NCBI GenBank assembly: GCA_902384675.1
Contig: CABMCT010000025.1
Span: 2,791 to 66,790, forward strand
Source of the DNA: an uncultured archaeon
GTDB lineage: Archaea > EX4484-52 > LFW-46
Direction of reading: 5' to 3'
Length of the DNA: 64,000 bases
The notes beneath the pieces were generated by a model. The model was given only the letters and a program-made list of their open reading frames with translations. It ran no database searches and was not told where the DNA came from. Shown here one piece after another: positions 1-64,000 of the stretch. A program made the position numbers and the translations under genes. How positions within the stretch are numbered: the stretch's first letter is position 1; every line of letters starts with the position of its first letter.

Positions 1-181
1 AAAGCTTGCCACTTCGTGGCATGATTTCAACCTTCGGTTGAAAACAGCTTGATATAAAATTTTGGAACATTTCAAATCTCCCAGCAACTTTATACAATCT
101 TATATATGTTGCACACCAAATAAATACACATTAGATACGATTCCAGCAAATACGTAACCTAGCTCCATTTGAGGTTGATTT

Positions 182-589
182 ATGCCCTTTAGCTCCGAAG
201 ACACCAATGTCGCCCTTGTAAACGAGCTTGCAAGAAGGCTCAATGACAATACACGAAGAATCAGGATGCTTGAGGAAAAAATCAGGAGCATCGATTCCCG
301 CGTAAACGGCCATGACCAGCGCATCATGGACACAACAAAGCAAATGAATGCCAATACACTGTCGGCTTCGAACGAGATGGCAGAAATCAAGGACCGGCTT
401 GCAAACATTGCCCTTGATATCCAGAACATCAAGGTAGAAATGCGCAAGGCAGCCACTGTGACTGACATGCGAGAAATCCAGGATTATATCGAACTGATAA
501 ATCCCATAACAACAAAATTCGCGACAAAAGGCGAAGTTGCCGAGATTGTTCGCGAAGAACTAAGAAAACAATTAAGAAAGAGGGTGTAA
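182..589 (+). CDS. hypothetical coiled-coil protein
   Basis: 135-aa ORF with a charged, heptad-like composition and no catalytic motif recognised. The only competing ORFs are antisense shadows. Confidence 0.5.
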   Translation: MPFSSEDTNVALVNELARRLNDNTRRIRMLEEKIRSIDSRVNGHDQRIMDTTKQMNANTLSASNEMAEIKDRLANIALDIQNIKVEMRKAATVTDMREIQDYIELINPITTKFATKGEVAEIVREELRKQLRKRV

Positions 590-931
590 ATTTTCACCCA
601 ATGCATAAGATAGATGGATAAAAATCCGTCGCAATGCATTATGAACCATTATGTGCATCGCTCTCGGCTTTTTGGGACACAGGGTCCTTTCGCTATCGCT
701 CTAGGCTTTTCAACCTAAAGCAGCTGGCGATGGTTGAAAATTCCCAAAAGCTTGTCGCGATAGCGGCATGATTTCAATCCAAGTAAAATGGAGAATGATT
801 GAAAATCATGAAAGCTTGGGCGCGTTTTGTCCGTTCGTTAACACTCTCGGCTTTTCAACCCAGAACAGTTAGTGAATGGTTAAAAACGCTTTCAAGCTTT
901 TTTATGCATTGAATGTGGAGAATGATAAAAA
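590..931. repeat. cluster of degenerate intergenic hairpin repeat units (AAGCTT / CATGATTTCAA / TTGAAAATCATG family)
   Basis: GGCTTTTCAACC occurs at 705-716 and 850-861, each paired with a downstream GGTTGAAAA or GGTTAAAAA arm. CATGATTTCAATC at 768-780 pairs with GATTGAAAATCATG at 797-810. AAGCTT flanks the units. A related unit lies at 1-55. Confidence 0.7.
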
Positions 932-1726
932 ATGTTCAAGCTTTTCGGCCATCTTAAAAAAGACAAGCCTTCTGACGGGCAGCCTGCAAACCAGAACCAG
1001 AATCAAGGGAATCCATCTGCACCGCAGCAGGCACCAAACAGGCCGCATCCTGAGGATCGCGTTGCATATCTTGTCTCGCAGGGGCTGGCAGAGCCTGAGA
1101 TAATAAAAGTCCTAAAAGACGAGGGCTATTCTTTCCAGGAAATCGACAGCGGAATAACCAATGTCCTGAAAAGCCGCGTTTCAAACGAGCCTCCTGTTTC
1201 TGCTTACGGTTTTGGCGAGGGAGCCCAGCCGGAGGACCTTGCGCCGGTATTCCGGCCAAATCCCCAGGAGGTTGTCCGGGAGGAGGCAGCAGCGCGCAGC
1301 AAGGCAGCAATGATAGAGGAAATGGAGGAAATTATCGAGACGTTGATAGAAGAAAAGCTCTCGGGGGTTCTTGACGAGCTGGACAAGACAGAAAAAAGGT
1401 TCGCTGAAGTGAACGAGAAGCTGCGCCAGGTTAACGAGAGGATACTTGCCCTGGAAAACCAGGAAAAAAATACTGATGCATCCCAGGCAGAAAAAATAAA
1501 TGCAGTCGGCCAGAAAGAAGAAAATATAGAGCCGCGCATTGCAAGCCTTGAAAAGGCGTTCAAGGACATAGTGCCGAATCTTGTTGAAAGCATCCGGGAG
1601 ATGCGGGAGACAGTGGCATCATTGCGGCGCAGGGAAGCTCCAATGCCTGATGTTGAGAGAAGCGCAGAGGAAAGCAGCGGATTCGAGGCAGAGAAAGATA
1701 ATAACAAATCCAGCATTTTTGATTGA
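932..1726 (+). CDS. hypothetical protein with a Q/N/P-rich N-terminus and a long coiled-coil C-terminus
   Basis: 264-aa ORF with a low-complexity N-terminus, a small helical segment (VAYLVSQGLAEPEIIKVLKDEGYSFQEI), then a glutamate/lysine-rich coiled coil. Confidence 0.55.
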   Translation: MFKLFGHLKKDKPSDGQPANQNQNQGNPSAPQQAPNRPHPEDRVAYLVSQGLAEPEIIKVLKDEGYSFQEIDSGITNVLKSRVSNEPPVSAYGFGEGAQPEDLAPVFRPNPQEVVREEAAARSKAAMIEEMEEIIETLIEEKLSGVLDELDKTEKRFAEVNEKLRQVNERILALENQEKNTDASQAEKINAVGQKEENIEPRIASLEKAFKDIVPNLVESIREMRETVASLRRREAPMPDVERSAEESSGFEAEKDNNKSSIFD

Positions 1727-1747
1727 TATCGTAGTTGAGGGAGCTTT

Positions 1748-2095
1748 GTGAGAAATAGATTAAGCGGGGAAGATGTAACCAAAAAACTTGACGATGAAGA
1801 AGTCGCGGAATTTATCCTGAGCGAGGAGCGCACTGTGCTTTCAAAGCAGAGGACCGCGCTTGCGTTTATACAGACAGGGCTTGCCGCGATAGGCGTCGGC
1901 CTTGTGGTTGTAAAGTTCTGGACGGATGATGTTTTCAGGGGCGTTGGCGGTATTTTGATAGCGCTCGGATTCTATGAAATCGCGCGCTCCTACAATAAGC
2001 TTTCTGAGTACAACAAGAGGCTTGAGCGCGTCAAGCGGTTTGTGAAAAACAGCAAATGGGGGAAAGTCGAGTACGGAAGTAAAATAGAAAAATAG
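1748..2095 (+). CDS. DUF202 (YidH-like) membrane protein
   Basis: GTG start. The motif EERTVLSKQRTALAFIQTGLA is followed by two hydrophobic helices, which is typical of DUF202. Confidence 0.6.
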   Translation: MRNRLSGEDVTKKLDDEEVAEFILSEERTVLSKQRTALAFIQTGLAAIGVGLVVVKFWTDDVFRGVGGILIALGFYEIARSYNKLSEYNKRLERVKRFVKNSKWGKVEYGSKIEK

Positions 2096-2113
2096 CCTTA
2101 GGTAATCCTAAAG

Positions 2114-2473
2114 TTAAGATGAGAATCCAATTGCATTGAAAGGAATCGCATTCATGTATATGGACAGTTTTGTTTTGTCGTCAATATCTTCTCTGGATAA
2201 GAGTTGGTAAAGTTCGTTATAGCGGCCATTTAGAAATACTATGTTTTTGTATGCCTGTGACGCAGGTGACAATTCCGGTCTCTGCAGAGCCCGGTTAAAA
2301 GTTCCTATCCTGCTTGCGACCCCTGCTGTTAGTGAATATATTATTTCTTCCGTTTCAAGAGTTTGAAAGGACTCTCTTATCACTTCTTTATTCGCGGGAT
2401 GCTGTCGCAAATACGTCAGACAATTCCATTTTGTATTCATGAGTTTCACCAAAGTAACCAACAGTTGTTCCAA
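2114..2473 (-). CDS. hypothetical protein
   Basis: 119-aa ORF that fills the gap between flanking genes. No motif recognised. Confidence 0.4.
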   Translation of the reverse strand: MEQLLVTLVKLMNTKWNCLTYLRQHPANKEVIRESFQTLETEEIIYSLTAGVASRIGTFNRALQRPELSPASQAYKNIVFLNGRYNELYQLLSREDIDDKTKLSIYMNAIPFNAIGFSS

Positions 2474-2485
2474 ATGTTTATAAAC

Positions 2486-3079
2486 CTATTGCTTCACGGT
2501 GCGGCTCAATTCCGCTGCCTTTTTGTGCATCTCCACGGCTCTTTTCCCGGCCTCTTTCATTGTTTTCCCGAGCGAGATTATGCCGTGGTTCTTCAGTATA
2601 AAATAATCGTGCATGCACAGCTTTTTTGCCTGCTCCATAAGTTCCGGCGTGCCGTACGGCTCTTCTTTTTCTGTTACAGGAATCCCGAGCTTCTTCGCGT
2701 TCTTTAGAACTATGTCGTCATGGCTGTGGAAAATCGCGTTAATGTCGGGTCGCGTTGAGTAAATCATATGATGCATAACCGATTCGGAAGAAGGCGCGCA
2801 CAGTCCGATTGCCCTGACCTGTTTTCCGGATACTGAAAGGACTTCGGCAAAATCCGTTTCCTTCATGTTTTCATGGTTTGTGCTTGCGCCGGTGATGATG
2901 AATCCTTTGGGTGTGCGGCAGCTCATGTTCCCGTAGCTTCCGGCTGCATGTTTTGGCGCGATTCCCATTTCAGAGAATTTCCTGCACCAGAAAATCAGCT
3001 CCTTTATGCATTTGTGTTTAGGCGCGCGCCGCTCGACAAAAACCGTCTCGAATTTCACGCCGACGTATCCTTCGCTCAT
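2486..3079 (-). CDS. class II aldolase/adducin-family protein (MtnB/Ald2-like)
   Basis: Family-typical segments GNMSCRTPKGFIITGAS and AIFHSHDDIV (metal-binding His cluster). Located next to mtnA-like and MTAP genes. Confidence 0.8.
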   Translation of the reverse strand: MSEGYVGVKFETVFVERRAPKHKCIKELIFWCRKFSEMGIAPKHAAGSYGNMSCRTPKGFIITGASTNHENMKETDFAEVLSVSGKQVRAIGLCAPSSESVMHHMIYSTRPDINAIFHSHDDIVLKNAKKLGIPVTEKEEPYGTPELMEQAKKLCMHDYFILKNHGIISLGKTMKEAGKRAVEMHKKAAELSRTVKQ

Positions 3080-3091
3080 TCAAACAACCGT

Positions 3092-3490
3092 TTAATATCT
3101 AATGTATTCAGATCTTAATTTTCCGATAAATTTCGGAATTTCAGTTATGGTCCACCTAATTCTTCTAGAATCGTTTAGTGCTTGGTAGTTACTCCACACA
3201 CTACCTTCCAAATAATCCAATACGTCATTCAATGGTTGGTGCTCCCGATATACAGTCTTGCCAGAATTCCTTAATCGTTTTACCAATCCGGATTCTTTCC
3301 AAAGTTTTACTCCCTCAGGTAGCTTTTCAGAATTCAAGCCGTTTAATACTGAATATTCTTTCAACACCGCCAATGGAATTATCAGGCCAAGCTCTGATGC
3401 ATCAGAAACTGCATTATCTATTGGAACGCAATCACTACGCTCTATCTCGATTTGCTCAAAATATTTATCAATAAGCTGGGCGGCGTTCAT
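3092..3490 (-). CDS. hypothetical protein
   Basis: 132-aa ORF that looks more AT-rich than its neighbours by eye. No motif recognised. Confidence 0.4.
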   Translation of the reverse strand: MNAAQLIDKYFEQIEIERSDCVPIDNAVSDASELGLIIPLAVLKEYSVLNGLNSEKLPEGVKLWKESGLVKRLRNSGKTVYREHQPLNDVLDYLEGSVWSNYQALNDSRRIRWTITEIPKFIGKLRSEYIRY

Positions 3491-3501
3491 ACAATATTAT
3501 T

Positions 3502-4617
3502 TCAAGATAACCTTTTTATTTCAACCGTATTTGGTTTTACAATTCCCTTTTCAGTTATAAGTCCTGTGATGTATTTTGCTGGTGTAACATCAAATGCAGG
3601 ATTGAGAGCGTGAGAATTTTGCGGCGCAAGCATTACTTTTTTCATAATACCATCATCTGCAAGCTCTGAAACAGATAGCACTTCATCTTCGCTTCGCTCT
3701 TCTATTGGAATGTCTTTTCCTGTTTTGCATTTCAGGTCGAATGTTGTTGTAGGCGCGGCAATGTAGAACGGCACACCGAATTCTCGCGCGACAATCGCTT
3801 TTTCAAATGTCCCGATTTTGTTTGCCGTATCGCCGTTTGCAGCAATCCTGTCCGCTCCGACAATCATCATGTCAATTCCCTGTGACATAAAATATGCGCC
3901 GGCATTATCGGGAATTATTCTGTGCTCAATTCCTTCATTCAGAAGTTCCCATGAAGTCAGGAACATTCCCTGCAGCCGCGGCCTTGTCTCGTCGACATAA
4001 ACAAAGACTTTTTTCCCCTGCCTTTTTGCAAAATAAATCGGGGCAAGAGCGCTTCCCCAGTCGCAGAACGCGAGCCATCCGGCATTGCAATGAGTCTCGA
4101 TTTTCGCGCCGTCTTTAATTAGCGCGCTTCCGTATTCGCCAATTTTCCTGCAGTTCTCAGCGTCTTCGTCAGCGATTTTTTGCGCTTGGAACATCGCGGT
4201 TTCTTTTTGTTTTGCTGAATTTTTCGCAGCATTAAAAACGCGGTTAGTTGCGTAGAATAAATTTTGTGCAGTCGGGCGCGTCGATTCTATATGTTTTTTT
4301 GCATTTTCAATATATTCAAGGTCACTTGATTCCAGAAACGCCTGCGCCATTGCATAGCCTGCTGAAACTCCTATTGCTCCTGCGCCGCGCACTGTCATAT
4401 TCTTTATTGCAGCAGCTGTATCTTTGTGCGTTGCAAGCGCCGCAATCTCGAACTTGTGCGGCAGAAGAAGCTGGTTTATCATCTTTACTGCGCTTCCCTC
4501 CATCCAGACGGTCCTGTAGTGTTTGCCGTTTACCTGCATAAGACACTCATCTCGTTTCGCTTCGCTCACTCCAAGCTTTTGAGGGCTCCTTACCTCAAAA
4601 TATTGCTGCAAAAGCAT
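3502..4617 (-). CDS. mtnA: methylthioribose-1-phosphate isomerase-like protein (eIF-2B alpha/beta/delta family)
   Basis: MTVRGAGAIGVSAGYA and GADRIAANGDTANKIGT motifs, with an N-terminal LLLP-type extension typical of MtnA rather than R15P isomerase. Confidence 0.85.
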   Translation of the reverse strand: MLLQQYFEVRSPQKLGVSEAKRDECLMQVNGKHYRTVWMEGSAVKMINQLLLPHKFEIAALATHKDTAAAIKNMTVRGAGAIGVSAGYAMAQAFLESSDLEYIENAKKHIESTRPTAQNLFYATNRVFNAAKNSAKQKETAMFQAQKIADEDAENCRKIGEYGSALIKDGAKIETHCNAGWLAFCDWGSALAPIYFAKRQGKKVFVYVDETRPRLQGMFLTSWELLNEGIEHRIIPDNAGAYFMSQGIDMMIVGADRIAANGDTANKIGTFEKAIVAREFGVPFYIAAPTTTFDLKCKTGKDIPIEERSEDEVLSVSELADDGIMKKVMLAPQNSHALNPAFDVTPAKYITGLITEKGIVKPNTVEIKRLS

Positions 4618-4643
4618 AAATTACTATCTTTGAAATAAACCTT

Positions 4644-5432
4644 ATGCAAACAAATAATTCTGCTGAGATTGGATTGATTGGCGGTACAGGGGTTTATGAC
4701 CCGGCGCTCCTTGAAAATGCCGAACAGGCAAAAGTCTGGACACCATACGGCGCGACTTCAAGCCCGATAACTATTGGTATGTTCAAGGGCAGGAAAATCG
4801 CTTTTATTGCAAGGCACGGGCTTAATCATACCATTCCGCCGCATAAGGTAAACTGGCGCGCAAACATTTATGCCCTAAAAGAACTTGGAGTTTCCCGGAT
4901 TCTTGCAACGTGTGCAACCGGCTCGCTAAAAGAAGATTACAAGCCGGGGACTGTTGTGATACCCGATCAGTTCGTAGACTTCAGCAAAACCGTGCACACT
5001 TTTTATGACGAGGGCAAATTCTATCATGTGGGCATGGCAGAGCCGTTCTGCTCGGAATTAAGAACGATTTTGATAAACGAGGCAAAGGCGCTGAAGCTGC
5101 CGCTCAAGGAAAAGGGCACTTATCTAAGAATCGAAGGCCCGCAGTTTTCGACGCGCGCAGCATCGAATATGTATCGCCAGTTCGCGGATTTAATCGGAAT
5201 GACCGGAGTTCCGGAAGCAATACTCGCAAGGGAAAAGGAGCTCTGCTTTGCAATAATCGCGACAGTTACGGATTATGATGTGTGGAAATCGTCTTCTTCA
5301 TTTGAAGAAATAAAAAACGTCATGGCAGCAAATATCCAGAACACAAAAAAGCTTCTTGAAGCAGTTATCCCAAAAATCCCGAAAGAAAGAAAATGCATTT
5401 GCAAGGATGCATTGAAGGGAGCTGAAGCGTAG
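4644..5432 (+). CDS. mtnP: 5'-methylthioadenosine (purine nucleoside) phosphorylase
   Basis: IGLIGGTGVYD, FIARHG..HTIPPHKVNWRANIYALKELGV and ATCATGSL are characteristic of the MTAP family. Confidence 0.9.
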   Translation: MQTNNSAEIGLIGGTGVYDPALLENAEQAKVWTPYGATSSPITIGMFKGRKIAFIARHGLNHTIPPHKVNWRANIYALKELGVSRILATCATGSLKEDYKPGTVVIPDQFVDFSKTVHTFYDEGKFYHVGMAEPFCSELRTILINEAKALKLPLKEKGTYLRIEGPQFSTRAASNMYRQFADLIGMTGVPEAILAREKELCFAIIATVTDYDVWKSSSSFEEIKNVMAANIQNTKKLLEAVIPKIPKERKCICKDALKGAEA

Positions 5433-5807
5433 TTATTTCCTGTTGTGGTTTTTTGTTAGCTCGCCCAATAAATATCTTGATGAGCCTATTATGCCCGCTC
5501 CTAATCGGTCATTCACACCGCTATCAGAAGCATTATAAAATCTAAGAAGAATATCTACGCCGACCACTGCTTTTGATATATGAAGTGCGTTTTCCAAATA
5601 AGGTACCGAAGTGCCTTCCAATATAAGCATCACGCCATCAAAAAATGCCCAGTCATTGGTGGTTGAGTTCTTCGCCGCTTTTTCGATTTCACTATTTGTT
5701 CCAAAGATGTATGTTAACGGCCCGACAAGACCTCCGGTATAGCTTCTTATGCCATTATAAAAACTTTGGAATTCATTGAACTCCTCGGAGTTTTTGAACA
5801 GATTCAT
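5433..5807 (-). CDS. hypothetical protein
   Basis: 124-aa ORF. No motif recognised. Confidence 0.4.
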   Translation of the reverse strand: MNLFKNSEEFNEFQSFYNGIRSYTGGLVGPLTYIFGTNSEIEKAAKNSTTNDWAFFDGVMLILEGTSVPYLENALHISKAVVGVDILLRFYNASDSGVNDRLGAGIIGSSRYLLGELTKNHNRK

Positions 5808-5853
5808 GCCTGTTCTATCAAGAGAAACATTTAAAAACCTTTATTTTTCAGAA

Positions 5854-6642
5854 TTATTCGTTTTTTACCTTCTTCTTCCCTTCTTCCTTTACAGCCTTTA
5901 TCAGCGCGCCTAATTTTTCGCCCAGGTCTTTTGCTTCCTCAATTAATGTGCCTGTAACGATTACGCTTGCGCCTGCAGCGACTTTTTGTGCCGCAACTTC
6001 TGCGGTTTTTATCCCGCCGCCCACAATTACAGGTACGCTTGCCGCTTTTCTTACCATCCCGACAATTTCGTCAGGAACAGGAGCGCGTGCGCCGGAGCCT
6101 GCTTCAAGATAAATCAGCCTCATTCCAAGGAATTCTCCTGCCAGTGCATATGCTGCTGCAATGTCAGGTTTGTCGCGCGGAATTGGTTTTGCATCTCCGA
6201 TAAAGGATACGCTTCCGCCCGGCTCAATTATAATATACGCCATAGGAATTGCTTCAAGGCCCATTCTCCTGATAAGAGGTGCTCCAAGTGCCTGCGCGCC
6301 TGAAATCCAGTACGGGTTCCTTGAATTAAGAAGGCTCATAAAAAATATCGCGTCTGCAGACTTCAGCACGCCGTCGACGTTTCCCGGGAAAATTATCAGG
6401 GGCAGGCTGCTGTTCTCCTTTATCAGCTTCATTACCTTGAAAGAATCCGAGTGTGCGATTCCAAGAGAGCCCCCGACCATGAATGCGTCGGTGCCTGATT
6501 TTTCGGCAGTCTTTATGACATTCTTCAAGTTCTCCGGGTCTTCTATCATGTCTTCCGGGTCCACCAGCGTGAAATGAAGCGCGCCGCTCTCTTTAAGCTT
6601 TTCGTGGAGCAGTGTCTCTATTTTTCCGATTTTTAAAGTCAT
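5854..6642 (-). CDS. geranylgeranylglyceryl phosphate synthase (PcrB/GGGPS family)
   Basis: LHFTLVDPED, EAGSGA and VGGGIKT motifs. ATG at 6642 is preferred over the upstream TTG at 6666. Confidence 0.85.
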   Translation of the reverse strand: MTLKIGKIETLLHEKLKESGALHFTLVDPEDMIEDPENLKNVIKTAEKSGTDAFMVGGSLGIAHSDSFKVMKLIKENSSLPLIIFPGNVDGVLKSADAIFFMSLLNSRNPYWISGAQALGAPLIRRMGLEAIPMAYIIIEPGGSVSFIGDAKPIPRDKPDIAAAYALAGEFLGMRLIYLEAGSGARAPVPDEIVGMVRKAASVPVIVGGGIKTAEVAAQKVAAGASVIVTGTLIEEAKDLGEKLGALIKAVKEEGKKKVKNE

Positions 6643-6785
6643 GATGTGCACCAGTAAAATTATCAATGGATAATAAGTTTATAGCTTTAAAAAGAATCAT
6701 GAAGGGCTTTCGCCCTTCAAAAAGTTTGCAAATTCTGATTAATCGGGCAATATACGCGATTAATCCAGGGTTGCAATCAAATCCC

Positions 6786-6926
6786 TTATCCGCCGATCTT
6801 GAACATCTTTGTGCCGCATTTCGGGCAAATGCCTGATGTTGCAGGCTTTCCGTTTTTCAGCGTCACTTTCTTGGCGTCTTTCATCTCTCTTTTTGCTTTA
6901 CATTTGACACAGTAGCCGTCTACCAT
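6786..6926 (-). CDS. small zinc-ribbon protein (DUF5679-like), below the ORF-track size cutoff
   Basis: Manual translation gives MVDGYCVKCKAKREMKDAKKVTLKNGKPATSGICPKCGTKMFKIGG (46 aa) with CxxC..CxxC. A perfect hairpin TGAAGGGC-TTTC-GCCCTTCA at 6700-6719 plus a T-run lies downstream on the minus strand. Confidence 0.6.
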   Translation of the reverse strand: MVDGYCVKCKAKREMKDAKKVTLKNGKPATSGICPKCGTKMFKIGG

Positions 6927-7176
6927 AGATTCACCTAACTACCCATTCATTCGGAAGCGGGTTTTATAAAGGTTAGGGTGATAAAATCTTTAAATACCCG
7001 AAATGACAATATATTATCGCACCTAAACTTTCGAACTTGATAACCGATACAGGGGGAGATAAAATGAGCACTATTAAGACTAATCTCGATTCTTTCAGAG
7101 TGGAATTTTTAAGCTTCAGAAGGTCTTTCTCTTTACGTAATTTCAAAATTGTATTTCAGCAATTCATGGTGTCTTT

Positions 7177-7935
7177 ATGGATATCGTAGACGCGGATTTT
7201 CACGCGGGCGAGGTTCCCGAGGTTGCAGAGGAGCGGTTTTCATTCAAATCCGATTCCGAAGACATCATGAAATTCATATCAACAGACGACTGGGAGAACG
7301 TGCTTTTTGCGCTTACAAAGGACATGGACCCCTGGGATGTTGATTTGCTCAGGCTCAGCGAGAGATTTACTTCATTCATCCAGACCCTCCAGAAAAGGGA
7401 TTTGAGGGCACCCTCGCGCATTATTCTTGCTGCGGCGATTATCTATCGCTTAAAATCCGAAACTCTAAGGGAACCCGAGGAAGAGCCTGTATCTTTGGAG
7501 GATGTGGATACCGAAGTAGGGGAGGAAATAGAATCAGGCGAGCCACTTTCGCTTCCTGCAATAGAGGTTCCCCTGAAGCGCGAGCCGAGACGAAGAGTCA
7601 CGATAAAGGAGCTTGTCAACGCGCTTGGCAAAGCCATGAAAGTGCAGAACCGCAGGGCAGCGCGGCGCATCTTTAATATCGAACTTCGCGGCGAGGACAT
7701 AACCAAAAAAATCGAAGAAGTGTACGAATCCATAGTGACGTTTATTGAAAAGGCAAAGGACGGCGTAGTGACTTTTTCAAGCCTTTTTACTGCGCCAAAA
7801 GAAAAGAGCCCAGAGGAAAAAATCAGGAATTTCAGCTCGCTTTTACATCTTTCAAACCAGGAGAGGATAACATGCAGCCAGCCCACGCTTTTCGGGGAGA
7901 TTTACATTTCAAAGGCAGTGCGGGGTTGCGGATAA
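7177..7935 (+). CDS. scpA: segregation and condensation protein A (kleisin)
   Basis: DPWDVDLLRLSERFTSFIQ and RIILAAAIIYRLKSETL are typical of the ScpA N-terminal domain, followed by an acidic linker and a winged-helix-like C-terminus. Confidence 0.75.
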   Translation: MDIVDADFHAGEVPEVAEERFSFKSDSEDIMKFISTDDWENVLFALTKDMDPWDVDLLRLSERFTSFIQTLQKRDLRAPSRIILAAAIIYRLKSETLREPEEEPVSLEDVDTEVGEEIESGEPLSLPAIEVPLKREPRRRVTIKELVNALGKAMKVQNRRAARRIFNIELRGEDITKKIEEVYESIVTFIEKAKDGVVTFSSLFTAPKEKSPEEKIRNFSSLLHLSNQERITCSQPTLFGEIYISKAVRGCG

Positions 7936-7949
7936 GTAACGGTTAGAAA

Positions 7950-8195
7950 TTGAAAATGTTTCTAAATGAGGGAACGGCTATGCAGATAATGGAAATAAAA
8001 CAGAGGGTTGCAGGAAGAATGGACGCGCAGGAAACAGAAGTTTCGGATGCTTCTCGTGCCGAGATGAAAGAGATAAACCGGCTTCGTTTTGTACTGGACA
8101 AGGCCAACCGGTTTCCCGGGCTTCTTTCAAGCGAGGAGACCTTGAAGTTGTCGCGAAAGCTTGCGGACATGGAAAGAAGAACACACAAGTACTAG
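7950..8195 (+). CDS. hypothetical small protein
   Basis: 81-aa charged ORF. An antisense ORF of equal length exists, so coding status is uncertain. Confidence 0.35.
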   Translation: MKMFLNEGTAMQIMEIKQRVAGRMDAQETEVSDASRAEMKEINRLRFVLDKANRFPGLLSSEETLKLSRKLADMERRTHKY

Positions 8196-8296
8196 TTGAT
8201 AAACACACCATTTCATGATATTGTAGTACTAGTCAATAGCACTCAGACCGAAAGCTTTATATACTTTCACGACTATCTGGTACTTATCACTTTCAA

Positions 8297-8410
8297 ATGT
8301 TGACGCTTTGTGCTTCAACTTTGAAATCATCTCGCCGTTGCTCGAAGCTTTTGAACGTTCGTTCAAAACGGCTTGAAAATCCGAACTTTTTGCATGGAGA
8401 TTTTCATGAA
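8297..8410. repeat. intergenic hairpin repeat unit (same family as 590-931)
   Basis: On the minus strand it reads AAGCTT-GC-rich hairpin-GATGATTTCA. It also has a TTGAACG/CGTTCAA hairpin at 8351-8366 and a TGAAAATC (8374-8381) / GATTTTCA (8399-8406) inverted repeat. Positions 8370-8389 are identical to 60984-61003. Confidence 0.7.
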
Positions 8411-8521
8411 AGAAGCCAAATACCGCGAATCAATAAAATCAGGAGCGGTTTAAACATATCGCAAATCTATATAAAGAACTTCCTATAAATATTACTTAGG
8501 CGTCGATATAGTGCGACATTT

Positions 8522-9373
8522 ATGGTGATAACGATGACAATAGTAAGCCAAAAGACAATGGATAAATTGAAAGCAATAGGACTTAATCTTTACGAGAGAA
8601 AGCTCTATGCAGCCCTTCTTGCACGAGGCACATCGACAGCAGGAGAGCTTTCGGAGATGGCAGTGGTTCCGCGCTCGCGTTCTTACGATGTTCTTGAATC
8701 GCTGGCAGAAAAGGGTTTTGTCATAATCAAAAATGCAAAGCCTTTACAATACGTGGCGGTTGCACCCGCAGAAGCTCTGGAGCGTGCAAAGAACAAGATG
8801 AAAACGGACCTTCAGGAAGCAATGGAGCGCATAGAGGAATTCAAGGAAAGCGATGCTTTGTCAGAGCTTCAGAAACTGCATTCTGCAGGAGTCTCTCTTG
8901 TTGACGCAGCAGATATGTCAGGCTCGCTCAAAGGCAGGCATTCAATACACCAGCAGCTTGGCACTATGCTTAAAGCCGCGGATTCAAATATTGACATTCT
9001 GACATCAGAAAACGGCCTAAAGGAATTGAACTCCAAACATGCGGACTTGATTAAAGCCGCTTTGGACAAAGGCGTAAACGTCAGGGTTGCAGCGCCGATA
9101 ACATCAGCCAACAAAAGCGATGCCGAGGCGCTTCGTGCACTCGGAAGCGGGATTGCAATCAAGGACGCATCAAAGGCAAATGTTCCTACTACCCGCATGT
9201 TTGTTGTCAACGGGAACGCAAGCATTCTGGGCCTGACCGACGACGTAAAGACGCACCCGACACAGGACGTTGCATTCTGGTCTGCATCCGAGCACTTCTC
9301 GCAGAACTTCGCAAAGCCGACATTCGACCTTATCTGGGAAAAGCTGAACCGGAAAGAGAGCCCGGAGAAATAG
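8522..9373 (+). CDS. TrmB-family transcriptional regulator
   Basis: N-terminal wHTH LYERKLYAALLARGTSTAGELSEMAVVPRSRSYDVLESLAEKGFV, a coiled-coil linker and a TrmB-like C-terminal domain. Confidence 0.8.
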   Translation: MVITMTIVSQKTMDKLKAIGLNLYERKLYAALLARGTSTAGELSEMAVVPRSRSYDVLESLAEKGFVIIKNAKPLQYVAVAPAEALERAKNKMKTDLQEAMERIEEFKESDALSELQKLHSAGVSLVDAADMSGSLKGRHSIHQQLGTMLKAADSNIDILTSENGLKELNSKHADLIKAALDKGVNVRVAAPITSANKSDAEALRALGSGIAIKDASKANVPTTRMFVVNGNASILGLTDDVKTHPTQDVAFWSASEHFSQNFAKPTFDLIWEKLNRKESPEK

Positions 9374-9423
9374 GCTCGGGCTTATCAAGAACCCTTTAAA
9401 TCCTTTCCCTGCAACTGATTATT

Positions 9424-9853
9424 ATGACTTATGAAGGAATAGTTTTCGCGCTTATAACTGCAGTATCTTTCGGCTTTTGGACTGTTTTTCATCAGCAGGC
9501 ATCACCGCATATTAATCCGATTTTCGGCGCCATTGTTGTATCTCTTACTGCGGTTGTTCTCGGCTCGATAATCCTGCTTCCGCAGATAAAGGAAGTTACT
9601 CTTTTTACAAGCCAGAAGGGCGTAATATTCGTTATTTTGGCCTGGCTTGCTGCTTTTGCAATAGATTTCTTTGCCCTGAAAACATACGCCAGCGGGGTTC
9701 CGATTTCAGTCGGCGGGCCGATAATAATCGGCGGAAGCGTTGCTATAGCGTCTATTAGTTGGGCTCGTTGCTTTGGGAGAATCGGTTAGCCTGATGAAAA
9801 TCATAGGCATTGGCCTTGTTGTTGCAGGCGCTGGTATCTTGGCGTCTCTATAA
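9424..9853 (+). pseudogene. EamA/DMT-like small membrane transporter with an apparent +1 frameshift near 9752-9758
   Basis: Frame A ends as ...VAIASISWARCFGRIG* at 9789. The +1 frame continues as LVGLVALGESVSLMKIIGIGLVVAGAGILASL* (stop at 9851-9853), which is the canonical EamA C-terminal helix with its GE motif. The total length is 3n+1. Confidence 0.55.
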
Positions 9854-9859
9854 AATCTT

Positions 9860-10402
9860 TCAGCACAACAGCCTAAACCCTTCGCTCGTTTTCTCCAGGT
9901 AAACGTATATGAACGGGTTACTCGGGTTCTCGGAGCCTCCCGGAGGCGCAAGAGAGCTTATCACAACCAGGTTGCCGGGGGTAAGGTCAGGCATTGACTG
10001 GTTCACTTTGTCGTACTCATCCACAACAGTATATGTATATGTAATCATCTGGTTTCCGTCAGGCACATTTTCGACTTGGAGGACCTTTGCCTTGACAAAG
10101 TAGTCCCCGCTTTGGCTATAAGCCACCCCCCCGCAGCCGGAACTGCCGCCAGCTCCGCCTCCTCCACTGCCACCACCCCCGTTGCCTCCGGACATATTGT
10201 TGACAAGAAAGAATTTCTGCTTTTGCATAGTCGTGTCTTTTGTGCTGTTGATTATTTTTTTCTCCTCGAAAACCTGCTCCACATGCGAGTTATTGATGAA
10301 CTTTTCAGGGATTTGGTCTCTTAGCGCCCCGTTTTTATAAGAATAAGCCGTGATGATTAAGCCTGCAACCAGAAGTATAACGAGCAGGTACGCTTTTCTC
10401 AT
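9860..10402 (-). CDS. secreted or membrane-anchored protein with a Gly/Ser-rich linker
   Basis: N-terminal hydrophobic helix (AYLLVILLVAGLIITAY), the tract GGNGGGGSGGGGAGGSSGCGG, then a small beta-rich C-terminal domain. Confidence 0.5.
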   Translation of the reverse strand: MRKAYLLVILLVAGLIITAYSYKNGALRDQIPEKFINNSHVEQVFEEKKIINSTKDTTMQKQKFFLVNNMSGGNGGGGSGGGGAGGSSGCGGVAYSQSGDYFVKAKVLQVENVPDGNQMITYTYTVVDEYDKVNQSMPDLTPGNLVVISSLAPPGGSENPSNPFIYVYLEKTSEGFRLLC

Positions 10403-10556
10403 ATCCTCTACTTTGTATATCGCTCATATAAATATATTTAACCGCACATTTTTTAACGCTTACTACATCGGCGGTTAAATAGATAGTGAATTCAAGCATA
10501 AATAGATATTATTCCTTGAATTCAATATATATAATCCGCTAGCCAATAGACTGCTT

Positions 10557-11921
10557 ATGGGCAACATGCAGCAGGTTCTTGACGCGGCTCTGGAAAATAT
10601 AAAGCCGTCTCAGGAGGAAATAACAGAGTCAAACGAAATGTTCCGGAAGATACAGGCATTTATCCGCGACGAATTCTCGCTTGAGTCAGACCTCATGGGC
10701 TCGATGGCAAAAAATACTTTTCTTGCAGGAGACAAGGACCTTGATATTTTTGTTTTCTTTCCGCCGGAGACTAAGCGCGAAATTCTTGAAAAAAAAGGTC
10801 TCCGGATCGGCAAAGCTGTTTTCCAAAAATTCAGGAGCAAGGATTATGTGATAAGCTATGCAGAGCACCCTTACACAAAGGGCGTAATAAAAGGTTTTCG
10901 AGTTGAAATCGTTCCTGCATACAAGGTCCAGCGCGCGGAACTGCTGCAATCCGCAGTGGACAGGACGCCGTTCCATAAGGCATTTGTCATCGAGCGCCTG
11001 AAAAACCCCGATGACGTGCGGCTTCTTAAAAAATTCCTGAAGGCAAACGGCTGCTATGGCTCTGACCTGAAGACAGAAGGGTTCTCCGGGTATCTTTGCG
11101 AACTTCTTCTGATAAAGTACAGCACCTTTGAAGAAACTTTGAAGGCGAGCCAGTTATGGCATTACCAGGAAGTGCTTGATGTTAATAATCATTTCTCAAA
11201 GCACGAGTATTCCCGCCTGCGCAAGAAGTTCGAGAATCAGCCGCTCATATTCCTTGACCCGACAGATAAGAACCGCAATGTTGCGGCAGTTTTATCCCAT
11301 GAAAAGCTTGCAAAGTTTATTTTTGTGGCAAGAAGATTCCTGCAGAAGCCGCGAGATTCGTATTTCGCCAGACCTAATGAGGAAATCAACACAAAGCAGC
11401 TTGTAGCGCACCAGAAGGAAAAAGGAACCGCGCTTATTTTATTGACATTCAAAAAACCCGATGTGATAGACGATATTTTGTACCCGCAGCTTCGCAGGTT
11501 TTCCGGCGGCATAACAAAGCTTATGAAATCAGAAGGGTTTGTTATTCTTGATTCCTGGGAATTTGCAGATACAGAATGCGGGATTGCTGTCGAGCTTCTT
11601 TCAGAGCGCCTTCCAAAATACCTTGATGTGCGCGGGCCTTCTGTTTTCAACCCTCCGGAACACCAGGACAGGTTTGTCTCAAAATACAAAAAAATCTGGC
11701 TTGAAGGCACATACCTCACCGCAGAAACAGAGCGCGAGCATGTCGATGCAGACGGCTTTTTCAGGTCGCATTTGGCGAAAAGCGCAAAGAAGCTTCATGA
11801 TTCAGGAGTTCCGTCCACAATTGCGGAATCGCTCCAGAAAGGATTTAAAATTATTAATTTCCCTAAAGTTAGTAAGATAAAAAGCAAAGAATTTTGGAAA
11901 GGATTAGGAAAGGATAATTGA
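10557..11921 (+). CDS. cca: archaeal class I CCA-adding tRNA nucleotidyltransferase
   Basis: GSMAKNTFLAGDKDLDIFVFF (the catalytic DxD), YAEHPYTKG and SAVDRTPFH motifs, with the typical length of about 450 aa. Confidence 0.9.
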   Translation: MGNMQQVLDAALENIKPSQEEITESNEMFRKIQAFIRDEFSLESDLMGSMAKNTFLAGDKDLDIFVFFPPETKREILEKKGLRIGKAVFQKFRSKDYVISYAEHPYTKGVIKGFRVEIVPAYKVQRAELLQSAVDRTPFHKAFVIERLKNPDDVRLLKKFLKANGCYGSDLKTEGFSGYLCELLLIKYSTFEETLKASQLWHYQEVLDVNNHFSKHEYSRLRKKFENQPLIFLDPTDKNRNVAAVLSHEKLAKFIFVARRFLQKPRDSYFARPNEEINTKQLVAHQKEKGTALILLTFKKPDVIDDILYPQLRRFSGGITKLMKSEGFVILDSWEFADTECGIAVELLSERLPKYLDVRGPSVFNPPEHQDRFVSKYKKIWLEGTYLTAETEREHVDADGFFRSHLAKSAKKLHDSGVPSTIAESLQKGFKIINFPKVSKIKSKEFWKGLGKDN

Positions 11922-11925
11922 AGAG

Positions 11926-12348
11926 GTGAACATTATTCCTCAGGAATCATCAAGAGGCGCAGTAATTTTCAGAATGGAAGGAAGAGAGAGGCTCTATCTT
12001 CTCCTGCATTACGAGGCAGGGCACTGGGAATTTGTAAAAGGAAAGCGCGAAGCCGGAGAAGAGGAAAAAGACACTGTTGTACGCGAAGCGCGGGAGGAAA
12101 CCGGAATTGTTGACCTGAGATTCATCGACGGCTTTCGCGAGCGTATCGAATACTTCTACCGGCGCGAGGGACAGACAATACACAAAGAAGTCGTGTTCTT
12201 TTTGGCTGAAACAAAGACGCGCAACATCACATTATCTGATGAGCACATCGGTTTTGACTGGCTGGACTATGACGGCGCGATGAAGCGGCTGACGTTTGAG
12301 AATGCGAAGAATGTGTTGGGGAAGGCGGAGGAGTTTTTGAAAAATTGA
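11926..12348 (+). CDS. NUDIX hydrolase
   Basis: Nudix box GKREAGEEEKDTVVREAREETGI. GTG start. Confidence 0.85.
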   Translation: MNIIPQESSRGAVIFRMEGRERLYLLLHYEAGHWEFVKGKREAGEEEKDTVVREAREETGIVDLRFIDGFRERIEYFYRREGQTIHKEVVFFLAETKTRNITLSDEHIGFDWLDYDGAMKRLTFENAKNVLGKAEEFLKN

Positions 12349-12364
12349 AATTTGGGCAGTTTAT

Positions 12365-12976
12365 TCAATCTTCAATCAACTTTTTAATTTCACCAATAAG
12401 CGCTTTACGGTTTCCAATTTCTAAGACAGGATACTTGTATTTTCTTGCTTCTTTTAAAAGATATTCGTTAAAATCGACGACCCATTCGACTTCTTTTTCT
12501 TTAACGTAGTCCGGATATTTTTCTGCATCGTTCCACAAACCTCTGGTATATATTGTATTCCTAATCCGTTCAACATCATTATCAACAAGAAAAACAACCT
12601 TTAGCGATTTATTTTTTACAGATGATTCGTGTACTAAACGAGGCAAAATAGCTACTCCTTCAATAATAAATGACTTCCATACGTAATCTGTTTCAATAAG
12701 CGCTTTTACGCCTTTCCACACGTCTGTACTTTCATTATTTTGGGATTTTACAATCTCCTTGGCAGAATTTGTTGAGAGAAACTTAACTGCTATCTCAGGA
12801 GTATTTTCTGAAAGAGAAAATAAATGCGGATAGTCTTCCTTCCTAACGATTTTTCTCATCTGTTCCCTAATAATATCTGTGGAAATCCATGGTAGTTTTA
12901 ACGATTCAGCGATTTTCCTTGTAGTATAGCTCTTGCCAACTGTTGGAGCGCCGCCAATCAAAATAATTTTGTCCAT
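12365..12976 (-). CDS. P-loop kinase/ATPase (2-phosphoglycerate-kinase-like or AAA-family small kinase)
   Basis: Walker A motif IGGAPTVGKSYT at the N-terminus, with size and layout of a small nucleotide or metabolite kinase. Confidence 0.6.
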   Translation of the reverse strand: MDKIILIGGAPTVGKSYTTRKIAESLKLPWISTDIIREQMRKIVRKEDYPHLFSLSENTPEIAVKFLSTNSAKEIVKSQNNESTDVWKGVKALIETDYVWKSFIIEGVAILPRLVHESSVKNKSLKVVFLVDNDVERIRNTIYTRGLWNDAEKYPDYVKEKEVEWVVDFNEYLLKEARKYKYPVLEIGNRKALIGEIKKLIED

Positions 12977-13057
12977 GATTAAAGGTTATTTTATGAATTA
13001 TATATTCTTGAGTTAGTAATCGCTGATTCACCTTACGAATACAACATTAGCCAACCA

Positions 13058-13858
13058 TTAATCCTCAACTCTCGGCGCAAGGACGTATGATATCTGCAGA
13101 TTATCAACCGCGCGGAAAGTGACTTTGAGCGGATAATCGTTTCCGAGCTGGATTTTTGCGGTGTCCGCGATTTTCGCGCCTTTGACGATTTTCTTGAGGT
13201 ATTCCAGCGAGAATTTTGACGCCACAGAAGTCTTTGCCTCTATTCCTATCAGGTCAGGCGAGCCTTTTTCAAGGATAATTTCGACCTTGCTTAAATCCCC
13301 CTCTGCGCGCATTGTGAACTCGTTTGCATTGGCCCCAAGAATCACTGTGTCTGTCACAATCGATGCGTCTTCTATTCCGTCGATAAGAACATTTGTCTTG
13401 ACCTCGACTGTTGCCGTGAATTCAAGGCTCATCTCAGGAACTTCGCCCTTCTCGATGTCAAGAACAGGAATTGTGAATTTTCTGGTTGATGCGCCGTTTA
13501 TTGTCACAAGCAGCTTGTTTGCGCCTTTTGCAAAGTCAAGAGTCACTTTTTCCTCTGATTTTGCGCGCTTGAGTACTGCAAGCAGGTTCTCGATATTTAA
13601 GCCGATGTCCTCTGCTTCGTGCACAACATAGCTTTCAAAAGCGCTTGAGAGAAACTTATAATCCACAAGAGCGACCATTGTGGGGTCTGTTGCAGTGAGA
13701 TAGATGCCGTCGGCTTTTATCTTGAAAATAGCTTCGTTTACCAGTTCGTTTATCGCTGTCAGGGAGTCCCTGAAAAGGTATACATCCGATAGCACTGCCT
13801 TAAAAGCGGACTCTTTGGAGTCTTCGTGTTTTTTTTCGCTCTTTTTTTCATCGCTCAT
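13058..13858 (-). CDS. pcn: DNA polymerase sliding clamp PCNA
   Basis: FKAVLSDVYLFRDSLTAINELVNEAIFKIKADGIYLTATDPTMVALVD and a two-domain layout. The charged N-terminal extension MSDEKKSEKKHEDSKES is unusual. Confidence 0.9.
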   Translation of the reverse strand: MSDEKKSEKKHEDSKESAFKAVLSDVYLFRDSLTAINELVNEAIFKIKADGIYLTATDPTMVALVDYKFLSSAFESYVVHEAEDIGLNIENLLAVLKRAKSEEKVTLDFAKGANKLLVTINGASTRKFTIPVLDIEKGEVPEMSLEFTATVEVKTNVLIDGIEDASIVTDTVILGANANEFTMRAEGDLSKVEIILEKGSPDLIGIEAKTSVASKFSLEYLKKIVKGAKIADTAKIQLGNDYPLKVTFRAVDNLQISYVLAPRVED

Positions 13859-13908
13859 TTAATTCACCTTTTTCTTTGGCAATCATAAGATTTATTTTAG
13901 AACATACA

Positions 13909-14301
13909 TTAAAAGTTTCCACGGTTCCACAGCTTCTGTACTGTTTCATGGGTTTTCAGGTTTAATCCGGACATATCGTGCACAATTTCTGCCCTGATGT
14001 CAAAGGAGGCGGAATTCGGGGAAACGCGGCCGATTACACGCACGAGCTTATTTTCACTTATATTTTGTAGTAATTTTGAATCTATAAATACTTGAACAGT
14101 GCCCGCGCCGTCGTCAAGAATAAAGGAATTTTCCGCCCTGCTCACGACAGTGCCGATAAGGCGCACCTTTGTATCGCTTTCAGGGTCGATTTCGGAGATT
14201 TTGCGCTCAACTGCCGAGATATTCTGGAATTGCATACTCCTGATAGGTTCGGAAGGTTTAAATGTGTTGGTGTAGTGAGTTGCCGATAGTTTTTGAAACA
14301 A
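13909..14301 (-). CDS. OB-fold nucleic-acid-binding protein
   Basis: KVRLIGTVVSRAENSFILDDGAGTVQVFID is typical of tRNA_anti/RPA-type OB folds. The start may instead be the internal ATG at 14235. Confidence 0.5.
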   Translation of the reverse strand: MFQKLSATHYTNTFKPSEPIRSMQFQNISAVERKISEIDPESDTKVRLIGTVVSRAENSFILDDGAGTVQVFIDSKLLQNISENKLVRVIGRVSPNSASFDIRAEIVHDMSGLNLKTHETVQKLWNRGNF

Positions 14302-14322
14302 GACCCTCCACTATCGTATAAA

Positions 14323-15057
14323 TCATCTTATGCAAATCATTTTATCATGGATTTTGAATGAACCCGGAAATAAGTACTCTATAGATGTTGGCGATGACTC
14401 CATTTCATAGGTATCTTTTTTTTTCAAAATCCTATAGAACTGACTTGAATCCGTATCATTGCGCTTTTTGAACAACCCTGTTTCGTTCCAAAAGAAACCT
14501 TCTGGTTTTAGGATTCTTTTAATTTCATTTCCCAATTTCACATAACTTTGATCATACGGAAAGCAATTTTCGCCTCCTAACATATGCGTTATAACCATGT
14601 CAAATGAGTCATCATCTAATTCTGTGTTCTTTGCATCAATTTCCTGAAATTTAACATTAGGAACACTTCGCAGCAATTTGAGTGTGCCACGCTGAAAGTC
14701 TATTTTAAAATATTCCTTCGGACAAAAATATTCATAAAGTTCTTGCAGTTTTTCATCTATACTCGCTAAAGCAAAACCGCTGGGTCGTATATCATCAAGG
14801 TTCCAAACTCCTGAATTTGCAACGCATATAGCATCAGAATCAATATCACTTGCGATAAAATACGTATCTGGGTTATTAATACCTAAAAGAACTTCGTTAA
14901 TGCCGACAGAACAACCGAGAGAAATAACTTTTGAGATTTCGGAACCAAATTGTTTGAATACCTTGTTTATATACCAGTCGTGTTCAATATTACCTGAACC
15001 GCGATCTAGTATGTTGTATCGCCCTAAAAAGGTGTAGCCGTATTTTCTTACACTCAT
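14323..15057 (-). CDS. putative class I SAM-dependent methyltransferase
   Basis: VISLGCSVG (motif I-like) and a downstream acidic IASDID. Looks AT-rich by eye. Weak assignment. Confidence 0.45.
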   Translation of the reverse strand: MSVRKYGYTFLGRYNILDRGSGNIEHDWYINKVFKQFGSEISKVISLGCSVGINEVLLGINNPDTYFIASDIDSDAICVANSGVWNLDDIRPSGFALASIDEKLQELYEYFCPKEYFKIDFQRGTLKLLRSVPNVKFQEIDAKNTELDDDSFDMVITHMLGGENCFPYDQSYVKLGNEIKRILKPEGFFWNETGLFKKRNDTDSSQFYRILKKKDTYEMESSPTSIEYLFPGSFKIHDKMICIR

Positions 15058-15087
15058 GAATATTACTACTTAGTAATGTTTAAATGC

Positions 15088-16059
15088 TTATTTCACCTCA
15101 ACTTCCAAAAAATCTCTTGCCAAAATTGTGTTCTTGAATATCTTTCGCGCGGATTCCTCGAGGGTTTTCGGCGATATGCAGCCTTCGGATTCCTGGTACC
15201 TGCGGCTTATATGAGTCAGTACAAGCTGCTTTACGCATGCCTTTTTTGCTGCTTCTGCGGCATCGTTTGCTGTGGAGTGCCGGAAATCCCCTGCCCGCTC
15301 TGTGAATTCCTCGCCAAAAGTCGAATCTGCTATCAATAAGTCTGCGCCTTCCGAGAACTTGACAATGTTTTCGTTGTATTTCGTATCGCCGGTATACACT
15401 ACTTTCTTTCCGGGCTCGGTTCTAATAATGTCTTTTGGTGCCACTGTTTTTCCATTGATGGTCACGCTTTTTCCGGCTTTTAGCGCCCCGATTTTCGGTC
15501 CGGTTTTCAGGCCAAATTTTGCTGCTTCCTCCATGTCAGCGCGGATCCTGTCGTCTTCCCTGAATACATACCCCAGTGCCGGAACCCTGTGCTCAACCCT
15601 GAATGGAATAACCTTGAAGCCTGTGCCTTTTATTTCCTCGCCTTCATCAACGTCTTTTGCAACAACTTTAAAAGACCTTGCAAAATAGCCGACGCCAAGA
15701 AGCCGCTCCACGAACTCTTCTGTCCTTCGCGGGCCGTAAACATAAAGAGGCTCCGAGCGGTTTTCAAGAGACATTGTCTGCACAAGCCCCAGAAGCCCTG
15801 CAAAATGGTCCGCGTGCCAATGCGAGATAAATATGCGGTTTATCTTCATGAACTTTAGTTTTTCCGACATCAGCTGGCGCTGTGTTCCCTCTCCGCAGTC
15901 GAAAAGTATGCGCTCGTTTTCGTACATAAGAAAAATCGAGGGCAGGCTGCGCTCTCTTGTTGGCACCCCTGATGATGTGCCAAGGAATACGACTTTTATC
16001 ATACGCTTATTGTTTGAATTCTGCATATTAAATCTTTTCGATCTGATTTTTTCGCTCAT
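15088..16059 (-). CDS. rnz: ribonuclease Z (tRNA 3' endonuclease)
   Basis: FLGTSSGVPT and the ISHWHADH metallo-beta-lactamase motif. The true start is probably the internal ATG at 16002 (MIKVVFLGTSS). Confidence 0.9.
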   Translation of the reverse strand: MSEKIRSKRFNMQNSNNKRMIKVVFLGTSSGVPTRERSLPSIFLMYENERILFDCGEGTQRQLMSEKLKFMKINRIFISHWHADHFAGLLGLVQTMSLENRSEPLYVYGPRRTEEFVERLLGVGYFARSFKVVAKDVDEGEEIKGTGFKVIPFRVEHRVPALGYVFREDDRIRADMEEAAKFGLKTGPKIGALKAGKSVTINGKTVAPKDIIRTEPGKKVVYTGDTKYNENIVKFSEGADLLIADSTFGEEFTERAGDFRHSTANDAAEAAKKACVKQLVLTHISRRYQESEGCISPKTLEESARKIFKNTILARDFLEVEVK

Positions 16060-16128
16060 CGCCTTGGGAGTTTCAGAACGCTTTGCATCTTTATAAAGAT
16101 TAGTCGGAAATGAGTTGCGTGGGTTCTC

Positions 16129-16683
16129 ATGTCACGCGAACAAACAAGTTCCGCTGCAAAGGAAATCATGCCACTTCCAGATTCTCAAGCTGGAAGGCCT
16201 CGAGATTTATCGAAAGGACTTGCGTGGCAAGCGTTCATACGCAATAAGAATAGCGCATCGTATGAAATTATTGAAACGTTTGCATATCTTGCCCTTGGCG
16301 TTGTTCTGGCAGTGGCATCTTATGCTGCTTTAGGCGCTGTGCTGGGCACGAAAAACCCGATAGTCACAGTTGTTTCTTATTCAATGGTGCCGACTCTTAC
16401 GCGCGGGGACCTTCTGATACTTGAAGGCGTCCAGGTGAACCAGATTACCACAGGCAGGGAAAATGGCACAATAATTGTTTATTATCACGCTCCGACGCAA
16501 AGGCTGATAGTCCACCGTGTGTGGAAAATCAATCCGGACGGAACAGTCAGGACATGGGGGGACAACAACCCCGCTCCGGACCCCTGGTCAGTGCAGCCGG
16601 ACTGGATACGCGGGAAAATGGTTTTGCGTGTGCCTTATCTTGGGTACCCGCGGCTTTTGCTGAAAGACTACCTTGGATTTTAA
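16129..16683 (+). CDS. archaeal-type signal peptidase I (S26B/Sec11-like)
   Basis: TM helix followed by SYSMVPTLTRGDLL (catalytic Ser box), HRV and GDNN boxes. Confidence 0.8.
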   Translation: MSREQTSSAAKEIMPLPDSQAGRPRDLSKGLAWQAFIRNKNSASYEIIETFAYLALGVVLAVASYAALGAVLGTKNPIVTVVSYSMVPTLTRGDLLILEGVQVNQITTGRENGTIIVYYHAPTQRLIVHRVWKINPDGTVRTWGDNNPAPDPWSVQPDWIRGKMVLRVPYLGYPRLLLKDYLGF

Positions 16684-16719
16684 AGCCGGAAGAAAGCCCA
16701 TTTGAGCCGATAACAAATC

Positions 16720-16727
16720 TTTATAAA
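16720..16727 (+). promoter_or_regulatory. candidate TATA box (TTTATAAA) upstream of tfs
   Basis: AAATCTTTATAAATC at 16715-16729 lies about 25 nt upstream of the ATG at 16752. The same core recurs upstream of other genes (25864-25880, 43193-43209). Confidence 0.45.
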
Positions 16728-16751
16728 TCTTAACAACATAGAGTGGTGCAT

Positions 16752-17099
16752 ATGAAGCTATGCGATAAATGCGGTATACTGATGATGCCGCAAAGGGACG
16801 GAGCAAAGACATTATTCGTCTGCAAGAAATGCGGGAAGACTGCAAAACCCGCGAATATCTCGCCCAAGGCAAAATCCGCAAGCGTGATACACGAGAAAAT
16901 GTCGCACGACCTAATAGACGTTATCCCGGTTGTCGGCGAGAAGTCAAACAAGATTCTTCCAATCACAAAAATCGAGTGCCCGGAATGCAAGCACAACGAG
17001 GCCGTCTGGTGGACGCAGCAGACACGCTCATCCGATGAGCCGGAAACCCGGTTCTATCGATGCACTTCATGCCAGAAAACATGGAGAGAGTATAGTTAA
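16752..17099 (+). CDS. tfs: transcription factor S / RNAP subunit M-like
   Basis: N-terminal zinc ribbon CDKCG..CKKCG and C-terminal CPECKHNEAVWWTQQTRSSDEPETRFYRCTSCQKTW, including the acidic DE hairpin. Confidence 0.85.
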   Translation: MKLCDKCGILMMPQRDGAKTLFVCKKCGKTAKPANISPKAKSASVIHEKMSHDLIDVIPVVGEKSNKILPITKIECPECKHNEAVWWTQQTRSSDEPETRFYRCTSCQKTWREYS

Positions 17100-17638
17100 G
17101 ATTGTTCGGGCACTTGCATAGCGCTTTGGGCTTTATTGCTAACGTCGTTCCATATAGAGAAAAAACTCTTTTCAATTTCCTCGGAAGGGGGAGGTTCTAT
17201 TTTCTCTTTAATAATTGAATAGTCGCCTTCATACAAGCATCCCAGAAGTTCGGGCAGGCATCTCTCATTCAATTCTTTTACTTTATCAAACATTACCCTG
17301 CTGTCGAAGTTAATCGTTAAAATATAGTCGTCACTTAAACGCATAGTCAATTTATTTTTCTTGGGAGTGCTTCTTATGAAGCGCAGGGAGCTCTCTGTTC
17401 TATCTTTGAGGATTTTCGGGGCGTAAGCAGAGGTAATTTCGCGCTCTTTAGGACTCGTTCTAGCATTAGCTCCTGCATAAAGGCCATTGGCAGTTGACAC
17501 TACGATAGACGGCTGCAGACATATGTCAAGAGTGTATAGCAACTCATTTCCAAAACAAGCCCTGATATCCTCCGCATATTTATTGAGCATGCCTGCCAGC
17601 TTCTGGTCTTTTGTAATTATCTTCTCCATAAATGTCAC
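17096..17638 (-). CDS. hypothetical protein
   Basis: 180-aa ORF. No motif recognised. Confidence 0.4.
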   Translation of the reverse strand: MTFMEKIITKDQKLAGMLNKYAEDIRACFGNELLYTLDICLQPSIVVSTANGLYAGANARTSPKEREITSAYAPKILKDRTESSLRFIRSTPKKNKLTMRLSDDYILTINFDSRVMFDKVKELNERCLPELLGCLYEGDYSIIKEKIEPPPSEEIEKSFFSIWNDVSNKAQSAMQVPEQS

Positions 17639-17719
17639 TACTACTATTAGATAGTTAAAGTATATAAAGCTATAGGGTGCGGCTTTAGGTATCTTTTCAA
17701 AGAATTAGAATAATTATAT

Positions 17720-18619
17720 TTACAAAATCCTGACCAGATTAACCCCGCTTTTCTCTAGGTTCTCAAGCTCTTTCCAGGTATTGTCCACATGCTCCTGCAT
17801 TTTTGCAATCTGCTCGTCTTTCAGGTGCTTGAATCTTCCCTGCGGCGTAAGATATTCCTTGACGGTCTTTGTCTTTTGCGTAAAAGTTCTCTTGAAATTT
17901 CCGTTCTCGATTTCATAAAGAACCCACATGCCGCTCTGCACTGCTGCTTTTGCTATTTGTATTGTCTGCGAAGAATCAGAGCGCCAGCCGATTGGGCATG
18001 GTGCAAGAATATGCATGTATTTTACGCCCTTAATTGATAGGGCTTTTTTTATTTTGTTCTGCAAGTCCGCAGCAAACGCAGGAGATGCTGTTGCAACGTA
18101 TTTGCACCCGTGCGCTGCGGCAATCATGGGCAGGTTCTTCTTCCATTCCGGCTTTCCGATAGAATCCTCTCCTGCAGGAGAAGTTGTAGTGGAGGCGCCA
18201 AACGGTGTAGCACCAGAGCGCTGCACCCCTGTATTTGCATAAGCCTCGTTGTCATAGGTAATTATAAGGATATCCTCGTTTCTCTCAAGCGCGCCGGAAA
18301 CAGCGGCAAAGCCGATATCAACCATTCCGCCATCCCCGCCAAGCGCAATGACCTGTGTATGGTCGTTTCCCTGTGTCCTTAAAGCAGCCTTTACTCCTGA
18401 TGCCACGGATGCGGCATTCTCAAAAGTAACATGAATCCACGGGACTTTCCACGAGCTTTCGGGATACGGCGTTGTGGTCACTTCCATGCATCCTGTTGCT
18501 TCGCAGACAATGATATCTGGCCCTGCAGCGCGCAGCACTTCGCGTATTGTAATCGCAGGCCCGCAGCCCGCGCATGTCCTGTGTCCCGGTGCTAGTAAGT
18601 CGGTGGATGGCATTTTCAA
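17720..18619 (-). CDS. porB: pyruvate/2-oxoacid:ferredoxin oxidoreductase beta subunit
   Basis: CAGCG near the N-terminus and the TPP-binding GGDGGMVDIGF and NEAYANTG motifs. Confidence 0.9.
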   Translation of the reverse strand: MKMPSTDLLAPGHRTCAGCGPAITIREVLRAAGPDIIVCEATGCMEVTTTPYPESSWKVPWIHVTFENAASVASGVKAALRTQGNDHTQVIALGGDGGMVDIGFAAVSGALERNEDILIITYDNEAYANTGVQRSGATPFGASTTTSPAGEDSIGKPEWKKNLPMIAAAHGCKYVATASPAFAADLQNKIKKALSIKGVKYMHILAPCPIGWRSDSSQTIQIAKAAVQSGMWVLYEIENGNFKRTFTQKTKTVKEYLTPQGRFKHLKDEQIAKMQEHVDNTWKELENLEKSGVNLVRIL

Positions 18620-18760
18620 ACATCTCCATTTTCATTGGTTTGAAAAGCCTTGAGCGAAGCGCTCAATGGCTAATCAGGCGGAGCGAAAGGATTTTTAGCC
18701 ATTCGCCAATTGCATTGGGCTAAAACCGCATTATTAATTGTTTTGAAATATTTTAAACGC

Positions 18761-19153
18761 TTATTTTCCCAAATAAGCAATGCATGAAATCTCAACCAGC
18801 GCACCCATCGGCAAACCCGCGACCTGGACTGTTTCGCGCGCAGGCTTCGGGTCGGATGAAAATCGCGCCGCATAAATTACGTTCATTTCCGCGAAATCGC
18901 GCATGTCCTTAAGATATACGGTTGTTTTAACAACCCTGCTAAAATCAATATTGTGCGCGGCTAAAACAGCTTTCAGATTGTCCAAAACCCGCGTAGTCTG
19001 CTCTTTTATCCCGCCTTCGACAAGCTTTTCTGTCGCAGGGTTTATCGCAATCTGCCCTGATGCAAACAGATAATTTCCTGCAACAATTGCCTGCGAATAC
19101 GGCCCGATTGCTTTCGGGGCTTTGTCTGTTTCGATTTTTTTCAAAGCACTCAT
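18761..19153 (-). CDS. ridA: RidA/YjgF-family reactive-intermediate deaminase
   Basis: APKAIGPYSQAIVAGNYLFASGQI and VKTTVYLKDM..F..N.VY are canonical RidA segments. Confidence 0.9.
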   Translation of the reverse strand: MSALKKIETDKAPKAIGPYSQAIVAGNYLFASGQIAINPATEKLVEGGIKEQTTRVLDNLKAVLAAHNIDFSRVVKTTVYLKDMRDFAEMNVIYAARFSSDPKPARETVQVAGLPMGALVEISCIAYLGK

Positions 19154-19465
19154 CTAAACAGCTCTTATTAAATTGCACTTTTCATCCACTTCAACAAAAT
19201 GATGCGCTGTGCCGTTCCTGAAAGCGCTGCATTGGTTCTCGGGCAAATCATCAACCGCTTGGCGCGGATTGTGCGCAATGTCGCAGACCCAGCCAGGCGC
19301 GATTTCACCTGAGAGGCAGGGGCCGCTTGATAAATTTTGGCCCTCATTCGATTTTTGTCCGCAGAGGTTTTCACAACTGCCAATGGCATTGTCCTTTGGG
19401 TTTACACATCCTGCCGCGAAAATTACACTGACCAAAGCAATCGCGATAAATACTTTTTTACTCAT
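19154..19465 (-). CDS. small Cys-rich predicted lipoprotein
   Basis: Signal peptide with a lipobox-like FAAGC, then 7 further Cys residues. The ATG at 19465 overlaps the porA stop as ATGA. It ends one nucleotide before the ridA start. Confidence 0.5.
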   Translation of the reverse strand: MSKKVFIAIALVSVIFAAGCVNPKDNAIGSCENLCGQKSNEGQNLSSGPCLSGEIAPGWVCDIAHNPRQAVDDLPENQCSAFRNGTAHHFVEVDEKCNLIRAV

Positions 19466-20652
19466 TCGAACCACTCGGTCTCGCCGTCTTTCATCTTCTT
19501 CGCGCTATCAATCATTTTGTTTATGTCTTTTGTGGTGATGTCTTTTCCGCCAAGCCCTGCAATAAATCCGACAACTTTTGGTTTCTCCGAACAAGGTTCG
19601 GATGGCTTCGAGTTACGCGAAGCGGAACGAGATGACTTTTTCGCGGAATAAAGCGCGTCCCTTACTTCGCTGAAAAGCGCGCCGGAATTTCCGAGCGATA
19701 CTGCCTTGTCAAGCACAAGAACTGTTGATTTGCCTGAAAGCTTTTTTATCAAATCATCGCGCGGGAAAGGCCTATATGTTCGCACGCGCAGGAGCCCCGC
19801 GTCTTTTCGCAAATCTATTGCATCCCGGATTGCCCCGCATACAGAGCCCATTGCGATAATCGTGATTTTTTTATCATTCTTGTATTCCTCGATAAGCCCG
19901 TCGCCATAGCTTCTGCCGAACGCTTTGCCAAAATCCCTGTTCGCTTCCTTTATTGCTTCTGCAGAATTTTTCAGCGCAACGTCAATATCATTTCTTGCAT
20001 TAATGTAGAATTGCGGGTAAACAAAAGAGCCTATCGACTTCGGGTTTTTTGGGTCAAGAGTAGAATATTTCGGTACGTAGCCAGGTAAAAATTTATCGAT
20101 ATCCTTTTTCTCCGGGACATCCAATGGCTCGGTCGTGTGCGTCAGGAAAAACCCGTCCATGCAGACCATAATCGGAAGAAGTACTTTGGAATTTTCTGCA
20201 ATCTTGAACGCATGTATATGACTATCTATTGCTTCCTGGTTCGTCTCGACATAAATCTGAATCCATCCGGAATCCCGCTCTGAAATCGAATCCTGCTGGT
20301 CGTTCCAGATATTCAGCGGCGCGGAAAGGGCCCTGTTAGCAACAGTCATAACAAGAGGAAGCCGCAATCCTGCAGATGCAAAAAGAACTTCGTGCATCAA
20401 TGCAAGCCCCTGCGAGCTTGTTGCCGTATAGACCCGCACACCTGTTGCAGATGCTCCGATAATTGAGGAAAGCGCCGAGAACTCGGACTCCGACTCGATA
20501 TATTCTGCTTTGAGCTTGCCGTCTGATTTCATTTTCGCTAAATCTTCAACAATATGCGTCTGTGGAGTGATGGGATAAGCTGCAATAACTTTCGGCTCGC
20601 ACAATGCAACCGCTTCTGCAACTGCGCGGCTGCCTTCAAGAACTGTTCGCAT
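19462..20652 (-). CDS. porA: pyruvate/2-oxoacid:ferredoxin oxidoreductase alpha subunit
   Basis: MRTVLEGSRAVAEAVALCEPKVIAAYPITPQTHIVE is a typical PorA N-terminus. A low-complexity Ser/Lys insert lies near the C-terminus. Confidence 0.9.
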   Translation of the reverse strand: MRTVLEGSRAVAEAVALCEPKVIAAYPITPQTHIVEDLAKMKSDGKLKAEYIESESEFSALSSIIGASATGVRVYTATSSQGLALMHEVLFASAGLRLPLVMTVANRALSAPLNIWNDQQDSISERDSGWIQIYVETNQEAIDSHIHAFKIAENSKVLLPIMVCMDGFFLTHTTEPLDVPEKKDIDKFLPGYVPKYSTLDPKNPKSIGSFVYPQFYINARNDIDVALKNSAEAIKEANRDFGKAFGRSYGDGLIEEYKNDKKITIIAMGSVCGAIRDAIDLRKDAGLLRVRTYRPFPRDDLIKKLSGKSTVLVLDKAVSLGNSGALFSEVRDALYSAKKSSRSASRNSKPSEPCSEKPKVVGFIAGLGGKDITTKDINKMIDSAKKMKDGETEWFE

Positions 20653-20698
20653 AATCCGTAATTATTCTGGAAAGTTTATAAGTATAAGGGCTCGAAAA

Positions 20699-20992
20699 TT
20701 ACATTGTTGCCAATAGAATCATCGCCACTACCAGAAGCAGCTGGAACAGGAGCCAGAGGTTTTCATCGCCTTTTTCTTTTACGTCGCTGGAGTTTATCCT
20801 GTAAAGTACTTCTCCCCTTACCTTGTCGCCCATCTGCTTCTCATCCAGCGCCCGCATGCTTATGTAAAGAAGGATTCCTGCAAACATACTGGCGGTCTTT
20901 AAATTGATAACTCCGTTGACTGTTGCAGCTATCCCGGCAATTTCGATTGCAAATATCATGACGCGGGTAATGACATATAGCGAGTCTACCAT
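20699..20992 (-). CDS. hypothetical membrane protein
   Basis: 97-aa ORF with three hydrophobic segments. Confidence 0.4.
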   Translation of the reverse strand: MVDSLYVITRVMIFAIEIAGIAATVNGVINLKTASMFAGILLYISMRALDEKQMGDKVRGEVLYRINSSDVKEKGDENLWLLFQLLLVVAMILLATM

Positions 20993-21059
20993 GCATTATA
21001 TTAGTTTCCTCTTGTTTTATATGTTTTAGGACCTTGGGCAGTTTTATACGAATCGAGGG

Positions 21060-22088
21060 CTACTTTATCATTCCTAAGTTCTTGTTCGTTTTTGCAATGC
21101 TTTTATGGGCATCCTTTTCTATTCCCGTTACAGCCCTTATTGCGTCGATATTTTCCGGCACAACGTCGGACTCCTGGTGCACTGCCTGCGTCCAGAACAG
21201 CTCGTCCCCGATAACGTTTATGCTTTCTTTCCATATTGCGATTTCATACAGGTCGCTTCTGGGACGCCCCAGCTCGCGGGCATATTCCATCACTTTCGCG
21301 GTAGAGTCAATTCCGTCTGCTGCGCTTACTAAAATTATCCTTGAAGCATTTTGGAAAGCAGAAATGACTTCTTCGCGTGTTGCCGGCCTGCTTAATGTAA
21401 TGCCCACAGAATGCACGTGCATCAAAGTTGTCGGCACAACCATTGCGCTGGTTATAATGTCGATATTTGGCAGGATTGTTTTGACATCAGGCCCGTGGTG
21501 GCTTGGCACTTCGGCAGGGTCAGGCACAATCGCGTTTATCGGTCCTGTATCGGCATCTGCAGGGTCTGCCCCGCGCCTCACAAGAGTTACGCGCGCTTTT
21601 TTAATGCCGAATGCGCGGTCGATTGTCCCAAGTGTCCTGCAAAGCCCTGTTGTGTTGCATGAAACGACGCGGATGTAATTTTTGCCAAGGCATGAAGCGT
21701 AATTACATAATGCATTAAATGACGCTTCCACTGTCTTTGCCTTCTCGCCGCCCTGGAATATTGCCTTGATTTTTCTTGGCATATAGATTTTTTCCTTGTT
21801 CTCTGCACCTACTTTGCCCGGGGTGCAATCGACAACAATATCCGACTCTTTCAGCAAATCATCAAGAGTGCCGGAGATTTTGATTCCTACAGCATTGAAT
21901 GCAGGGATGTTATCTTTTGTATTTGTAAACAGCCTGAATCCTTTTTTCACAGCTATCCGCGCCTCAAAGCTCGGCCTTGTTTTCACAACGCCTGCAACTT
22001 TCATATCATCCTGAAGCGCCGCTGCATCTGCCACCCTTTTTCCGATTGTTCCATATCCGTTTATTGCGACTCGTATCATTGAAATCAC
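21060..22088 (-). CDS. gap: archaeal type II glyceraldehyde-3-phosphate dehydrogenase
   Basis: VAINGYGTIGKRVADA (Rossmann fold) and the active site VSCNTTGL. Confidence 0.9.
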   Translation of the reverse strand: MISMIRVAINGYGTIGKRVADAAALQDDMKVAGVVKTRPSFEARIAVKKGFRLFTNTKDNIPAFNAVGIKISGTLDDLLKESDIVVDCTPGKVGAENKEKIYMPRKIKAIFQGGEKAKTVEASFNALCNYASCLGKNYIRVVSCNTTGLCRTLGTIDRAFGIKKARVTLVRRGADPADADTGPINAIVPDPAEVPSHHGPDVKTILPNIDIITSAMVVPTTLMHVHSVGITLSRPATREEVISAFQNASRIILVSAADGIDSTAKVMEYARELGRPRSDLYEIAIWKESINVIGDELFWTQAVHQESDVVPENIDAIRAVTGIEKDAHKSIAKTNKNLGMIK

Positions 22089-22113
22089 TAATCATAATAT
22101 TTATCAAATATTT

Positions 22114-22476
22114 TCAGCCGGATATAACCTGCAATTCTATGGACTCGTTTCCTGCTTTGCCTACGCCCAGGTATTTATTGAAATATAAAATCGAGCAGCA
22201 TATCAGGCCAAGCAATACGCCGATATTTATCGACAGAAGCAAATGGAATACAAACACAACCGAATTGTTGCCCAGCAATCCTGAGATAAAATACGCATTA
22301 AGCTCCCTGATTATTATTGCGCTTGCAAGCGCAGGAAGAGTTATTGCCGAAACCAGTACTGTCTGGACATTCAGGGCAAATTCGGCAACCCCCAGAGTTC
22401 CAAAATACCATTGCAAAAGCACGCTGGCAATTCCCCAGAACGCGCCTGCTTTTAATGCCCTGATTAGCTCTTCCAT
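22114..22476 (-). CDS. hypothetical membrane protein
   Basis: 120-aa ORF with four hydrophobic segments. Confidence 0.45.
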   Translation of the reverse strand: MEELIRALKAGAFWGIASVLLQWYFGTLGVAEFALNVQTVLVSAITLPALASAIIIRELNAYFISGLLGNNSVVFVFHLLLSINIGVLLGLICCSILYFNKYLGVGKAGNESIELQVISG

Positions 22477-22489
22477 TTAATCAGACCCA

Positions 22490-23785
22490 TCAATTATTAC
22501 CGACATTGCTGTCCTCTATTCCCTTGCTATGCCCGTTGCACCCGCTGCTGCCATTAAAGATAAACTCGCAGTCAAAATACGGACCGTAAACAATGCGCTT
22601 AAAAAACGCCTTGCCCGATGAGCTATGCAGGTTCGGGACAAATCCGAGCTTGTTCACAATTGCTGTTGAATCCCCGCCAAAGCACATAACAAAGTGCTTG
22701 TTTTCGATGTCAAATGCTGCAGAATAGACCTCTGCCCCGCCGATAAATCCGGGCTCTGTGACGAATTTTGCAGCCTCATAGTGCCCCATTGCGCCGTTTA
22801 TCATCACGCTCGTCTTTCGCATCGACTCTATCTTTTTCTTGTAATCGATTATCGTCTTTATCCCGATATCCACGACTTTGCCTGTATGTATTTCGTTCAC
22901 AGGCACATTCAGGACAGTGCCGTCGACTTTGACGAAATAATCCTGCGGCAAGATTATTCTTTCCTTAAACCTGCTCATTATCGCCGCCGCCTGCGAAAGC
23001 ATTTTGGATTCTTCGCTTTTCAGATTATCCTTGTCGCGCAAAAGCTCGTTGTTCGGCCCAAGCTCCCTGCCCAGTGCTTTTTCCATATGCACCGAAAGAA
23101 GCCCGCCGAGAAGCGCCTCTGTTTTCGGGAACTTTTCAAGAATCTGCGGGATAAGCTCAAGCTGGTCTGCAAGTTTTCTTCCCCCGAGAAGTATGACGCC
23201 GCCCTTTTTCTGGAGCACATTGCGCGCCTTCTCTGCCATTTTCACATCCCTCTGAAGATTAGGGCCTCCATAAACAGGAACGCCATTATTTTTCAGGTAT
23301 TCGAGAATAGTCACAGAGCACAACTCTTTTCTGTGCGAGGGCGGGTCGTCCTTTATTGCTGCAAGGTCAGGGATTTTGCTTAGCATGGAATACATTTTCG
23401 TCTGCGATGGATTTACCGCAGCCCATTCCTCCTCATCAAGCCGCGTGTTTTCAAGAACAATGACTTCTCCTTTTTGCGCGTTTTTTACCATCTCGGCAAT
23501 ATCCTCTCCGCACCGTTTTCCTGCAAACGTGATTTTTTCCTGCGGCAAATGAAACTGGAGAACCTCTGTATTTTTTTTCAGGCTTTCGGCTTTTCCCCTG
23601 TCTCCCTGGTGCGATGCAACAATAACCGTCTTTGCGCCGCAGTCAAGCGCGTACTTTATCGACATCGCAGCTTCGCGTATTTTTGAGATGTCCTTGAACT
23701 GCCCTGTCCTTTCGTCAAACGATGAGTTCATATCCACTTTGTGGAAAACGTTTTTCCCCTTCAAATCAGGTTTTTTGAGTTTCAT
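22490..23785 (-). CDS. pgk: divergent phosphoglycerate kinase
   Basis: The layout is collinear with PGK: KGKNVFHKVDMN, VASHQG, VLENTRLDEEE, LLGGRKLADQLELI, INGAMGHYE, FGGDSTA. It sits adjacent to gap. It has a C-terminal extension and is weakly conserved. Confidence 0.75.
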   Translation of the reverse strand: MKLKKPDLKGKNVFHKVDMNSSFDERTGQFKDISKIREAAMSIKYALDCGAKTVIVASHQGDRGKAESLKKNTEVLQFHLPQEKITFAGKRCGEDIAEMVKNAQKGEVIVLENTRLDEEEWAAVNPSQTKMYSMLSKIPDLAAIKDDPPSHRKELCSVTILEYLKNNGVPVYGGPNLQRDVKMAEKARNVLQKKGGVILLGGRKLADQLELIPQILEKFPKTEALLGGLLSVHMEKALGRELGPNNELLRDKDNLKSEESKMLSQAAAIMSRFKERIILPQDYFVKVDGTVLNVPVNEIHTGKVVDIGIKTIIDYKKKIESMRKTSVMINGAMGHYEAAKFVTEPGFIGGAEVYSAAFDIENKHFVMCFGGDSTAIVNKLGFVPNLHSSSGKAFFKRIVYGPYFDCEFIFNGSSGCNGHSKGIEDSNVGNN

Positions 23786-23806
23786 TTTAATTCACCAATT
23801 GAACAA

Positions 23807-23857
23807 TTTAAAATGAAAGCTTCAAGTTCGCGAGCGAACGAGATGATTTCATTTTAA
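23807..23857. repeat. intergenic hairpin repeat unit
   Basis: TTTAAAATGAAA (23807-23818) pairs with TTTCATTTTAA (23847-23857), enclosing AAGCTT and a GTTCGC-GAG-CGAAC hairpin followed by GATGATTTCA. Confidence 0.65.
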
Positions 23858-23876
23858 TCCTACCCCAAAAATGAAT

Positions 23877-25643
23877 TTATTTCACTGTCACGCTCTTTGC
23901 CAAATTTCTCGGACGGTCCGGGTCGCATCCCCGGAGCAGCGCAAGCTGGTATGAAAGTATCTGCATCGGAATAATCTGCACAATGGAGTTGAAGTCGCCG
24001 GCGTCACGCACTTTTATGAAAAAATCAAAAACCTCGTTATTTTTCGGCCCGACACCCACTACAAAAGCCCCTCTTGCCTTGACTTCCATAGCGCTGTTTA
24101 TTGTTTCCTTCTCTGTTTCCCCTGAACTAAAAACGATGTAAGGCGTGCCTTTTGTTATGAGCGCATTCGGCCCGTGCTTGAGTTCCCCTCCTGCAAATGC
24201 CTCGGCATGGATGTAGGAAACCTCTTTTATCTTGTGAGCTGCTTCGAGTGCTGTGGGATATTGAGGCCCGCGCCCGATAAGATAAATATGCTCTTTGTCT
24301 TTGAGCTTTTCTGCCAGCTCTTTTACGAATTTTCTTGCATTCTCGGAGGTAAGGTAATATATCTCCCGCGAAAGCTCTTTTAGTTCTTCTGTGCCTTCGC
24401 CAAGCTTACCAGAGAGCTCGTACGCAAGAAGGCCGAGTATTGCAAGCTGCGAAGTATAAGCTTTTGTCGAATTCACTGCGATTTCAGGCCCTGCTTTTTG
24501 CAGTATGGATTTGTCGGATTCTCTCATTAAAGACGAGCCGTTGACATTTGTTATTGATACTACTTTTGCGCCCATTGATTTTGCAGCCCTTATTGCAGAA
24601 AGCGTGTCCGCGGTTTCCCCGCTCTGCGATACTGCAATTACAAGGCTTTTGCTGTTTAGGAAGTGCTTGAAATACTGGAACTCGGAAGCCACACATGAGT
24701 TTACGTGGGTCTTCGCTATCTTTGAGAACAGATACAGGCCGTACATGGATGCATACGATGCAGTGCCGCATGCCACAATGTATACGCCTTTTGCTTTCCT
24801 GATTTCTCCAGCAATTTCCTTGATTATTTTTTGGTCTGTATTTGAAATTCGCTCGATCACTTCTGCCTGCTCCATTATTTCCTTGAGGTAAAAATGGTCG
24901 AAATTCCCCTTTTTCGCCTGCTCCGCATCCCAGTCGATTTTCGAAACAGGCCGCTTAACAAAGGCGTTTTTATCCAGGTTAAAAATCTTAAGCCCGCCGT
25001 CTATTATTACCATGTCGTTTTCTTCAAGAAAAATCACGTCCTTTGTATGGTCGATAAATGCAGTAACATCGGAGGCAAGAAAATATTCATCTTTTCCCAC
25101 GCCGACAACAAGGGGAGCCTCCTTTCGCACCGCAACTATTTTTCCTTCGCTGTCAAGGGCAAGAATTGCATACTGGCCTTCAAGGTGCTTTAGCGAGCGC
25201 TTTGCCGCCTCTATAAAATCATATCCTCTGCGCATATGGTATTCTATTGTATTGGGTATTGTTTCGGTGTCTGTTTCCGAGTAGAATTTAAATCCCTGGC
25301 CTGCTAAGAATTGCTTTTGTTCCTGGAAATTCTCGATGATGCCGTTGTGCACCACTGCAATTTTTCCGTTGTTTGAGCTGTGCGGATTGGCATTTTCCTT
25401 TGTCACATGGCCGTGTGTTGCCCATCTTGTGTGTGCGATTCCTGCTGTGCCGGGAAGTTTTTCCAAATCAGGCATTTCGCGGGAGACCTCTATTCTTCCG
25501 GCATCTTTTTTGATATGGATAACGTCCTCATGAGCTATCCCGATTCCCCATGAATCATAGCCGCGATAGTCAAGCTTCTTTAAGCCCTCGATTACTATCG
25601 GGGACGCGTTCCTCCTGCCTTTGTATCCGAATATCCCGCACAT
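23877..25643 (-). CDS. glmS: glutamine--fructose-6-phosphate aminotransferase
   Basis: MCGIFGY N-terminal nucleophile, two SIS domains and a C-terminal KSVTVK. Confidence 0.95.
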   Translation of the reverse strand: MCGIFGYKGRRNASPIVIEGLKKLDYRGYDSWGIGIAHEDVIHIKKDAGRIEVSREMPDLEKLPGTAGIAHTRWATHGHVTKENANPHSSNNGKIAVVHNGIIENFQEQKQFLAGQGFKFYSETDTETIPNTIEYHMRRGYDFIEAAKRSLKHLEGQYAILALDSEGKIVAVRKEAPLVVGVGKDEYFLASDVTAFIDHTKDVIFLEENDMVIIDGGLKIFNLDKNAFVKRPVSKIDWDAEQAKKGNFDHFYLKEIMEQAEVIERISNTDQKIIKEIAGEIRKAKGVYIVACGTASYASMYGLYLFSKIAKTHVNSCVASEFQYFKHFLNSKSLVIAVSQSGETADTLSAIRAAKSMGAKVVSITNVNGSSLMRESDKSILQKAGPEIAVNSTKAYTSQLAILGLLAYELSGKLGEGTEELKELSREIYYLTSENARKFVKELAEKLKDKEHIYLIGRGPQYPTALEAAHKIKEVSYIHAEAFAGGELKHGPNALITKGTPYIVFSSGETEKETINSAMEVKARGAFVVGVGPKNNEVFDFFIKVRDAGDFNSIVQIIPMQILSYQLALLRGCDPDRPRNLAKSVTVK

Positions 25644-25784
25644 AAGCCCTCATCTAAATCAGAACTGCCAGAAGCATGAATTCGGCTTTGCATTATATAT
25701 ATCTTTCTACTAAAAATTTAATAGTGGTATTAATATTTTATTAATATATTCACGTTGAACAACGTAATATGGCGTAAAAAGTCA

Positions 25785-25817
25785 TGAAAATCCCCTTGCA
25801 TACGATTCGGATTTTCA
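25785..25817. repeat. intergenic hairpin repeat unit
   Basis: TGAAAATCC (25785-25793) pairs with GGATTTTCA (25809-25817), immediately followed by AGCTTTT. A separate 9-bp inverted repeat TTATTGCAA/TTGCAATAA lies at 25826-25855. Confidence 0.65.
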
Positions 25818-25868
25818 AGCTTTTTTATTGCAAGGCATATTTACGTTGCAATAAAAAACACCCAAATC

Positions 25869-25876
25869 TTTATAAA
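25869..25876 (+). promoter_or_regulatory. candidate TATA box upstream of the wHTH gene
   Basis: AAATCTTTATAAACATC at 25864-25880 lies about 33 nt upstream of the ATG at 25909. The 17-mer is identical to 43193-43209. Confidence 0.45.
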
Positions 25877-25908
25877 CATCTCAATACCATTATTAATTTG
25901 GTTTTAGT

Positions 25909-26853
25909 ATGGCATTCCTAGTGACAGAGAAAAAGGATAAATTTTATATAAAAGGCGTGCGGACTCTTTCAAGCGACAGCGGAATAAAAAGCCTTGCAAA
26001 CAGCACCGCAAGAAAGATACTTTACGCTCTGGCAGAGCGGCCGTCCTACCCGGCAGAAATCGCAAAAAAGCTTGCGCTGCACGAGCAGATAGTCTATTAT
26101 CACATACGCAGGATGGAGCGCGAGAACATGATTTATGTCAAAAACAAGTCCGAGCTTGGCGGAGCGCTTGCAAAATATTATGCCCCCTCCGAGAGCGCAT
26201 TTGCTATAGAGCTTCCTTTCGGCGAGGAGACTTTGGCAGAAATTCCTTTCAGGAAAGAAAACCCGAAACTCAAGCAGTTCTTGTACCCGTTCATCAGTGC
26301 CGGGAAATTCAATGCGTCTATTGTAGTCGGCTCCCCGGACCCGCATGGATTGCACCAGGTGCGTTCGCGCGACGGGCATTACGGAATCGATCTTGCGCTT
26401 CAGCTCGGCCAGTATTCCGCCATACCCGAAGATTTTGTGGCAAAGCTTGACGTGGATGTCCGCGCAGAAAACAGGTACAACCAGAACCTGATTCTTGTCG
26501 GCGGAATCCTGACAAATGTCATAACAGCCGAGATAAATAAATACATGCCTGTGCGCTTTGATACCGAGAATTTCCCTTTCAGGAAAATCATTTCGCAGAA
26601 TTCCGGGAAAAGCTACACTGAGGATAACTGCGGGATTATTGCAAAAATAACGAGCCCGTTTGATAAGGATAAAAGCATAATTGTTCTTGCAGGAATCCGC
26701 TTTGCAGGAACAAAGGCAGCTGTTCTTGGCCTGACACGGCATTATGAAACAATCTTGCAGAAATACTCGGGCGAAGATAACTGGGGATGCGTTGTGCAGG
26801 GCCTGGACATTGACGGCGACGGGAAGGTGGATAATGTGAGAGTGATGGAGTAG
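25909..26853 (+). CDS. ArsR-like winged-helix protein with an uncharacterised C-terminal domain
   Basis: STARKILYALAERPSYPAEIAKKLALHEQIVYYHIRRMERENMI is a wHTH. The remaining ~220 aa are unassigned. Confidence 0.6.
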   Translation: MAFLVTEKKDKFYIKGVRTLSSDSGIKSLANSTARKILYALAERPSYPAEIAKKLALHEQIVYYHIRRMERENMIYVKNKSELGGALAKYYAPSESAFAIELPFGEETLAEIPFRKENPKLKQFLYPFISAGKFNASIVVGSPDPHGLHQVRSRDGHYGIDLALQLGQYSAIPEDFVAKLDVDVRAENRYNQNLILVGGILTNVITAEINKYMPVRFDTENFPFRKIISQNSGKSYTEDNCGIIAKITSPFDKDKSIIVLAGIRFAGTKAAVLGLTRHYETILQKYSGEDNWGCVVQGLDIDGDGKVDNVRVME

Positions 26854-26929
26854 TCTGAACAGGTTATATACTTTCTCTTCACAAAGCCACCCGAACAGTT
26901 TTATATATTTGCAGGTATCTTAGATAATT

Positions 26930-27697
26930 ATGAACCTCGACTCCATTGCAAAAAACATGCAGGTCATTGTCATTGCCGGGGGAATGGGCGAGCGGCTGCG
27001 CCACCGCACAAATGACGAGCTTCCAAAGGCGCTTCTTAGCCTCAACGGCAAGCCCATAATCGATTACTGCATCGAGCTTTATTCGAAAAACGGATTTAAG
27101 AATTTCGCGTTTCTTCTGGGGCATGGCGGCGACAAACTAAAAGATTACATCGGCGACGGGAAGAAATTCGGCATCAATGTAAAATATTCTCTTGAAAAAG
27201 AAAAGCTGGGAAAAGCAGGAGCATTGAAATTCGCGCTTGATAACGGTGCAATCGACCCCAAAAAGGCAGGCATCATAACATACCCCGACGATATGATTCT
27301 TGACAAGGATTTCCCGAAGCAGATAATGCGAAGGCATATCCTGGGCAAGGAAAAGGGTTGCCTTGCAACAGTTGTGCGCGTCAACAAAACCCAGTACAGG
27401 TACGGCGTTGTGGACACCGACGACGAAGGATTTGTCATAAGCTTTGAGGAAAAGCCGTTCATCCTGCGGCCTGCAAATGTGGCGATTTATGTTCTTGAGC
27501 CGGAAGTATTCTCGGTCATAAATAAATCCGTCAACCTGGCAAATAAGCCCGTAGATTTCGAGGACGTTGTGGTGCCGGAACTGGTGAGGCGCCGCGTGCT
27601 TTTCAGCTTCACAATGCCTTATGAGAGCTGGATTCCGATAAACGAGGAAAAGGAGTTCAGGCAGGCGGAAAAGGTATTAGTGGATGGCGGGATTTGA
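26930..27697 (+). CDS. sugar-phosphate nucleotidyltransferase
   Basis: N-terminal VIAGGMGERLR...PKALL..NGKPIIDY signature of the NTP_transferase family. Confidence 0.8.
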   Translation: MNLDSIAKNMQVIVIAGGMGERLRHRTNDELPKALLSLNGKPIIDYCIELYSKNGFKNFAFLLGHGGDKLKDYIGDGKKFGINVKYSLEKEKLGKAGALKFALDNGAIDPKKAGIITYPDDMILDKDFPKQIMRRHILGKEKGCLATVVRVNKTQYRYGVVDTDDEGFVISFEEKPFILRPANVAIYVLEPEVFSVINKSVNLANKPVDFEDVVVPELVRRRVLFSFTMPYESWIPINEEKEFRQAEKVLVDGGI

Positions 27698-27906
27698 TTG
27701 TTTATTTCCTCAAAAACATCATCGCGTACATTATATACAGCACAACGAATCCCGCGAATATTGTGAATTTAAGAACTTTGATAATAACCTCCATGTGTGC
27801 TTAAATTCACAATCTATTCAATCGCTAATACAACATCATCAATAATGTGCGATTGAATATATCCAAAGAATGTCCTTGGTAGAAAATTCGTACATAGACT
27901 ACTGGC

Positions 27907-28524
27907 CTACATCGCTTTAATTTCTTTCAGTTTCTTTCTCAGGTTCTCGACAGCCAGCTCAACCGCTTTTTCAGAACGTGCACCGGTGCATACAAGCTTG
28001 CCTGAGTTAAATATCAGGAACACTACCTTTGGCGAATCAAGGCGATAGACAAGCCCGGGGAATTGTTCGGGCTCGTATTCGCACTCGCCGAGCTCAAAAA
28101 CAATCTTGTTCAAATCAAGGCGCACGCCAAGCTCTGCCGAAGCGACAATATTCACGATTTCTGTTTTCGGGTCGCTTGGCACTTTCAGCCCGATTTCGCG
28201 GAACTTTTTTATCAGTTTTCCGATTGCGAATTTCGCGTCCTCGAAGGATTTTGCGCCCGAGCAGATGATTTTTCCCGTAGTGAATATTAAAGTCGATGCC
28301 TTGGGTTCCTTAATCCTGTAAACCAACCCCGGGAAAGATTCAGGCTCGTATTCCGCGTTCTCAAGGTGGCGCGCCAGGACATCCAGAAGCATTCGGGTTC
28401 CTGTGTCCACTGAAATGACCACATTTTGTATCTGGATATTATTTCTGGACGCTTTTCCTGCTCCCGAAGCCTTTTTCGAGGCAGTTTTAGCCGCCTTTTT
28501 AGCGGATTTTTTGGAAACTACCAT
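27907..28524 (-). CDS. tbp: TATA-box-binding protein with a basic N-terminal tail
   Basis: Two direct TBP repeats (EYEPESFPGLVYRIKEPKASTLIFTTGKIICSGAKS and EYEPEQFPGLVYRLDSPKVVFLIFNSGKLVCTGARS). The N-terminus is MVVSKKSAKKAAKTASKKASGAGKASR. Confidence 0.9.
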   Translation of the reverse strand: MVVSKKSAKKAAKTASKKASGAGKASRNNIQIQNVVISVDTGTRMLLDVLARHLENAEYEPESFPGLVYRIKEPKASTLIFTTGKIICSGAKSFEDAKFAIGKLIKKFREIGLKVPSDPKTEIVNIVASAELGVRLDLNKIVFELGECEYEPEQFPGLVYRLDSPKVVFLIFNSGKLVCTGARSEKAVELAVENLRKKLKEIKAM

Positions 28525-28635
28525 AAATATTCAGATATATATAGTATGAAAAACCTTTATATAGGCACGGAAAGGGAACAAATTAGACGATTGTCTATTC
28601 TTGGAAAATATAAGTTTGCATCAACGTTTATATGT

Positions 28636-29055
28636 ATGCCAAAAATACGGATAACTTTAGAGGATTCTAATGTATCTGCAGTAGCAGTATTGCATGAAGA
28701 TTTGGCGCCTGAAACCTGCAAAGAGGTTCAAAGGGTGCTTCCGCTTGAAGGCAACGCGTTGCACGCAAAATGGGGCGGAAATGAAATTTGGACCAGTATG
28801 CCAAAAATGAAAATTACAAAATCCGAGAATGAAAATATATTTGCAAGCCCGGGAGATATTATGATAGTTCGCCCGGCTCCGGACGTATTTGATTTCGCCG
28901 TATTCTACGGAAAGGGATGGTGCTTTGGCCCGACGGGCTTTACCCCGGGAAATCATTTTGCGACAATAGTTGAGAACCTCCCGGAGTTTGCAAAAGCATG
29001 CCAGAATATTCTTCAAAAAGGAAGCCAGAAGATTGTTATAAAGGTGGAAAAGTAA
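28636..29055 (+). CDS. cyclophilin-like DUF3830-family protein
   Basis: From the ATG at 28636: MPKIRITLEDSNVSAVAVLHEDLAPETCKEVQRVLPLEGNALHAKWGGNEIW...GNHFATIVENL matches the DUF3830 pattern. The upstream part of the tracked ORF overlaps tbp and is rejected. Confidence 0.55.
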   Translation: MPKIRITLEDSNVSAVAVLHEDLAPETCKEVQRVLPLEGNALHAKWGGNEIWTSMPKMKITKSENENIFASPGDIMIVRPAPDVFDFAVFYGKGWCFGPTGFTPGNHFATIVENLPEFAKACQNILQKGSQKIVIKVEK

Positions 29056-29063
29056 TTTCTGGC

Positions 29064-30998
29064 TCATTTTTCCATTTCCCCCTTCCCGAACGGTATAAAC
29101 CTCTCTATCTCGCTCGCCCGGATTTTCTCGATTTTCTCTCTGGCGCCTTTCGGGCTCTTTGAAAGAAGCTCCCTTTTTATCTCCTCGGACAGCGTTTTTG
29201 CCTCTATGCGCCCGGGCTTTATAACAACAAACGGCTCAGGCACAGATGAAACCGCCCCGCAGACCAGCTCGCCATTTTTGATTCCGATAGCAAGCCGAAG
29301 CTCTGTCTTAAAGCTGTTTTTCTTGCCGTAGACCATAAACGAGCCCTTTGAGATATATTCTCCAGCAGGTGTTTTTTTGGTCACCTGCTCCGGGAGAACC
29401 CAATATGTGTCAACAACGCCCACTCCTGCCTGCCATGCACGGGAATATGACGCAACAAATTCAAGCGCTTCTTTTATTGATTTATCATCAACCGGCTTTC
29501 CCCGCGTTTTCAGGAGGCCAAAAGGCGAGCCTGTGATGTCTGCATGAATCACCAAGTCCGTTTTTTCCACGCGCTTTTTTATCAGCTCCTCGTTTGTGTC
29601 CGCGTCCCTGCCGCAGACGCATAAAAAGCTGCCGGAAGTGAAAAACCACCTGAACTCGTGGTACCATTCCTTTTTTTTAGGCACCGGCGCTATCTTTTTC
29701 TCCGTGATTTCCTCTTTATGAGATTCCATTTCTTTTTTTGTCCGCTCGATTTCAAGTCTTAAGCGCGCAATTTTTTCTTTCAGCTGCTTTGCGCGGGCAT
29801 AATATTTTTCGGCGCTTTTTGACAGCGGATGCTCGTAAAAAACGACTATCTTTTCTCCTTCAAGATCTAATGTTATTGTTTTCTCCTTATGATTTATCTT
29901 GTGTTTTTCTTTTTCCTGGATTGCGCACTGGAATAATTCAAAGTTTGCATAAATCAAGTCCCCTGTCTTTTTTGCATGCTCGGCTTCCTTTTCAATGGAG
30001 TCTAGCGCAGAAACCTGCTGCATGAGCCTTATATTGAATTTCTCGGTTTTGACTTTTTCTCCCTTTTCGGTTGCCGCGACTTTAGGCGAACTTATTGCGG
30101 CAGTGCTTGTGAAATAATCCGCAACAGCTTCATTAAATGTCTCTTTTTTCTCTTTTGCCATGTTCTTATGCCGCTCCATATCAAACGGCGCAAAATCAAT
30201 TATTGTTTTTTCCAGCCATTCGCCCTTTGCTTCGGGCTGGAAAGCTTCGAGCGCCAGCGAGACGACTTTATCCCGCACAACATACGGCGAAGGTTTTTCT
30301 TCAAGTATTTTTTTAATTTCGCGCGATATTGCAGAGATTTCTTTTTGGGAAAGCGTTTTGCAGTTTTTTGTCTTATCAATCCCGGCGCGCGAAAGGATTT
30401 CCTCTGCATATTCCCCGCCAAATGATAATTCTGACGCAAGAAAAACAACAACCTGCTTGTCGGATTCTTTTATTTTTGAGAGCGCCTCATCCATTTCTTT
30501 TTGGGGTTGGGGCTCCCCAAAAGCTTGGAATCCGTAGATTCCATGATTTTTTGCAGGGAATCTGTATTTTTCCCGCAGCTTTATCGAGCGGTCTTTCCAT
30601 TCCTGTTTTTCAAGCATTGACCATATTTTATACTCAGAATCAGTAAGCACGATATTTCCGTTCCTGAAAAGCTCGGCGATAATTTTATGAGTTTCTGTTT
30701 CGATAACAACAACCCTGTCAAAATCGTGCTGTGTGACTGCGGCAATCTTTTTTCCTCCGAGGTATTTGCGCAGCGTCATTGCAAATCCTGAAGGAGTCTG
30801 CGAATATTCGAAACGTTTTTTGGTAAGAAATAATTTTCCTGCCCCCAGCACAAGAGTATGCGTCCCTCTTTGCGGCACATGAAGCAGTATGTGGATTTCG
30901 CGGTCTTTCTGGTAGAATTTTTCCATTCTTGCGCCGCGAAGGCCCTGGAGTTCGGCCACAAGAAATTTAATATCAAGGGAGGAGAGCTCTTGTTTCAT
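29064..30998 (-). CDS. NFACT-family ribosome quality-control protein (Rqc2/FbpA homologue)
   Basis: NFACT-N start MKQELSSLDIKFLVAELQGLRGARMEKFYQ, a central coiled coil and a C-terminal DUF814-like HADITGSPFGLLKT. Confidence 0.85.
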   Translation of the reverse strand: MKQELSSLDIKFLVAELQGLRGARMEKFYQKDREIHILLHVPQRGTHTLVLGAGKLFLTKKRFEYSQTPSGFAMTLRKYLGGKKIAAVTQHDFDRVVVIETETHKIIAELFRNGNIVLTDSEYKIWSMLEKQEWKDRSIKLREKYRFPAKNHGIYGFQAFGEPQPQKEMDEALSKIKESDKQVVVFLASELSFGGEYAEEILSRAGIDKTKNCKTLSQKEISAISREIKKILEEKPSPYVVRDKVVSLALEAFQPEAKGEWLEKTIIDFAPFDMERHKNMAKEKKETFNEAVADYFTSTAAISSPKVAATEKGEKVKTEKFNIRLMQQVSALDSIEKEAEHAKKTGDLIYANFELFQCAIQEKEKHKINHKEKTITLDLEGEKIVVFYEHPLSKSAEKYYARAKQLKEKIARLRLEIERTKKEMESHKEEITEKKIAPVPKKKEWYHEFRWFFTSGSFLCVCGRDADTNEELIKKRVEKTDLVIHADITGSPFGLLKTRGKPVDDKSIKEALEFVASYSRAWQAGVGVVDTYWVLPEQVTKKTPAGEYISKGSFMVYGKKNSFKTELRLAIGIKNGELVCGAVSSVPEPFVVIKPGRIEAKTLSEEIKRELLSKSPKGAREKIEKIRASEIERFIPFGKGEMEK

Positions 30999-31079
30999 AT
31001 AATTAGTTTATTCTCGACTTTTTAATAAGTTGAATGTACAGTAGTTGACTTTTTAAATGTTTCGCAACCATCAGGTAGT

Positions 31080-31472
31080 GTGGTTTGCATGGGTTGGAAA
31101 AATCTCGGGAAGGTGGATTTAGCGACAAACTACTGTATTATTAGTGTCAATAATACTCTTTTTGGCGTATTCTGCTACAGAGGAGATAGTAAAACGCCTT
31201 TAGGTACCGCATATCGCGCAAGCAGAGATAAAGAATGGACTGGGGAGATTACTTGTGGAACAAGAATTACATTTTACAAAGACAAATATGCGGATATCTG
31301 TGAAATCTTTAACGAAAATGATATATTCCTGTCAAATGCTGAAGTAACTGTAAATATTTTGCAAAGCGAGTCTAATAAAGAAGAGCTCGAAAAGAATCGC
31401 CATCTACCGCAAATCGTTTCTCTTCTTAAGGGTGAAATAAATAGTAAAGACAAAGATGTTCCACAAATTTAA
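31080..31472 (+). CDS. hypothetical protein
   Basis: 130-aa ORF (GTG start). No motif recognised. Confidence 0.35.
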   Translation: MVCMGWKNLGKVDLATNYCIISVNNTLFGVFCYRGDSKTPLGTAYRASRDKEWTGEITCGTRITFYKDKYADICEIFNENDIFLSNAEVTVNILQSESNKEELEKNRHLPQIVSLLKGEINSKDKDVPQI

Positions 31473-31495
31473 GCCTTCCCTTCCTTACTTATTTT

Positions 31496-32476
31496 ATGAT
31501 TCCGGTCATCTCGCTTCGCTCGATGCTTTTGGGAACCACAAATCCCAAAATACCAGAAACCCTCAAATTGCTTCTTCGCCGCCAGAATTACGGTCTTGTT
31601 GGCAACCATTCTGCGGCCAAAATCTGCGAGTGGACCAAAAAATCCCTGCGAAACGAAGGCGTCTGCTACAAGGAAAAATTCTACGGCAAGTTGCACGGAA
31701 TCAGGAGCCATACATGCCTGCAGATGACTCCTTCGGCATACTTCTGCCCGAACAGGTGCATCTATTGCTGGCGCGCGACAGATAAAACCCTTGCAAATAC
31801 AATGGACGGTTTCGAGGCTGACGAGCCAGAAGAGATTGTGGAAAAATCAATAGAAGCGCAGCGCCTTCTTCTTTCCGGCTTTAAGGGCTACAAAAACGTT
31901 AATATGAAAAAGTGGAAAGAGGCACAGGACCCGAAAAACGCAGCAATTTCACTAACTGGAGAGCCTACAGCTTATCCGAAAATTTCCGGGCTAATCAACG
32001 AATTTGCGAGGCGCAAAATGAGCACTTTTCTTGTCACAAACGGACAATTTCCGGAGCAGCTCGAAAATATTGAGGAGCCGTCGCAGCTTTATCTCTCTCT
32101 TGATGCGCCGACAAAGGAGATTTACAAAACCGCAGACATCCCGCAGTTTTCTGATTTCTGGGAACGGTTTAACAGGACAGTAGAACTGATGCCTTCTTTT
32201 TCCTGCAAAAAAGCAGTGCGCTTGACAATTGTAAAGGGAAAGAACGATTCGCACCCGAAAGAATATGCAGAACTGATAAAAAAAGCAGGCGCTGATTTTG
32301 TCGAGATAAAGGCGTACATGTGGATCGGATTCTCGCAGAGGAGGCTGCCGATTGAGGCAATGCCTTCTTTTTTGGAAGTAAAGGATTTTGCTCTAAAGCT
32401 GAACGAATTTCTGGGATATGAGTACAAGGACGAGGACGAGAGGAGCAGGGTTGTGCTGCTGGCGAAAAGTATTTAA
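31496..32476 (+). CDS. taw1: tRNA 4-demethylwyosine synthase (radical SAM, Taw1/TYW1)
   Basis: LRRQNYGLVGNHSAAKICEWTKKSL and the radical-SAM cluster motif CPNRCIYCWR. Confidence 0.85.
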   Translation: MIPVISLRSMLLGTTNPKIPETLKLLLRRQNYGLVGNHSAAKICEWTKKSLRNEGVCYKEKFYGKLHGIRSHTCLQMTPSAYFCPNRCIYCWRATDKTLANTMDGFEADEPEEIVEKSIEAQRLLLSGFKGYKNVNMKKWKEAQDPKNAAISLTGEPTAYPKISGLINEFARRKMSTFLVTNGQFPEQLENIEEPSQLYLSLDAPTKEIYKTADIPQFSDFWERFNRTVELMPSFSCKKAVRLTIVKGKNDSHPKEYAELIKKAGADFVEIKAYMWIGFSQRRLPIEAMPSFLEVKDFALKLNEFLGYEYKDEDERSRVVLLAKSI

Positions 32477-32512
32477 ATATATGCGACTTACGAGTGGTTA
32501 TACTGTGATTCA

Positions 32513-32878
32513 ATGAGCCGAATGAAGATGACAGGTCCTGTATATATTATTACTATGTTTGAGCCGCATCCGAATCCGGGTGGAGTCGTTTCAAATCTTG
32601 TTCAATTTTCAAGCAGCAATGTTTCTATAGATTTCGGTATAAATACTGTGCGTTCTGGCCTGACTCTGGCGGAATATGTTTCTTTAATGAGCGAATTGAA
32701 CTCCGAGTCGCCGGTTAAGATAGCATATGCAGATCTTTTTGACCCTCAGAATAATTATAAAGTAGTATTTGAACAGGTAATGCCTTCGCAGAGTTTGGGA
32801 AAAGGCTTCTATGCGTTTCTGGAAGCGCTTCGATATATGCCGAGAAATTGTTTCAAAAATATAAACACCCTCAAATAA
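32513..32878 (+). CDS. hypothetical protein
   Basis: 121-aa ORF. No motif recognised. Confidence 0.35.
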   Translation: MSRMKMTGPVYIITMFEPHPNPGGVVSNLVQFSSSNVSIDFGINTVRSGLTLAEYVSLMSELNSESPVKIAYADLFDPQNNYKVVFEQVMPSQSLGKGFYAFLEALRYMPRNCFKNINTLK

Positions 32879-32887
32879 AGTAATGCT

Positions 32888-35281
32888 ATGCGCGCTTCGT
32901 ACTGGATTCATCGTCGCTCAATCGCGGGTTCAACGTTTTCATCTCGTTTCGCTTGCGCTCACTCGAAGCTTTCCAGCCTAAGCCAATTGGTGAATTGCTG
33001 GAAATGCCGCGCTTTCGTTCCTCTTGCTTTACTAGTTATCATTTCAGGCTGCATTTCAGGATTCCCGGGTTCCGGCGGTTCAGGCGGGGTCTCGATAACT
33101 TCAATGTCTTTTAGCCCTTCAAGCATAAAAAGCAACCAGCTTGCAAAGTTTTCTGTTTCTGTCCAGAATACAGGCGACTACAATATAGAAAATGACGAAG
33201 GCTATGTATATGTTTTCGGCCTGCCTGACGAATGGCAGATAAGCGACAAGTCGGATATTACCTCATATTCGCAGCAGTTCAGCATGGCAGGAATACAAAA
33301 CCGCGGGGGAAAGATTTTTCCCGGGGAAACAAAGGATTTCCAGTGGGTGTTAAGGGCGCCACAGAATCTTCCGAAAGACGAGATTTTTTCTTATAATGCG
33401 CAGGCACGCGTCTGTTATCCTTACAAGACAAAAGTCTGGGGAACTCTTGAAGTCATGTCCGAGGATGCATGGTTGCAGAACCCGCCAAAAGAGCACCAGA
33501 TATCAGCCCAACAGACAAAAGGTCCTATAAGCGTAGAGTTCCTTTCAAGCCAGCCGCTTGCAGCCTCGGACAGCGTGAAAATAAAAGTCAGGATTACAAA
33601 TACCGGCGGAGGCACTGTAACCACGAATCCCTGTTCGATTTTCCAATCAGGAGGAGCGGACGACAGCGCAAATGCACAGATTATAAATGGACTGAATAAA
33701 ATCACTCTTGAGAACAGCGATTGCACGCTTGATGACCCTGACCTTTACCTGCAAAAAGGCCAGTCAAAGGAGACTTCCATTACGTGTGCTGCGCCTTCCC
33801 TTGATAACGCGCCGACAAATACAGGGAATTTCATCATGGAATTATCATATACTTATTATTTCGACAAGTCCGCTTCAATCAGCGTGACCGGCACATCAGA
33901 GGCAGCAGCCGGAGGTGCCGTAAGCGGAGGCGGTGCTGGCGGTGTGCCGACAGTAACGCTTACTGATTTGTGCACGAAGTCATGTGTGGCGGCAAAGCAG
34001 ACTCTCAGCGGTTCAGAAGCACGCGGAATGTGCAGGTCCCAGAAAGAATCATCCTCGCTTATCTATCCTCCGGGAAATACTTTCGGATTCCAGTTATTGC
34101 TTGCGCCGTTAGGGTATGATGAATTGAAGAATAAGCTTGCTGTCATAAGCAAAGAAGATTTCTCAAGCATATATTCTGGAAATGCGAATTCGGTTACAAT
34201 AAACGACCTTAAGCTGCATGATGCGCGCACAGGCGACTTTACTCCCGAAGATATCGTAAACGGGAACAACAAGCCAAGGGCAGACGGGACTTTAAGGACA
34301 AACGGATTACTGGATTTGACAATTAAGGACCTTGATTCCGGCACGCTTACAAAGCAGTACACACAGGCGATGTTTGATGCAGATACAGACGGCGACGGGC
34401 TTCCGGACTGGTTCGAGGAAAAATATGCATCAAAAATAATAAGCGCGGATAGCAAGGACACTGACAAAAATGGCGTGAATGATCCCGATGAAATGTATAA
34501 GAAAGGCTTAACCTATATGCAGGAATATCTGATTGAGAAAGATACCGCGTACAGGAGTCTTGGTATTGCAGATTATATTTGCAAAAACTATCCGACAGGG
34601 CAGGATATCGGAGGAAAGATAGTCCTTACAAGCCACCCGACAAGCGATTCAGATATTGCAGCCTGCAGGGCCCGAGTAGGTCCTATAAAACTGATAGACC
34701 TCGCGAGCGTTTCTTTCAATGGCAAGGAATACAAGCCGGGCTCGGATGCAGACGCGCTGAAAAACCTTCCGACAGACAGCCTGAAGATAATTGCAATCGA
34801 CGGTTTCAGTATTTCGGACATAGCAAAATCAAACCCGAGCAGGAAAATCCGCAGCACTATCGCAGATATAAATATCGGCGATATCTATGTCACTGCAATT
34901 CCTGCTCTTACAACAAACTACCAGAATTTCCTCAAATACGGCAAATGCTCAGACAAATATGCGCCTTCGCAATATTCGCGCGATATTATATGCAAGTGCA
35001 CGCTCCAGTCTGGCAATCAACTTGATACATGGCAGCCTTCATCTGCCGACAGTACCCAGTGCCGCGCGACATGCAAGAACAAGATCGGCACTGAAAGCGG
35101 CGAGTGCTCAAAAAGAGCATCATACGCAAGTGGACAGATTTGCAAGGACTCAAAAGTTGTTGAAATAAGGACATTTAGCGGCTCTACTGACTTGGGCTGC
35201 GGAAGCGATACCTGCGTTTGCATCGGAAAGGCGCTTGCAACGCTTTCGCCACAGGACGTGCCTATTGTATGCAAGCAATAG
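32888..35281 (+). CDS. large extracellular protein with thrombospondin-type-3-like Ca-binding repeats and a Cys-rich C-terminus
   Basis: N-terminal hydrophobic helix ending in ISGC. DADTDGDGLPDWFE and DTDKNGVNDPDE are Asp-rich calcium-binding-type repeats. Many Cys residues occur in the last ~130 aa. Confidence 0.6.
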   Translation: MRASYWIHRRSIAGSTFSSRFACAHSKLSSLSQLVNCWKCRAFVPLALLVIISGCISGFPGSGGSGGVSITSMSFSPSSIKSNQLAKFSVSVQNTGDYNIENDEGYVYVFGLPDEWQISDKSDITSYSQQFSMAGIQNRGGKIFPGETKDFQWVLRAPQNLPKDEIFSYNAQARVCYPYKTKVWGTLEVMSEDAWLQNPPKEHQISAQQTKGPISVEFLSSQPLAASDSVKIKVRITNTGGGTVTTNPCSIFQSGGADDSANAQIINGLNKITLENSDCTLDDPDLYLQKGQSKETSITCAAPSLDNAPTNTGNFIMELSYTYYFDKSASISVTGTSEAAAGGAVSGGGAGGVPTVTLTDLCTKSCVAAKQTLSGSEARGMCRSQKESSSLIYPPGNTFGFQLLLAPLGYDELKNKLAVISKEDFSSIYSGNANSVTINDLKLHDARTGDFTPEDIVNGNNKPRADGTLRTNGLLDLTIKDLDSGTLTKQYTQAMFDADTDGDGLPDWFEEKYASKIISADSKDTDKNGVNDPDEMYKKGLTYMQEYLIEKDTAYRSLGIADYICKNYPTGQDIGGKIVLTSHPTSDSDIAACRARVGPIKLIDLASVSFNGKEYKPGSDADALKNLPTDSLKIIAIDGFSISDIAKSNPSRKIRSTIADINIGDIYVTAIPALTTNYQNFLKYGKCSDKYAPSQYSRDIICKCTLQSGNQLDTWQPSSADSTQCRATCKNKIGTESGECSKRASYASGQICKDSKVVEIRTFSGSTDLGCGSDTCVCIGKALATLSPQDVPIVCKQ

Positions 35282-35316
35282 ATTTTGCTTAAATAATTGA
35301 TTTGCGAAATAATAGC

Positions 35317-36606
35317 ATGAAATTCTTCTGCGACCTCCACCTTCATTCCAGGTTCAGCCGCGCGACTTCAAAAGACCTGACAATCCCGAACCTGGACAAG
35401 TATGCCCGGATAAAAGGCCTGAATATTCTTGGCACAGGAGATTTTACCCACCCGAAATGGTTTGCCGAACTGAAAGAAGTCCTGCACGAGGACGGCACAG
35501 GCATACCAAAATCGGCCAATGGAATGAATTATATTTTCCAGGCAGAAGTCTCAAGCATCTACACGCAGGATGGCAGTGGCAGAAGGATACACAACATAAT
35601 CCTTGCGCCAAGTTTTGAAATCGTTGCGCAGATAAACGAATTTCTTTCAAAAAAAGGAAACCTTTTATCAGACGGCAGGCCGATTATCGGAAGATACCCG
35701 TGCTACGAAATGGTTGCGGACCTGAAAAAAATCTCAAAAGACATCGAGATAATTCCCGCGCATATCTGGACTCCGTGGTTCTCGCTTTTCGGCTCAATGT
35801 CCGGTTTTGACAGGATTGAGGACTGTTTCAAGGACCAGGCAAAGCACATTTTTGCGCTGGAAACCGGATTATCAAGCGACCCTGCAATGAACTGGCGGCT
35901 TTCTGCACTGGACAGATTCGCGCTTGTTTCCAATTCTGACGCTCATTCATTCTGGCCATGGAGAATAGGAAGGGAGTGTAATATCTTTGACTTTGACCCG
36001 GATAAATTGACTTACAAAGGATTGATCGGCTCGCTCAAGGAAAAAGACCCGAAGAAATTTTTAGGGACCGTTGAAGTAAACCCTGCTTACGGCAAATATC
36101 ATGTTGACGGCCATCGGCTCTGCAATGTTTCGATGATGCCAAAAGAAACAAAAAAGAATAACGGCATCTGCCCTGTCTGCGGAAAGCCCCTGACAATCGG
36201 AGTGCTAAACCGTGTTGAAGAGCTTGCCGACAGGGAAGAGGGCTATGTCCCAAAAGGCGCAATCCCGTTCTATACAATGCTGCCGCTTTCAGAAGTTATT
36301 GCAAACGTGATGGGGGAAGGAAATGTCTCATCAAAAAAAGTCTGGGCTGTTTTTAACACTCTGATAGGAAAGTTCGGGAATGAATTCGCAGTTCTGACTG
36401 ATGCCCCACGCGATGAGCTGGAAAAGCTTATCGCCCCAAAAATCGCAGATGCAATAATGAAAAACCGGATTGGGGCAATAGAAGTAAAGCCGGGGTATGA
36501 CGGCGTTTACGGCGTGCCTATATTTGATAAGGAAGAAATGGCGCGGGAGACGGAAAGGGCTGAGAAAGCACAAAAGCGGCCTCAAAAGCGTCTTTTAGAC
36601 TTTTAA
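35317..36606 (+). CDS. endoQ: endonuclease Q (PHP-domain deaminated-base endonuclease)
   Basis: FCDLHLHSRFSRATS, GTGDFTHPKW, PAHIWTPWFSLFG, SNSDAHS, zinc finger CPVCGKPLTIGVLNRVEELAD and PGYDGVYG are collinear with characterised EndoQ. Confidence 0.8.
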   Translation: MKFFCDLHLHSRFSRATSKDLTIPNLDKYARIKGLNILGTGDFTHPKWFAELKEVLHEDGTGIPKSANGMNYIFQAEVSSIYTQDGSGRRIHNIILAPSFEIVAQINEFLSKKGNLLSDGRPIIGRYPCYEMVADLKKISKDIEIIPAHIWTPWFSLFGSMSGFDRIEDCFKDQAKHIFALETGLSSDPAMNWRLSALDRFALVSNSDAHSFWPWRIGRECNIFDFDPDKLTYKGLIGSLKEKDPKKFLGTVEVNPAYGKYHVDGHRLCNVSMMPKETKKNNGICPVCGKPLTIGVLNRVEELADREEGYVPKGAIPFYTMLPLSEVIANVMGEGNVSSKKVWAVFNTLIGKFGNEFAVLTDAPRDELEKLIAPKIADAIMKNRIGAIEVKPGYDGVYGVPIFDKEEMARETERAEKAQKRPQKRLLDF

Positions 36607-36651
36607 ACCTTTCTTAGCAAATATCTTAAGAATAAGAACCACACATCTCGT

Positions 36652-36764
36652 GCAGGGGTACTCAAGCGGTCTAAGCGCGCGAAGCAATTCATGCGCGACA
36701 AAAGAGGCAGGACTGAGGCTTCTGTGGGTTAGTCCCTTCGGGGGTTCAAATCCCCTCCCCTGCA
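36652..36764 (+). tRNA. tRNA-Leu(GAG) with a ~29-nt intron at a non-canonical D-arm position
   Basis: Manual fold. Acceptor stem is GCAGGGG/CCCCTGC with discriminator A. The D-stem CTC/GAG forms only after removing about 36676-36704. The anticodon stem is CAGGA/TTCTG with loop CTGAGGC. The long variable arm is TGGGTTAGTCCCTTC and the T-arm is GGGGG-TTCAAAT-CCCCT. The intron forms its own CGCGCG/GCGCG helix. Confidence 0.75.
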
Positions 36765-36825
36765 TACGAAGAAAGTCATAGTCCCATACCTCGCCTTTTA
36801 ACGGCGGGTTATACAAGGTGAGCGT

Positions 36826-38106
36826 ATGGGAGTAAATGACATAAAAGAAAAATTATACGATTTGAATGTAGATATGGCAAGGACGAACAATCTTATACAG
36901 AACGGCTCTAAGAGAGCGAAAAATCAAACACAATTAAGCGAAAAAAACAAGCAAACACTATTTTCTTTCAGGGACTGGCTCATCAGCCGACAATTATCGC
37001 TTCTCCGGGTGAAGAAATACCTTTTGTTCGCGAGAACTATTGCCCAAACAGGAGACAAGGACTTGCCGGATTACACAAAGGCAGATGTCGATTTGGTGAT
37101 GTCAAAAATACGGCTATGCGGCAGGTACAAGCTGGCAAGCATAAACGATTTTGCCACGACTTTCAAGGTTCTATTCCGATTTATCGACGGCTTGGATTCG
37201 GGTGAGCAAAGCCCAAGAACAAAGCATCTGAAGCAGAAGAAGCCGCAGAGCAGTTTAAGGCGCGAGGATTTGCTTACTGATGATGACGTGAATAAGCTTA
37301 TCTCTGCTGCTTCGGGCTTAAAAGACGGCCTGATGTATTCCTGCTTATTCAGCGTTCTATATGAAACAGGGTGCAGGCCTGGAGAGATACGCGGCATCAT
37401 GCTTAAAGACGTGGTGAAAAACGCGCATGGATACCGCATAAATGTTGACGGAAAGACCGGGAAGCGCGTTGTTTTCGCCATAGTATCGGCCCCGATGCTT
37501 GAGAAATGGATCAACGCTCATGCATTCAGAGAGAATCCGGAAAGCCCTCTGTTTTATTACATGACTAAGGGAGAGGCGCGCTTTATCACAAATTCGGCGT
37601 TTAACAAGACAATCAGGATATTGAGCATGCATGTTCTCGGAAGGACAATAACGCCCTATTTGTTCAGGCATAGCAGATTGACGCAGTATGTCCTGAAAAA
37701 GGTCCCGGAAGGCGTAATACGAAAAGCAGTAGGCCACGCCCCGCAATCCCGCGCGCTAAGTACGTACACGCATCTTGTTGATGAGGACGTAGAGAACGAA
37801 ATGCTTACTATATCCGGAATTGAGGTCTCGCAAAAGAAGGTAGAGAATACGTTTGTTACTAAAACCTGCCCGAAGTGCAGCGCAGCAATATCTTCTCACG
37901 AGGCTTTGTGTTCCAAATGCGGGGCAATTGTCAGCGAAATCGGGATAATCACCGAAGAGATGGAGAAAGAAAAAAAGATGGCTCAACTGGAGGCGCGCTT
38001 AGAAACTATCGAGAAAATGTTTGGCGCAATTGAAATAACGCCGGAAGTTATGGATTCCATGCGGAGAAAACTGCCGGCTGCCGGAATGGTCAAACAAAGT
38101 GGGTAA
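36826..38106 (+). CDS. int: tyrosine recombinase/integrase with a C-terminal zinc ribbon
   Basis: Catalytic-domain segments GCRPGEIRGIMLKDV, LFRHSRLTQYV and VGHAPQSRALSTYTHL (R..HxxR..Y). CPKCSAAISSHEALCSKCGA lies near the C-terminus. Confidence 0.85.
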   Translation: MGVNDIKEKLYDLNVDMARTNNLIQNGSKRAKNQTQLSEKNKQTLFSFRDWLISRQLSLLRVKKYLLFARTIAQTGDKDLPDYTKADVDLVMSKIRLCGRYKLASINDFATTFKVLFRFIDGLDSGEQSPRTKHLKQKKPQSSLRREDLLTDDDVNKLISAASGLKDGLMYSCLFSVLYETGCRPGEIRGIMLKDVVKNAHGYRINVDGKTGKRVVFAIVSAPMLEKWINAHAFRENPESPLFYYMTKGEARFITNSAFNKTIRILSMHVLGRTITPYLFRHSRLTQYVLKKVPEGVIRKAVGHAPQSRALSTYTHLVDEDVENEMLTISGIEVSQKKVENTFVTKTCPKCSAAISSHEALCSKCGAIVSEIGIITEEMEKEKKMAQLEARLETIEKMFGAIEITPEVMDSMRRKLPAAGMVKQSG

Positions 38107-38142
38107 TTTTGGCGATTAACAAAGAAAGCAGTAGAGCACTTC

Positions 38143-39351
38143 CTAGTAAATCACGTTTCTAACGCTCCCTCGTCCAAAGTTAATATCATAACCGCCTTGG
38201 TACCCCACAACTGTTAGGATTAACCTAACTAAAAATGCCCTTTGCTTATAGAAGACTTTCCACTGGCGCTTAAAAAATTTCAATTGGCCTTCGTGAATTA
38301 TATCATTTCTAATATTGATAAATTTAAGATCACTTTTTCTGAATCTAAATCCAGCATCTTTAAAGAGATCAATCAAAATATCTTCAAATGAATTATTTAC
38401 CCACAAACCTTTCTTTGTCTGATGCTGAACTTTCGTGTGTTGCCCATTTTTCTTACAATATTCTCTATAACAATATTTGAGCCTTTCAAACGCGATACAT
38501 TGAAGGGCTATCTTCGCATCAATATTCGTTGGCGCAAGAGCTTCGATATAAAGTTCGATGACCCCCATTAGGCCATACTTAGTTTCCAGTTCGCTCCATA
38601 TCTTTAGGCCGGGCTCAATTATACTTTTTACCTTGTCTCCGCTAAAGTCTAAAACACTAAGCCCATAATCAAATGGCATTTTCTTACTTGAATGAAGTTC
38701 CCGTTTGAATGTTTTATCATCATAAAAAACGGTCTTATAACTGCAAGATATATAAGTTGACTTAGCAAAACTTAGAATATGAAGCACACGGTCGACCAAG
38801 CGGTCAATGTATTTTTCAGTCAGGCCATTTGGTTTTACAATTAAAATGCAGGTTGGCAAAACTCCGGAAAACTTTTTTAACTTCTCCAGATTTTCGTTAT
38901 ATCCTTTTATGATAGCTAATTGGAATTCGGCTCGGCCTGTTTTGAATGTGAAGTCGCCTATTAATGAACTTAACTCGAAATTATCTAATATATACTCAAT
39001 CTGGCAGATTTTCGGATTATTAGTTTTATTCGTGATGATGCAATTTTGAGCTTCAAGTCGAACATTTATTTTATCCTGCTTAGATTCATGGTGAATTATG
39101 ACTAGCCCATATGCTCTGAAAAAGTCACCATGATTGGTTTTCCCATCGAAGCTTATTGGTATTTTAATGTCCGATTGCCTTGGAAACGATTGGACATCTG
39201 CATCTTTTGTGACATCGAAAGTGAGTACTGTAGAACCATTGGAATAGTATTCATAAGCACCGGATAAATCGAACTTTTTTGAATTAACGCCATCTATTGT
39301 TAATGTTCCGAAGATGTTACCTTCTTCCTCACTTATTCTTTCATGATACAT
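38143..39351 (-). CDS. HEPN-motif protein, ApeA-like candidate defence effector
   Basis: 402 aa. The C-terminal INIRNDIIHEG matches the HEPN RNxxxH (Rx4H) motif. The large N-terminal domain is unassigned. Looks AT-rich by eye. Confidence 0.55.
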   Translation of the reverse strand: MYHERISEEEGNIFGTLTIDGVNSKKFDLSGAYEYYSNGSTVLTFDVTKDADVQSFPRQSDIKIPISFDGKTNHGDFFRAYGLVIIHHESKQDKINVRLEAQNCIITNKTNNPKICQIEYILDNFELSSLIGDFTFKTGRAEFQLAIIKGYNENLEKLKKFSGVLPTCILIVKPNGLTEKYIDRLVDRVLHILSFAKSTYISCSYKTVFYDDKTFKRELHSSKKMPFDYGLSVLDFSGDKVKSIIEPGLKIWSELETKYGLMGVIELYIEALAPTNIDAKIALQCIAFERLKYCYREYCKKNGQHTKVQHQTKKGLWVNNSFEDILIDLFKDAGFRFRKSDLKFINIRNDIIHEGQLKFFKRQWKVFYKQRAFLVRLILTVVGYQGGYDINFGRGSVRNVIY

Positions 39352-39390
39352 TATATGCCCCGTACACGCTTCACGTGAAGATTACAAATA

Positions 39391-40209
39391 TTACTCCACT
39401 AAATGTTCTTTCCTTAATAGGTCGATAATATCCGCCCAAGTTTCGTCGAATTTATCTCTAAACTTCCAGTGTATTACGCTTAATGTTAATCCGTAACCTG
39501 CGTCACCGGTAAATCCTCTAAGTTTTTGTAGATTCAGGCTTTCGGCCAAGACTCCAGTGGACTTATAAGCTGCTTTGTAATCTGCGCCTGATCCTGTGAT
39601 TGCTATATCTACTCCCAAAATCATCAAATCCCGATAGAACCTTTTGAACTGTATGTTCTCGGAAGATGGGGTTAGACCGATAGATGATTGATATAGGTTA
39701 TTATACGACGGCACAACAGGCGCATACTCCAATGCGCCGTTTAATGGCTTTATTTTTTCAAAAAGCGCTTTAGGGTCATTGATAATTGGCACGGTAGCTC
39801 CAGAGTTGCTATTCAGTGTATCGATAAGGTGGTTAATTTGAATTATTTTCTCTCTGAACGTATCATAATTATCAAAAGAAGTGCTGTTTACGGGTCCGAT
39901 AGAGTTCACATTTGAAGAAATCTCCAAAGCGAGTTGTTTTGCATTGTCCGGAACTTTTCCATCATTTAATAATGCGTTGGAGTAAAGATTCAACAATTCT
40001 AAAGAATTTGTTTTGGCATTTTCGAGAGTATCTGTAATCATATCAACGGGGACTCCATTTTTCTCAGCCAAAGACTTAAGCTGAGCAATATCAATAGTCG
40101 GTATCTGCGTAGGATTAACCGTCGGTATAAGTTTTCCTGGTTGGAATCCATCACATCCAGCAACCAAAATAACTGCAATCAAACCTATTGAAACGATTAA
40201 CTTTGTCAT
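39391..40209 (-). CDS. predicted lipoprotein, unknown function
   Basis: Signal peptide with lipobox LVAGC followed by a Pro/Thr-rich linker. Confidence 0.5.
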   Translation of the reverse strand: MTKLIVSIGLIAVILVAGCDGFQPGKLIPTVNPTQIPTIDIAQLKSLAEKNGVPVDMITDTLENAKTNSLELLNLYSNALLNDGKVPDNAKQLALEISSNVNSIGPVNSTSFDNYDTFREKIIQINHLIDTLNSNSGATVPIINDPKALFEKIKPLNGALEYAPVVPSYNNLYQSSIGLTPSSENIQFKRFYRDLMILGVDIAITGSGADYKAAYKSTGVLAESLNLQKLRGFTGDAGYGLTLSVIHWKFRDKFDETWADIIDLLRKEHLVE

Positions 40210-40451
40210 CGCAATGCACTCTCATAACATTAAATTATATGATTATTCGGCTTTTACAGCCGATGCAAGTAACCGGAAATATGAGTAATTATGTAATACT
40301 AAAATTTTTAACAGGCAAAAATGGCATGTTTTGAAATTCCGACAAGACCTTTGCAAACACACAGCTCATTTCCGCAGAAATTTGCAAAAATGAGCCATCA
40401 AGCTTAAATCTTGATAGGTGCCAACCATACGTAACAATTGCCGTGATTGCT

Positions 40452-41573
40452 ATGGGTAATTTGTTTACGCATGTCCGTAGTGAGGAGCAGAGCATCATCA
40501 TAAAAGAAGAAGCGCTGATGCCGGAATACTTTCCAGAAGAACTGGTTCACCGCGACGCTGAAATGAACGCTGTTGCAGAAGCCGTAAAGCCGCTCATAAA
40601 TTGCCGCCAGCCTGAGAACATATTCGTTTATGGCGATTCCGGTACAGGAAAGACAACATGCATGAAACACATTCTTAAAGAGCTTGAGGGCCACACATTC
40701 CGCGTCGAGACTGTTTATGCCAACTGCTGGGAACATTCGACGCGAATGGCCGTATATTCATTAATCGTAAACGCATTAAGAGTGATTTTGCCGCGCAGGG
40801 GCCTGGCAACTGACGAGGTTTTCGACCGTATACTAGAGGCAATGGAAAAGAAAAACGTGCGCGTGCTTGTTGTGCTGGATGAGCTTGATGGTTTATTCTT
40901 CCACAATGAAGAGCGGCTACTTCACGATCTTGCATGCGCAGGGAAAGGGAAGCCGTTTTTCGGCATAATCGGGATTTCAAACGACAGGCATCTCTTCGCT
41001 GAAAAGGATATCAGGATAAAGAGTTCACTAAGATTAACAGAACTTGAGTTCAAGCACTATACGTCTGAGCAGATGAGCGATATCCTGACGGAGCGGGCGA
41101 ATATGGGGTTGTTGCCCGGAAGCTGGGATAAGCGCGTGATGGATGAATGCGCAAAAAGAGCAGTTGACAAAAATAGCAATGTGCGCATTGGCTTAGAGCT
41201 TTTGTGGAAAGCCGCAAAGCATGCGGACAAGCAGAACAAAAAGAAAATAACTATTGAAGACGTCGAGTTTGCAGGCGCAAAAATGGTGTACGACTCTAAA
41301 AGCCATGTAGTAGAATCAGAATTTGAGCTTCGGTCAAAAAGCCTGAGTGATGAGGAGCGGCTAATACTAGAGATATTAAAGAACGGGGCAAAGACTTCCT
41401 CGGAAGTTTATCCCGCATTTTGCAGGAAGATGATGCGCACCAAGCGCCAGATTCGCAATTACGTAAAGGCGCTGGAAGCAAAGAAGCTTATAGTGGCCGA
41501 GGATATCGAAGGGTACAATTCGATGCTGAACACAAAGAAAATCCGGCTTAGCTGGGAGGAGGCGAAAAAATGA
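40452..41573 (+). CDS. orc1: Orc1/Cdc6 replication initiator
   Basis: PEELVHRDAEM, Walker A VYGDSGTGKTT, Walker B VLVVLDELD and a C-terminal winged helix. Confidence 0.9.
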   Translation: MGNLFTHVRSEEQSIIIKEEALMPEYFPEELVHRDAEMNAVAEAVKPLINCRQPENIFVYGDSGTGKTTCMKHILKELEGHTFRVETVYANCWEHSTRMAVYSLIVNALRVILPRRGLATDEVFDRILEAMEKKNVRVLVVLDELDGLFFHNEERLLHDLACAGKGKPFFGIIGISNDRHLFAEKDIRIKSSLRLTELEFKHYTSEQMSDILTERANMGLLPGSWDKRVMDECAKRAVDKNSNVRIGLELLWKAAKHADKQNKKKITIEDVEFAGAKMVYDSKSHVVESEFELRSKSLSDEERLILEILKNGAKTSSEVYPAFCRKMMRTKRQIRNYVKALEAKKLIVAEDIEGYNSMLNTKKIRLSWEEAKK

Positions 41574-41749
41574 AGGGCGAAACCATGATTTCAAAAAACA
41601 GCGTGCGTGTGTTCCTTAAGAAGAATGATATGCGGGTTGCAGCTGACGTATTCGGACAGTTGGACCAGGAGTTAAAGGATATTTTGTTGAAAGCTGCGAA
41701 GCGCGCCAAAGCGAACCATCGCTCGACTGTAATGGCGCAGGATTTGTAA
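41570..41749 (+). CDS. DUF1931-like histone-fold mini-protein (59 aa), below the ORF-track cutoff
   Basis: Manual translation gives MKGETMISKNSVRVFLKKNDMRVAADVFGQLDQELKDILLKAAKRAKANHRSTVMAQDL. The ATG overlaps the orc1 stop as ATGA. The pattern resembles the DUF1931 histone-like fold. Confidence 0.55.
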   Translation: MKGETMISKNSVRVFLKKNDMRVAADVFGQLDQELKDILLKAAKRAKANHRSTVMAQDL

Positions 41750-41754
41750 TTAGT

Positions 41755-41946
41755 TTATTTTTCTATCCGCCACACCTTCTCTATTTGCTCCTGAAATAAG
41801 TTCAGCACCTTACCGGAAAATTCAACCTGATACGCAGGACGACATTCGAGATAGATATATTTTCTTACAATTCCAATACTGCCTATGTGTACGCCATGCA
41901 AATGGACCTTAATCCTTACCTTGCTGCCATCCTTGAATAATCGCAT
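41755..41946 (-). CDS. hypothetical small protein
   Basis: 63-aa ORF. No motif recognised. Confidence 0.3.
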   Translation of the reverse strand: MRLFKDGSKVRIKVHLHGVHIGSIGIVRKYIYLECRPAYQVEFSGKVLNLFQEQIEKVWRIEK

Positions 41947-42026
41947 ACTACCAGCCTCTTAGAGTCTCTGGGAAGCATAAATTTATAAAGCTTAAACTTA
42001 TGATATATCATAGAGAGGTGTCACAA

Positions 42027-42254
42027 ATGGCTGAAGAAACAGCAAAAAAGATTATTGAGTATATGGCCACACTCGAATGGCCGGCAACAACAGAGGATAT
42101 TGCGGCTGGTGTAAAAATCAGCTGGAACACTGCGCAGGTCCATCTTATGAAGCTGCAGATGGAAGGCAGGGTTAAATTCAGGCGGGTCGGGCGGCAGAAC
42201 CAGTGGTGGCTGAATAGGAATTATAAGGAGAATTTTAACGAGAATAAACCATAA
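42027..42254 (+). CDS. small winged-helix DNA-binding protein
   Basis: ATG at 42027 preceded by GAGAGGTG. KIIEYMATLEWPATTEDIAAGVKISWNTAQVHLMKLQMEGRVKFRRVG has a wHTH pattern. Confidence 0.55.
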   Translation: MAEETAKKIIEYMATLEWPATTEDIAAGVKISWNTAQVHLMKLQMEGRVKFRRVGRQNQWWLNRNYKENFNENKP

Positions 42255-42300
42255 AAGGCGGCATAAAAATAGTAAATGGTAAATTATGTGAAGAGCTCTT

Positions 42301-42879
42301 ATGACCGACCTGAATCTCGCGTTGTTTTATATCATCAACGGACCTGCAGGAAAGAGTCCTGTTCTTGATACTGCTGCAATATTTACTGCAAACTACCTCC
42401 TCTATATTTTTCTCATTTATCTTGCATACTTGTGGTTTGCAAGAAGCAAGTATAGGCAGGAGATATTATTTGCCGGATATGCCGCGATTCTCGGATTGGG
42501 GCTGAATTTTATCATCACATTGTTTTACTTCCACCCAAGGCCTTTTATGATTCCTGTAGGGACGCTGCTTATAGCGCATGCTCCTGAAACTTCTTTTCCG
42601 TCAGACCACACCACTTTTATGTTTGCGGTTTCGCTGATGTTCCTGACATTTAAGGACTTTAGGAGCAAAGGCGCAGTATTATTTGTACTGGCGTTCATCG
42701 GCGGGCTTGCAAGAGTTTATGCGGGGCTTCATTTTCCGATGGATATAGCCGGCTCCCTGGTTGTTGCTTTGATTTCAGTTGGCCTGCTGTCATTTTTGAA
42801 GCAGTATTTAGTTCATGTTAATCAAGTATTGATTGTTTACTTTGGGATTATTGAGGATAGGTGTACAAAAGGTAATTGA
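42301..42879 (+). CDS. PAP2-family phosphatase (undecaprenyl-diphosphatase/BcrC-like)
   Basis: PAP2 motifs SFPSDHT and ARVYAGLHFPMDIAGS in a polytopic membrane protein. Confidence 0.8.
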   Translation: MTDLNLALFYIINGPAGKSPVLDTAAIFTANYLLYIFLIYLAYLWFARSKYRQEILFAGYAAILGLGLNFIITLFYFHPRPFMIPVGTLLIAHAPETSFPSDHTTFMFAVSLMFLTFKDFRSKGAVLFVLAFIGGLARVYAGLHFPMDIAGSLVVALISVGLLSFLKQYLVHVNQVLIVYFGIIEDRCTKGN

Positions 42880-42907
42880 AGACGCAATATTTTCGGGCAG
42901 TAACTTC

Positions 42908-43271
42908 CGAATTCACTTATCATATATCAACCAAAAAGGTGTTTTATGGTATGAAAATAAGCGAGAGTATATAGTAGACGTTTAAGGGCACTTTTTCATA
43001 GGGAAATATTTATATGTTATTTCCCTACATACAGCACTTCGTGACAGCCAAGATGGTATGGAATGCACGTTCTGCGCTCGAAAAATACTGTCATTAATTA
43101 TGAAGAACAATGATTAATATAATACATGATTGTTATCAAAAATGATAATTATCATGTATTTTCATTTCCTTGGAGTCTCGTCAATTTGCATAAAATCTTT
43201 ATAAACATCCGAATTCATCTTATATTATAATTCAACCAAAAAGGTGTTTTATAATATGAAAATAAGCGAGA
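42908..43271. repeat. ~60-bp direct repeat pair (42908-42966 and 43209-43271) bracketing an AT-rich palindrome-rich segment
   Basis: Both copies read CCGAATTCA..TCAACCAAAAAGGTGTTTTAT..TATGAAAATAAGCGAGA. The first copy ends in a 7-codon stub (MKISESI*). Between them are the 10-bp inverted repeat TAGGGAAATA/TATTTCCCTA and a ~40-bp near-palindrome AATACATGAT...ATCATGTATT. Confidence 0.75.
43198..43205 (+). promoter_or_regulatory. candidate TATA box upstream of abiEi
   Basis: AAATCTTTATAAACATC at 43193-43209, with AAAGGTG about 9 nt before the ATG at 43256. Confidence 0.4.
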
Positions 43272-43912
43272 CCATAATTCGGGAATTTTCACTTAAAGGC
43301 AAGAAGATACTCACAGCGCGCGACCTAAAAAGCATATGCGACAAATACAGCTTTGATTTCAGGAAGACAAAGGTTGCGCTATTGAATAAAGGGTATCTTG
43401 TTACTATCTTTCGTGGCATCTACTATCTGAAAGATTATAATGAGAAAAAAACAGGAGTGATAAAATACTCAGCAAACGAGCTTCTTTCATTAGGCCTTGC
43501 GGAAAGAGGCGTTAAAAACTGGTATTTCGGCCTGAATACTGCGCTGAAGATGCTTAACCTCACCCATGAAATTTTTCCGGTGAATTACGTGCTGAACGAC
43601 AAATTCAACAGGACAAGGCCGCTGGAAATCCTTGGCTCAAAATTCCTGTTCCGGAGGATAAAAACGCCCCTGTTTTCGTTCGGGATTAAAGAAACAATGA
43701 CTTCAAACAGGATTTTAATAAAATACAGCGATGCTGAAAAAACTCTGCTTGATATGGCTTATCTGTACCGGCTTTCTGGAAAGCCAGGAGACGCAATAAA
43801 GCCGTTGATAAAAGAATACAGAAGCACAATAAGCAGAAGCAAGCTGATTTCATACTCAAAGAGCTATCCGACAACTGTCAGAAATATTGTTATTGGTGCG
43901 TTAAATGGATAA
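43256..43912 (+). CDS. abiEi: AbiEi-like type IV antitoxin / transcriptional regulator
   Basis: N-terminal wHTH-like LTARDLKSICD...GYLVTIFRGIYYL. YFGLNTALKMLNLTHE and SDAEKTLLD match AbiEi family patterns. It overlaps the downstream NTase gene by 8 nt. Confidence 0.7.
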   Translation: MKISETIIREFSLKGKKILTARDLKSICDKYSFDFRKTKVALLNKGYLVTIFRGIYYLKDYNEKKTGVIKYSANELLSLGLAERGVKNWYFGLNTALKMLNLTHEIFPVNYVLNDKFNRTRPLEILGSKFLFRRIKTPLFSFGIKETMTSNRILIKYSDAEKTLLDMAYLYRLSGKPGDAIKPLIKEYRSTISRSKLISYSKSYPTTVRNIVIGALNG

Positions 43913-44828
43913 GGAAAGACTAAAGGAATTTATTGCATTTTTGAAAAACAAGACTGCCATAAAGTCAGAAGAGTTGCTTGAAAAGGACTTTTACATAAGC
44001 GTGCTTCTGCAGAAAATAGGAACCGGCGAATATGCATTCAAAGGCGGCACATGCTTATCAAAAGTGTACCTGAATTATTACAGGATTTCTGAGGATGTCG
44101 ACCTTACATACATTGACCAAAATGCCTTTAAGGGTAAAAGCACGAAGCAAATAAAGAAAATCTGCTCCGAGAAAATAACGATTTTTGGTAAACTGCTGGA
44201 GGATATCGCAAAAGAATACGATTTTGACTTCAGGCTTGAGAAAAGTAACAAGCGCTATGTCGAGCTCGGGAGCAATAACAAGCTTGCGACTTTCAAAATA
44301 TGGTATCGCTCAGCATTTACGGATACGGAATCGTTCATAAAGATACAGATAAACTTTCTTGAAATTATAAAATATCCCATAATAGAAAAAGCAATATTGC
44401 CGATAATAAACGTCAGCGCATTTTCAGAAACTGAACACACGTATTTTTCGGATTTTATGGGCGTCTACAAGCCGCTGAAATGGCATGTATATGATTTGCA
44501 CGAGATTGCTTCTGAGAAAGTGCGCGCACTGCTGACAAGAAAAGGCGTTAAAGCACGGGATATTGTCGATTTGTATTTCCTTGAGAAGAAGCATAAAATC
44601 AACATTTATGCACTCAAAGATGCATGTGTTGAAAAGGTGAATTTTGCTATCAGAAGCTATGATAAGTACAAAAAATCCTTTTTGGCAAGAGATTCATTTG
44701 AGAAAGGCATTCTTTTGGAAGACGTATCGCATCTTATGCTTACCGAACTCGATAAAAAGGACTTTGAGGCGTTCACCCAAAAATTGTTCGCGTTTCTGGA
44801 AGAAGTAAAGGCGGAAATCAGTACATAA
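43905..44828 (+). CDS. abiEii: AbiEii/AbiGii-family nucleotidyltransferase toxin
   Basis: LEKDFYISVLLQKI...YAFKGGTCLSKVYLNYYRISEDVDLTY is the hallmark N-terminal NTase segment of the DUF1814/AbiEii family. Confidence 0.8.
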   Translation: MDKERLKEFIAFLKNKTAIKSEELLEKDFYISVLLQKIGTGEYAFKGGTCLSKVYLNYYRISEDVDLTYIDQNAFKGKSTKQIKKICSEKITIFGKLLEDIAKEYDFDFRLEKSNKRYVELGSNNKLATFKIWYRSAFTDTESFIKIQINFLEIIKYPIIEKAILPIINVSAFSETEHTYFSDFMGVYKPLKWHVYDLHEIASEKVRALLTRKGVKARDIVDLYFLEKKHKINIYALKDACVEKVNFAIRSYDKYKKSFLARDSFEKGILLEDVSHLMLTELDKKDFEAFTQKLFAFLEEVKAEIST

Positions 44829-44844
44829 AACCCAATTCTAATTC

Positions 44845-44957
44845 ATTCGCAATTCTTGGCAGCTAAAACCTCGTTTTGCGCTTTTTTCACTTGCTTTTCA
44901 AGAATTGCAATTCGCAATTATTCGCAAGTTCCACAAGCTAAAAACGCATTTTGCGCT
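44845..44957. repeat. repeat-rich convergent intergenic region
   Basis: ATTCGCAA occurs three times (44845, 44910, 44920). A 10-bp inverted repeat GCAATTCTTG (44849-44858) / CAAGAATTGC (44899-44908) is present. A direct repeat AGCTAAAA(C)C.CGTTTTGCGCT lies at 44861-44882 and 44936-44957. Confidence 0.7.
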
Positions 44958-44976
44958 CATAAATCCGCCCACTTAA

Positions 44977-47385
44977 TTATGTGAACAACTCTTTGACCTT
45001 CTCTCTTATCTGGGAGCGAACTATCACCTTGCCGTATTTCTCGAACTCTTTTTTGATTTCCACGTTTGTGACGAGTATATAGCAATCATCGTATTCAGCG
45101 CGTATTTTTTCGTATTTAATCTTGGTTTCCTTCTGTTTCTTTTCTTCCATGCTTCCGGTTTCGACTTCAAAACAGATTTTCCTCTCGCCTTTCATTATAA
45201 CAACGTCCGGCTTAACTGTGGTGTAGAGAAAAACATGTTCGGTATATTTTCGTATTTCTGCCTCCAAGATTTTGCAGAAAAAGAAGTGAACTGGGCTTTC
45301 GTTGAAGCGCGGCTTTACATAGTAAATGAAACCCTTCCCGGCACCAAACGGATTAGTATCTATCTCTGCGTATTCCTCGTTTTCAAGCATCTTACACTGG
45401 TCCGACGTCAGAGTACTTTTGAGATAAAAGCCGGCATAGATGTCAAATATTGGCTTTTCTTCTTTCTTCCCTTTTGGCTTTGCATCTTTCACCACCCTCA
45501 GCTTAATCACTTCTGCCGGATCGGTTGTAATCATGTCGTGTATTTTTGGCGATGGCCTGGCAAAGAACTTGCATCTGTCCTCTTCGGTTATTAGCAAACC
45601 ATGGCCCTTCCCGCATTTTATTAAAAAGTCTTTCTCGTTCTGATTAAGCTTTAGCACTTTGCTTATCAGGTCAATGTTCGACGTGTTCTGCCTCATCAAA
45701 AGCTTTACCGATGCCTGATTGAGAATTGAGCGGCCTCCGTCGCTGTTAAGCAAGTCCTCTATTTCCTGTGTGACAAAGCCAATTGAAGCCCCGAACTTTC
45801 TTGAGGTTTTAATAAAATTCAATACGTATCCTTCCGCTTCCTTGCTGCGTAATAAAGCCCAACCTTCGTCAATAAGAAGAACTTTTGAAGAGTTGTCTTT
45901 TTCAATTTCGCGCTTTATGAAGTCCAGAACAATAAACATCATTAGCGGCTTTACTGCTTGCGGCAGCTTGCTTAAATCGAAGTTCAGGAACTTGTTCTGA
46001 ACATCTATCTCTGTAGGTCGGTCCATGAATCCAAAGAAACCGCTTCTGCAATACATTCCAATTCGGTTAAGTAACACTTGCAAACTCTTTGTATCAGGAG
46101 AAAGCCGACGCCTATCCCGCTTTTCATACTCCTTAAGCTCAAGCTCAAGAACCTTGTAGAGATCGGAAAACACAGGCGGCTCCTTAGTCCACGTCTTCGT
46201 ATCATCCTTGAATATTCCCTTGTGCTCGTACACAAGCGGCAAAACCCGATTCAAAACTCCTTTTTGGCTTTCTGTAAGCCCTCCAACAATGATGTCGAAG
46301 AGAGGGATTAGCGTCAGCATTTTGCTGCCAAAGTCTGTCCCGTTCAAATCGAAAACATTAATCATTGACTTGGAGGTTCTTGAAAGCTCGATGTTTTGTC
46401 CTCCGAATCTTTCGCATATCTGCTTGTACTCGGCATTAGGATCCAAAATAAAAACCTGGGAGTCTTCTGCAAAAAGTATTTGCAGCATCAGGTACTTGGC
46501 CGTATAGCTCTTTCCCGAGCCTGAGATTCCCAGAATAAGAAAATGCTTGTTTGACATTTTCGAGAAATTAATGAATATCGGGTTGCTTGTTTCTTCTTCA
46601 TGGGCAAATAGGATTCCTTGCTTGTCCGGGCTTGAAGACGAAATAAACGGGAACGTTGCAGCCAGTGAATTTGTCGGGAATTCCTGCTGGGCCGTAAGCT
46701 CGTCCATGCCTAATGGCAGGCAGGACCGCACGCCTTCGTACATCCGAAAGTTTGTTGTCTTTGGAATTATCAGGAGCGCATTAAGATTTGACTTGCATTT
46801 TTCAGTCAGCATATCCAGTTTTTCAAGCGTAGCTTCCTTATTGTCGATATAAAGGGAGACCCTGAATAGTTTCTCCTCTCCCTTATAGAGCGCGTCGTAA
46901 ATCCGTTTTGTGTCTGCAAGCTTTATTTCAAGAGATGGGTTAGGCGTTCCTTTTGCAGTGCTTGAAATTAAATCAGTGGTTTGCCTGATTATCTGGTTAT
47001 GGAGAAATGTTAGCGTTTCTTCAATCATGGACGGCTGTATGTGAATCGAAATATCGTAATTTTCATTTTTGTTCAGGAATGCCTGAAGCCAGCCGTCATC
47101 AACCTTTCTTGGATAGCCTACTGCCTGCACAACGCGATGGTATGTCTCGTTTACCCTGGCATAGTTCGGCTTTATTTCCATGTAAGACGGCGTAATCAGG
47201 TATGAAAACATTTCTTCGGGTAGTATAACTCTCGGCTTTTGTTTTGGCAACTGCGGAAAAAATCGCCACGCTTTTCTTGGCTTGTCCTTGTTCAGCTTCT
47301 GCTCTACCAAATGCTCCACTTCTTCAGGAGTAAGCAACTGAGGCTTCCTGTGCTCAATTATTGTTTCTTCTTCTCGTTCTGACAT
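44977..47385 (-). CDS. VirB4/TraC-like conjugation ATPase with a C-terminal PD-(D/E)xK-like extension
   Basis: YHRVVQAVGYPRKVDDGWLQAFL...YDISIHIQP (VirB4 N-domain pattern), Walker A GISGSGKSYT and Walker B VLLIDEGW. The last ~130 aa contain ESPVH...KPDVVIMKGERKICFEVETG. Confidence 0.85.
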   Translation of the reverse strand: MSEREEETIIEHRKPQLLTPEEVEHLVEQKLNKDKPRKAWRFFPQLPKQKPRVILPEEMFSYLITPSYMEIKPNYARVNETYHRVVQAVGYPRKVDDGWLQAFLNKNENYDISIHIQPSMIEETLTFLHNQIIRQTTDLISSTAKGTPNPSLEIKLADTKRIYDALYKGEEKLFRVSLYIDNKEATLEKLDMLTEKCKSNLNALLIIPKTTNFRMYEGVRSCLPLGMDELTAQQEFPTNSLAATFPFISSSSPDKQGILFAHEEETSNPIFINFSKMSNKHFLILGISGSGKSYTAKYLMLQILFAEDSQVFILDPNAEYKQICERFGGQNIELSRTSKSMINVFDLNGTDFGSKMLTLIPLFDIIVGGLTESQKGVLNRVLPLVYEHKGIFKDDTKTWTKEPPVFSDLYKVLELELKEYEKRDRRRLSPDTKSLQVLLNRIGMYCRSGFFGFMDRPTEIDVQNKFLNFDLSKLPQAVKPLMMFIVLDFIKREIEKDNSSKVLLIDEGWALLRSKEAEGYVLNFIKTSRKFGASIGFVTQEIEDLLNSDGGRSILNQASVKLLMRQNTSNIDLISKVLKLNQNEKDFLIKCGKGHGLLITEEDRCKFFARPSPKIHDMITTDPAEVIKLRVVKDAKPKGKKEEKPIFDIYAGFYLKSTLTSDQCKMLENEEYAEIDTNPFGAGKGFIYYVKPRFNESPVHFFFCKILEAEIRKYTEHVFLYTTVKPDVVIMKGERKICFEVETGSMEEKKQKETKIKYEKIRAEYDDCYILVTNVEIKKEFEKYGKVIVRSQIREKVKELFT

Positions 47386-48248
47386 GGCTTATCACGCTCC
47401 TTGGATTTGAAAAATGACTGGCATACACTCACGCGCCAAAGATAGTCTTCGTTTACCTCAACGTAGCCTTCAAAATAGGACATTATCAGAGAAACAAGCT
47501 GGTTTGTGTTCAGGCGATAGCTTGTCAGGCCGCAGTTGCCAAGCTTTGACTGGATTATCCTGACTCGCTCCTCTAGCTTTTTGAGCTGCCTTTCCTTGTG
47601 AATTGTTGTGCTTTCCTGGCTTATCGGAACCACAACATAGTAAAGCCGCTCTTTTACGAAGTGCTCTTTCAGAAATTTTTCCTCGTAAACTCTGAAGTCG
47701 TTGTACAAGCCGATTAAGCTCTCATCCTTGGTTCTCAGTATCTTGGCTTCATGGTCGCTGAAATAATCCGCTAAACTGACATTAACTGTCCTGACAACTA
47801 TCTGGATAGGATGAGGGAGCTGGTTCAGAAAGTCGCGGTAGTTAAGTATTATTGATTTCTGCCTGCCATCATCAAGCAGCTCGAAATTAACAGGTTTTAC
47901 AAGGAGTATTGCCCTTGATTCCCCATTTTCCAGATAGACTGTATCACTTTCTATCCTCTTTACGCCGACAAATGCCCGGACTTTTTTATCCAACGCGCCG
48001 CCGATTCGAACGTTGCGTAGGTAGGAAACTCTTTCTAAAAGTATTCGCTCAAAGCCAAGAAACGCAAAGCCAATACCAAGCAGAATTGCGAATGACGGCA
48101 GCACTAGTTTTGCCTCATTCTGCAATGGCAGCTTGTATGAAAATCCGGCCAGCATGGCGAAACCTACAAAATACGCCAGCTGCTTCATGTCCAGATTCAG
48201 GAAGATTTTTTCCTTGTACCTGACTTTGTCCGGTATATCGTAGCTCAT
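47358..48248 (-). CDS. VirB3/PrgI-like membrane protein fused to a VirB4-N-terminal-like domain
   Basis: KIFLNLDMKQLAYFVGFAMLAGF plus a second TM helix (PrgI/VirB3 pattern), then VYLENGESRAILLVKPVNFELLDD...FLNQLPHPIQIVV. Overlaps both neighbouring genes. Confidence 0.55.
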   Translation of the reverse strand: MSYDIPDKVRYKEKIFLNLDMKQLAYFVGFAMLAGFSYKLPLQNEAKLVLPSFAILLGIGFAFLGFERILLERVSYLRNVRIGGALDKKVRAFVGVKRIESDTVYLENGESRAILLVKPVNFELLDDGRQKSIILNYRDFLNQLPHPIQIVVRTVNVSLADYFSDHEAKILRTKDESLIGLYNDFRVYEEKFLKEHFVKERLYYVVVPISQESTTIHKERQLKKLEERVRIIQSKLGNCGLTSYRLNTNQLVSLIMSYFEGYVEVNEDYLWRVSVCQSFFKSKERDKPCQNEKKKQ

Positions 48249-49195
48249 AGGACCGCCTTCCCGATGACGCCAGCCACTATGTACTTTATTGAGCCGCCCG
48301 CCGTGTTGATGAGCGAGAGGAACGAGGATATGAACAGGAGTATGTTTAATATTCCGATAAGCGAAAAGCCGAGTATAATCGCCACTGCCCGGATAACGCC
48401 GCTTGCAAGAGTCGGATCAGGAGTGCTGAATAAAAACGAAAGCGCCATTACCAGAAGCGCGTCTATCGTAGTCATGAACACTACCGAAACAATGAGCCTC
48501 AGGAATGCAGCACCCCATTCTTTTGTAAACGGAATGAAGTATAGGAAAATCGAGAACGGAAAGAGGATGAACAGGAACGGGATTAACAGGTATCTTGCAA
48601 GCAGCGTCAGGAATGTTAGTAACAGCACAACAACAGCAGTCAGAAGAATTATAAACGCGAAAACCAAAGAGCCAAATGAGGCCACCGGGTTAAAAACATC
48701 TTTAGTAGCGAACGACAAAAACGTTGTTGTCATGTACGTGTTGAGCGATACCAATATCTCGAATATCTGGAATGAGAAGGATAGTATCAGAATCATCATG
48801 AATATGTCTTTTAGCCATTCCTTGGCGGCAAGTCTGCCTTCGACATCAGTTGACCTGAAAATGTAGAATAACCCGAGACCCATGAACGCCAGAGTATAAA
48901 GAGATTCTATCATTGCCATCACGTTGTTATATGGCGTGCAGAACCAGAGCAGATTCGGCACTGCGGATATAAGGTCGAAAGACGATGTAAGAAACTGGTC
49001 TATTGTGTAGCCAAAGCCGGAAGTGAATGTTCCTATGAACGAATTAACAACGCAGCCGGGCATGTTCTTAATGAGGGATATTATGCTGTCGTTCCCTGAA
49101 CAGCCACCGCCATCAACGCTAAAGCTGGAAGCGTGGGCAGGGCTGGCAAGGAAAACAAACAGGACCAGTAGGATAAAATATCTTAGTTTAAGCAC
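48245..49195 (-). CDS. polytopic membrane protein, VirB6/CedA-like by position
   Basis: Signal peptide plus about 6-7 hydrophobic helices, sandwiched between pilin-like and VirB3/4-like genes with overlapping stop and start codons. Function is inferred from synteny only. Confidence 0.45.
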   Translation of the reverse strand: MLKLRYFILLVLFVFLASPAHASSFSVDGGGCSGNDSIISLIKNMPGCVVNSFIGTFTSGFGYTIDQFLTSSFDLISAVPNLLWFCTPYNNVMAMIESLYTLAFMGLGLFYIFRSTDVEGRLAAKEWLKDIFMMILILSFSFQIFEILVSLNTYMTTTFLSFATKDVFNPVASFGSLVFAFIILLTAVVVLLLTFLTLLARYLLIPFLFILFPFSIFLYFIPFTKEWGAAFLRLIVSVVFMTTIDALLVMALSFLFSTPDPTLASGVIRAVAIILGFSLIGILNILLFISSFLSLINTAGGSIKYIVAGVIGKAVL

Positions 49196-49409
49196 AGTAA
49201 TGACCTCCGCTTAATGCTCCGGCGATTATTGGCGCGATGAATAGCAGTGACAGGCCAATGAACACGCCAAGCAGGATTTCTTTCCATTGGTTTCTGGTGT
49301 TCGGATTCTGCGATGTCATCAGCACAAAGCCGCCGTAAGAGATAATCAGGACCGAGGCGACCACTGCCAGGCCTTTGATAAAGGCAGCGATTTCTAAGAG
49401 GTCTAGCAT
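49188..49409 (-). CDS. VirB2/TrbC-like pilin paralogue 2
   Basis: From the ATG at 49409: MLDLLEIAAFIKGLAVVASVLIISYGGFVLMTSQNPNTRNQWKEILLGVFIGLSLLFIAPIIAGALSGGHYCA. It forms two hydrophobic helices and aligns with the upstream paralogue. Confidence 0.5.
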   Translation of the reverse strand: MLDLLEIAAFIKGLAVVASVLIISYGGFVLMTSQNPNTRNQWKEILLGVFIGLSLLFIAPIIAGALSGGHYCA

Positions 49410-49411
49410 TT

Positions 49412-49729
49412 TTACCACCCGCAAAGGCTGCCAGCGCCAACTAAGCTTTTGACCAGAAGCGGCGCTATCCAGATTATAATTAATCCCAGAATCACTCCGG
49501 TGAGCAGCGCCTTGCTTTGGTTGCGCTCGCTGATTTCGTTGCTTGAAGTCAGGATGAATCCTGCATAGGCTGCTACCAGTACTCCCGCGATAGTTCCCAA
49601 TACTTGGATTATGCTGTACAGCCTGCAAATCGGCTGGTCCGCAGGAATCGATATCACGTCAGCAGCTGCCGCGACGCTTATTTGGCTTATCAAAAAGACT
49701 GCAAATAACAAAAGTTTTTTCGCTTTCAT
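49412..49729 (-). CDS. VirB2/TrbC-like pilin paralogue 1
   Basis: Signal peptide (..ISVAAAA), then two hydrophobic helices separated by a short polar loop (TSSNEISERNQSK). C-terminal Cys-Gly-Trp. Confidence 0.55.
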   Translation of the reverse strand: MKAKKLLLFAVFLISQISVAAAADVISIPADQPICRLYSIIQVLGTIAGVLVAAYAGFILTSSNEISERNQSKALLTGVILGLIIIWIAPLLVKSLVGAGSLCGW

Positions 49730-50547
49730 TTTCTCACCTGGAATATTATTTTCAGCTCAGTGTTGGCTTTCTTCTGGATTACCGGAAGATATTCGCGGTT
49801 TATCTCGTAGCCTATCGATAACCGGTTGAGGCTTGCCGCTACCTTTGTTGTCGTGCCGCTTCCAAGAAACGGGTCCAGAACAATTTCTCCCTCGAAAGTG
49901 TAAAGCCGGATTAGAGCCTCGGGCAGCTCCTCAGGAAACATCGCCGGATGAGGATCTATATATTGGTTCTTTGTCTCCGGACACATGTTCCAGATGTCGC
50001 AATTCCAGTTTTCTTTGATAAATTCGATGTCCATTGCTGCCCGGCGCTTGTCCTCTTCAGTAAGCTTCTTGTAGTCGAACTTGCCTTTCCTGAAAACAAG
50101 AATGTGCTCGAAAACGTTGTTAGGGAAGTAGTACATCGGGTAAGGATGCCGTATGAATATGCCGAACCTCTTTCCGGCCCCGCTCCCGCCGTTTGCGCCC
50201 ACGCCTGAGGGCTTTTTCCAGATGATGTCTTCCCGATACTCGAAGCCCGCCCTTTGCAGCATAAGAATATAGTGCGCCGGAATCGGGTATTTTGCCTTGT
50301 CGCTTATTATGTCGCTGATATTGACGCAGATATAGCGGCCATATTCAAGAACGCGGTAGCACTCGTTGAACACCTGTTGCATTTCCTGCAGGTATTTGCT
50401 GAACTCATTGATTGAGCCGATATTTTCCCTGCCGTACTCCTTAACGTTAAAGTACGGCGGGCTTGTGACAATCAGCTGGACCGAATTATCCGGAACTTCC
50501 TGCATATTCCGCGAATCGCCGATTACAACTATGTGTTTTGGATTCAT
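49726..50547 (-). CDS. beta-class DNA methyltransferase (N4-cytosine or N6-adenine, N6_N4_Mtase family)
   Basis: Catalytic TSPPYFNV near the N-terminus and the SAM-binding DPFLGSGTT near the C-terminus. Confidence 0.9.
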   Translation of the reverse strand: MNPKHIVVIGDSRNMQEVPDNSVQLIVTSPPYFNVKEYGRENIGSINEFSKYLQEMQQVFNECYRVLEYGRYICVNISDIISDKAKYPIPAHYILMLQRAGFEYREDIIWKKPSGVGANGGSGAGKRFGIFIRHPYPMYYFPNNVFEHILVFRKGKFDYKKLTEEDKRRAAMDIEFIKENWNCDIWNMCPETKNQYIDPHPAMFPEELPEALIRLYTFEGEIVLDPFLGSGTTTKVAASLNRLSIGYEINREYLPVIQKKANTELKIIFQVRK

Positions 50548-50662
50548 GCGGTTATTATGGATGCTGGGGTCTCAATTTTGTTCGTGCAGAATTTGGCATT
50601 TTTATGTAGGCTGGGGGAATAATACAGTATTTCCCACAATTTCATTAAACAGTCACCCTTCT

Positions 50663-51754
50663 CTATAACTTCATCTCGAGGGATTTAACAACATTCGAAG
50701 GTTCATTAAAGTAGCCTTCATATCCGACAAAATATAGTAGGATCGTTAAAAGATCTAAATCAATTATAAAATGAAACCAATCGGATGCTTGCTCTTTTGC
50801 TTTTATAATTTCTTCCCAAGCACCACTTGCAGCGCTTTTATTTGTCATAAATACTAATCTTTTACCTTTGTTTGTTCTGCATTTCTCATCTACAACAGTC
50901 TTAGAGAGTTTTTGAGATAATTGTTTAGCATCATATGCTTTGTTTTTCATCACTTCTAGCATTTTGTTCATATATTCAAATAGTTGAATGGAGGAGATGT
51001 CTGATGGAAAATTGCCACCGACATGCACAAATTTGGTTCCTGTCGGGTTATTTTGATTTCTTTTGAAAAATAATAGCATATCACATATGCCTTTTTCATT
51101 GAATTTCAACTCATCAAAAAGTTTTGTTATTTCTTCTTCGAATTCCTTCCAATTTTTTGAGTCTTTACAGAAAACATTTATTTTACTCTTAATCTTGAAA
51201 ACTTCGGCCTCATCGAATTTTAATGAGATTTCATGCACTTTATTTATTAACGTACCTTCATCCATATTTAAGAAATCAGTAATTTTGAGGAATTTGGGTG
51301 TTGAATATATGTCTGCCAGAGCTGCTTTAGTTTCATCAAGGAAATATAATATCAATGACGAATGTTTTAAGATATCAATTAAAGTCGACGTATTTTCCAA
51401 AGAATCAGCAACAATAAGCGGTATTTTTTTATTGGCATAATATATGAAATAGTCACCATCGATATTTGTCAAAATTAAATCTGAGCTTTTTATTTTCTTA
51501 TCAATTGCGATTGATAATTTTTTTGTGTTGATATAATAGAATGTTTCTATGCGTTCTTTCGATAAATCGTACTTATTTTTTCTATTGCATGAAGCGCATT
51601 GCCAAAGTAATTTCTCAATCTGAATTTCATCTACATTGTTTTTATGGCCGCAATGTTTACAATAGGTGACTTTGTTAACTTTTTCTACTACAATCTTCTC
51701 TCTTTTTAATACGTCAATTCCATCATACTTCGCAGTTAAGCGTATAATGTTCAT
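50663..51754 (-). CDS. unknown protein with an N-terminal zinc ribbon and a possible PD-(D/E)xK core
   Basis: CKHCGHKN..x..CASCNRKN. In the C-terminal half, FPSD followed 21 residues later by YDAKQ could be a D...(D/E)xK nuclease motif. Looks strongly AT-rich by eye. Overlaps the upstream gene by 4 nt. Confidence 0.5.
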   Translation of the reverse strand: MNIIRLTAKYDGIDVLKREKIVVEKVNKVTYCKHCGHKNNVDEIQIEKLLWQCASCNRKNKYDLSKERIETFYYINTKKLSIAIDKKIKSSDLILTNIDGDYFIYYANKKIPLIVADSLENTSTLIDILKHSSLILYFLDETKAALADIYSTPKFLKITDFLNMDEGTLINKVHEISLKFDEAEVFKIKSKINVFCKDSKNWKEFEEEITKLFDELKFNEKGICDMLLFFKRNQNNPTGTKFVHVGGNFPSDISSIQLFEYMNKMLEVMKNKAYDAKQLSQKLSKTVVDEKCRTNKGKRLVFMTNKSAASGAWEEIIKAKEQASDWFHFIIDLDLLTILLYFVGYEGYFNEPSNVVKSLEMKL

Positions 51755-52938
51755 CTTGATCGCTTGTTTAACCCTATTTTATATTTTTCACCTAAATATT
51801 TCGTGAACTCCTTTGCAGCAATATAGTCTCTATTTTTTGGGCTATAACATACAGAACATTCATTATCAGACTCATCATTTATGTAAATTAAAAAACGTTT
51901 GTTATTAAATCGAACGGTAATCGCAGACACAATATCAGCATTTATGTTGGTTTGAAAATAACTCTCTAATTGCAACAGCATTTTCTTTAAATCATCTTTT
52001 GATTTTATTACTGTCAGATATGCATCGTGAAATTCCACCTTAGGTCTAAATTTTATTTCAATTAATTCGAGGGATTCATCAGCACTACCGATTATTCTGG
52101 ATAAAAGTTCGTTTATTTTCGATTTCTCAGTGTATTTATCAGTCTCCTCATATAAAGGCGAGCCGTCTACTACAGAAGCGTTTCCGTTTGCTACCAAAGA
52201 TGAAGCGAATTTTATTGATTGATTCGTCGCTCCCGAATATATATTGAGGTCTTTACATCCATGGCACAGGGAGAACATAACTGGCTTAGCGTATTCGACA
52301 AAGTCATATCCTTTCCTCAATGATGATGGGATGCTTTTACGTGATTTTGCCTTTCGAAATACAAAGAAAGCGGTTTCTTCGCCTGTATCAAGGACGTACC
52401 ACACATTTATTAATTGTTTGCTTTTTCTATCTTTGAATAGTGAGCGGAGTACTTCTTCAGCTTTTTCCGCTGTCAAATCTTTAATGCTAACACCATCCAA
52501 TTCCTTTGTAGTTTTACAGGTAATGTATCTCCCTTTATTTAACAGAGCAGTATAATGAATTTTTCTGATTAAGTCATGATCTGCGTCTTCTGTATACGCG
52601 TCGAGAAGTATTTGCTGTTTGCTGGATATTTGACGATTAAATACCCCTAAGTATAATGTTTTACATACTTCATTATCAAAGAGATCTATTTTCCTTGTAA
52701 TTATATACAACAATGCACAAAGATTGTGATTTTTTTCTATTACTTTCCTGAGAAAAAGCTCGTCACTTTCAATTTCTTCAGGATATGTTTTCCTCAGAAA
52801 ATCCATGATTTCTTTATCGAATCGAGCGGCTAAAGAACGTTCTTTACTTTTCATCTTCTCAAATTTTTTAAGAAAGTTTTCAGAATCAATGCCTATCTCA
52901 TTAAATAATTGATGATCTATCTGAATGTTATCTAACAT
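51751..52938 (-). CDS. unknown protein (395 aa)
   Basis: Long uninterrupted ORF that starts 1 nt after the hsdS stop and overlaps the next gene by 4 nt. No motif recognised. Looks AT-rich by eye. Confidence 0.5.
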   Translation of the reverse strand: MLDNIQIDHQLFNEIGIDSENFLKKFEKMKSKERSLAARFDKEIMDFLRKTYPEEIESDELFLRKVIEKNHNLCALLYIITRKIDLFDNEVCKTLYLGVFNRQISSKQQILLDAYTEDADHDLIRKIHYTALLNKGRYITCKTTKELDGVSIKDLTAEKAEEVLRSLFKDRKSKQLINVWYVLDTGEETAFFVFRKAKSRKSIPSSLRKGYDFVEYAKPVMFSLCHGCKDLNIYSGATNQSIKFASSLVANGNASVVDGSPLYEETDKYTEKSKINELLSRIIGSADESLELIEIKFRPKVEFHDAYLTVIKSKDDLKKMLLQLESYFQTNINADIVSAITVRFNNKRFLIYINDESDNECSVCYSPKNRDYIAAKEFTKYLGEKYKIGLNKRSR

Positions 52939-52939
52939 A

Positions 52940-54091
52940 TCATATCACCAACTCCCCCTTAAACGCTTTCTGCATAAGCGCATTAAACAGGTTTTCAGTT
53001 TCCTGCTTTGATTCTTTTTGATTTTTGCGCATTCCCTCGACTTTTTCAACAATTTCAACGAACTTATCTTGTTCCTCTAGCGTAGGTAATGGTATTTTTA
53101 TTTGTTTTATTTCAACTAGATGAAGGTTCGTTATCGTTCCCGTTTTGGAATGTTTTACTGCTTGCCTTAAGGCAAAATTTGTGTTTAGAAAGTATTCAAG
53201 AAATTTACTTCGGATAATATCCTTATTTGGCTTCAATAAGCATAAGCTAACAAAAATGCTGAACTCATAATCCCAGGTTATTGCTTTAGCTACTCCTATA
53301 GTCCCATTTTTTGAATATAAAACATCCCCCTTTTCCGGCTTGCATCTTTTTATTAATTCTTTATGTTCTTCCTCCGATATGTATCTTTTTGATGCATTGG
53401 ATTCTGTTAAATCTGTGACTCTCAAAAATGGTACTCCTGAATCAACATAATCTGGTGTTATGTGTGTTCCATCCGTAATTTTCAAGCAAACATCATTTAA
53501 TGTTTTTTCAGTGTATGTTCTTTTACTGTTAATAAACATCTCCAGAAAAACAGTCTGTAAAAGCTTTCCGGCGAGTCCATCCGCCTCAATACGCATTTGT
53601 TTTATTTGTTCCGCGCGTTCGAGAACTGGGATAATATGACGCTGTACGTGAATTGGTGGTAGGATAAATTCTTGTTTCAATAGTTCTGGTTTGGTAATAT
53701 GTTTCATTCCAGAGCCGTGTGTTTTATCTTTTAATTTTTGTACCATCGTTTTTAAATAAAATAAAAAATAATCATCAAAAATCACATCATTCTTAGGTTT
53801 CACCTTAAAAATATGCTGATTCAATAGGGCAGGACCTTTTTTCCATTTAAATATATCCAATGTAGCGGACCATGACAAAAGAATATCGCCGTATTTAACA
53901 TAATACTCTTGTTCGTAGTCTCCATCATAGTAATTTATTTTTGAAGAGGACCCTGTTAAGTTTTGTATTCTAATTATAGGTAATCCTTTATTTGTCCATT
54001 CAGACGGTTTAAATGCTCTACCGTTTATAAATTCAGCAACCTCCCCTAGCGAGGTTATCTTCCAACCTTCAGGAAAATTTACATTGATCAT
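52940..54091 (-). CDS. hsdS: Type I restriction-modification specificity subunit
   Basis: Two target-recognition domains, each opening with the family pattern (W..T.LGEVAEFINGRAF and L.DVCLKITDGTHITP), separated by conserved helical spacers. Confidence 0.85.
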   Translation of the reverse strand: MINVNFPEGWKITSLGEVAEFINGRAFKPSEWTNKGLPIIRIQNLTGSSSKINYYDGDYEQEYYVKYGDILLSWSATLDIFKWKKGPALLNQHIFKVKPKNDVIFDDYFLFYLKTMVQKLKDKTHGSGMKHITKPELLKQEFILPPIHVQRHIIPVLERAEQIKQMRIEADGLAGKLLQTVFLEMFINSKRTYTEKTLNDVCLKITDGTHITPDYVDSGVPFLRVTDLTESNASKRYISEEEHKELIKRCKPEKGDVLYSKNGTIGVAKAITWDYEFSIFVSLCLLKPNKDIIRSKFLEYFLNTNFALRQAVKHSKTGTITNLHLVEIKQIKIPLPTLEEQDKFVEIVEKVEGMRKNQKESKQETENLFNALMQKAFKGELVI

Positions 54092-54097
54092 GTTCTT

Positions 54098-55807
54098 TTA
54101 CTCCAACAAACTTATCGGTTTCTCTTTGAACTTTTCTGCGTTTTCGAAGCATGTCTTCACACCAGGTTTACGAAGATGTTTTAATGCTTCACCCTTAATC
54201 GCCCACGCTTCTGATCTTTTAGGATTGTAATTTAACAAAGCCATAGCATCATTTTTTGCTTCTTCCCAATGATTCAGATCTAATTGCGCTTGTGCTCGAT
54301 TTAGTAGAAAATCTTCTTTGGACCAAAGCCTTAGCGCTTTATCAAAATACTTTAATGCTTCCTTGGGTTTCCCTCTAATATGTAAAATAGCTCCCTTCCG
54401 ATTCAATACATGAGCATTTTTAGGCAGAAGCGTGTATGCTTCGTCTGCAATCTTTTCCGCGTCATCTATTAGACCATAACGTATTAGAACAGCCGTCTTA
54501 TTAGATAAACCTAAAGGAAATCTATTATCGCGCATTACAACTTTTTCAAAACATTCTAAAGCAAGCGGCAGATATTTTTCAGTTTTTTGAAACTTTGAAT
54601 TTATTTCAAAAACGACCCCTTTGTTATTTATTGCATTTAAGTTGTCTGTATCTCGTTTAAGTATGTCTTCGTTAAGATCATACGCTTTTTTCAAGTCAAG
54701 CATTTCAATATATAATAATACTTTTTGTTCTTGCAAGTTTACTGATTTTTCAATTAAATCTGCCTTTTCTTCCAAAAATGCTAGTGCTTCTTTCGATTTT
54801 TTTAGGTCTTTAAGAACTTCTACCTTATTCAGGATTGCAAAAATAAAATTAGGGTCTGCATATAGCGCCTTATCTGCAAGCTTTAGAGCCTCCTTGTATC
54901 GGCCAAGTCTCCGAAGATTGTGTGCCTTATTATTTAGTGCAAATATATTATTACTATCTATTTCTAGTATTTCATCATAACATTTATTAGATTCATCTAA
55001 CTCATCTGTTCTCTCTAGTATGAACCCTTTATTCAAAAGCGCTTCTACATTCTTCGGTGTTATATCTAATGATCTGTTTAAGAACATAAGCGCGTCTTCT
55101 GTTCTTTCAATGGAAAAGAAGAACATGCTTATTTTTTGATATAATAGTGCCAAAATATTTATGTCGGCATTTTTCAAGTTCAACAAACCTTCCTTAATTA
55201 CGTCGGCTACTTCTGAAGGGTTATTTGGATTAAATTGCTTTCCCGCTTTAAACTCTAATTTAAGCCCAAAACGCTTTGCTACATCAGAGGATAACTCAAT
55301 TGCAACGCCGGGCTTTTTGGCGTCAACGACGGGAGGAACCTCTTCATCTGGAAAGTAATATCTGCAAATATCTCTCGATTGGTGCAATATATCCAAAAAT
55401 TTCAAACCCGTCCAGTCATAAATTTGACATTTGTGCTTGTTATTCCAGTTTTTTATGTCATCTTTGCATTTTGGTGCCGTATCTGCGTTCGATATTATAA
55501 AAAACTTTTTTACGTCCTGATCATCTGCTTTTTGCACCTCGGTAGAAAAATTTCCAAAATTTATGCTGGAAGTATATCGTTTACACTGAAACCAGCATTT
55601 TTCTCTTATTTCTTCATTTGCGACTTTGTATACAAATTCTGCCTCTATATCTCTGCCACCATCTCCGCCGGGACCACGAACGGAGGGGTTTACAAATCCA
55701 TCTCTATTGTTGATGAGTGAATAGCATAAATTCTGAAATTCGGTCGGAGATATTGTATTGATTAGTTTCTTCCATTCTTCAGGAGATTTATGATTCCGTT
55801 CGTCCAT
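54098..55807 (-). CDS. Mrr-like restriction endonuclease domain fused to about 8-9 TPR repeats
   Basis: The N-terminus FQNLCYSLI...GPGGDGGRDIEAEF...CWFQCKRY matches the Mrr_cat PD-(D/E)xK pattern. The C-terminal ~350 aa consist of repeated TPR-like units (for example YKEALKLADKALYADPNFIFAILNKVEVL). Confidence 0.7.
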   Translation of the reverse strand: MDERNHKSPEEWKKLINTISPTEFQNLCYSLINNRDGFVNPSVRGPGGDGGRDIEAEFVYKVANEEIREKCWFQCKRYTSSINFGNFSTEVQKADDQDVKKFFIISNADTAPKCKDDIKNWNNKHKCQIYDWTGLKFLDILHQSRDICRYYFPDEEVPPVVDAKKPGVAIELSSDVAKRFGLKLEFKAGKQFNPNNPSEVADVIKEGLLNLKNADINILALLYQKISMFFFSIERTEDALMFLNRSLDITPKNVEALLNKGFILERTDELDESNKCYDEILEIDSNNIFALNNKAHNLRRLGRYKEALKLADKALYADPNFIFAILNKVEVLKDLKKSKEALAFLEEKADLIEKSVNLQEQKVLLYIEMLDLKKAYDLNEDILKRDTDNLNAINNKGVVFEINSKFQKTEKYLPLALECFEKVVMRDNRFPLGLSNKTAVLIRYGLIDDAEKIADEAYTLLPKNAHVLNRKGAILHIRGKPKEALKYFDKALRLWSKEDFLLNRAQAQLDLNHWEEAKNDAMALLNYNPKRSEAWAIKGEALKHLRKPGVKTCFENAEKFKEKPISLLE

Positions 55808-55808
55808 A

Positions 55809-57308
55809 TCAAATCATCTTCTTCAATTCTTCGACATTTTCCTTGATTTTGTTTTCAAGCGCGCCAATCTTGGCAATTATTTCTTTCGGCGGCTCATATT
55901 TGACTTCTTCATATTCGATTTCCTTGTACTTTGAGATAGAAAGATCGTATCCGTTCGCCTTTATCTCCGAAGCAGGCACAAAAAAGCTTTTGCCCTTTCT
56001 GTCTGTTTGTTTCTCATTTCCGCGATTTTTGAATCGCTCAATAATATCTGGGATATCGCCCTTGCCATCTACAAAAGTCCTTTTGTCGTCAAGGGAATAG
56101 CCGTCCTTTTCCATGTCGTAGAACCAGACTTTATCGGTTCTTCCACCTTTTGTGAAAACCAGCACAGCAGTCGATACGCCAGCATACGGCTTGAATACAC
56201 CCGAAGGCATAGAAATAACTGCTTCTAACTGACAGTTTTCAAGAATCATCTGCCTTAATTTTTTATGCGCGTTTGAGCTTCCGAACAGGACGCCATCAGG
56301 CACAATTACGCCGCACTGCCCGCCGATAATTAACAGATTTATCATCTGTTCCACGAAAAGAAGCTCTGTTTTTGTCGTAGCCAAACTTAGATTATCATTT
56401 ATGTCGCTTTTGTCAATGCTTCCTTTGAACGGCGGATTTGCAAGAACAACATCGTACTTTTCCTTTTCTTCAAATCTCTTTGATAGCGTATCCATATAAT
56501 CGATATTTGGCGCTTGTATTCCGTGCAGGACCATATTCATAAGAGCAATACGAACCATTGTGGTATCAAACTCATATCCGAAAAACGTATTCTTCCACAA
56601 AATATCCCAGTGCTTTTTCTCGACAATCTTGTCGCCGACAATATTATGCGGCTCGCCTTCCTCGTCATACTTTATCATGTCCGAAGATGTATATTTTGCA
56701 AGAATGTGCTCGTATGAGTTAATCAAAAATCCTGCTGTTCCGCATGCAGGATCACATATTTTCTGTCCGATATCCGGATTGACAAGCGCGACCATCATTC
56801 TTATTATGTGCCTCGGTGTCCTGAACTGCCCGTTTTTGCCTGCTGTTTTAAGCTCGGACAATAAATATTCGTAAATATCTCCCTGTGTGTCTCTGTTTTG
56901 CGCGGTTATGTTGAGCTCATCAATTATACTTACTGCTTCTTGCAAAAGCGAGGGCTTAGGTATCATAAAAACCGCGTCTTTCATGTGCTCCGAGAAAAGC
57001 GTTTTTTCGCCGTCTCTTACGGTTTTGATAAACGGAAAGACAATATCTCTCACATGCGCCATCATTTCCGGGGCATTATAGTGCTTCCATTCCGACCATC
57101 GGCAGTTTTCATGCCCTACAAATACAGAATTGTATTTTTCCCCTCGCGCCACGGCTCTCTTTTCATGTATGTTATCCAGGTCCTCAAGCCGTTTCATGAA
57201 TATGAGATAGCTCATTTGCTCTATTGCAGTAAGCGGGTTTGCGATTCCTCCGCTCCAAAACTTGTCCCATAGTTTGTTTATTCGTGCCCTTAAGTCATTT
57301 GCAAGCAT
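55809..57308 (-). CDS. hsdM: Type I restriction-modification methyltransferase subunit
   Basis: HsdM_N helix bundle (INKLWDKFWSGGIANPLTAIEQMSYLIFMKRLED), DPACGTAGFL and the catalytic NPPF. Confidence 0.95.
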   Translation of the reverse strand: MLANDLRARINKLWDKFWSGGIANPLTAIEQMSYLIFMKRLEDLDNIHEKRAVARGEKYNSVFVGHENCRWSEWKHYNAPEMMAHVRDIVFPFIKTVRDGEKTLFSEHMKDAVFMIPKPSLLQEAVSIIDELNITAQNRDTQGDIYEYLLSELKTAGKNGQFRTPRHIIRMMVALVNPDIGQKICDPACGTAGFLINSYEHILAKYTSSDMIKYDEEGEPHNIVGDKIVEKKHWDILWKNTFFGYEFDTTMVRIALMNMVLHGIQAPNIDYMDTLSKRFEEKEKYDVVLANPPFKGSIDKSDINDNLSLATTKTELLFVEQMINLLIIGGQCGVIVPDGVLFGSSNAHKKLRQMILENCQLEAVISMPSGVFKPYAGVSTAVLVFTKGGRTDKVWFYDMEKDGYSLDDKRTFVDGKGDIPDIIERFKNRGNEKQTDRKGKSFFVPASEIKANGYDLSISKYKEIEYEEVKYEPPKEIIAKIGALENKIKENVEELKKMI

Positions 57309-57312
57309 AGCT

Positions 57313-57690
57313 TCACATCCTTAGCTGTTTTATATCTGTTGGAAAGGCAACAGAACTCTTTTTTGATTTTTTAAGATAGTCGTTCCTTAAGGCCATAGCA
57401 GATATACTTTCCTGAATCAGATTAGAAAGAAATTCGGCATTTATTCCCAATGCAACCTTAATCTGGTTTCCGTCGTCTTCGTCTATTATCCATTCAAAAT
57501 TATCCTGCTTTTTGTTGTATGTAATCCTGTTGATGCCGGCTTTTTTTAAAGGAACTACACGAACAACGTTTTTTTCGATAAGCGCACGGATGAAGTGAGA
57601 AGGAGTTATTTTTTCCTTTTCGCAATAATTGCGAAGTTGTGTGTATGTCTCTACCGGTATCTTTGAAGAAATATTCCGTAATTCTTCCAT
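57313..57690 (-). CDS. ribbon-helix-helix-like small protein
   Basis: IPVETYTQLRNYCEKEKITPSHFIRALIE fits a CopG/RHH pattern. Located between hsdR and hsdM. Confidence 0.45.
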   Translation of the reverse strand: MEELRNISSKIPVETYTQLRNYCEKEKITPSHFIRALIEKNVVRVVPLKKAGINRITYNKKQDNFEWIIDEDDGNQIKVALGINAEFLSNLIQESISAMALRNDYLKKSKKSSVAFPTDIKQLRM

Positions 57691-57743
57691 GACGGAAATT
57701 AAATACGAAGCTTTATATGCTTTTTTGGTAAACTTCGGTTTAC

Positions 57744-60608
57744 CTATAAAAACACATCTTTTTCAAGTTGGTTGCAGAGTGAAATCATTCCCTGAAGCTC
57801 ATCCTTGTTAAACATGGGAACTGGCGCATTAACACCAAAGTTTGTAAATGGTGCGTCAAATAAATCAGAATATTCGATATGCTTCTTCTTTGCAAAAAAT
57901 GTCTGCAAGGTCCTTAAAAAATTGAGCTGGTCTGCATTGTAAAGCTTGTTGTTCTCGACAAGATACGTTTCAAACGCCTTCTTTATTTTCGTCTCGGGAG
58001 ATTCTTCCTTATAGAGTCCGAGGGTTTCCTTTATGAAATTAACAAAGGTTCCTTTATAGAACTGCTTCAACACATCTTCAGTAAAATACAACTCCGGGCT
58101 GTTCAACGTTTCCTCCAGAGCACGAACGTCTTTTTCTGTGAGTTTCTCGTTTTTGAATATTTTCTTTATTGTTGGATGGCTGGCTACAAGCTCTTTTATG
58201 CGCTTATCGACCTTTTCCTTATAGATTTTGACATATTCCTGCTCGGCGTTCGGGCCAAATTCTATTATTTTCCGCTGTTCTACGACGTCGTCAACATCGA
58301 TAATTATCGGCTCTCGTGGCTCGTCCATTTTGAATCTCATGATGTCCGCGAATTCGTCAATAAGCATCTGTGCATCATCAAAAGTTACGTCATTCCAGAA
58401 TTTTTTATCCAGCGACTTATCAAGAAGCTCTTCCTTTTTCTTTACCTGATTTAGCGTTCTTGGCAGGCAGTCAAGCATCTCGCCGATTTCATTCGGAAGC
58501 CGCTCAAGCTCTTTTTCATTGTTTTTAAGCGTCGCAAGCGCCAATCGTTCCGCTTTGAGAGTAAATGATGCAACATTTATGTTCACATTTTGCTTATAGC
58601 GCATCAGTGGTGCAACCTCCTTTTTTAAGAACTCAATTGGGTTGGTTCCTACATTAGTCCATAATTTTGGTGATAGCGCCTTTTCAACAACCCTTAACTG
58701 TTCGCGGATAGAAACAGAATCTTTTGGAAGCGAATCAACATCTTCAGTTATTTTTTCCTTCAAAAGCTCTGCCCTTTTGATATCTCCTTTTTTCATCAAA
58801 TTCTCAAGTTGCTCAATCCGTATTCTGAAAATCCTGTTTGTAATTGCTTCGCCGGATTCTGTCTGCTCCCCTTCCGGCTTCATGCTGAATCGTTCAAAGT
58901 TATTCCAGAAGTCAAATATCTTAAAATACTCTTTTTTGCCGTTCGGCAGCCATTCTTTATGTTCGCACGCGCTGTTTGCTCTTGTTCCGCGCCCGATCAT
59001 TTGCCAGAACTTTATTTTTGAGAAAACAGGCTTTGCAAAGACAAGATTGCATACTTCAGGCACGTCTATGCCTGTATCAAGCATATCAACAGAAATAGCC
59101 ACCCTTGGCCACTTATTTTTTTCAAATTCTGCAATACTATCCTGCGCTCGCGAATCTTCCGAAACTATGATTTTCGCAAGCTTTGACTTGTATTCAGGAT
59201 AGAGCCGCTCAAATGCTTCCCATAGCCTTTTTGCATGTTTTTTCGAAAGGGCAAAAATTATCGATTTCGCAGGAATTGTGCCTGTTTCGTCCGTGAGACA
59301 ATGGTCCATAAATTCCTTTACAAGCGCTTCATTTGTTCCTGTTGTTACGAATTTCTTTTCAAACTCCGTGCCTTCAAAATTTATTTCGTCGGGATTCATG
59401 CCACGCTCAAGCATTTCTTTCGTCATGTCCTTGCTTAAATCACCCACTTTTACGCCCTTTATTTGAAAATGTGTTTGCTCCCCTTGTACTTTGAAGTCGC
59501 AAAGAACACCGTCTTTTACTGCATCTTCATAACTGTAAACCGCTATTGCCTGCTTGCCGTCACACTCAAAGAATCTGAATGTATCGCGATCCATTAAATC
59601 CGCAGGCGTAGCTGTAAGTCCTATCTGCACAGCATCAAAATATGTAAAAACGTCTTTCCACTTGTTGTAAATGGATCTATGCGCTTCGTCTGAAATTATT
59701 AAGTCAAAATACCCCGGAGATATTTCTGTGTAGCACTCGCTCAATGTTTGTATTGTCGATACGTAAAGATTTGCATCTTTGTCTATTGTTCCTGAGAAAA
59801 TTTTGGCTTTCGATTCTTCTGGGAAGAACTTTTTGAATCCTTTGTCATACGCTTGATCCCTAAGCGCCTTGCGGTCCGCCAAAAACAGTATTTTTTGGGC
59901 TTGTTTCGCCTTCATCATTATGTCGATGATTGACATGGCAACACGGGTTTTTCCGGTGCCCGTTGCCATAACAACTAGCGCTTTTCTATGGCCTTTGTCC
60001 AGATGCTCCAATACTCTTTTAACACATTCGATGCTCTTCGGTCGGTCTACAATAGCCTTATTTACAGGAAAACGCGATAACTTTTGGCGATTCTTATTCT
60101 GAAATGTTATCCGTTCTAGATCTTCTCTTGAATAGAATCCCCTAAGTTGGCGTAGCCCTTGATATGGCCTGTTCCAGAACCATATCTCGTAGCCGTTTGA
60201 GAGAAAAATAAAAACATCCTTTCCAGTTTGCTTCTTTAGGTCATCTGCATATTGCGCCGCCTGCGTTTGTGCGGTTGCAATGGGGTCTTTTGATGTCCTT
60301 TTCGCTTCAATTATCGCCAAAGGGTCACCATTTGAGTCCAACAGAAGATAATCTACGTATTTGCTCTCTAAATCATTTTTTAGCGTTTGATTAACCGTTT
60401 TATAATCGCGAATTTTGAAGTTAGATTGTTTTGTGTCTATTTCTTCAATAATGTTAATTGCCTTGCCATAACGTTCTTTTGGTTCAGCAACAACTGCCGA
60501 TGCAGCACTAGCATGTTTGGGTAGCACCCACCCCTGTTCTCTTAACAATACATCTATTTTGGATGTTCTTGTTTGGAATTCCGATAAACCGGGATTATTT
60601 GCCATCAT
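57744..60608 (-). CDS. hsdR: Type I restriction enzyme R subunit (EcoEI-like with a C-terminal helical domain)
   Basis: N-terminal nuclease motif YVDYLLLDSNGDPLAIIEAKRTS, helicase motif I MATGTGKTR, motif II DEAHR and motif VI QMIGRGTR. Confidence 0.95.
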   Translation of the reverse strand: MMANNPGLSEFQTRTSKIDVLLREQGWVLPKHASAASAVVAEPKERYGKAINIIEEIDTKQSNFKIRDYKTVNQTLKNDLESKYVDYLLLDSNGDPLAIIEAKRTSKDPIATAQTQAAQYADDLKKQTGKDVFIFLSNGYEIWFWNRPYQGLRQLRGFYSREDLERITFQNKNRQKLSRFPVNKAIVDRPKSIECVKRVLEHLDKGHRKALVVMATGTGKTRVAMSIIDIMMKAKQAQKILFLADRKALRDQAYDKGFKKFFPEESKAKIFSGTIDKDANLYVSTIQTLSECYTEISPGYFDLIISDEAHRSIYNKWKDVFTYFDAVQIGLTATPADLMDRDTFRFFECDGKQAIAVYSYEDAVKDGVLCDFKVQGEQTHFQIKGVKVGDLSKDMTKEMLERGMNPDEINFEGTEFEKKFVTTGTNEALVKEFMDHCLTDETGTIPAKSIIFALSKKHAKRLWEAFERLYPEYKSKLAKIIVSEDSRAQDSIAEFEKNKWPRVAISVDMLDTGIDVPEVCNLVFAKPVFSKIKFWQMIGRGTRANSACEHKEWLPNGKKEYFKIFDFWNNFERFSMKPEGEQTESGEAITNRIFRIRIEQLENLMKKGDIKRAELLKEKITEDVDSLPKDSVSIREQLRVVEKALSPKLWTNVGTNPIEFLKKEVAPLMRYKQNVNINVASFTLKAERLALATLKNNEKELERLPNEIGEMLDCLPRTLNQVKKKEELLDKSLDKKFWNDVTFDDAQMLIDEFADIMRFKMDEPREPIIIDVDDVVEQRKIIEFGPNAEQEYVKIYKEKVDKRIKELVASHPTIKKIFKNEKLTEKDVRALEETLNSPELYFTEDVLKQFYKGTFVNFIKETLGLYKEESPETKIKKAFETYLVENNKLYNADQLNFLRTLQTFFAKKKHIEYSDLFDAPFTNFGVNAPVPMFNKDELQGMISLCNQLEKDVFL

Positions 60609-60682
60609 ACAATAAATAATACCAGTTAAATATAAATTGATATGATCTACTTGAAATTACTCTTTATGTCGCTTGTATTCCC

Positions 60683-60883
60683 TCATCTTTCCCTTCTCAC
60701 CAAGACCCTTAGCCCCACTTGCTCCTTGTAGATTTTCTTCCGGTTCTGTATTGCAATTATCAAATCGATATACTTCTTAATGGTGCGGTGATCCAGTCGG
60801 GTTCTGCAGGTAAGCTGGTGCACGCTAACGCCTTCCGCAGGAATATACTCGAGAAGTTTCATCAGAAGGTCATTAGCAACCAT
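60683..60883 (-). CDS. small winged-helix-like protein at the head of the minus-strand block
   Basis: From the ATG at 60883: MVANDLLMKLLEYIPAEGVSVHQLTCRTRLDHRTIKKYIDLI. HTH-like pattern. Weak assignment. Confidence 0.4.
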   Translation of the reverse strand: MVANDLLMKLLEYIPAEGVSVHQLTCRTRLDHRTIKKYIDLIIAIQNRKKIYKEQVGLRVLVRRER

Positions 60884-60898
60884 GCAAATCACTTTCAA

Positions 60899-61019
60899 AC
60901 GTTGAAACTCCGCGTTGAAACGCGGAGCGAAATCTTGAGGCGAAGCCGAAAGAGCCGGGAACGAAGTGACCGGACTTTGAAATGGCTTGAAAATCCGAAC
61001 TTTCGCGCGTGGATTTTCA
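60899..61019. repeat. intergenic hairpin repeat units of the chromosomal family
   Basis: CTCCGCG-TTGAAA-CGCGGAG hairpin at about 60909-60928. TGAAAATCC (60988-60996) pairs with GGATTTTCA (61011-61019). Positions 60984-61003 are identical to 8370-8389. Confidence 0.7.
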
Positions 61020-61078
61020 TGACGCAGGATTATATCTGTGCTTAATCCCGCTTAATTGATTATGCGCTGGCTGCTCCT

Positions 61079-61128
61079 TTCCTAGGAATATTCAGAATCA
61101 AGGCGGCTTCCTAGGAAGTTCCTAGGAA
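61079..61128. promoter_or_regulatory. three copies of the 10-bp palindrome TTCCTAGGAA
   Basis: Exact copies at 61079-61088, 61108-61117 and 61119-61128, upstream of the minus-strand wHTH/hsdR block. Confidence 0.6.
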
Positions 61129-61320
61129 AAAATCAGGAATAAAAACAATCCACCAAAAGATTTTAAGGCAGTTAAGAAAGTAATAAAAACGTTAGTTTCT
61201 GGATTCGCCGAGTTTGCTAAGGAGCATCCTGAATTACTCGATGATAAATCCAAATGAAATAAAGCAAAGATTTTTAAAAATGGTCCCCAAATAAGCTATG
61301 TTCATTCTATTAGTTTTAAT

Positions 61321-61403
61321 GGATGGGTAGGGAAGCGGTAACCCGCCAGACTGTCAATCTGGTGCCCGCAGGGGCGTCGTGGGTTCAAATCCCACCCCAT
61401 GAC
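61321..61403 (+). tRNA. aberrant tRNA-Asp(GUC)-like sequence (possible micro-intron; imperfect acceptor stem)
   Basis: The anticodon arm CCAGA-CTGTCAA-TCTGG and the T-arm GTGGG-TTCAAAT-CCCAC are canonical. An extra 12-nt hairpin GCCCGCAGGGGC sits in the variable region. In the acceptor stem GGATGGG/CCCATGA, only 5 of 7 positions pair. Confidence 0.45.
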
Positions 61404-61479
61404 TACGTAGCCTTAGCTATGCCACGAGAAATAGGGTCATTCTCACTGAACAACGATAAAATCTGCAAAGGTCACAGCT

Positions 61480-61953
61480 TTAAATTTTAGAACCCCCTTT
61501 GTTGATTAACCGCGCATAATCTCCAAAATCCACTGTCCATTGATGCCGGGACCTGTCGTGCCATTTTTCAAATGCCTCCTTATAGTGTTCATCAAACACC
61601 TTTCGAGTACATGCATTAACAGTCATGAAATGCTTGATTATGCTTTCAAAATCCAGCTGTCCCTTGTCCGCCATAATTCTGGCAAGGCCGATATGCTTCA
61701 CATGATGGCATAAGTCGCAGAGAGCGATAAAGCCGGTAAGTTTCTGTATGTGCTTCTGGTCGTCATATTCCCAGATCTCGTGGCAGTTCAGTTTGCCGGA
61801 AGCCCCGCAAATTCCGCATTTATGATTATAATCTTCATACGACTTTTTGCGCACTTTGTCCCATTCCTGCGTAGATAACACTTTGCGCATGTTGTTATAC
61901 CAAGACGTGGATGGAACGAGTTCGATTGTTAATTTTAAAGCCATGACCATCAC
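61480..61953 (-). CDS. HNH-like zinc-binding protein
   Basis: ELVPSTSWYNNMRKVL...CGICGASGKLNCHEIWEYDD...LCDLCHHVKHIG has a CxxC..H..CxxCH pattern typical of a small HNH-type family. Overlaps the upstream gene by 4 nt. Confidence 0.5.
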   Translation of the reverse strand: MMVMALKLTIELVPSTSWYNNMRKVLSTQEWDKVRKKSYEDYNHKCGICGASGKLNCHEIWEYDDQKHIQKLTGFIALCDLCHHVKHIGLARIMADKGQLDFESIIKHFMTVNACTRKVFDEHYKEAFEKWHDRSRHQWTVDFGDYARLINKGGSKI

Positions 61954-62780
61954 TTTCCGGGCAAGAAGAGCTGTTGGCTGCGCACTTTTAGCCTGTATTT
62001 ACCATCGCTTGTTTTTTTGACTTTCTTGTTTTTGAGCAGCAGATTCAAAAAACGGTTTAGTGAAGGTTTGTCCAATTCTGTCCTCTTTAGCAGATCTTCT
62101 TCGGACAAATCTTCCCTGTACAGCTGGAGGTATATTGCAAGATACGGGTATGTTTCTTGTTCGAGGTCTTTCAGGAGCTTGTTATATATTGGTACTTGTA
62201 TATGTTCCCTTTCCTGCATCTCCTCGATTCGCTCCAACAGATAGGACTTCCAGATACTGGACGCGCCCCCTTTGCTTTGGTCGGTTATTTCGTCGTATAT
62301 TGTGTTCCAATTTATTCCGGTCTTAAAGAGCGCAACACAATCCTCATAATCACCGGCCCTCGAGAATACTGACTTCAACAGAAATATGTCTTCAGATGAC
62401 AGCATGCTTACCACCAGATTGCTATAAGTGCCTTTGATTTTCGAGCGGGCAATCATATTCTTTGAAAGCGAGAGCTTGCCGCAGATAATTTTCAGGAATA
62501 CGTCGAACCGGTCATTTTGGCGGTTGTATATGCCTGCCGGCTCAAGGTTCTTGTACTCTTCAGTAAGCGGCCTGGATTCAAACCCCAATTTTTTCAGCGT
62601 ATTTACAAATGTGCCTAATTCCTCCCTGGTCTCCAAAACGACATCGATATCTTTAGTAGCATCTTTCAGCCCCGAGAACATTAATGCTGCTCCGCCAAAT
62701 ACGTACAGGGTAACCTTTTTACTCAGTTTTTTGCCAATTTCGCCAAAAAGAGCATCCAACTCTTTAGTATTTGATATCAT
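61950..62780 (-). CDS. minimal nucleotidyltransferase-fold protein with a C-terminal wHTH
   Basis: VTLYVFGGAALMFSGLKDATKDIDVVLE shows the NTase GG...DxD pattern. The C-terminus LLKRTELDKPSLNRFLNLLLKNKKVKKTSDGKYRL is wHTH-like. Confidence 0.55.
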   Translation of the reverse strand: MISNTKELDALFGEIGKKLSKKVTLYVFGGAALMFSGLKDATKDIDVVLETREELGTFVNTLKKLGFESRPLTEEYKNLEPAGIYNRQNDRFDVFLKIICGKLSLSKNMIARSKIKGTYSNLVVSMLSSEDIFLLKSVFSRAGDYEDCVALFKTGINWNTIYDEITDQSKGGASSIWKSYLLERIEEMQEREHIQVPIYNKLLKDLEQETYPYLAIYLQLYREDLSEEDLLKRTELDKPSLNRFLNLLLKNKKVKKTSDGKYRLKVRSQQLFLPGK

Positions 62781-63669
62781 ACAATTCAGCCTTCTGTTTT
62801 ATTTCTTCCGTGGTGGGATATTCTCTTATGGTTTCACCCTTAAGAATCGCATTTATCTTGTTTATATATCCGCGTAATTTGTATTTTTCTTCAATATATT
62901 TAATATCCAGTAAGCCTTTATTCTTTAGATAAAATAATATTGTGAATAATCTTTTCCTCATGTTGTCTGAGCAAAGGGCTGCGTGAGCAAACACATCGTT
63001 GATACCTAATTTCTGCGGAGGCATACAGAAATAATTATGAGTTAGTCTAACTGGTATTCCATACTTGTCAAATACGGAAAATGCCGTAAACGTCGCTGTT
63101 TTTTCGTCTATTTTTAAATTTGCAGGCACCTCAAATAATTTCAAATCTTTAGTTTCATAAAGTACTCTGGATACTGTCGGAAGATTCGTATAAGCCAAAA
63201 CATTCTGATATTTAGAGCAGCTCTCCAAAAAATCAACTAATTCGGACCACAGAACGTTGTTTAATTTGTAATATCTGCCCTGCTTTACGACGACCCCGTA
63301 TTTCAAAAAGCCCCTGAGATGCTTGTAAATTAGCGGCTTTGAAAGCCCTGACAGGTCGCGGATTCGTTTCCCGGTTCTTTTAGTAAAAAGCAGCATCAGA
63401 ACATCCAGCCGGGAATCTGCCAGAATTTCTTCAAAGTTTGTTCTAGGATGCTCTAAAAGCAGGTTCCTGAGGTAGTAAGCGTGTACATTGCTTGAAATCG
63501 AATATTGGGTACCCTTTTTTTCCAAAAAGCCCTTCTCCTTTAAGTCTGTAATCGATTTAGAGGTATATTGCTGTGTGAGCTTAAGCTGGCCTGCTGTCTC
63601 TTTAGAGGTACCGCTACCTTTGCTATATATTAGCTCCAATATTTTCAGCTGGGTTTTTGTCAATCTCAT
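62764..63669 (-). CDS. HTH protein (MarR/TrmB-like N-terminus, AbiEi-like architecture)
   Basis: LTKTQLKILELIYSKGSGTSKETAGQLKLTQQYTSKSITDLKEKGFLEKKG. ATG at 63669 is preferred over the GTG at 63678. Overlaps the NTase gene by 17 nt. Confidence 0.55.
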   Translation of the reverse strand: MRLTKTQLKILELIYSKGSGTSKETAGQLKLTQQYTSKSITDLKEKGFLEKKGTQYSISSNVHAYYLRNLLLEHPRTNFEEILADSRLDVLMLLFTKRTGKRIRDLSGLSKPLIYKHLRGFLKYGVVVKQGRYYKLNNVLWSELVDFLESCSKYQNVLAYTNLPTVSRVLYETKDLKLFEVPANLKIDEKTATFTAFSVFDKYGIPVRLTHNYFCMPPQKLGINDVFAHAALCSDNMRKRLFTILFYLKNKGLLDIKYIEEKYKLRGYINKINAILKGETIREYPTTEEIKQKAELYDIKY

Positions 63670-63681
63670 AAGTATCACATT

Positions 63682-63842
63682 AGATTAAAAATATATCAAT
63701 TTTAATCTTATATTATACTGTTAATATAGCTTTATAAATCTTTAATATGGTTATTTCACGCACTTTTATGTAATAAATGCGTATTAGTGTTATTTATCAA
63801 TAAAAAGTATATTATTAGATTAAAAAATAGAATATTTAATCT
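63682..63842. promoter_or_regulatory. two copies of an operator-like palindrome (AGATTAAAA N9-10 TTTTAATCT)
   Basis: First inverted repeat arms at 63682-63690 and 63700-63708 (9 bp, perfect). Second at 63817-63824 and 63835-63842 (8 bp). Both share the flanking ATTAGATTAAAAA...TTAATCTTA. The first begins 13 nt upstream of the HTH gene ATG. Confidence 0.55.
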
Positions 63843-64000
63843 TAAATTATATTATTTGCTCCCAAAGCACTCAAATTATCAGGATAAAAACAATCTACCA
63901 ATATGTCTTATTATGGCAAACGAAAAGAAAGATGGCCCGGAAGAAAAATACCCCGAACTCTGGGAAATCCTGAAAAAGAAAGGGTACGTTGGAAAAATAA

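Follow-up and report, generated by a model that had tools for sequence, protein, structure and literature searches.

Gene organization and base composition of the locus

The DNA analysed was a stretch of 64,000 nucleotides from an uncultured archaeon (the window), and its minus strand carries a seven-gene operon in the order hsdR-x-hsdM-MrrTPR-hsdS-A-B. The genes hsdR, hsdM and hsdS of a Type I restriction-modification (R-M) system are present and contiguous, and all three were recognized by both Pfam and PADLOC. Genes A and B are additional operon genes, homologous to no Type I subunit. The genes of the operon, the adjacent methyltransferase (MTase) gene and a block of low GC content are given below by their positions in the window.

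57744-60608, minus strand: hsdR, 954 aa, first of the seven operon genes; Pfam ResIII, EcoEI_R_C and HSDR_N; PADLOC REase_I (E 3e-139)
57313-57690, minus strand: small open reading frame (x) between hsdR and hsdM, 125 aa, weakly RHH/CopG-like; PHROG CopG-like repressor (E 5e-4), Pfam RHH_5 sub-threshold
55809-57308, minus strand: hsdM, 499 aa; Pfam N6_Mtase and HsdM_N; PADLOC MTase_I (E 1e-181)
54098-55807, minus strand: Mrr_cat plus TPR protein (Mrr-TPR) between hsdM and hsdS, 569 aa; Pfam Mrr_cat (PF04471, E 1.3e-6) and many TPR families
52940-54091, minus strand: hsdS, Type I specificity subunit, 383 aa; Pfam Methylase_S (E 3.7e-40), PADLOC Specificity_I (E 2e-68)
51751-52938, minus strand: gene A, 395 aa, ATG start; partner of B, from a family without a name
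50663-51754, minus strand: gene B, 363 aa, ATG start; zinc ribbon, alpha/beta middle domain, helical linker and predicted Mrr-like PD-(D/E)xK domain
49726-50547, same strand as B: beta-class N6/N4 MTase; Pfam N6_N4_Mtase (E 1e-49), PADLOC MTase_II (E 1e-72)
50621-55640, no strand: low-GC block with B, A, hsdS and Mrr-TPR, defined by a change-point fit, GC3 per gene and a 1-kb composition profile

The original prediction described two open reading frames of 395 and 363 aa, the first starting 1 nt after the hsdS stop and the second overlapping the first by 4 nt, and regarded both as coupled to hsdS. Both reading frames, the gap and the overlap were found on the minus strand as described. A single spacer base lies between the hsdS stop, which ends at 52940, and the start of A at 52938 (...GTGATATGA T ATGTTAGAT), and A and B overlap in a common ATGA. 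The tight coupling to hsdS was borne out by this 1-nt gap and by the same hsdS-A junction in two related loci, L001 and L021. The order of the whole seven-gene operon is conserved in L001 at 50-65% identity, the two Mrr-TPR proteins being 51% identical, and in L021 a C-terminal remnant of hsdS (...ALMQKAFNDELVI, then the stop) ends 1 nt ahead of A.

The AT-rich patch that had been noticed by eye is a true compositional break by both windowed GC content and GC3. GC3 was about 0.30 in B (0.297), A (0.295), hsdS (0.299) and Mrr-TPR (0.307) and higher in hsdM (0.468), hsdR (0.42), VirB4 (0.503) and the MTase gene (0.62). The GC content of the 2276-bp A-B target was below that of all sliding windows of the same size in the 64 kb. 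A fit with two change points placed the low-GC block at about 50621-55640, with a GC content of 0.33 inside and 0.43 outside. The block runs from the spacer between B and the MTase gene to a point close to the start of the Mrr-TPR gene, which is its first gene, followed by hsdS, A and B. Separate acquisition, as the original prediction proposed, is plausible for this four-gene block in the window; random insertion does not fit, since the whole operon order is kept in L001. Because the seven-gene order is conserved there, cassette-like exchange inside a conserved operon is indicated instead. Overall, the observations made in the original prediction were confirmed and its interpretation held in part.

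The element in the window carries integrase, VirB4 and AbiE genes, and a search for att repeats between the integrase side and the tRNA (61.3 kb) found none. A scan of the spacer between B and the MTase gene for bacterial-type promoters and terminators gave nothing informative; the organism is archaeal.

Conservation and genomic contexts of the A-B pair

Neither gene is the orphan it was taken for. An exhaustive profile search of 1.84 billion representatives gave a B family of 87 clusters at 50% identity from archaea and bacteria, and A travels with B. The spread of the family is sparse and patchy among unrelated archaea and bacteria, with the pair found mainly in little-studied archaea (a Nanoarchaeota MAG and Nitrososphaerota) and candidate bacterial phyla. 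Homologues of A were found at 30-57% identity. Since full-length homologues of A and B exist at 27-57% identity with no disruption of the frame, both genes are real.

The co-occurrence of the pair across genomes, which the original prediction had left to be checked, was strict. A gene of the A family lies directly upstream of B in 15 of 15 independent loci besides the window, mostly overlapping it, a few nucleotides from it or fused to it. The loci scored were L001, L002, L003-6, L007, L008/9, L010, L011/12, L013, L014, L015/16, L017, L020, L023 and L024; the sequence of L021 ends inside A, so that B could not be scored there. The A-family HMM matched the separate upstream reading frames and the N-terminus of the fusion with E-values from 8e-36 to 1e-6. 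The fusion, P0049 of a KSB1 bacterium (L008/9), is an A-B protein of 844 aa. The two genes are thus coupled, co-occur strictly and are fused in one case. No third gene is conserved near the pair, and the neighbours are not homologous among loci.

Neither A nor B had a consistent match in PADLOC-DB v2, and none of 72 B-family members shared a model there beyond single weak matches. No relatives were found in IMG/VR, GenBank phages or PLSDB plasmids, and a search of GTDB representative genomes with patterns drawn from the close A and B families only gave no close relatives.

The surroundings of the pair include several kinds of defence genes. In L008/9 and L014, the pair is immediately upstream of HmaB/DUF1156 and HmaC/DUF499, together with a SNF2-NOV_C helicase. 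It adjoins PDC-S06/AAA_13 and NERD genes in L015, a SIR2-TPR gene and a PIN toxin-antitoxin pair in L017, and an integrase gene in L010, and OLD genes are near it in some loci. In L002, the pair is beside an Hjc-type Holliday junction resolvase and housekeeping genes, in L011 it is amid DnaJ, DnaK and GrpE genes and in L024 it is in a bacterial chromosome; several loci, these three among them, have no recognizable defence neighbour. No methylase or R-M gene was detected in the fetched flanks of L002, L003-6, L007, L010, L011, L013, L015, L017 and L024. The pair recurs in Type I R-M loci, in Hma/BREX-related loci and in defence islands; because several loci lack a defence neighbour, the case for a defence role is one of guilt by association for roughly half of the loci that are informative.

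Domain content of proteins B and A

The segments of the two proteins discussed here are as follows.

51575-51667, minus strand: B residues 30-60, Cys4 zinc ribbon (C32, C35, C53 and C56), from conservation and profile matches
50720-51157, minus strand: B residues 200-345, predicted Mrr_cat-like PD-(D/E)xK domain, from motif and profile evidence
51137-51139 (E206), 50999-51001 (D252), 50930-50932 (D275) and 50924-50926 (K277), minus strand: candidate catalytic residues of B
52534-52938, minus strand: A residues 1-135, all-helical N-terminal domain, acidic (pI 5.8), AF2 pLDDT ~80-93, helices H9-135
51754-52533, minus strand: A residues 136-395, basic alpha/beta region (pI 8.8-9.0), the conserved core of the A family

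Both motifs that the original prediction had read in the 363-aa protein, an N-terminal CxxC...CxxC ribbon and a possible D...DAK nuclease core, are conserved throughout the family (figures refer to 72 members). The four cysteines of the zinc ribbon are kept in 68-71 of the 72 members. The zinc ribbon of Rpo12, subunit P of the archaeal RNA polymerase, is matched by the family profile (E 0.0013), members match Pfam Zn_Ribbon_TF and Zn_ribbon_RPB9, and the AF2 model of the N-terminal half of B is confident (pLDDT 85-92). The FPSD(252)...YD(275)AK(277) motif is likewise kept across the family. E206 is conserved in 71/72 members, D252 in 72/72, D or E at position 275 in 72/72 and K277 in 71/72, and all four residues are present in the window protein.

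An hhalign comparison of the B family profile with the window's own Mrr_cat domain gave a Prob of 87.8 and a score of 41.9, compared to 12.7 +/- 2.2 (maximum 18.0) for 100 shuffles. A local Mrr-domain HMM matched residues ~220-345 in more than 10 B members. Among the 72 members, two matched Pfam Mrr_cat (PF04471) and one Mrr_cat_2, and none of the 10 best candidates from the local HMM carried a Pfam Mrr_cat match. The window B itself had no match to Mrr_cat at E <= 1 and none to a nuclease family of Pfam, and searches of Pfam, NCBIfam, PHROGs, PADLOC and PDB sequences with B gave nothing significant. The profile comparison with its shuffle control indicates that the C-terminal domain of B is homologous to Mrr_cat, and B would be expected to cleave DNA. 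The AF2 model of this half has a pLDDT of ~50. A Foldseek search of PDB with the B model gave no match at E < 0.001 and no nuclease fold; it returned just MetRS zinc-knuckle matches and noise, a consequence of the poor model of the C-terminal half. Since AF2 confidence is low and Foldseek found no such fold, the predicted nuclease fold is argued from motif and profile evidence.

The predicted domain has the same order and spacing of a helix with FE, GGxGxxD and (D/E)xK as Mrr_cat (PF04471) enzymes such as the Type IV enzyme Mrr of Escherichia coli and the Mrr_cat-TPR protein of the operon. It differs from Mrr_cat by a helical insertion of ~25 residues between the FE helix and the GGxGxxD strand. 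In place of the winged helix of Mrr_N, B has a Cys4 zinc ribbon with an alpha/beta domain at its N-terminus. Unlike Mrr, B has an obligate partner, A, and the window B is below any Pfam threshold. In E. coli, the hsd-mrr 'immigration control' neighbourhood has Mrr beside a Type I R-M system, and B similarly adjoins a Type I R-M system.

The 395-aa protein had been said to show no recognizable motif, and this was upheld, since A lacks a catalytic signature. Searches of Pfam, NCBIfam, PHROGs, PADLOC and PDB sequences with A gave nothing significant, and the A profile had no match in Pfam or among PDB sequences. The invariant residues of the core are Y129, K174, W180, L231, S235, A245 and Y263. 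The match of distant bacterial homologues to the A-family HMM lies mainly beyond about position 85-150, so that the N-terminal domain is less conserved than the core. A match of A to HamA (DUF1837, Hachiman; E 3.8e-4, 17.9 bits) was seen in the window protein and in none of the other 9 of 10 A members examined, and on that account it is taken as chance. Borrelia_REV, HypA and like sub-threshold Pfam matches were discarded as compositional noise.

The AF2 model of A (mean pLDDT 75) retrieved RdgC as the best Foldseek match in PDB (2owl_B, E 8e-6, prob 1.0, TM 0.24-0.29), followed by CENP-N. In BFVD, phage RdgC proteins were on top (E 6e-4 and weaker), so that RdgC, CENP-N and phage RdgC lead in two independent libraries, with weak TM values; over both libraries, TM was only 0.19-0.29 with an rmsd of 13-15 A. 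An hhalign comparison of the A7 profile with E. coli RdgC and lambda RexA gave a Prob of 0.1 and no signal. RexA is an RdgC-fold DNA binder in phage exclusion, and its reported structural relatives are RdgC and the CENP-N/Chl4 family (PMC11077077). The model of A retrieves these same relatives, at the low TM values just given, and RexA as described in that work parallels the role that we propose for A. The core of A may have an RdgC/CENP-N-like DNA-binding fold, as the model matches suggest, and A could then bind DNA. A is without sequence or profile similarity to RdgC and RexA and has an extra helical N-terminal domain of 135 residues. The partners differ as well, that of A being a predicted soluble nuclease and RexB a membrane protein.

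Proposed role of the pair and alternative explanations

On balance, we favour the explanation that A and B each contribute one subunit to a single nuclease module, conserved and mobile, and that this module is carried inside methylase-based defence operons as an auxiliary system against invaders (by defence or exclusion). The pair is probably an autonomous two-protein nuclease module with a defensive function, and an undescribed add-on defence module is its most likely identity. B would be the effector, with a Cys4 zinc ribbon, a small alpha/beta domain and a predicted Mrr-like endonuclease domain with a complete putative E206-D252-D275-x-K277 site. A would be translated with B and bind it, so that the two proteins may form a complex in which A senses or holds DNA or gates the nuclease of B. 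If the fold of A is RdgC/RexA/CENP-N-like, it could serve as a DNA-encircling scaffold. Candidate targets are DNA, either with or without modification, and substrates of a specific structure.

The arrangement resembles that of two-component nuclease defence systems, which also have a non-enzymatic partner, a PD-(D/E)xK effector, translational coupling and occasional fusion. It differs from them in that the conserved unit has no NTPase, helicase or other energy-using component and no conserved third gene. Should the pair prove to function in defence, it would be a new, compact system without an NTPase component. A would represent a new protein family, one that could extend the RdgC/RexA scaffold to archaeal conflict systems. 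The separate parts (a Mrr-like nuclease, a zinc ribbon and residence in defence islands) are already familiar, and the claim is a computational one.

The PrrC protein, encoded within the EcoprrI Type I operon, is an ATPase-anticodon RNase and not a DNA nuclease. Like PrrC and the BREX/Hma effectors, the A-B module sits within or at the edge of a methylase-based operon; it differs from them in that it also occurs alone. PD-(D/E)xK 'auxiliary/backup effectors' embedded in BREX-related loci (Hma: DUF1156, DUF499 and Snf2) have been described (PMC12839542). That account does not mention RdgC, Mrr or a zinc ribbon, and the A and B families are not among the effectors it describes. The A-B pair sits in Type I R-M as well as in Hma loci, host systems that are not related to each other, and would be, if the proposal is true, a further documented case of effector modules nested in R-M and BREX-related operons. 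Such nesting is relevant to the assembly of layered or 'backup' immunity. A bolder version of the proposal, which we consider doubtful as a whole, is that this archaeal and bacterial immune module, hitherto undescribed, uses an RdgC/RexA-like, DNA-encircling sensor (A) to license a zinc-ribbon, Mrr-like nuclease (B). Methylation-based systems of unrelated kinds (Type I R-M and Hma/BREX-related) would have recruited it repeatedly as a fail-safe effector that fires once those systems are disabled or bypassed.

The same contexts could be read to mean that A-B is not autonomous and is instead an obligate accessory or 'guard' of methylation-based systems. It might be a backup nuclease released when a viral anti-restriction protein blocks the HsdMS/methylase complex, in the manner of PrrC-EcoprrI, or might discriminate self from non-self by the methylation mark of the host. 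The pair touches a specificity or methylase gene in five informative loci, following hsdS in the window, L001 and L021 and preceding HmaB in L008/9 and L014; the conservation of the seven-gene order at 50-65% identity, the 1-nt gap to hsdS and the documented backup effectors in such loci (PMC12839542) are consistent with this explanation. We consider it unlikely in view of the loci listed above whose fetched flanks have no methylase or R-M gene. Moreover, the partner systems differ (Type I and Hma), and co-location in islands fits the data better than a specific physical dependence.

Less likely again is a toxin-antitoxin-like addiction module that stabilizes a mobile element, with B as nuclease toxin, A as its neutralizer and no direct antiviral role. 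Both proteins are large for such a module (395 and 363 aa), a stable A-B fusion is awkward for a labile antitoxin and some loci of the pair are chromosomal and apparently not mobile, even though an upstream partner and a downstream nuclease in overlapping frames resemble the organization of type II modules, the pair in the window is on an element with integrase, VirB4 and AbiE genes and an integrase gene is adjacent in L010.

A role in genome maintenance rather than conflict, with A as an RdgC-like DNA binder and B as a structure-specific nuclease of a DNA repair or recombination module, appears slightly more improbable still. The best structural matches of A are recombination-associated RdgC proteins, and the Hjc-type resolvase and housekeeping genes of L002 and the DnaJ, DnaK and GrpE genes of L011 would suit such a function. 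The sparse and patchy spread (87 clusters in 1.84 billion representatives), the lack of close relatives among GTDB species representatives searched with close-family patterns, the recurrence of the pair in defence islands and mobile elements and its atypical composition in the window argue against it.

Finally, the alternative raised in the original prediction, that B is the Type II endonuclease partnering the beta-class MTase at 49726-50547, is very improbable. In its favour, only 115 nt separate these neighbouring genes of the same strand, the MTase is bona fide Type II-like (Pfam E 1e-49, PADLOC MTase_II E 1e-72) and B carries the PD-(D/E)xK motif common to most Type II enzymes. Against it, a tblastn search of the related loci with the MTase detected no homologue, the operon of the syntenic L001 abuts VirB4 with the MTase absent, GC3 differs between the MTase gene (0.62) and B (0.30) with a change point in the 115-nt spacer, and the constant, translationally coupled partner of B is A, with no methylase being constant. 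The annotation of B as the Type II endonuclease of this MTase is a tempting mis-annotation that is corrected here, the A-B pair being independent of the neighbouring MTase.

Gene order and base composition of the operon

The ORF list of the window contains a run of closely packed minus-strand genes from hsdR to the gene for the 363-aa protein, here called B, followed by a methyltransferase gene:

57744-60608, minus strand, hsdR
57313-57690, minus strand, 125-aa ORF between hsdR and hsdM
55809-57308, minus strand, hsdM
54098-55807, minus strand, Mrr_cat-TPR gene (Mrr-TPR, 569 aa) between hsdM and hsdS
52940-54091, minus strand, hsdS
51751-52938, minus strand, gene A (395 aa)
50663-51754, minus strand, gene B (363 aa)
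49726-50547, minus strand, beta-class N6/N4 methyltransferase (MTase), separated from B by a 115-nt spacer

The three Type I subunits, Mrr-TPR and the MTase were identified by Pfam and PADLOC. A one-base gap lies between the hsdS stop and the start of A, and A and B overlap by a shared ATGA. The GC3 per gene was 0.30-0.31 in B, A, hsdS and Mrr-TPR, compared with 0.47 in hsdM, 0.42 in hsdR and 0.50 in VirB4. The A+B stretch was the most AT-rich of all 2276-bp windows in the 64 kb, and a two-change-point fit placed the limits of the low-GC block at about 50621 and 55640. Because ORF coordinates, junctions, GC3 and the change-point fit agree, the original prediction of two ORFs coupled to hsdS in an AT-rich patch was borne out in every detail.

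Conservation of the A-B pair and its genomic contexts

Neither A nor B had a meaningful match in Pfam, NCBIfam, PHROGs, PADLOC or PDB sequences, and a word-indexed search returned only four or five relatives of each (39-57% identity). When the B profile was searched exhaustively with HMMER, 87 B clusters, each represented at the 50% identity level, passed E < 1e-3, and nearly every one was 340-440 aa in length. Named sources were a Nanoarchaeota MAG, Nitrososphaerota, an unclassified archaeon, a Halanaerobiales bacterium and a candidate division KSB1 bacterium. The B family is rare, yet present in both prokaryotic domains; with this many clusters, and with A-family genes beside B, the two proteins are not the orphans they had been taken for. 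The pair was not found in GenBank phages, PLSDB plasmids and IMG/VR, nor in GTDB representative genomes when these were searched by close-family patterns only.

DNA was fetched around B homologues across the full divergence range (loci given L numbers), and an A-family gene was found directly upstream of B, on the same strand and with an overlap or a few-base gap, in every independent locus (L001, L002, L003-6, L007, L010, L011/12, L013, L014, L015/16, L017, L020, L023, and L024). L021, whose sequence ends inside A, was left out of B scoring. An A HMM built from ten A sequences matched upstream ORFs outside that set at 8e-36 (L015), 6e-17 (L024), 1e-14 (L014), and 1e-6 (L017). In the KSB1 bacterium, the two genes form a single fusion of 844 aa (P0049, RIK82264.1):

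L008/L009 8001-10535, A-B fusion P0049, with an A-like N-terminal half and a B-like C-terminal half

The B profile search located the B domain of this protein at residues 507-826, and its N-terminal 510 residues matched the A HMM at 6e-14. Both the fusion and the translational coupling speak for A and B working as a single complex. Comparison of neighbours among the fetched loci revealed no conserved third gene around the pair.

The pair occurred in several contexts. In L001, the order hsdR-x-hsdM-MrrTPR-hsdS-A-B was entirely conserved (59% identity to the window for hsdR, 65% for hsdM, 51% for Mrr-TPR, 28% for hsdS, 57% for A, and 49% for B) and the operon adjoined a VirB4 gene, as in the window. 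An hsdS C-terminal remnant in L021 stopped one base before A, again as in the window. HmaB (DUF1156 methylase) and HmaC (DUF499 ATPase) come immediately downstream of the fusion or pair in L008/9 and L014; these loci, which are Hma, or "BREX-related", systems, also carried SNF2-NOV_C helicase, SIR2, OLD/GajA-like and Argonaute-associated genes. The fusion gene itself lay between a 1508-aa unknown protein and HmaB/HmaC, with SIR2_2 and SNF2-NOV_C upstream. Such loci have been reported to contain embedded "auxiliary/backup effectors" of the PD-(D/E)xK kind (PMC12839542). Other neighbours included a PDC-S06/AAA_13 ATPase and a NERD protein (L015), SIR2-TPR and a PIN toxin-antitoxin pair (L017), and an integrase (L010); no recognisable defence neighbours were present in L002, L011 or L024. 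Because the pair occurs alone, we propose that the A-B module is autonomous.

Some copies showed signs of decay. A frameshift in L023 (697-1873) splits the A gene into two overlapping ORFs (154 and 242 aa), and in L021 (1-622) the hsdS sequence before A is intact at its C-terminal end alone, several stops lying further upstream in its frame. Among the archaeal pairs, the one in L007 diverges most (27-30% identity); there a third ORF of 369 aa (2306-3415), without a PADLOC match or a counterpart in other loci, shares 17 nt with the end of the B gene. Within the Type I operon, Mrr-TPR combines an N-terminal Mrr_cat nuclease domain with a long TPR array and would be a second embedded nuclease; it is kept at the same position in L001. 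At its N-terminus the 125-aa ORF is weakly ribbon-helix-helix/CopG-like (PHROG E 5e-4), and it may encode a controller protein; the corresponding position in L001 holds a 166-aa ORF only 27% identical over 69 residues.

Predicted functions of B and A

The CxxC..CxxC ribbon and D...DAK core originally noticed in B proved to be conserved in an alignment of 72 family members, as did E206: the four cysteines of the ribbon were kept in 68-71 of 72, E206 and K277 in 71 each, and D252 and an acidic residue (D or E) at 275 in all. The family profile matched the zinc ribbon of archaeal RNA polymerase subunit P. The C-terminal 140 residues of the B profile aligned to Mrr_cat of the operon's own Mrr-TPR (probability 87.8%, score 41.9; 100 target shuffles scored 12.7 +/- 2.2, maximum 18.0), pairing FE with FQ, GGxGxxD with GGDGGRD, and (D/E)xK with QCK. 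Conversely, an HMM from two Mrr-TPR N-domains matched residues ~220-345 of more than 10 B members, and 3 of the 72 reached Pfam Mrr_cat or Mrr_cat_2 unaided. By these profile comparisons, the C-terminal domain of B is homologous to Mrr_cat, and B very probably combines an active Mrr-like PD-(D/E)xK endonuclease domain with an N-terminal module that is novel. The AlphaFold model was confident (pLDDT 80-92) only in the N-terminal half, a zinc-ribbon beta domain plus an alpha/beta domain; it was poor over the nuclease half, and Foldseek was uninformative. The confidently modelled middle domain (residues 76-165; 51260-51529, minus strand) has the order alpha-beta-beta-beta-alpha-beta-alpha and is reminiscent of a second nuclease-like domain, probably inactive; Foldseek hints to Hjc-type resolvase and Mus81-Eme1 were non-significant (E > 1).

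The A family contained no catalytic-looking conserved residues. Its broad invariants were Y129, K174, W180, L231, S235, A245 and Y263, and an "AKSRKS" stretch was invariant in close relatives and lost in distant ones. AlphaFold modelled A (mean pLDDT 75.5) with an N-domain that is helical and confident, the rest of the protein being alpha/beta. In the PDB, the best Foldseek matches were the RdgC proteins of E. coli and Pseudomonas (E 8e-6 to 4e-4, probability ~1), with CENP-N next, and the top BFVD entries were phage "recombination-associated protein RdgC"; TM-scores were only 0.19-0.29, and the A profile had no similarity to RdgC or RexA sequences. RdgC and the Chl4/CENP-N kinetochore family also belong to the relatives reported for lambda RexA, which is the DNA-binding member of the RexAB exclusion pair (PMC11077077). 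The model offers a lead, at roughly even odds, that A is an RdgC/RexA-like DNA-binding scaffold. A weak PADLOC match of A to HamA was rejected since it was unique to the window protein.

We conclude that A-B is a real, conserved, so far undescribed two-gene module with a probable nuclease, and we propose a role in defence. A and B would be co-produced and form a complex in which A gates B, either by binding DNA or by sensing a trigger. The Mrr-like active site of B would cut DNA, and its zinc ribbon and middle domain may contribute to recognising substrate or partner. Methylase-based defence operons frequently contain the nested pair, which may serve there as a second layer. That it is an obligate guard of a methylation system is unlikely; an addiction module is less likely still, and a repair module less likely again. 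Least credible is the original suggestion that B is the Type II endonuclease partner of the adjacent MTase: no beta-class MTase homologue was encoded in any related A-B locus, the syntenic L001 has none between operon and VirB4, the region's sharpest compositional step falls in the B-MTase spacer, and A, not the MTase, is the constant partner of B in every independent locus. The MTase, with the region's highest GC3 (0.62), looks like an independently acquired orphan methylase upstream of conjugation genes.

The surrounding element

The window has the appearance of an archaeal element of integrated or conjugative type, with these features:

36826-38106, tyrosine integrase
40443-41573, Orc1/Cdc6
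43905-44828, AbiEii toxin gene
44977-47385, VirB4/TraG-like ATPase
47358-48248, PrgI-like protein
61321-61403, tRNA (Rfam 49.8 bits; ARAGORN: Asp-GTC, 83 nt, long variable region)
61950-63678, DUF6036 nucleotidyltransferase and wHTH pair

An att-type repeat of the tRNA 3' end was looked for and not found. A 54-nt direct repeat (42918-42971 and 43223-43276; 87% identity, 305 nt apart) makes a second copy of the 5' end of a 222-aa ORF (43244-43912) and of the region upstream of it. This ORF, which has no Pfam match, overlaps the AbiEii toxin gene and probably encodes its AbiEi-like partner.

Follow-up and report, generated by a model that had tools for sequence, protein, structure and literature searches.

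A conserved archaeal gene pair encoding a winged-helix protein and a DUF6036 nucleotidyltransferase, and the HNH gene that adjoins it in an uncultured archaeon

Two of the three genes considered here, which we call g1 and g2, make up a fixed, archaea-wide, two-gene accessory module: of 80 species-representative archaeal loci that carry a g2 homologue, 79 have upstream sequence, and in every one of these the gene immediately before g2, on the same strand, is g1-like. The reading that we favor, with some reserve, is that the pair is an autoregulated toxin-antitoxin (TA) or defence module resembling AbiE and MenAT, and that the third gene, g3, is a separate HNH gene. The preliminary description of this DNA had presented the three genes as one cassette; the genes and the pairing of the first two have held up, but the three-component system has not.

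All three predicted ORFs are present on the minus strand of the window (the whole 64-kb stretch of DNA that was analyzed). The first of them, g1 (62764..63669), specifies 301 aa from an ATG start, with an alternative GTG start at 63678, and comprises a winged helix at about residues 3-58 (63496-63663), a second one at about residues 85-136 (63262-63417) and a C-terminal domain at residues 140-301 (62767-63252) that shows a sub-threshold resemblance to HVO_2833_C. It is followed by g2 (61950..62780), which encodes a 276-aa DUF6036 nucleotidyltransferase (NTase) with its NTase domain at about residues 1-170; weakly supported wHTH profile matches suggest a C-terminal winged helix at about residues 205-268 (61977-62168). 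The product of g3 (61480..61953) is a protein of ~154 aa of the HNH-type beta-beta-alpha-metal class, with Cys4 zinc ligation and a match to phrog_5200. Overlaps of 17 and 4 nt had been ascribed to these genes. The 17-nt overlap between g1 and g2 (62764-62780) stands, and the identical overlap is seen again in orthologous loci; the 4-nt overlap between g2 and g3 is obtained only with a GTG start for g3 at 61953, and shrinks to 1 nt if translation begins at the ATG at 61950. The closest homologues of g3 begin (MALKLTIELVP) at the equivalent of a further ATG, at 61944, which leaves a gap of 5 nt to g2. One of the two ATG codons, at 61944 or 61950, is the likely start, and g2 and g3 abut each other whichever of the three is taken.

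The order g1-g2 spans the Nanohalarchaeota, Woese-/Nanoarchaeota, Methanosarcinales, Thermoplasmatota, Bathyarchaeia, Nitrososphaerota and other lineages, and g1 was found upstream of g2 in six metagenomic loci as well. In eight loci g1 and g2 form a single ORF of ~530-600 aa, and in another they exist as tandem duplicate pairs. Homologues occur on 94 haloarchaeal plasmids, and plasmid homologues have been seen beside an IS element; plasmid pHV4 of Haloferax volcanii carries a homologous pair (HVO_RS03780/HVO_RS03775). On a narrower scale the distribution is uneven: only 7 genomes among 61 related ones have the pair, which is missing from a genome of the same genus, and in one orthologue the NTase gene is broken by a stop codon. 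In the window the pair adjoins a variable island of type I restriction-modification (R-M) and AbiE genes.

The assignment of g2 to DUF6036 is based on a match to PF19502 at 25.7 bits, above the Pfam gathering cut-off of 23.6. All 42 homologues examined match this family (best E 2e-11), 13 of them match DUF2204 and none matches AbiEii PF08843 (DUF1814) at E<=1; the H. volcanii homologue bears the RefSeq name "DUF6036 family nucleotidyltransferase". A loss of the catalytic residues would have spoken against an NTase, but the motifs are intact (GG...DID / RFD) and conserved across the 42 homologues, in which K39, A41-T42-K43-D44-I45-D46, D93, K136, R141, D144 and D147 are invariant and G29-G30 are conserved and at least nearly invariant. 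The motif around K136-D147 reads LLKSVxxRxGDxxD. Judged by these residues, g2 encodes an intact Mg-dependent nucleotidyltransferase, its activity being predicted. A search of the literature on DUF6036, HVO_2833 and DUF2204 yielded nothing relevant.

Profile searches with g1 match HTH_24, MarR and TrmB, and its AF2 model (pLDDT 89) shows two winged helices followed by a C-domain of alpha/beta type. Foldseek searches with this model returned only tandem winged-helix matches (SelB, RPC62, ScpB), none of them informative for the C-domain, and the PDB, searched by sequence and by profile with g1 and g2, gave only generic wHTH matches. PF24271 (HVO_2833_C) is matched below threshold by 14 of 20 g1 homologues (E ~1e-6, 29.7 bits against a cut-off of 34), g1 itself not being among the matches listed. 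Within the C-domain T195 and Y297 are invariant and H229, P285 and E289 near-invariant. A search with this domain recovered 619 clusters at 50% identity. Among the best 150 matches, shorter, fragment-like entries aside, it lies at ~135-300 of proteins of 280-320 aa or in proteins of 530-565 aa, which is the size of the fused forms, and in that set it is exclusive to the architecture of two winged helices plus C-domain. The idea that the C-domain might have arisen as a degenerate version of the NTase in g2 found no support (hhalign P=0.13).

The first two genes had been likened to an AbiE pair and, at the same time, set apart from the AbiE pair at 43.2-44.8 kb of the window, and both points are borne out, the former as a matter of organization. 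The pair at 43.2-44.8 kb includes a genuine AbiEii (PF08843, E=1e-25), and hhalign detected no similarity of the g2 and g1 profiles to this AbiEii and to the upstream gene in the AbiEi position, in a comparison whose sensitivity is limited by single-sequence templates. AbiE (AbiEi/AbiEii; COG5340 + COG2253/DUF1814) is a type IV TA and abortive-infection system, for which AbiEii motifs I-IV have been described (PMC3985639) that the layout of g2 resembles. Both systems are overlapping bicistronic operons in which a regulator with wHTH and C-domain comes first and a Pol-beta-type NTase second, with inverted repeats in the promoter region of the first gene. Motif I (hG[GS]) and motif II ([DE]h[DE]h) are intact in g2 as G29-G30 and D44, D46, and a Lys-containing helix and a DxxD motif, with K136, R141, D144 and D147, are possible counterparts of motifs III (KLxAaxxR) and IV (+DxxD) that show a similar pattern with other spacing. 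The differences are that g2 belongs to DUF6036/DUF2204 and not to DUF1814, that g2 often has a wHTH of its own, that g1 carries two winged helices and an unrelated HVO_2833_C-like C-domain whereas AbiEi has one N-terminal wHTH, and that g1 and g2 are repeatedly fused. No AbiEi family of Pfam is matched by g1 itself, and the single distant homologue that matches AbiEi_4 does so within its wHTH.

The palindromic operators that had been noted upstream of g1 can be confirmed as operator-like palindromes. The proximal one, TAGATTAAAA-N10-TTTAATCT (63681..63708), lies 12 nt before the g1 ATG and is centered ~25 nt before it, with a TATA-like spacer; a distal copy (63816..63842) lies in the divergent intergenic region, 135 bp from the proximal copy. 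These are the only two occurrences of TAGATTAAAA-N9/10-TTTAATCT in the 64-kb window, against 0 expected, and both are upstream of g1. A GATTAAA-N11-TTTAATC core is found 5-15 nt before g1 in the loci L001, L002/L105, L003, L013, L014, L103 and L104, and the palindrome is retained in orthologues with 58-79% protein identity. Such conservation around a TATA-like spacer directly before g1 points to autorepression.

A direct repeat of 17 nt, TAAAAACAATCYACCAA (~24 nt with one indel), has its left copy at 61140..61156 and its right copy at 63885..63901, both on the plus strand, the latter in the leader of a divergent gene for 144 aa (ATG at 63915). The two copies are the only ones in the whole 1.2-Mb assembly, similarity outside the 17-24 nt is weak, and the segment that they bracket (a tRNA-like gene, g3, g2, g1 and the promoter region) contains no integrase. 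The repeat may be either an att-type duplication or the remnant of a duplicated gene leader. None of ten related loci examined has a tRNA gene beside the pair, and the genome of the same genus, when inspected for an empty site, offered no clean junction: it shares only the rightward backbone genes, on other contigs.

A second point of reference for g2 is the NTase toxins MenT1 and MenT3, which belong to the DUF1814 family and to the MenAT systems (PMC7450476, PMC10435456, PMC11375011). The likeness, which is at the motif level only, sets T39, D41, K137 and D152 of MenT1, of which T39 is auto-phosphorylated (PMC11375011), beside T42, D44, K136 and D144/D147 of g2, and such similarly placed Thr/Ser-x-Asp, Lys and Asp residues in a compact NTase domain suggest nucleotidylation of RNA 3' ends together with control by auto-phosphorylation. 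The module differs from MenAT in the Pfam family of its NTase and in having an unrelated partner protein.

The mechanism that we infer, in its repression, its toxicity, its target and its mode of neutralization alike, would run as follows. A dimer of g1 would bind GATTAAA-N11-TTTAATC through its winged helices and, since the palindrome straddles the TATA-like element ~25 nt upstream of the start codon of g1, would repress the g1-g2(-g3) transcript. The layout of g2 (GG, T42-K43-D44-I45-D46, D93, K136, D144xxD147) appears to mirror that of the MenT/AbiEii toxins, enzymes that attach nucleotides to the acceptor ends of tRNAs and halt translation, and g2 might act in the same way. It would be held inactive by the family-specific C-domain of g1, which could either bind g2 or induce its auto-phosphorylation at the invariant Thr two residues before the catalytic Asp, a mode of control known for MenT1 and MenT3 (MenT1: PMC11375011). 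If g1 were then lost or titrated, whether by virus infection or because the element is lost, g2 would be released and growth arrested. As for g3, it would have come to lie immediately behind g2 in this lineage, where it is probably co-transcribed by read-through.

Several observations count against a TA reading of the pair. The g2 protein matches neither AbiEii/DUF1814 nor any model in PADLOC-DB 2.0.0, in which g2 and g3 match 0 families and g1 gives only generic wHTH matches, to Csa3/CasR models; g1 matches no AbiEi family; recurrent fusions of g1 and g2 are unusual for classical TA pairs; and in several Nanohalarchaeota-type MAGs the pair occupies one fixed site between smc and scpA/scpB, so that it looks vertically inherited there rather than mobile.

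We would also offer, as a tentative idea with rather less than an even chance of being right, that the combination of two winged helices, C-domain and DUF6036 represents an unrecognized, archaea-centered family of NTase TA or antiviral systems. The C-domain would sense a signal and gate the NTase, possibly via auto-phosphorylation of the Thr, the fusions would be single-chain sensor-effectors, and in the sub-lineage of the window the module may have begun to recruit a phage-type HNH nuclease as a further output.

Among the explanations that compete with a TA or defence module, the one that survives best, although it seems unlikely to us, is that the pair serves physiological regulation, the NTase reversibly modifying RNA or g1, and g1 acting as its DNA-binding regulatory subunit. 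Single-polypeptide fusions in at least eight lineages and the constant site that the pair has in several related MAGs, flanked by smc and scpA/scpB, would be in keeping with such a role, for which the invariant Thr and Tyr and the near-invariant His of the g1 C-domain might provide a modification site. It is at odds, however, with the patchy occurrence of the pair among its relatives (7 of 61) and its lack in the same genus, with its location in a variable island beside R-M and AbiE genes, with the IS element next to the plasmid homologues, and with the tandem duplicates and the broken NTase copy.

Far less probable is an arrangement in the manner of HEPN/MNT (HepT/MntA), the type VII TA system whose antitoxin is the minimal NTase, an enzyme that modifies the other protein (PMC7641770). 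Here g2 would be an antitoxin that nucleotidylates, and thereby silences, a toxic C-terminal domain of g1, with the invariant Thr and Tyr as possible acceptors of the nucleotide. The two systems are alike in that each is a two-gene module of a minimal NTase and a second protein, very abundant in archaea. They differ in that g1 carries DNA-binding domains, is encoded first and has no HEPN motif: Rx4-6H is absent from its C-domain, the Pfam searches gave no HEPN match, and there is no nuclease-like match to the domain in Pfam or the PDB. The regulator-first order and the MenT-like T-x-D of g2 fit an NTase toxin better.

The description of the third gene as an HNH-type zinc protein is upheld by a match along the whole protein to the profile of phrog_5200 "HNH endonuclease" (E=9e-45), with weaker matches to three other HNH PHROGs, and by its Cys and His residues. 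The pattern is CxxC...CHE...CxxCHxxxH, and C43, C46, C54-H55-E56, C76, C79-H80 and H84 are invariant in 527 homologues. The AF2 model (pLDDT 92) predicts a strand-strand-helix core at residues 53-83, with the putative catalytic His on its first strand. The canonical Asn is not evident; the matches in BFVD are HNH endonucleases, and the best matches in the PDB are weak and to DotN/IcmJ only (DotN E ~0.1-0.2). The protein is ~48% identical to phage proteins (Salmonella phage PVP-SE1 gp121, rV5 homologue) with the same Cys4 and His residues, and is set apart from them by the place of its gene, which follows an NTase module on the chromosome of an archaeon. We found no biochemical characterization of the phrog_5200 family and no close relative with a solved structure. 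Members of the family were found in 242 cultured phages and on 196 viral contigs, and cellular contexts add hundreds more.

Adjacency of g3 to g1-g2 was seen in three loci: the present one; L016, from a close relative (g3 87% and g2 73% identical), where the g2-g3 order is kept; and L133, where g3 lies 10 nt from the g2 homologue. This adjacency, together with the abutment of g3 and g2 without a spacer, exceeds what chance alone would produce. A genuine three-component system, in which g3 would be an effector or partner of the pair and might cut NTase-marked or released nucleic acids, could be argued from these facts, from the shared strand and contact with the g2 stop codon and from the genome-unique repeat that brackets the whole segment, but we regard it as very improbable, given that g3 is a common solitary phage gene, is absent from at least 78 of the 80 species-representative loci and from all other close orthologues (79% identity), lies on the opposite strand in L133 and behind a 65-nt spacer in L016, that neither g1 nor g2 occurs in any of 66 metagenomic g3 loci, and that g2 and g3 are on separate contigs in one related genome. 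A check of the gene neighborhood among homologues thus confirms the linkage of g1 and g2 and fails for g3, and with the homologues of the three genes unlinked elsewhere the three-component arrangement is unsupported. We take g3 for a separate gene of a predicted HNH nuclease, one that stands alone and is hitchhiking behind g2 in this lineage.

For the three-gene claim, then, the useful outcome is the negative one: with the HNH gene a passenger, it would be wrong to list the locus as a new system of three components. What it does reveal is a widespread and unstudied archaeal module. The present defence and TA finders miss it; it has no PADLOC match, and no paper on DUF6036 was found. The conserved operator-like palindrome, a partner domain exclusive to the module and naturally occurring fusions provide handles for experiment, and the idea is testable in Haloferax volcanii, a standard laboratory species whose pHV4 has the homologous pair. 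Should the pair act as proposed, the NTase toxins represented by AbiE and MenT would gain a large branch specific to archaea. In the DPANN and other small-genome archaea, AbiE-like systems are reportedly enriched and CRISPR is scarce (PMC12988326), and compact modules such as g1-g2 may therefore form a real share of their immunity.

Three ORFs on the minus strand of the window, encoding a two-winged-helix regulator-like protein (g1, 62764-63669, 301 aa, with an ATG start and an alternative GTG at 63678), a DUF6036 nucleotidyltransferase (NTase; g2, 61950-62780, 276 aa) and an HNH-type zinc protein (g3, 61480-61953), were read in a preliminary description as a single three-gene cassette. Comparison with other genomes indicates that the conserved unit is very probably the g1-g2 pair, g3 being a passenger. 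The three ORFs and the 17-nt overlap of g1 with g2 are present as claimed. The reported 4-nt overlap between g2 and g3 holds only if g3 starts at GTG 61953; it shrinks to 1 nt with ATG 61950 and gives way to a 5-nt gap with ATG 61944, which matches the position where the closest g3 homologues begin (MALKLTIELVP). The two genes adjoin whichever of these starts is taken. The source is an archaeal MAG of 1.2 Mb, 89% complete, and the nearest named relatives of the host are 'Candidatus Nanohalarchaeota' bins.

Homologous loci from other genomes and metagenomes (L-numbers) distinguish the pair from its neighbour. Six metagenomic loci found from g2, at 60-79% identity, each encode a g1 homologue of 300 aa that again overlaps g2 by 17 nt, and lack g3. 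A scan with each species represented by a single genome yielded 332 g2 relatives; in the best 80 of these, analysed with HMMs from our own alignments, the g2 relative is immediately preceded by a g1-like gene in the same orientation at every one of the 79 loci having upstream sequence, g1 and g2 are a single fused ORF in seven, and g3 occurs once, on the opposite strand (L133). L023 also has one fused ORF, of 572 aa. Neither g1 nor g2 was found at any of 66 further metagenomic g3 loci. Among 61 related genomes, g2 is present in 7 and g3 in 5; one genome (G007) has both, on different contigs, and a genome of the same genus has neither. Conservation of the neighbourhood is therefore confined to g1 and g2, and the proposed three-component system is not upheld. 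The order g2-g3 recurs on a 1.4-kb contig of a close relative (L016), where the homologues of g2 (73% identity) and g3 (87% identity) are separated by 65 nt, which makes the adjacency a trait of one small lineage. The juxtaposition of g3 with the pair or with g2 in three loci (the window, L016 and L133) exceeds pure-chance expectation, and fits both genes being island cargo, not functional partners.

Other arrangements of the pair include two copies in tandem (L121), a second g2-like gene nearby (L123 and L145) and, downstream of an intact g1 orthologue in L019/L103 (G018:C42), a g2 orthologue of 75% identity that is broken by one in-frame TAG and may be an inactivated toxin gene.

The g1 protein has MarR/HTH_24 and TrmB-type matches at residues 3-51 and 94-134, and its AlphaFold model (pLDDT 89), for which tandem winged-helix proteins were the only Foldseek matches, places an alpha/beta C-terminal domain (residues 142-296) after two winged helices. 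In 14 of 20 homologues this domain consistently matches Pfam HVO_2833_C at scores below threshold. Its invariant residues are T195 and Y297, with H229, P285 and E289 nearly so; it lacks a HEPN motif, and no homology between it and the g2 NTase was detected. Its profile retrieved 619 clusters from 1.84 billion representative proteins. Among the best 150, with shorter, fragment-like entries set aside, the domain lies either at residues ~135-300 of 280-320-aa proteins or in proteins of 530-565 aa, the size of the fused g1-g2 forms, a fixed placement by which it is tied to the architecture of the two-gene module.

DUF6036 was matched above threshold by g2; all 42 of its homologues examined also matched this family, 13 matched DUF2204 and none AbiEii. 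The alignment has K39.A41-T42-K43-D44-I45-D46, K136, R141, D144 and D147 invariant and G29-G30 and D93 nearly so, and the catalytic apparatus of g2 is accordingly intact in sequence; the residues whose possible loss had been raised are all kept. Residues ~205-268 resemble a winged helix, a tail that is missing from many homologues. No viral relatives of g2 were found.

The palindromic candidate operators noticed earlier upstream of g1 have withstood comparison. The window has exactly two occurrences of the motif TAGATTAAAA-N9/10-TTTAATCT, against 0 expected: a proximal copy (63681-63708), whose near end is 12 nt upstream of the g1 ATG, with its centre ~25 nt upstream and a TATA-like spacer, and a distal copy at 63816-63842. 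We infer that the g1 transcript is leaderless and that its TATA box lies between the putative operator arms. The same GATTAAA-N11-TTTAATC core is retained 5-15 nt upstream of g1 in orthologous loci (L001, L002/L105, L003, L013, L014, L103 and L104) whose proteins are only 58-79% identical, and is a phylogenetic footprint. More distant loci have other palindromes, for example AAAATGCGAA-N14-TTCGCATTTT in L113 and L161.

In its organisation the pair parallels AbiE (PMC3985639), in which the first gene encodes the antitoxin, a wHTH protein with a C-terminal domain that autorepresses via inverted repeats, and the second an NTase toxin bearing motifs I-IV. The AbiEi/AbiEii-like character first proposed for the pair is correct to this extent, but g2 falls outside DUF1814 and g1 is no AbiEi. 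At the level of motifs, the invariant T42-K43-D44, K136 and D144xxD147 of g2 parallel T39, D41, K137 and D152 of MenT1, in which antitoxin binding leads to auto-phosphorylation of T39 and thereby turns off tRNA nucleotidylation (PMC11375011). In the explanation that we regard as moderately probable, g1 would repress the operon and its C-terminal domain would keep g2 inactive; g2, once released, would nucleotidylate RNA 3' ends and bring about growth arrest, and g3 would be an unrelated HNH nuclease expressed through read-through, as the spacing of the genes by itself suggests. The patchy distribution, R-M and AbiEii neighbours, plasmid carriage, tandem duplicates and stop-broken NTase orthologue all fit a toxic accessory element. 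The recurrence of g1-g2 fusions cuts the other way, as does the fixed position of the pair between smc and scpA/scpB in the Nanohalarchaeota-type MAGs L002-L004 (L020 being the same contig as L002), and both might point to a regulatory enzyme complex. No PADLOC model matched and no paper on DUF6036 was found in the literature; the putative toxin-type pair is best called a variant, not previously known, of the NTase toxin-antitoxin kind.

The assignment of g3 as an HNH-type zinc protein is borne out by a full-length match to phrog_5200 'HNH endonuclease' (E=9e-45; other HNH PHROGs match more weakly) and by the invariant C43, C46, C54-H55-E56, C76, C79-H80 and H84. Its confident model (pLDDT 92) has a strand-strand-helix core and no close relative among solved structures, the best being DotN/IcmJ (E ~0.1-0.2). 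The 527 bacterial and archaeal homologues (58-87% identity) have unrelated surroundings; 196 relatives are on IMG/VR contigs, and 242 GenBank phages carry the family, including PVP-SE1 (gp121) and rV5-like, Klebsiella, Cronobacter and Campylobacter phages. It is already catalogued as a phage HNH family, though uncharacterised. Two copies apiece are found on the viral contigs L200/L229 and L199/L234 of IMG/VR. A Bles03-domain protein (PF08939, E=3e-26) directly adjoins the g3-family gene in nine loci (among them L006-L008, L025, L033, L066, L072 and L073), its position, before or after that gene, varying between loci, and this association may be real. Nine loci (among them L011, L012, L053, L054, L060 and L068-L070) have as neighbour a protein of ~140-190 aa, unmatched in Pfam, whose motifs resemble those of DEDD exonucleases (DIETIG...YAFN..FE...AHNR.CLLKERD); an exonuclease gene likewise comes after the g3 homologue of PVP-SE1. 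One set of related metagenomic contigs (L042, L053, L055, L060, L062 and L068-L070) has the gene amid leuC, leuD and leuB, recognised by reading translations, which indicates that the HNH gene can live within housekeeping operons.

Located 77 nt past the g3 stop codon, and convergent with g3, is an 83-nt tRNA-like gene (61321-61403, plus strand; ARAGORN tRNA-Asp (GTC), Rfam tRNA 49.8 bits) with a 12-nt insertion at the place of the short variable loop; tRNA-Asp would not be expected to have a long variable arm. No tRNA gene lies beside the pair in ten related loci. The 17-mer TAAAAACAATCYACCAA (~24 nt with one indel) occurs in direct orientation at 61140-61156 and 63885-63901, its only two copies in the whole 1.2-Mb assembly; between them lie the tRNA-like gene, g3, g2, g1 and the promoter region. 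The right-hand copy forms the leader of a divergent 144-aa gene, a homologue of which lies convergent to g3 in L016. The repeat could represent either an att-type duplication or the leftover of a duplicated gene start.

The pair in the window lies beside a type I R-M gene (HsdR) and a canonical AbiEii, and homologous pairs occur on 94 haloarchaeal plasmids. On pHV4 of Haloferax volcanii DS2 (L266, record 443575-445307), HVO_RS03780 (an HTH protein that matches our own g1 C-domain HMM with E=1e-28) and HVO_RS03775 ('DUF6036 family nucleotidyltransferase') overlap by 4 nt and adjoin an ISH51 transposase. With a full homologue of the module, this model archaeon provides a ready experimental system.
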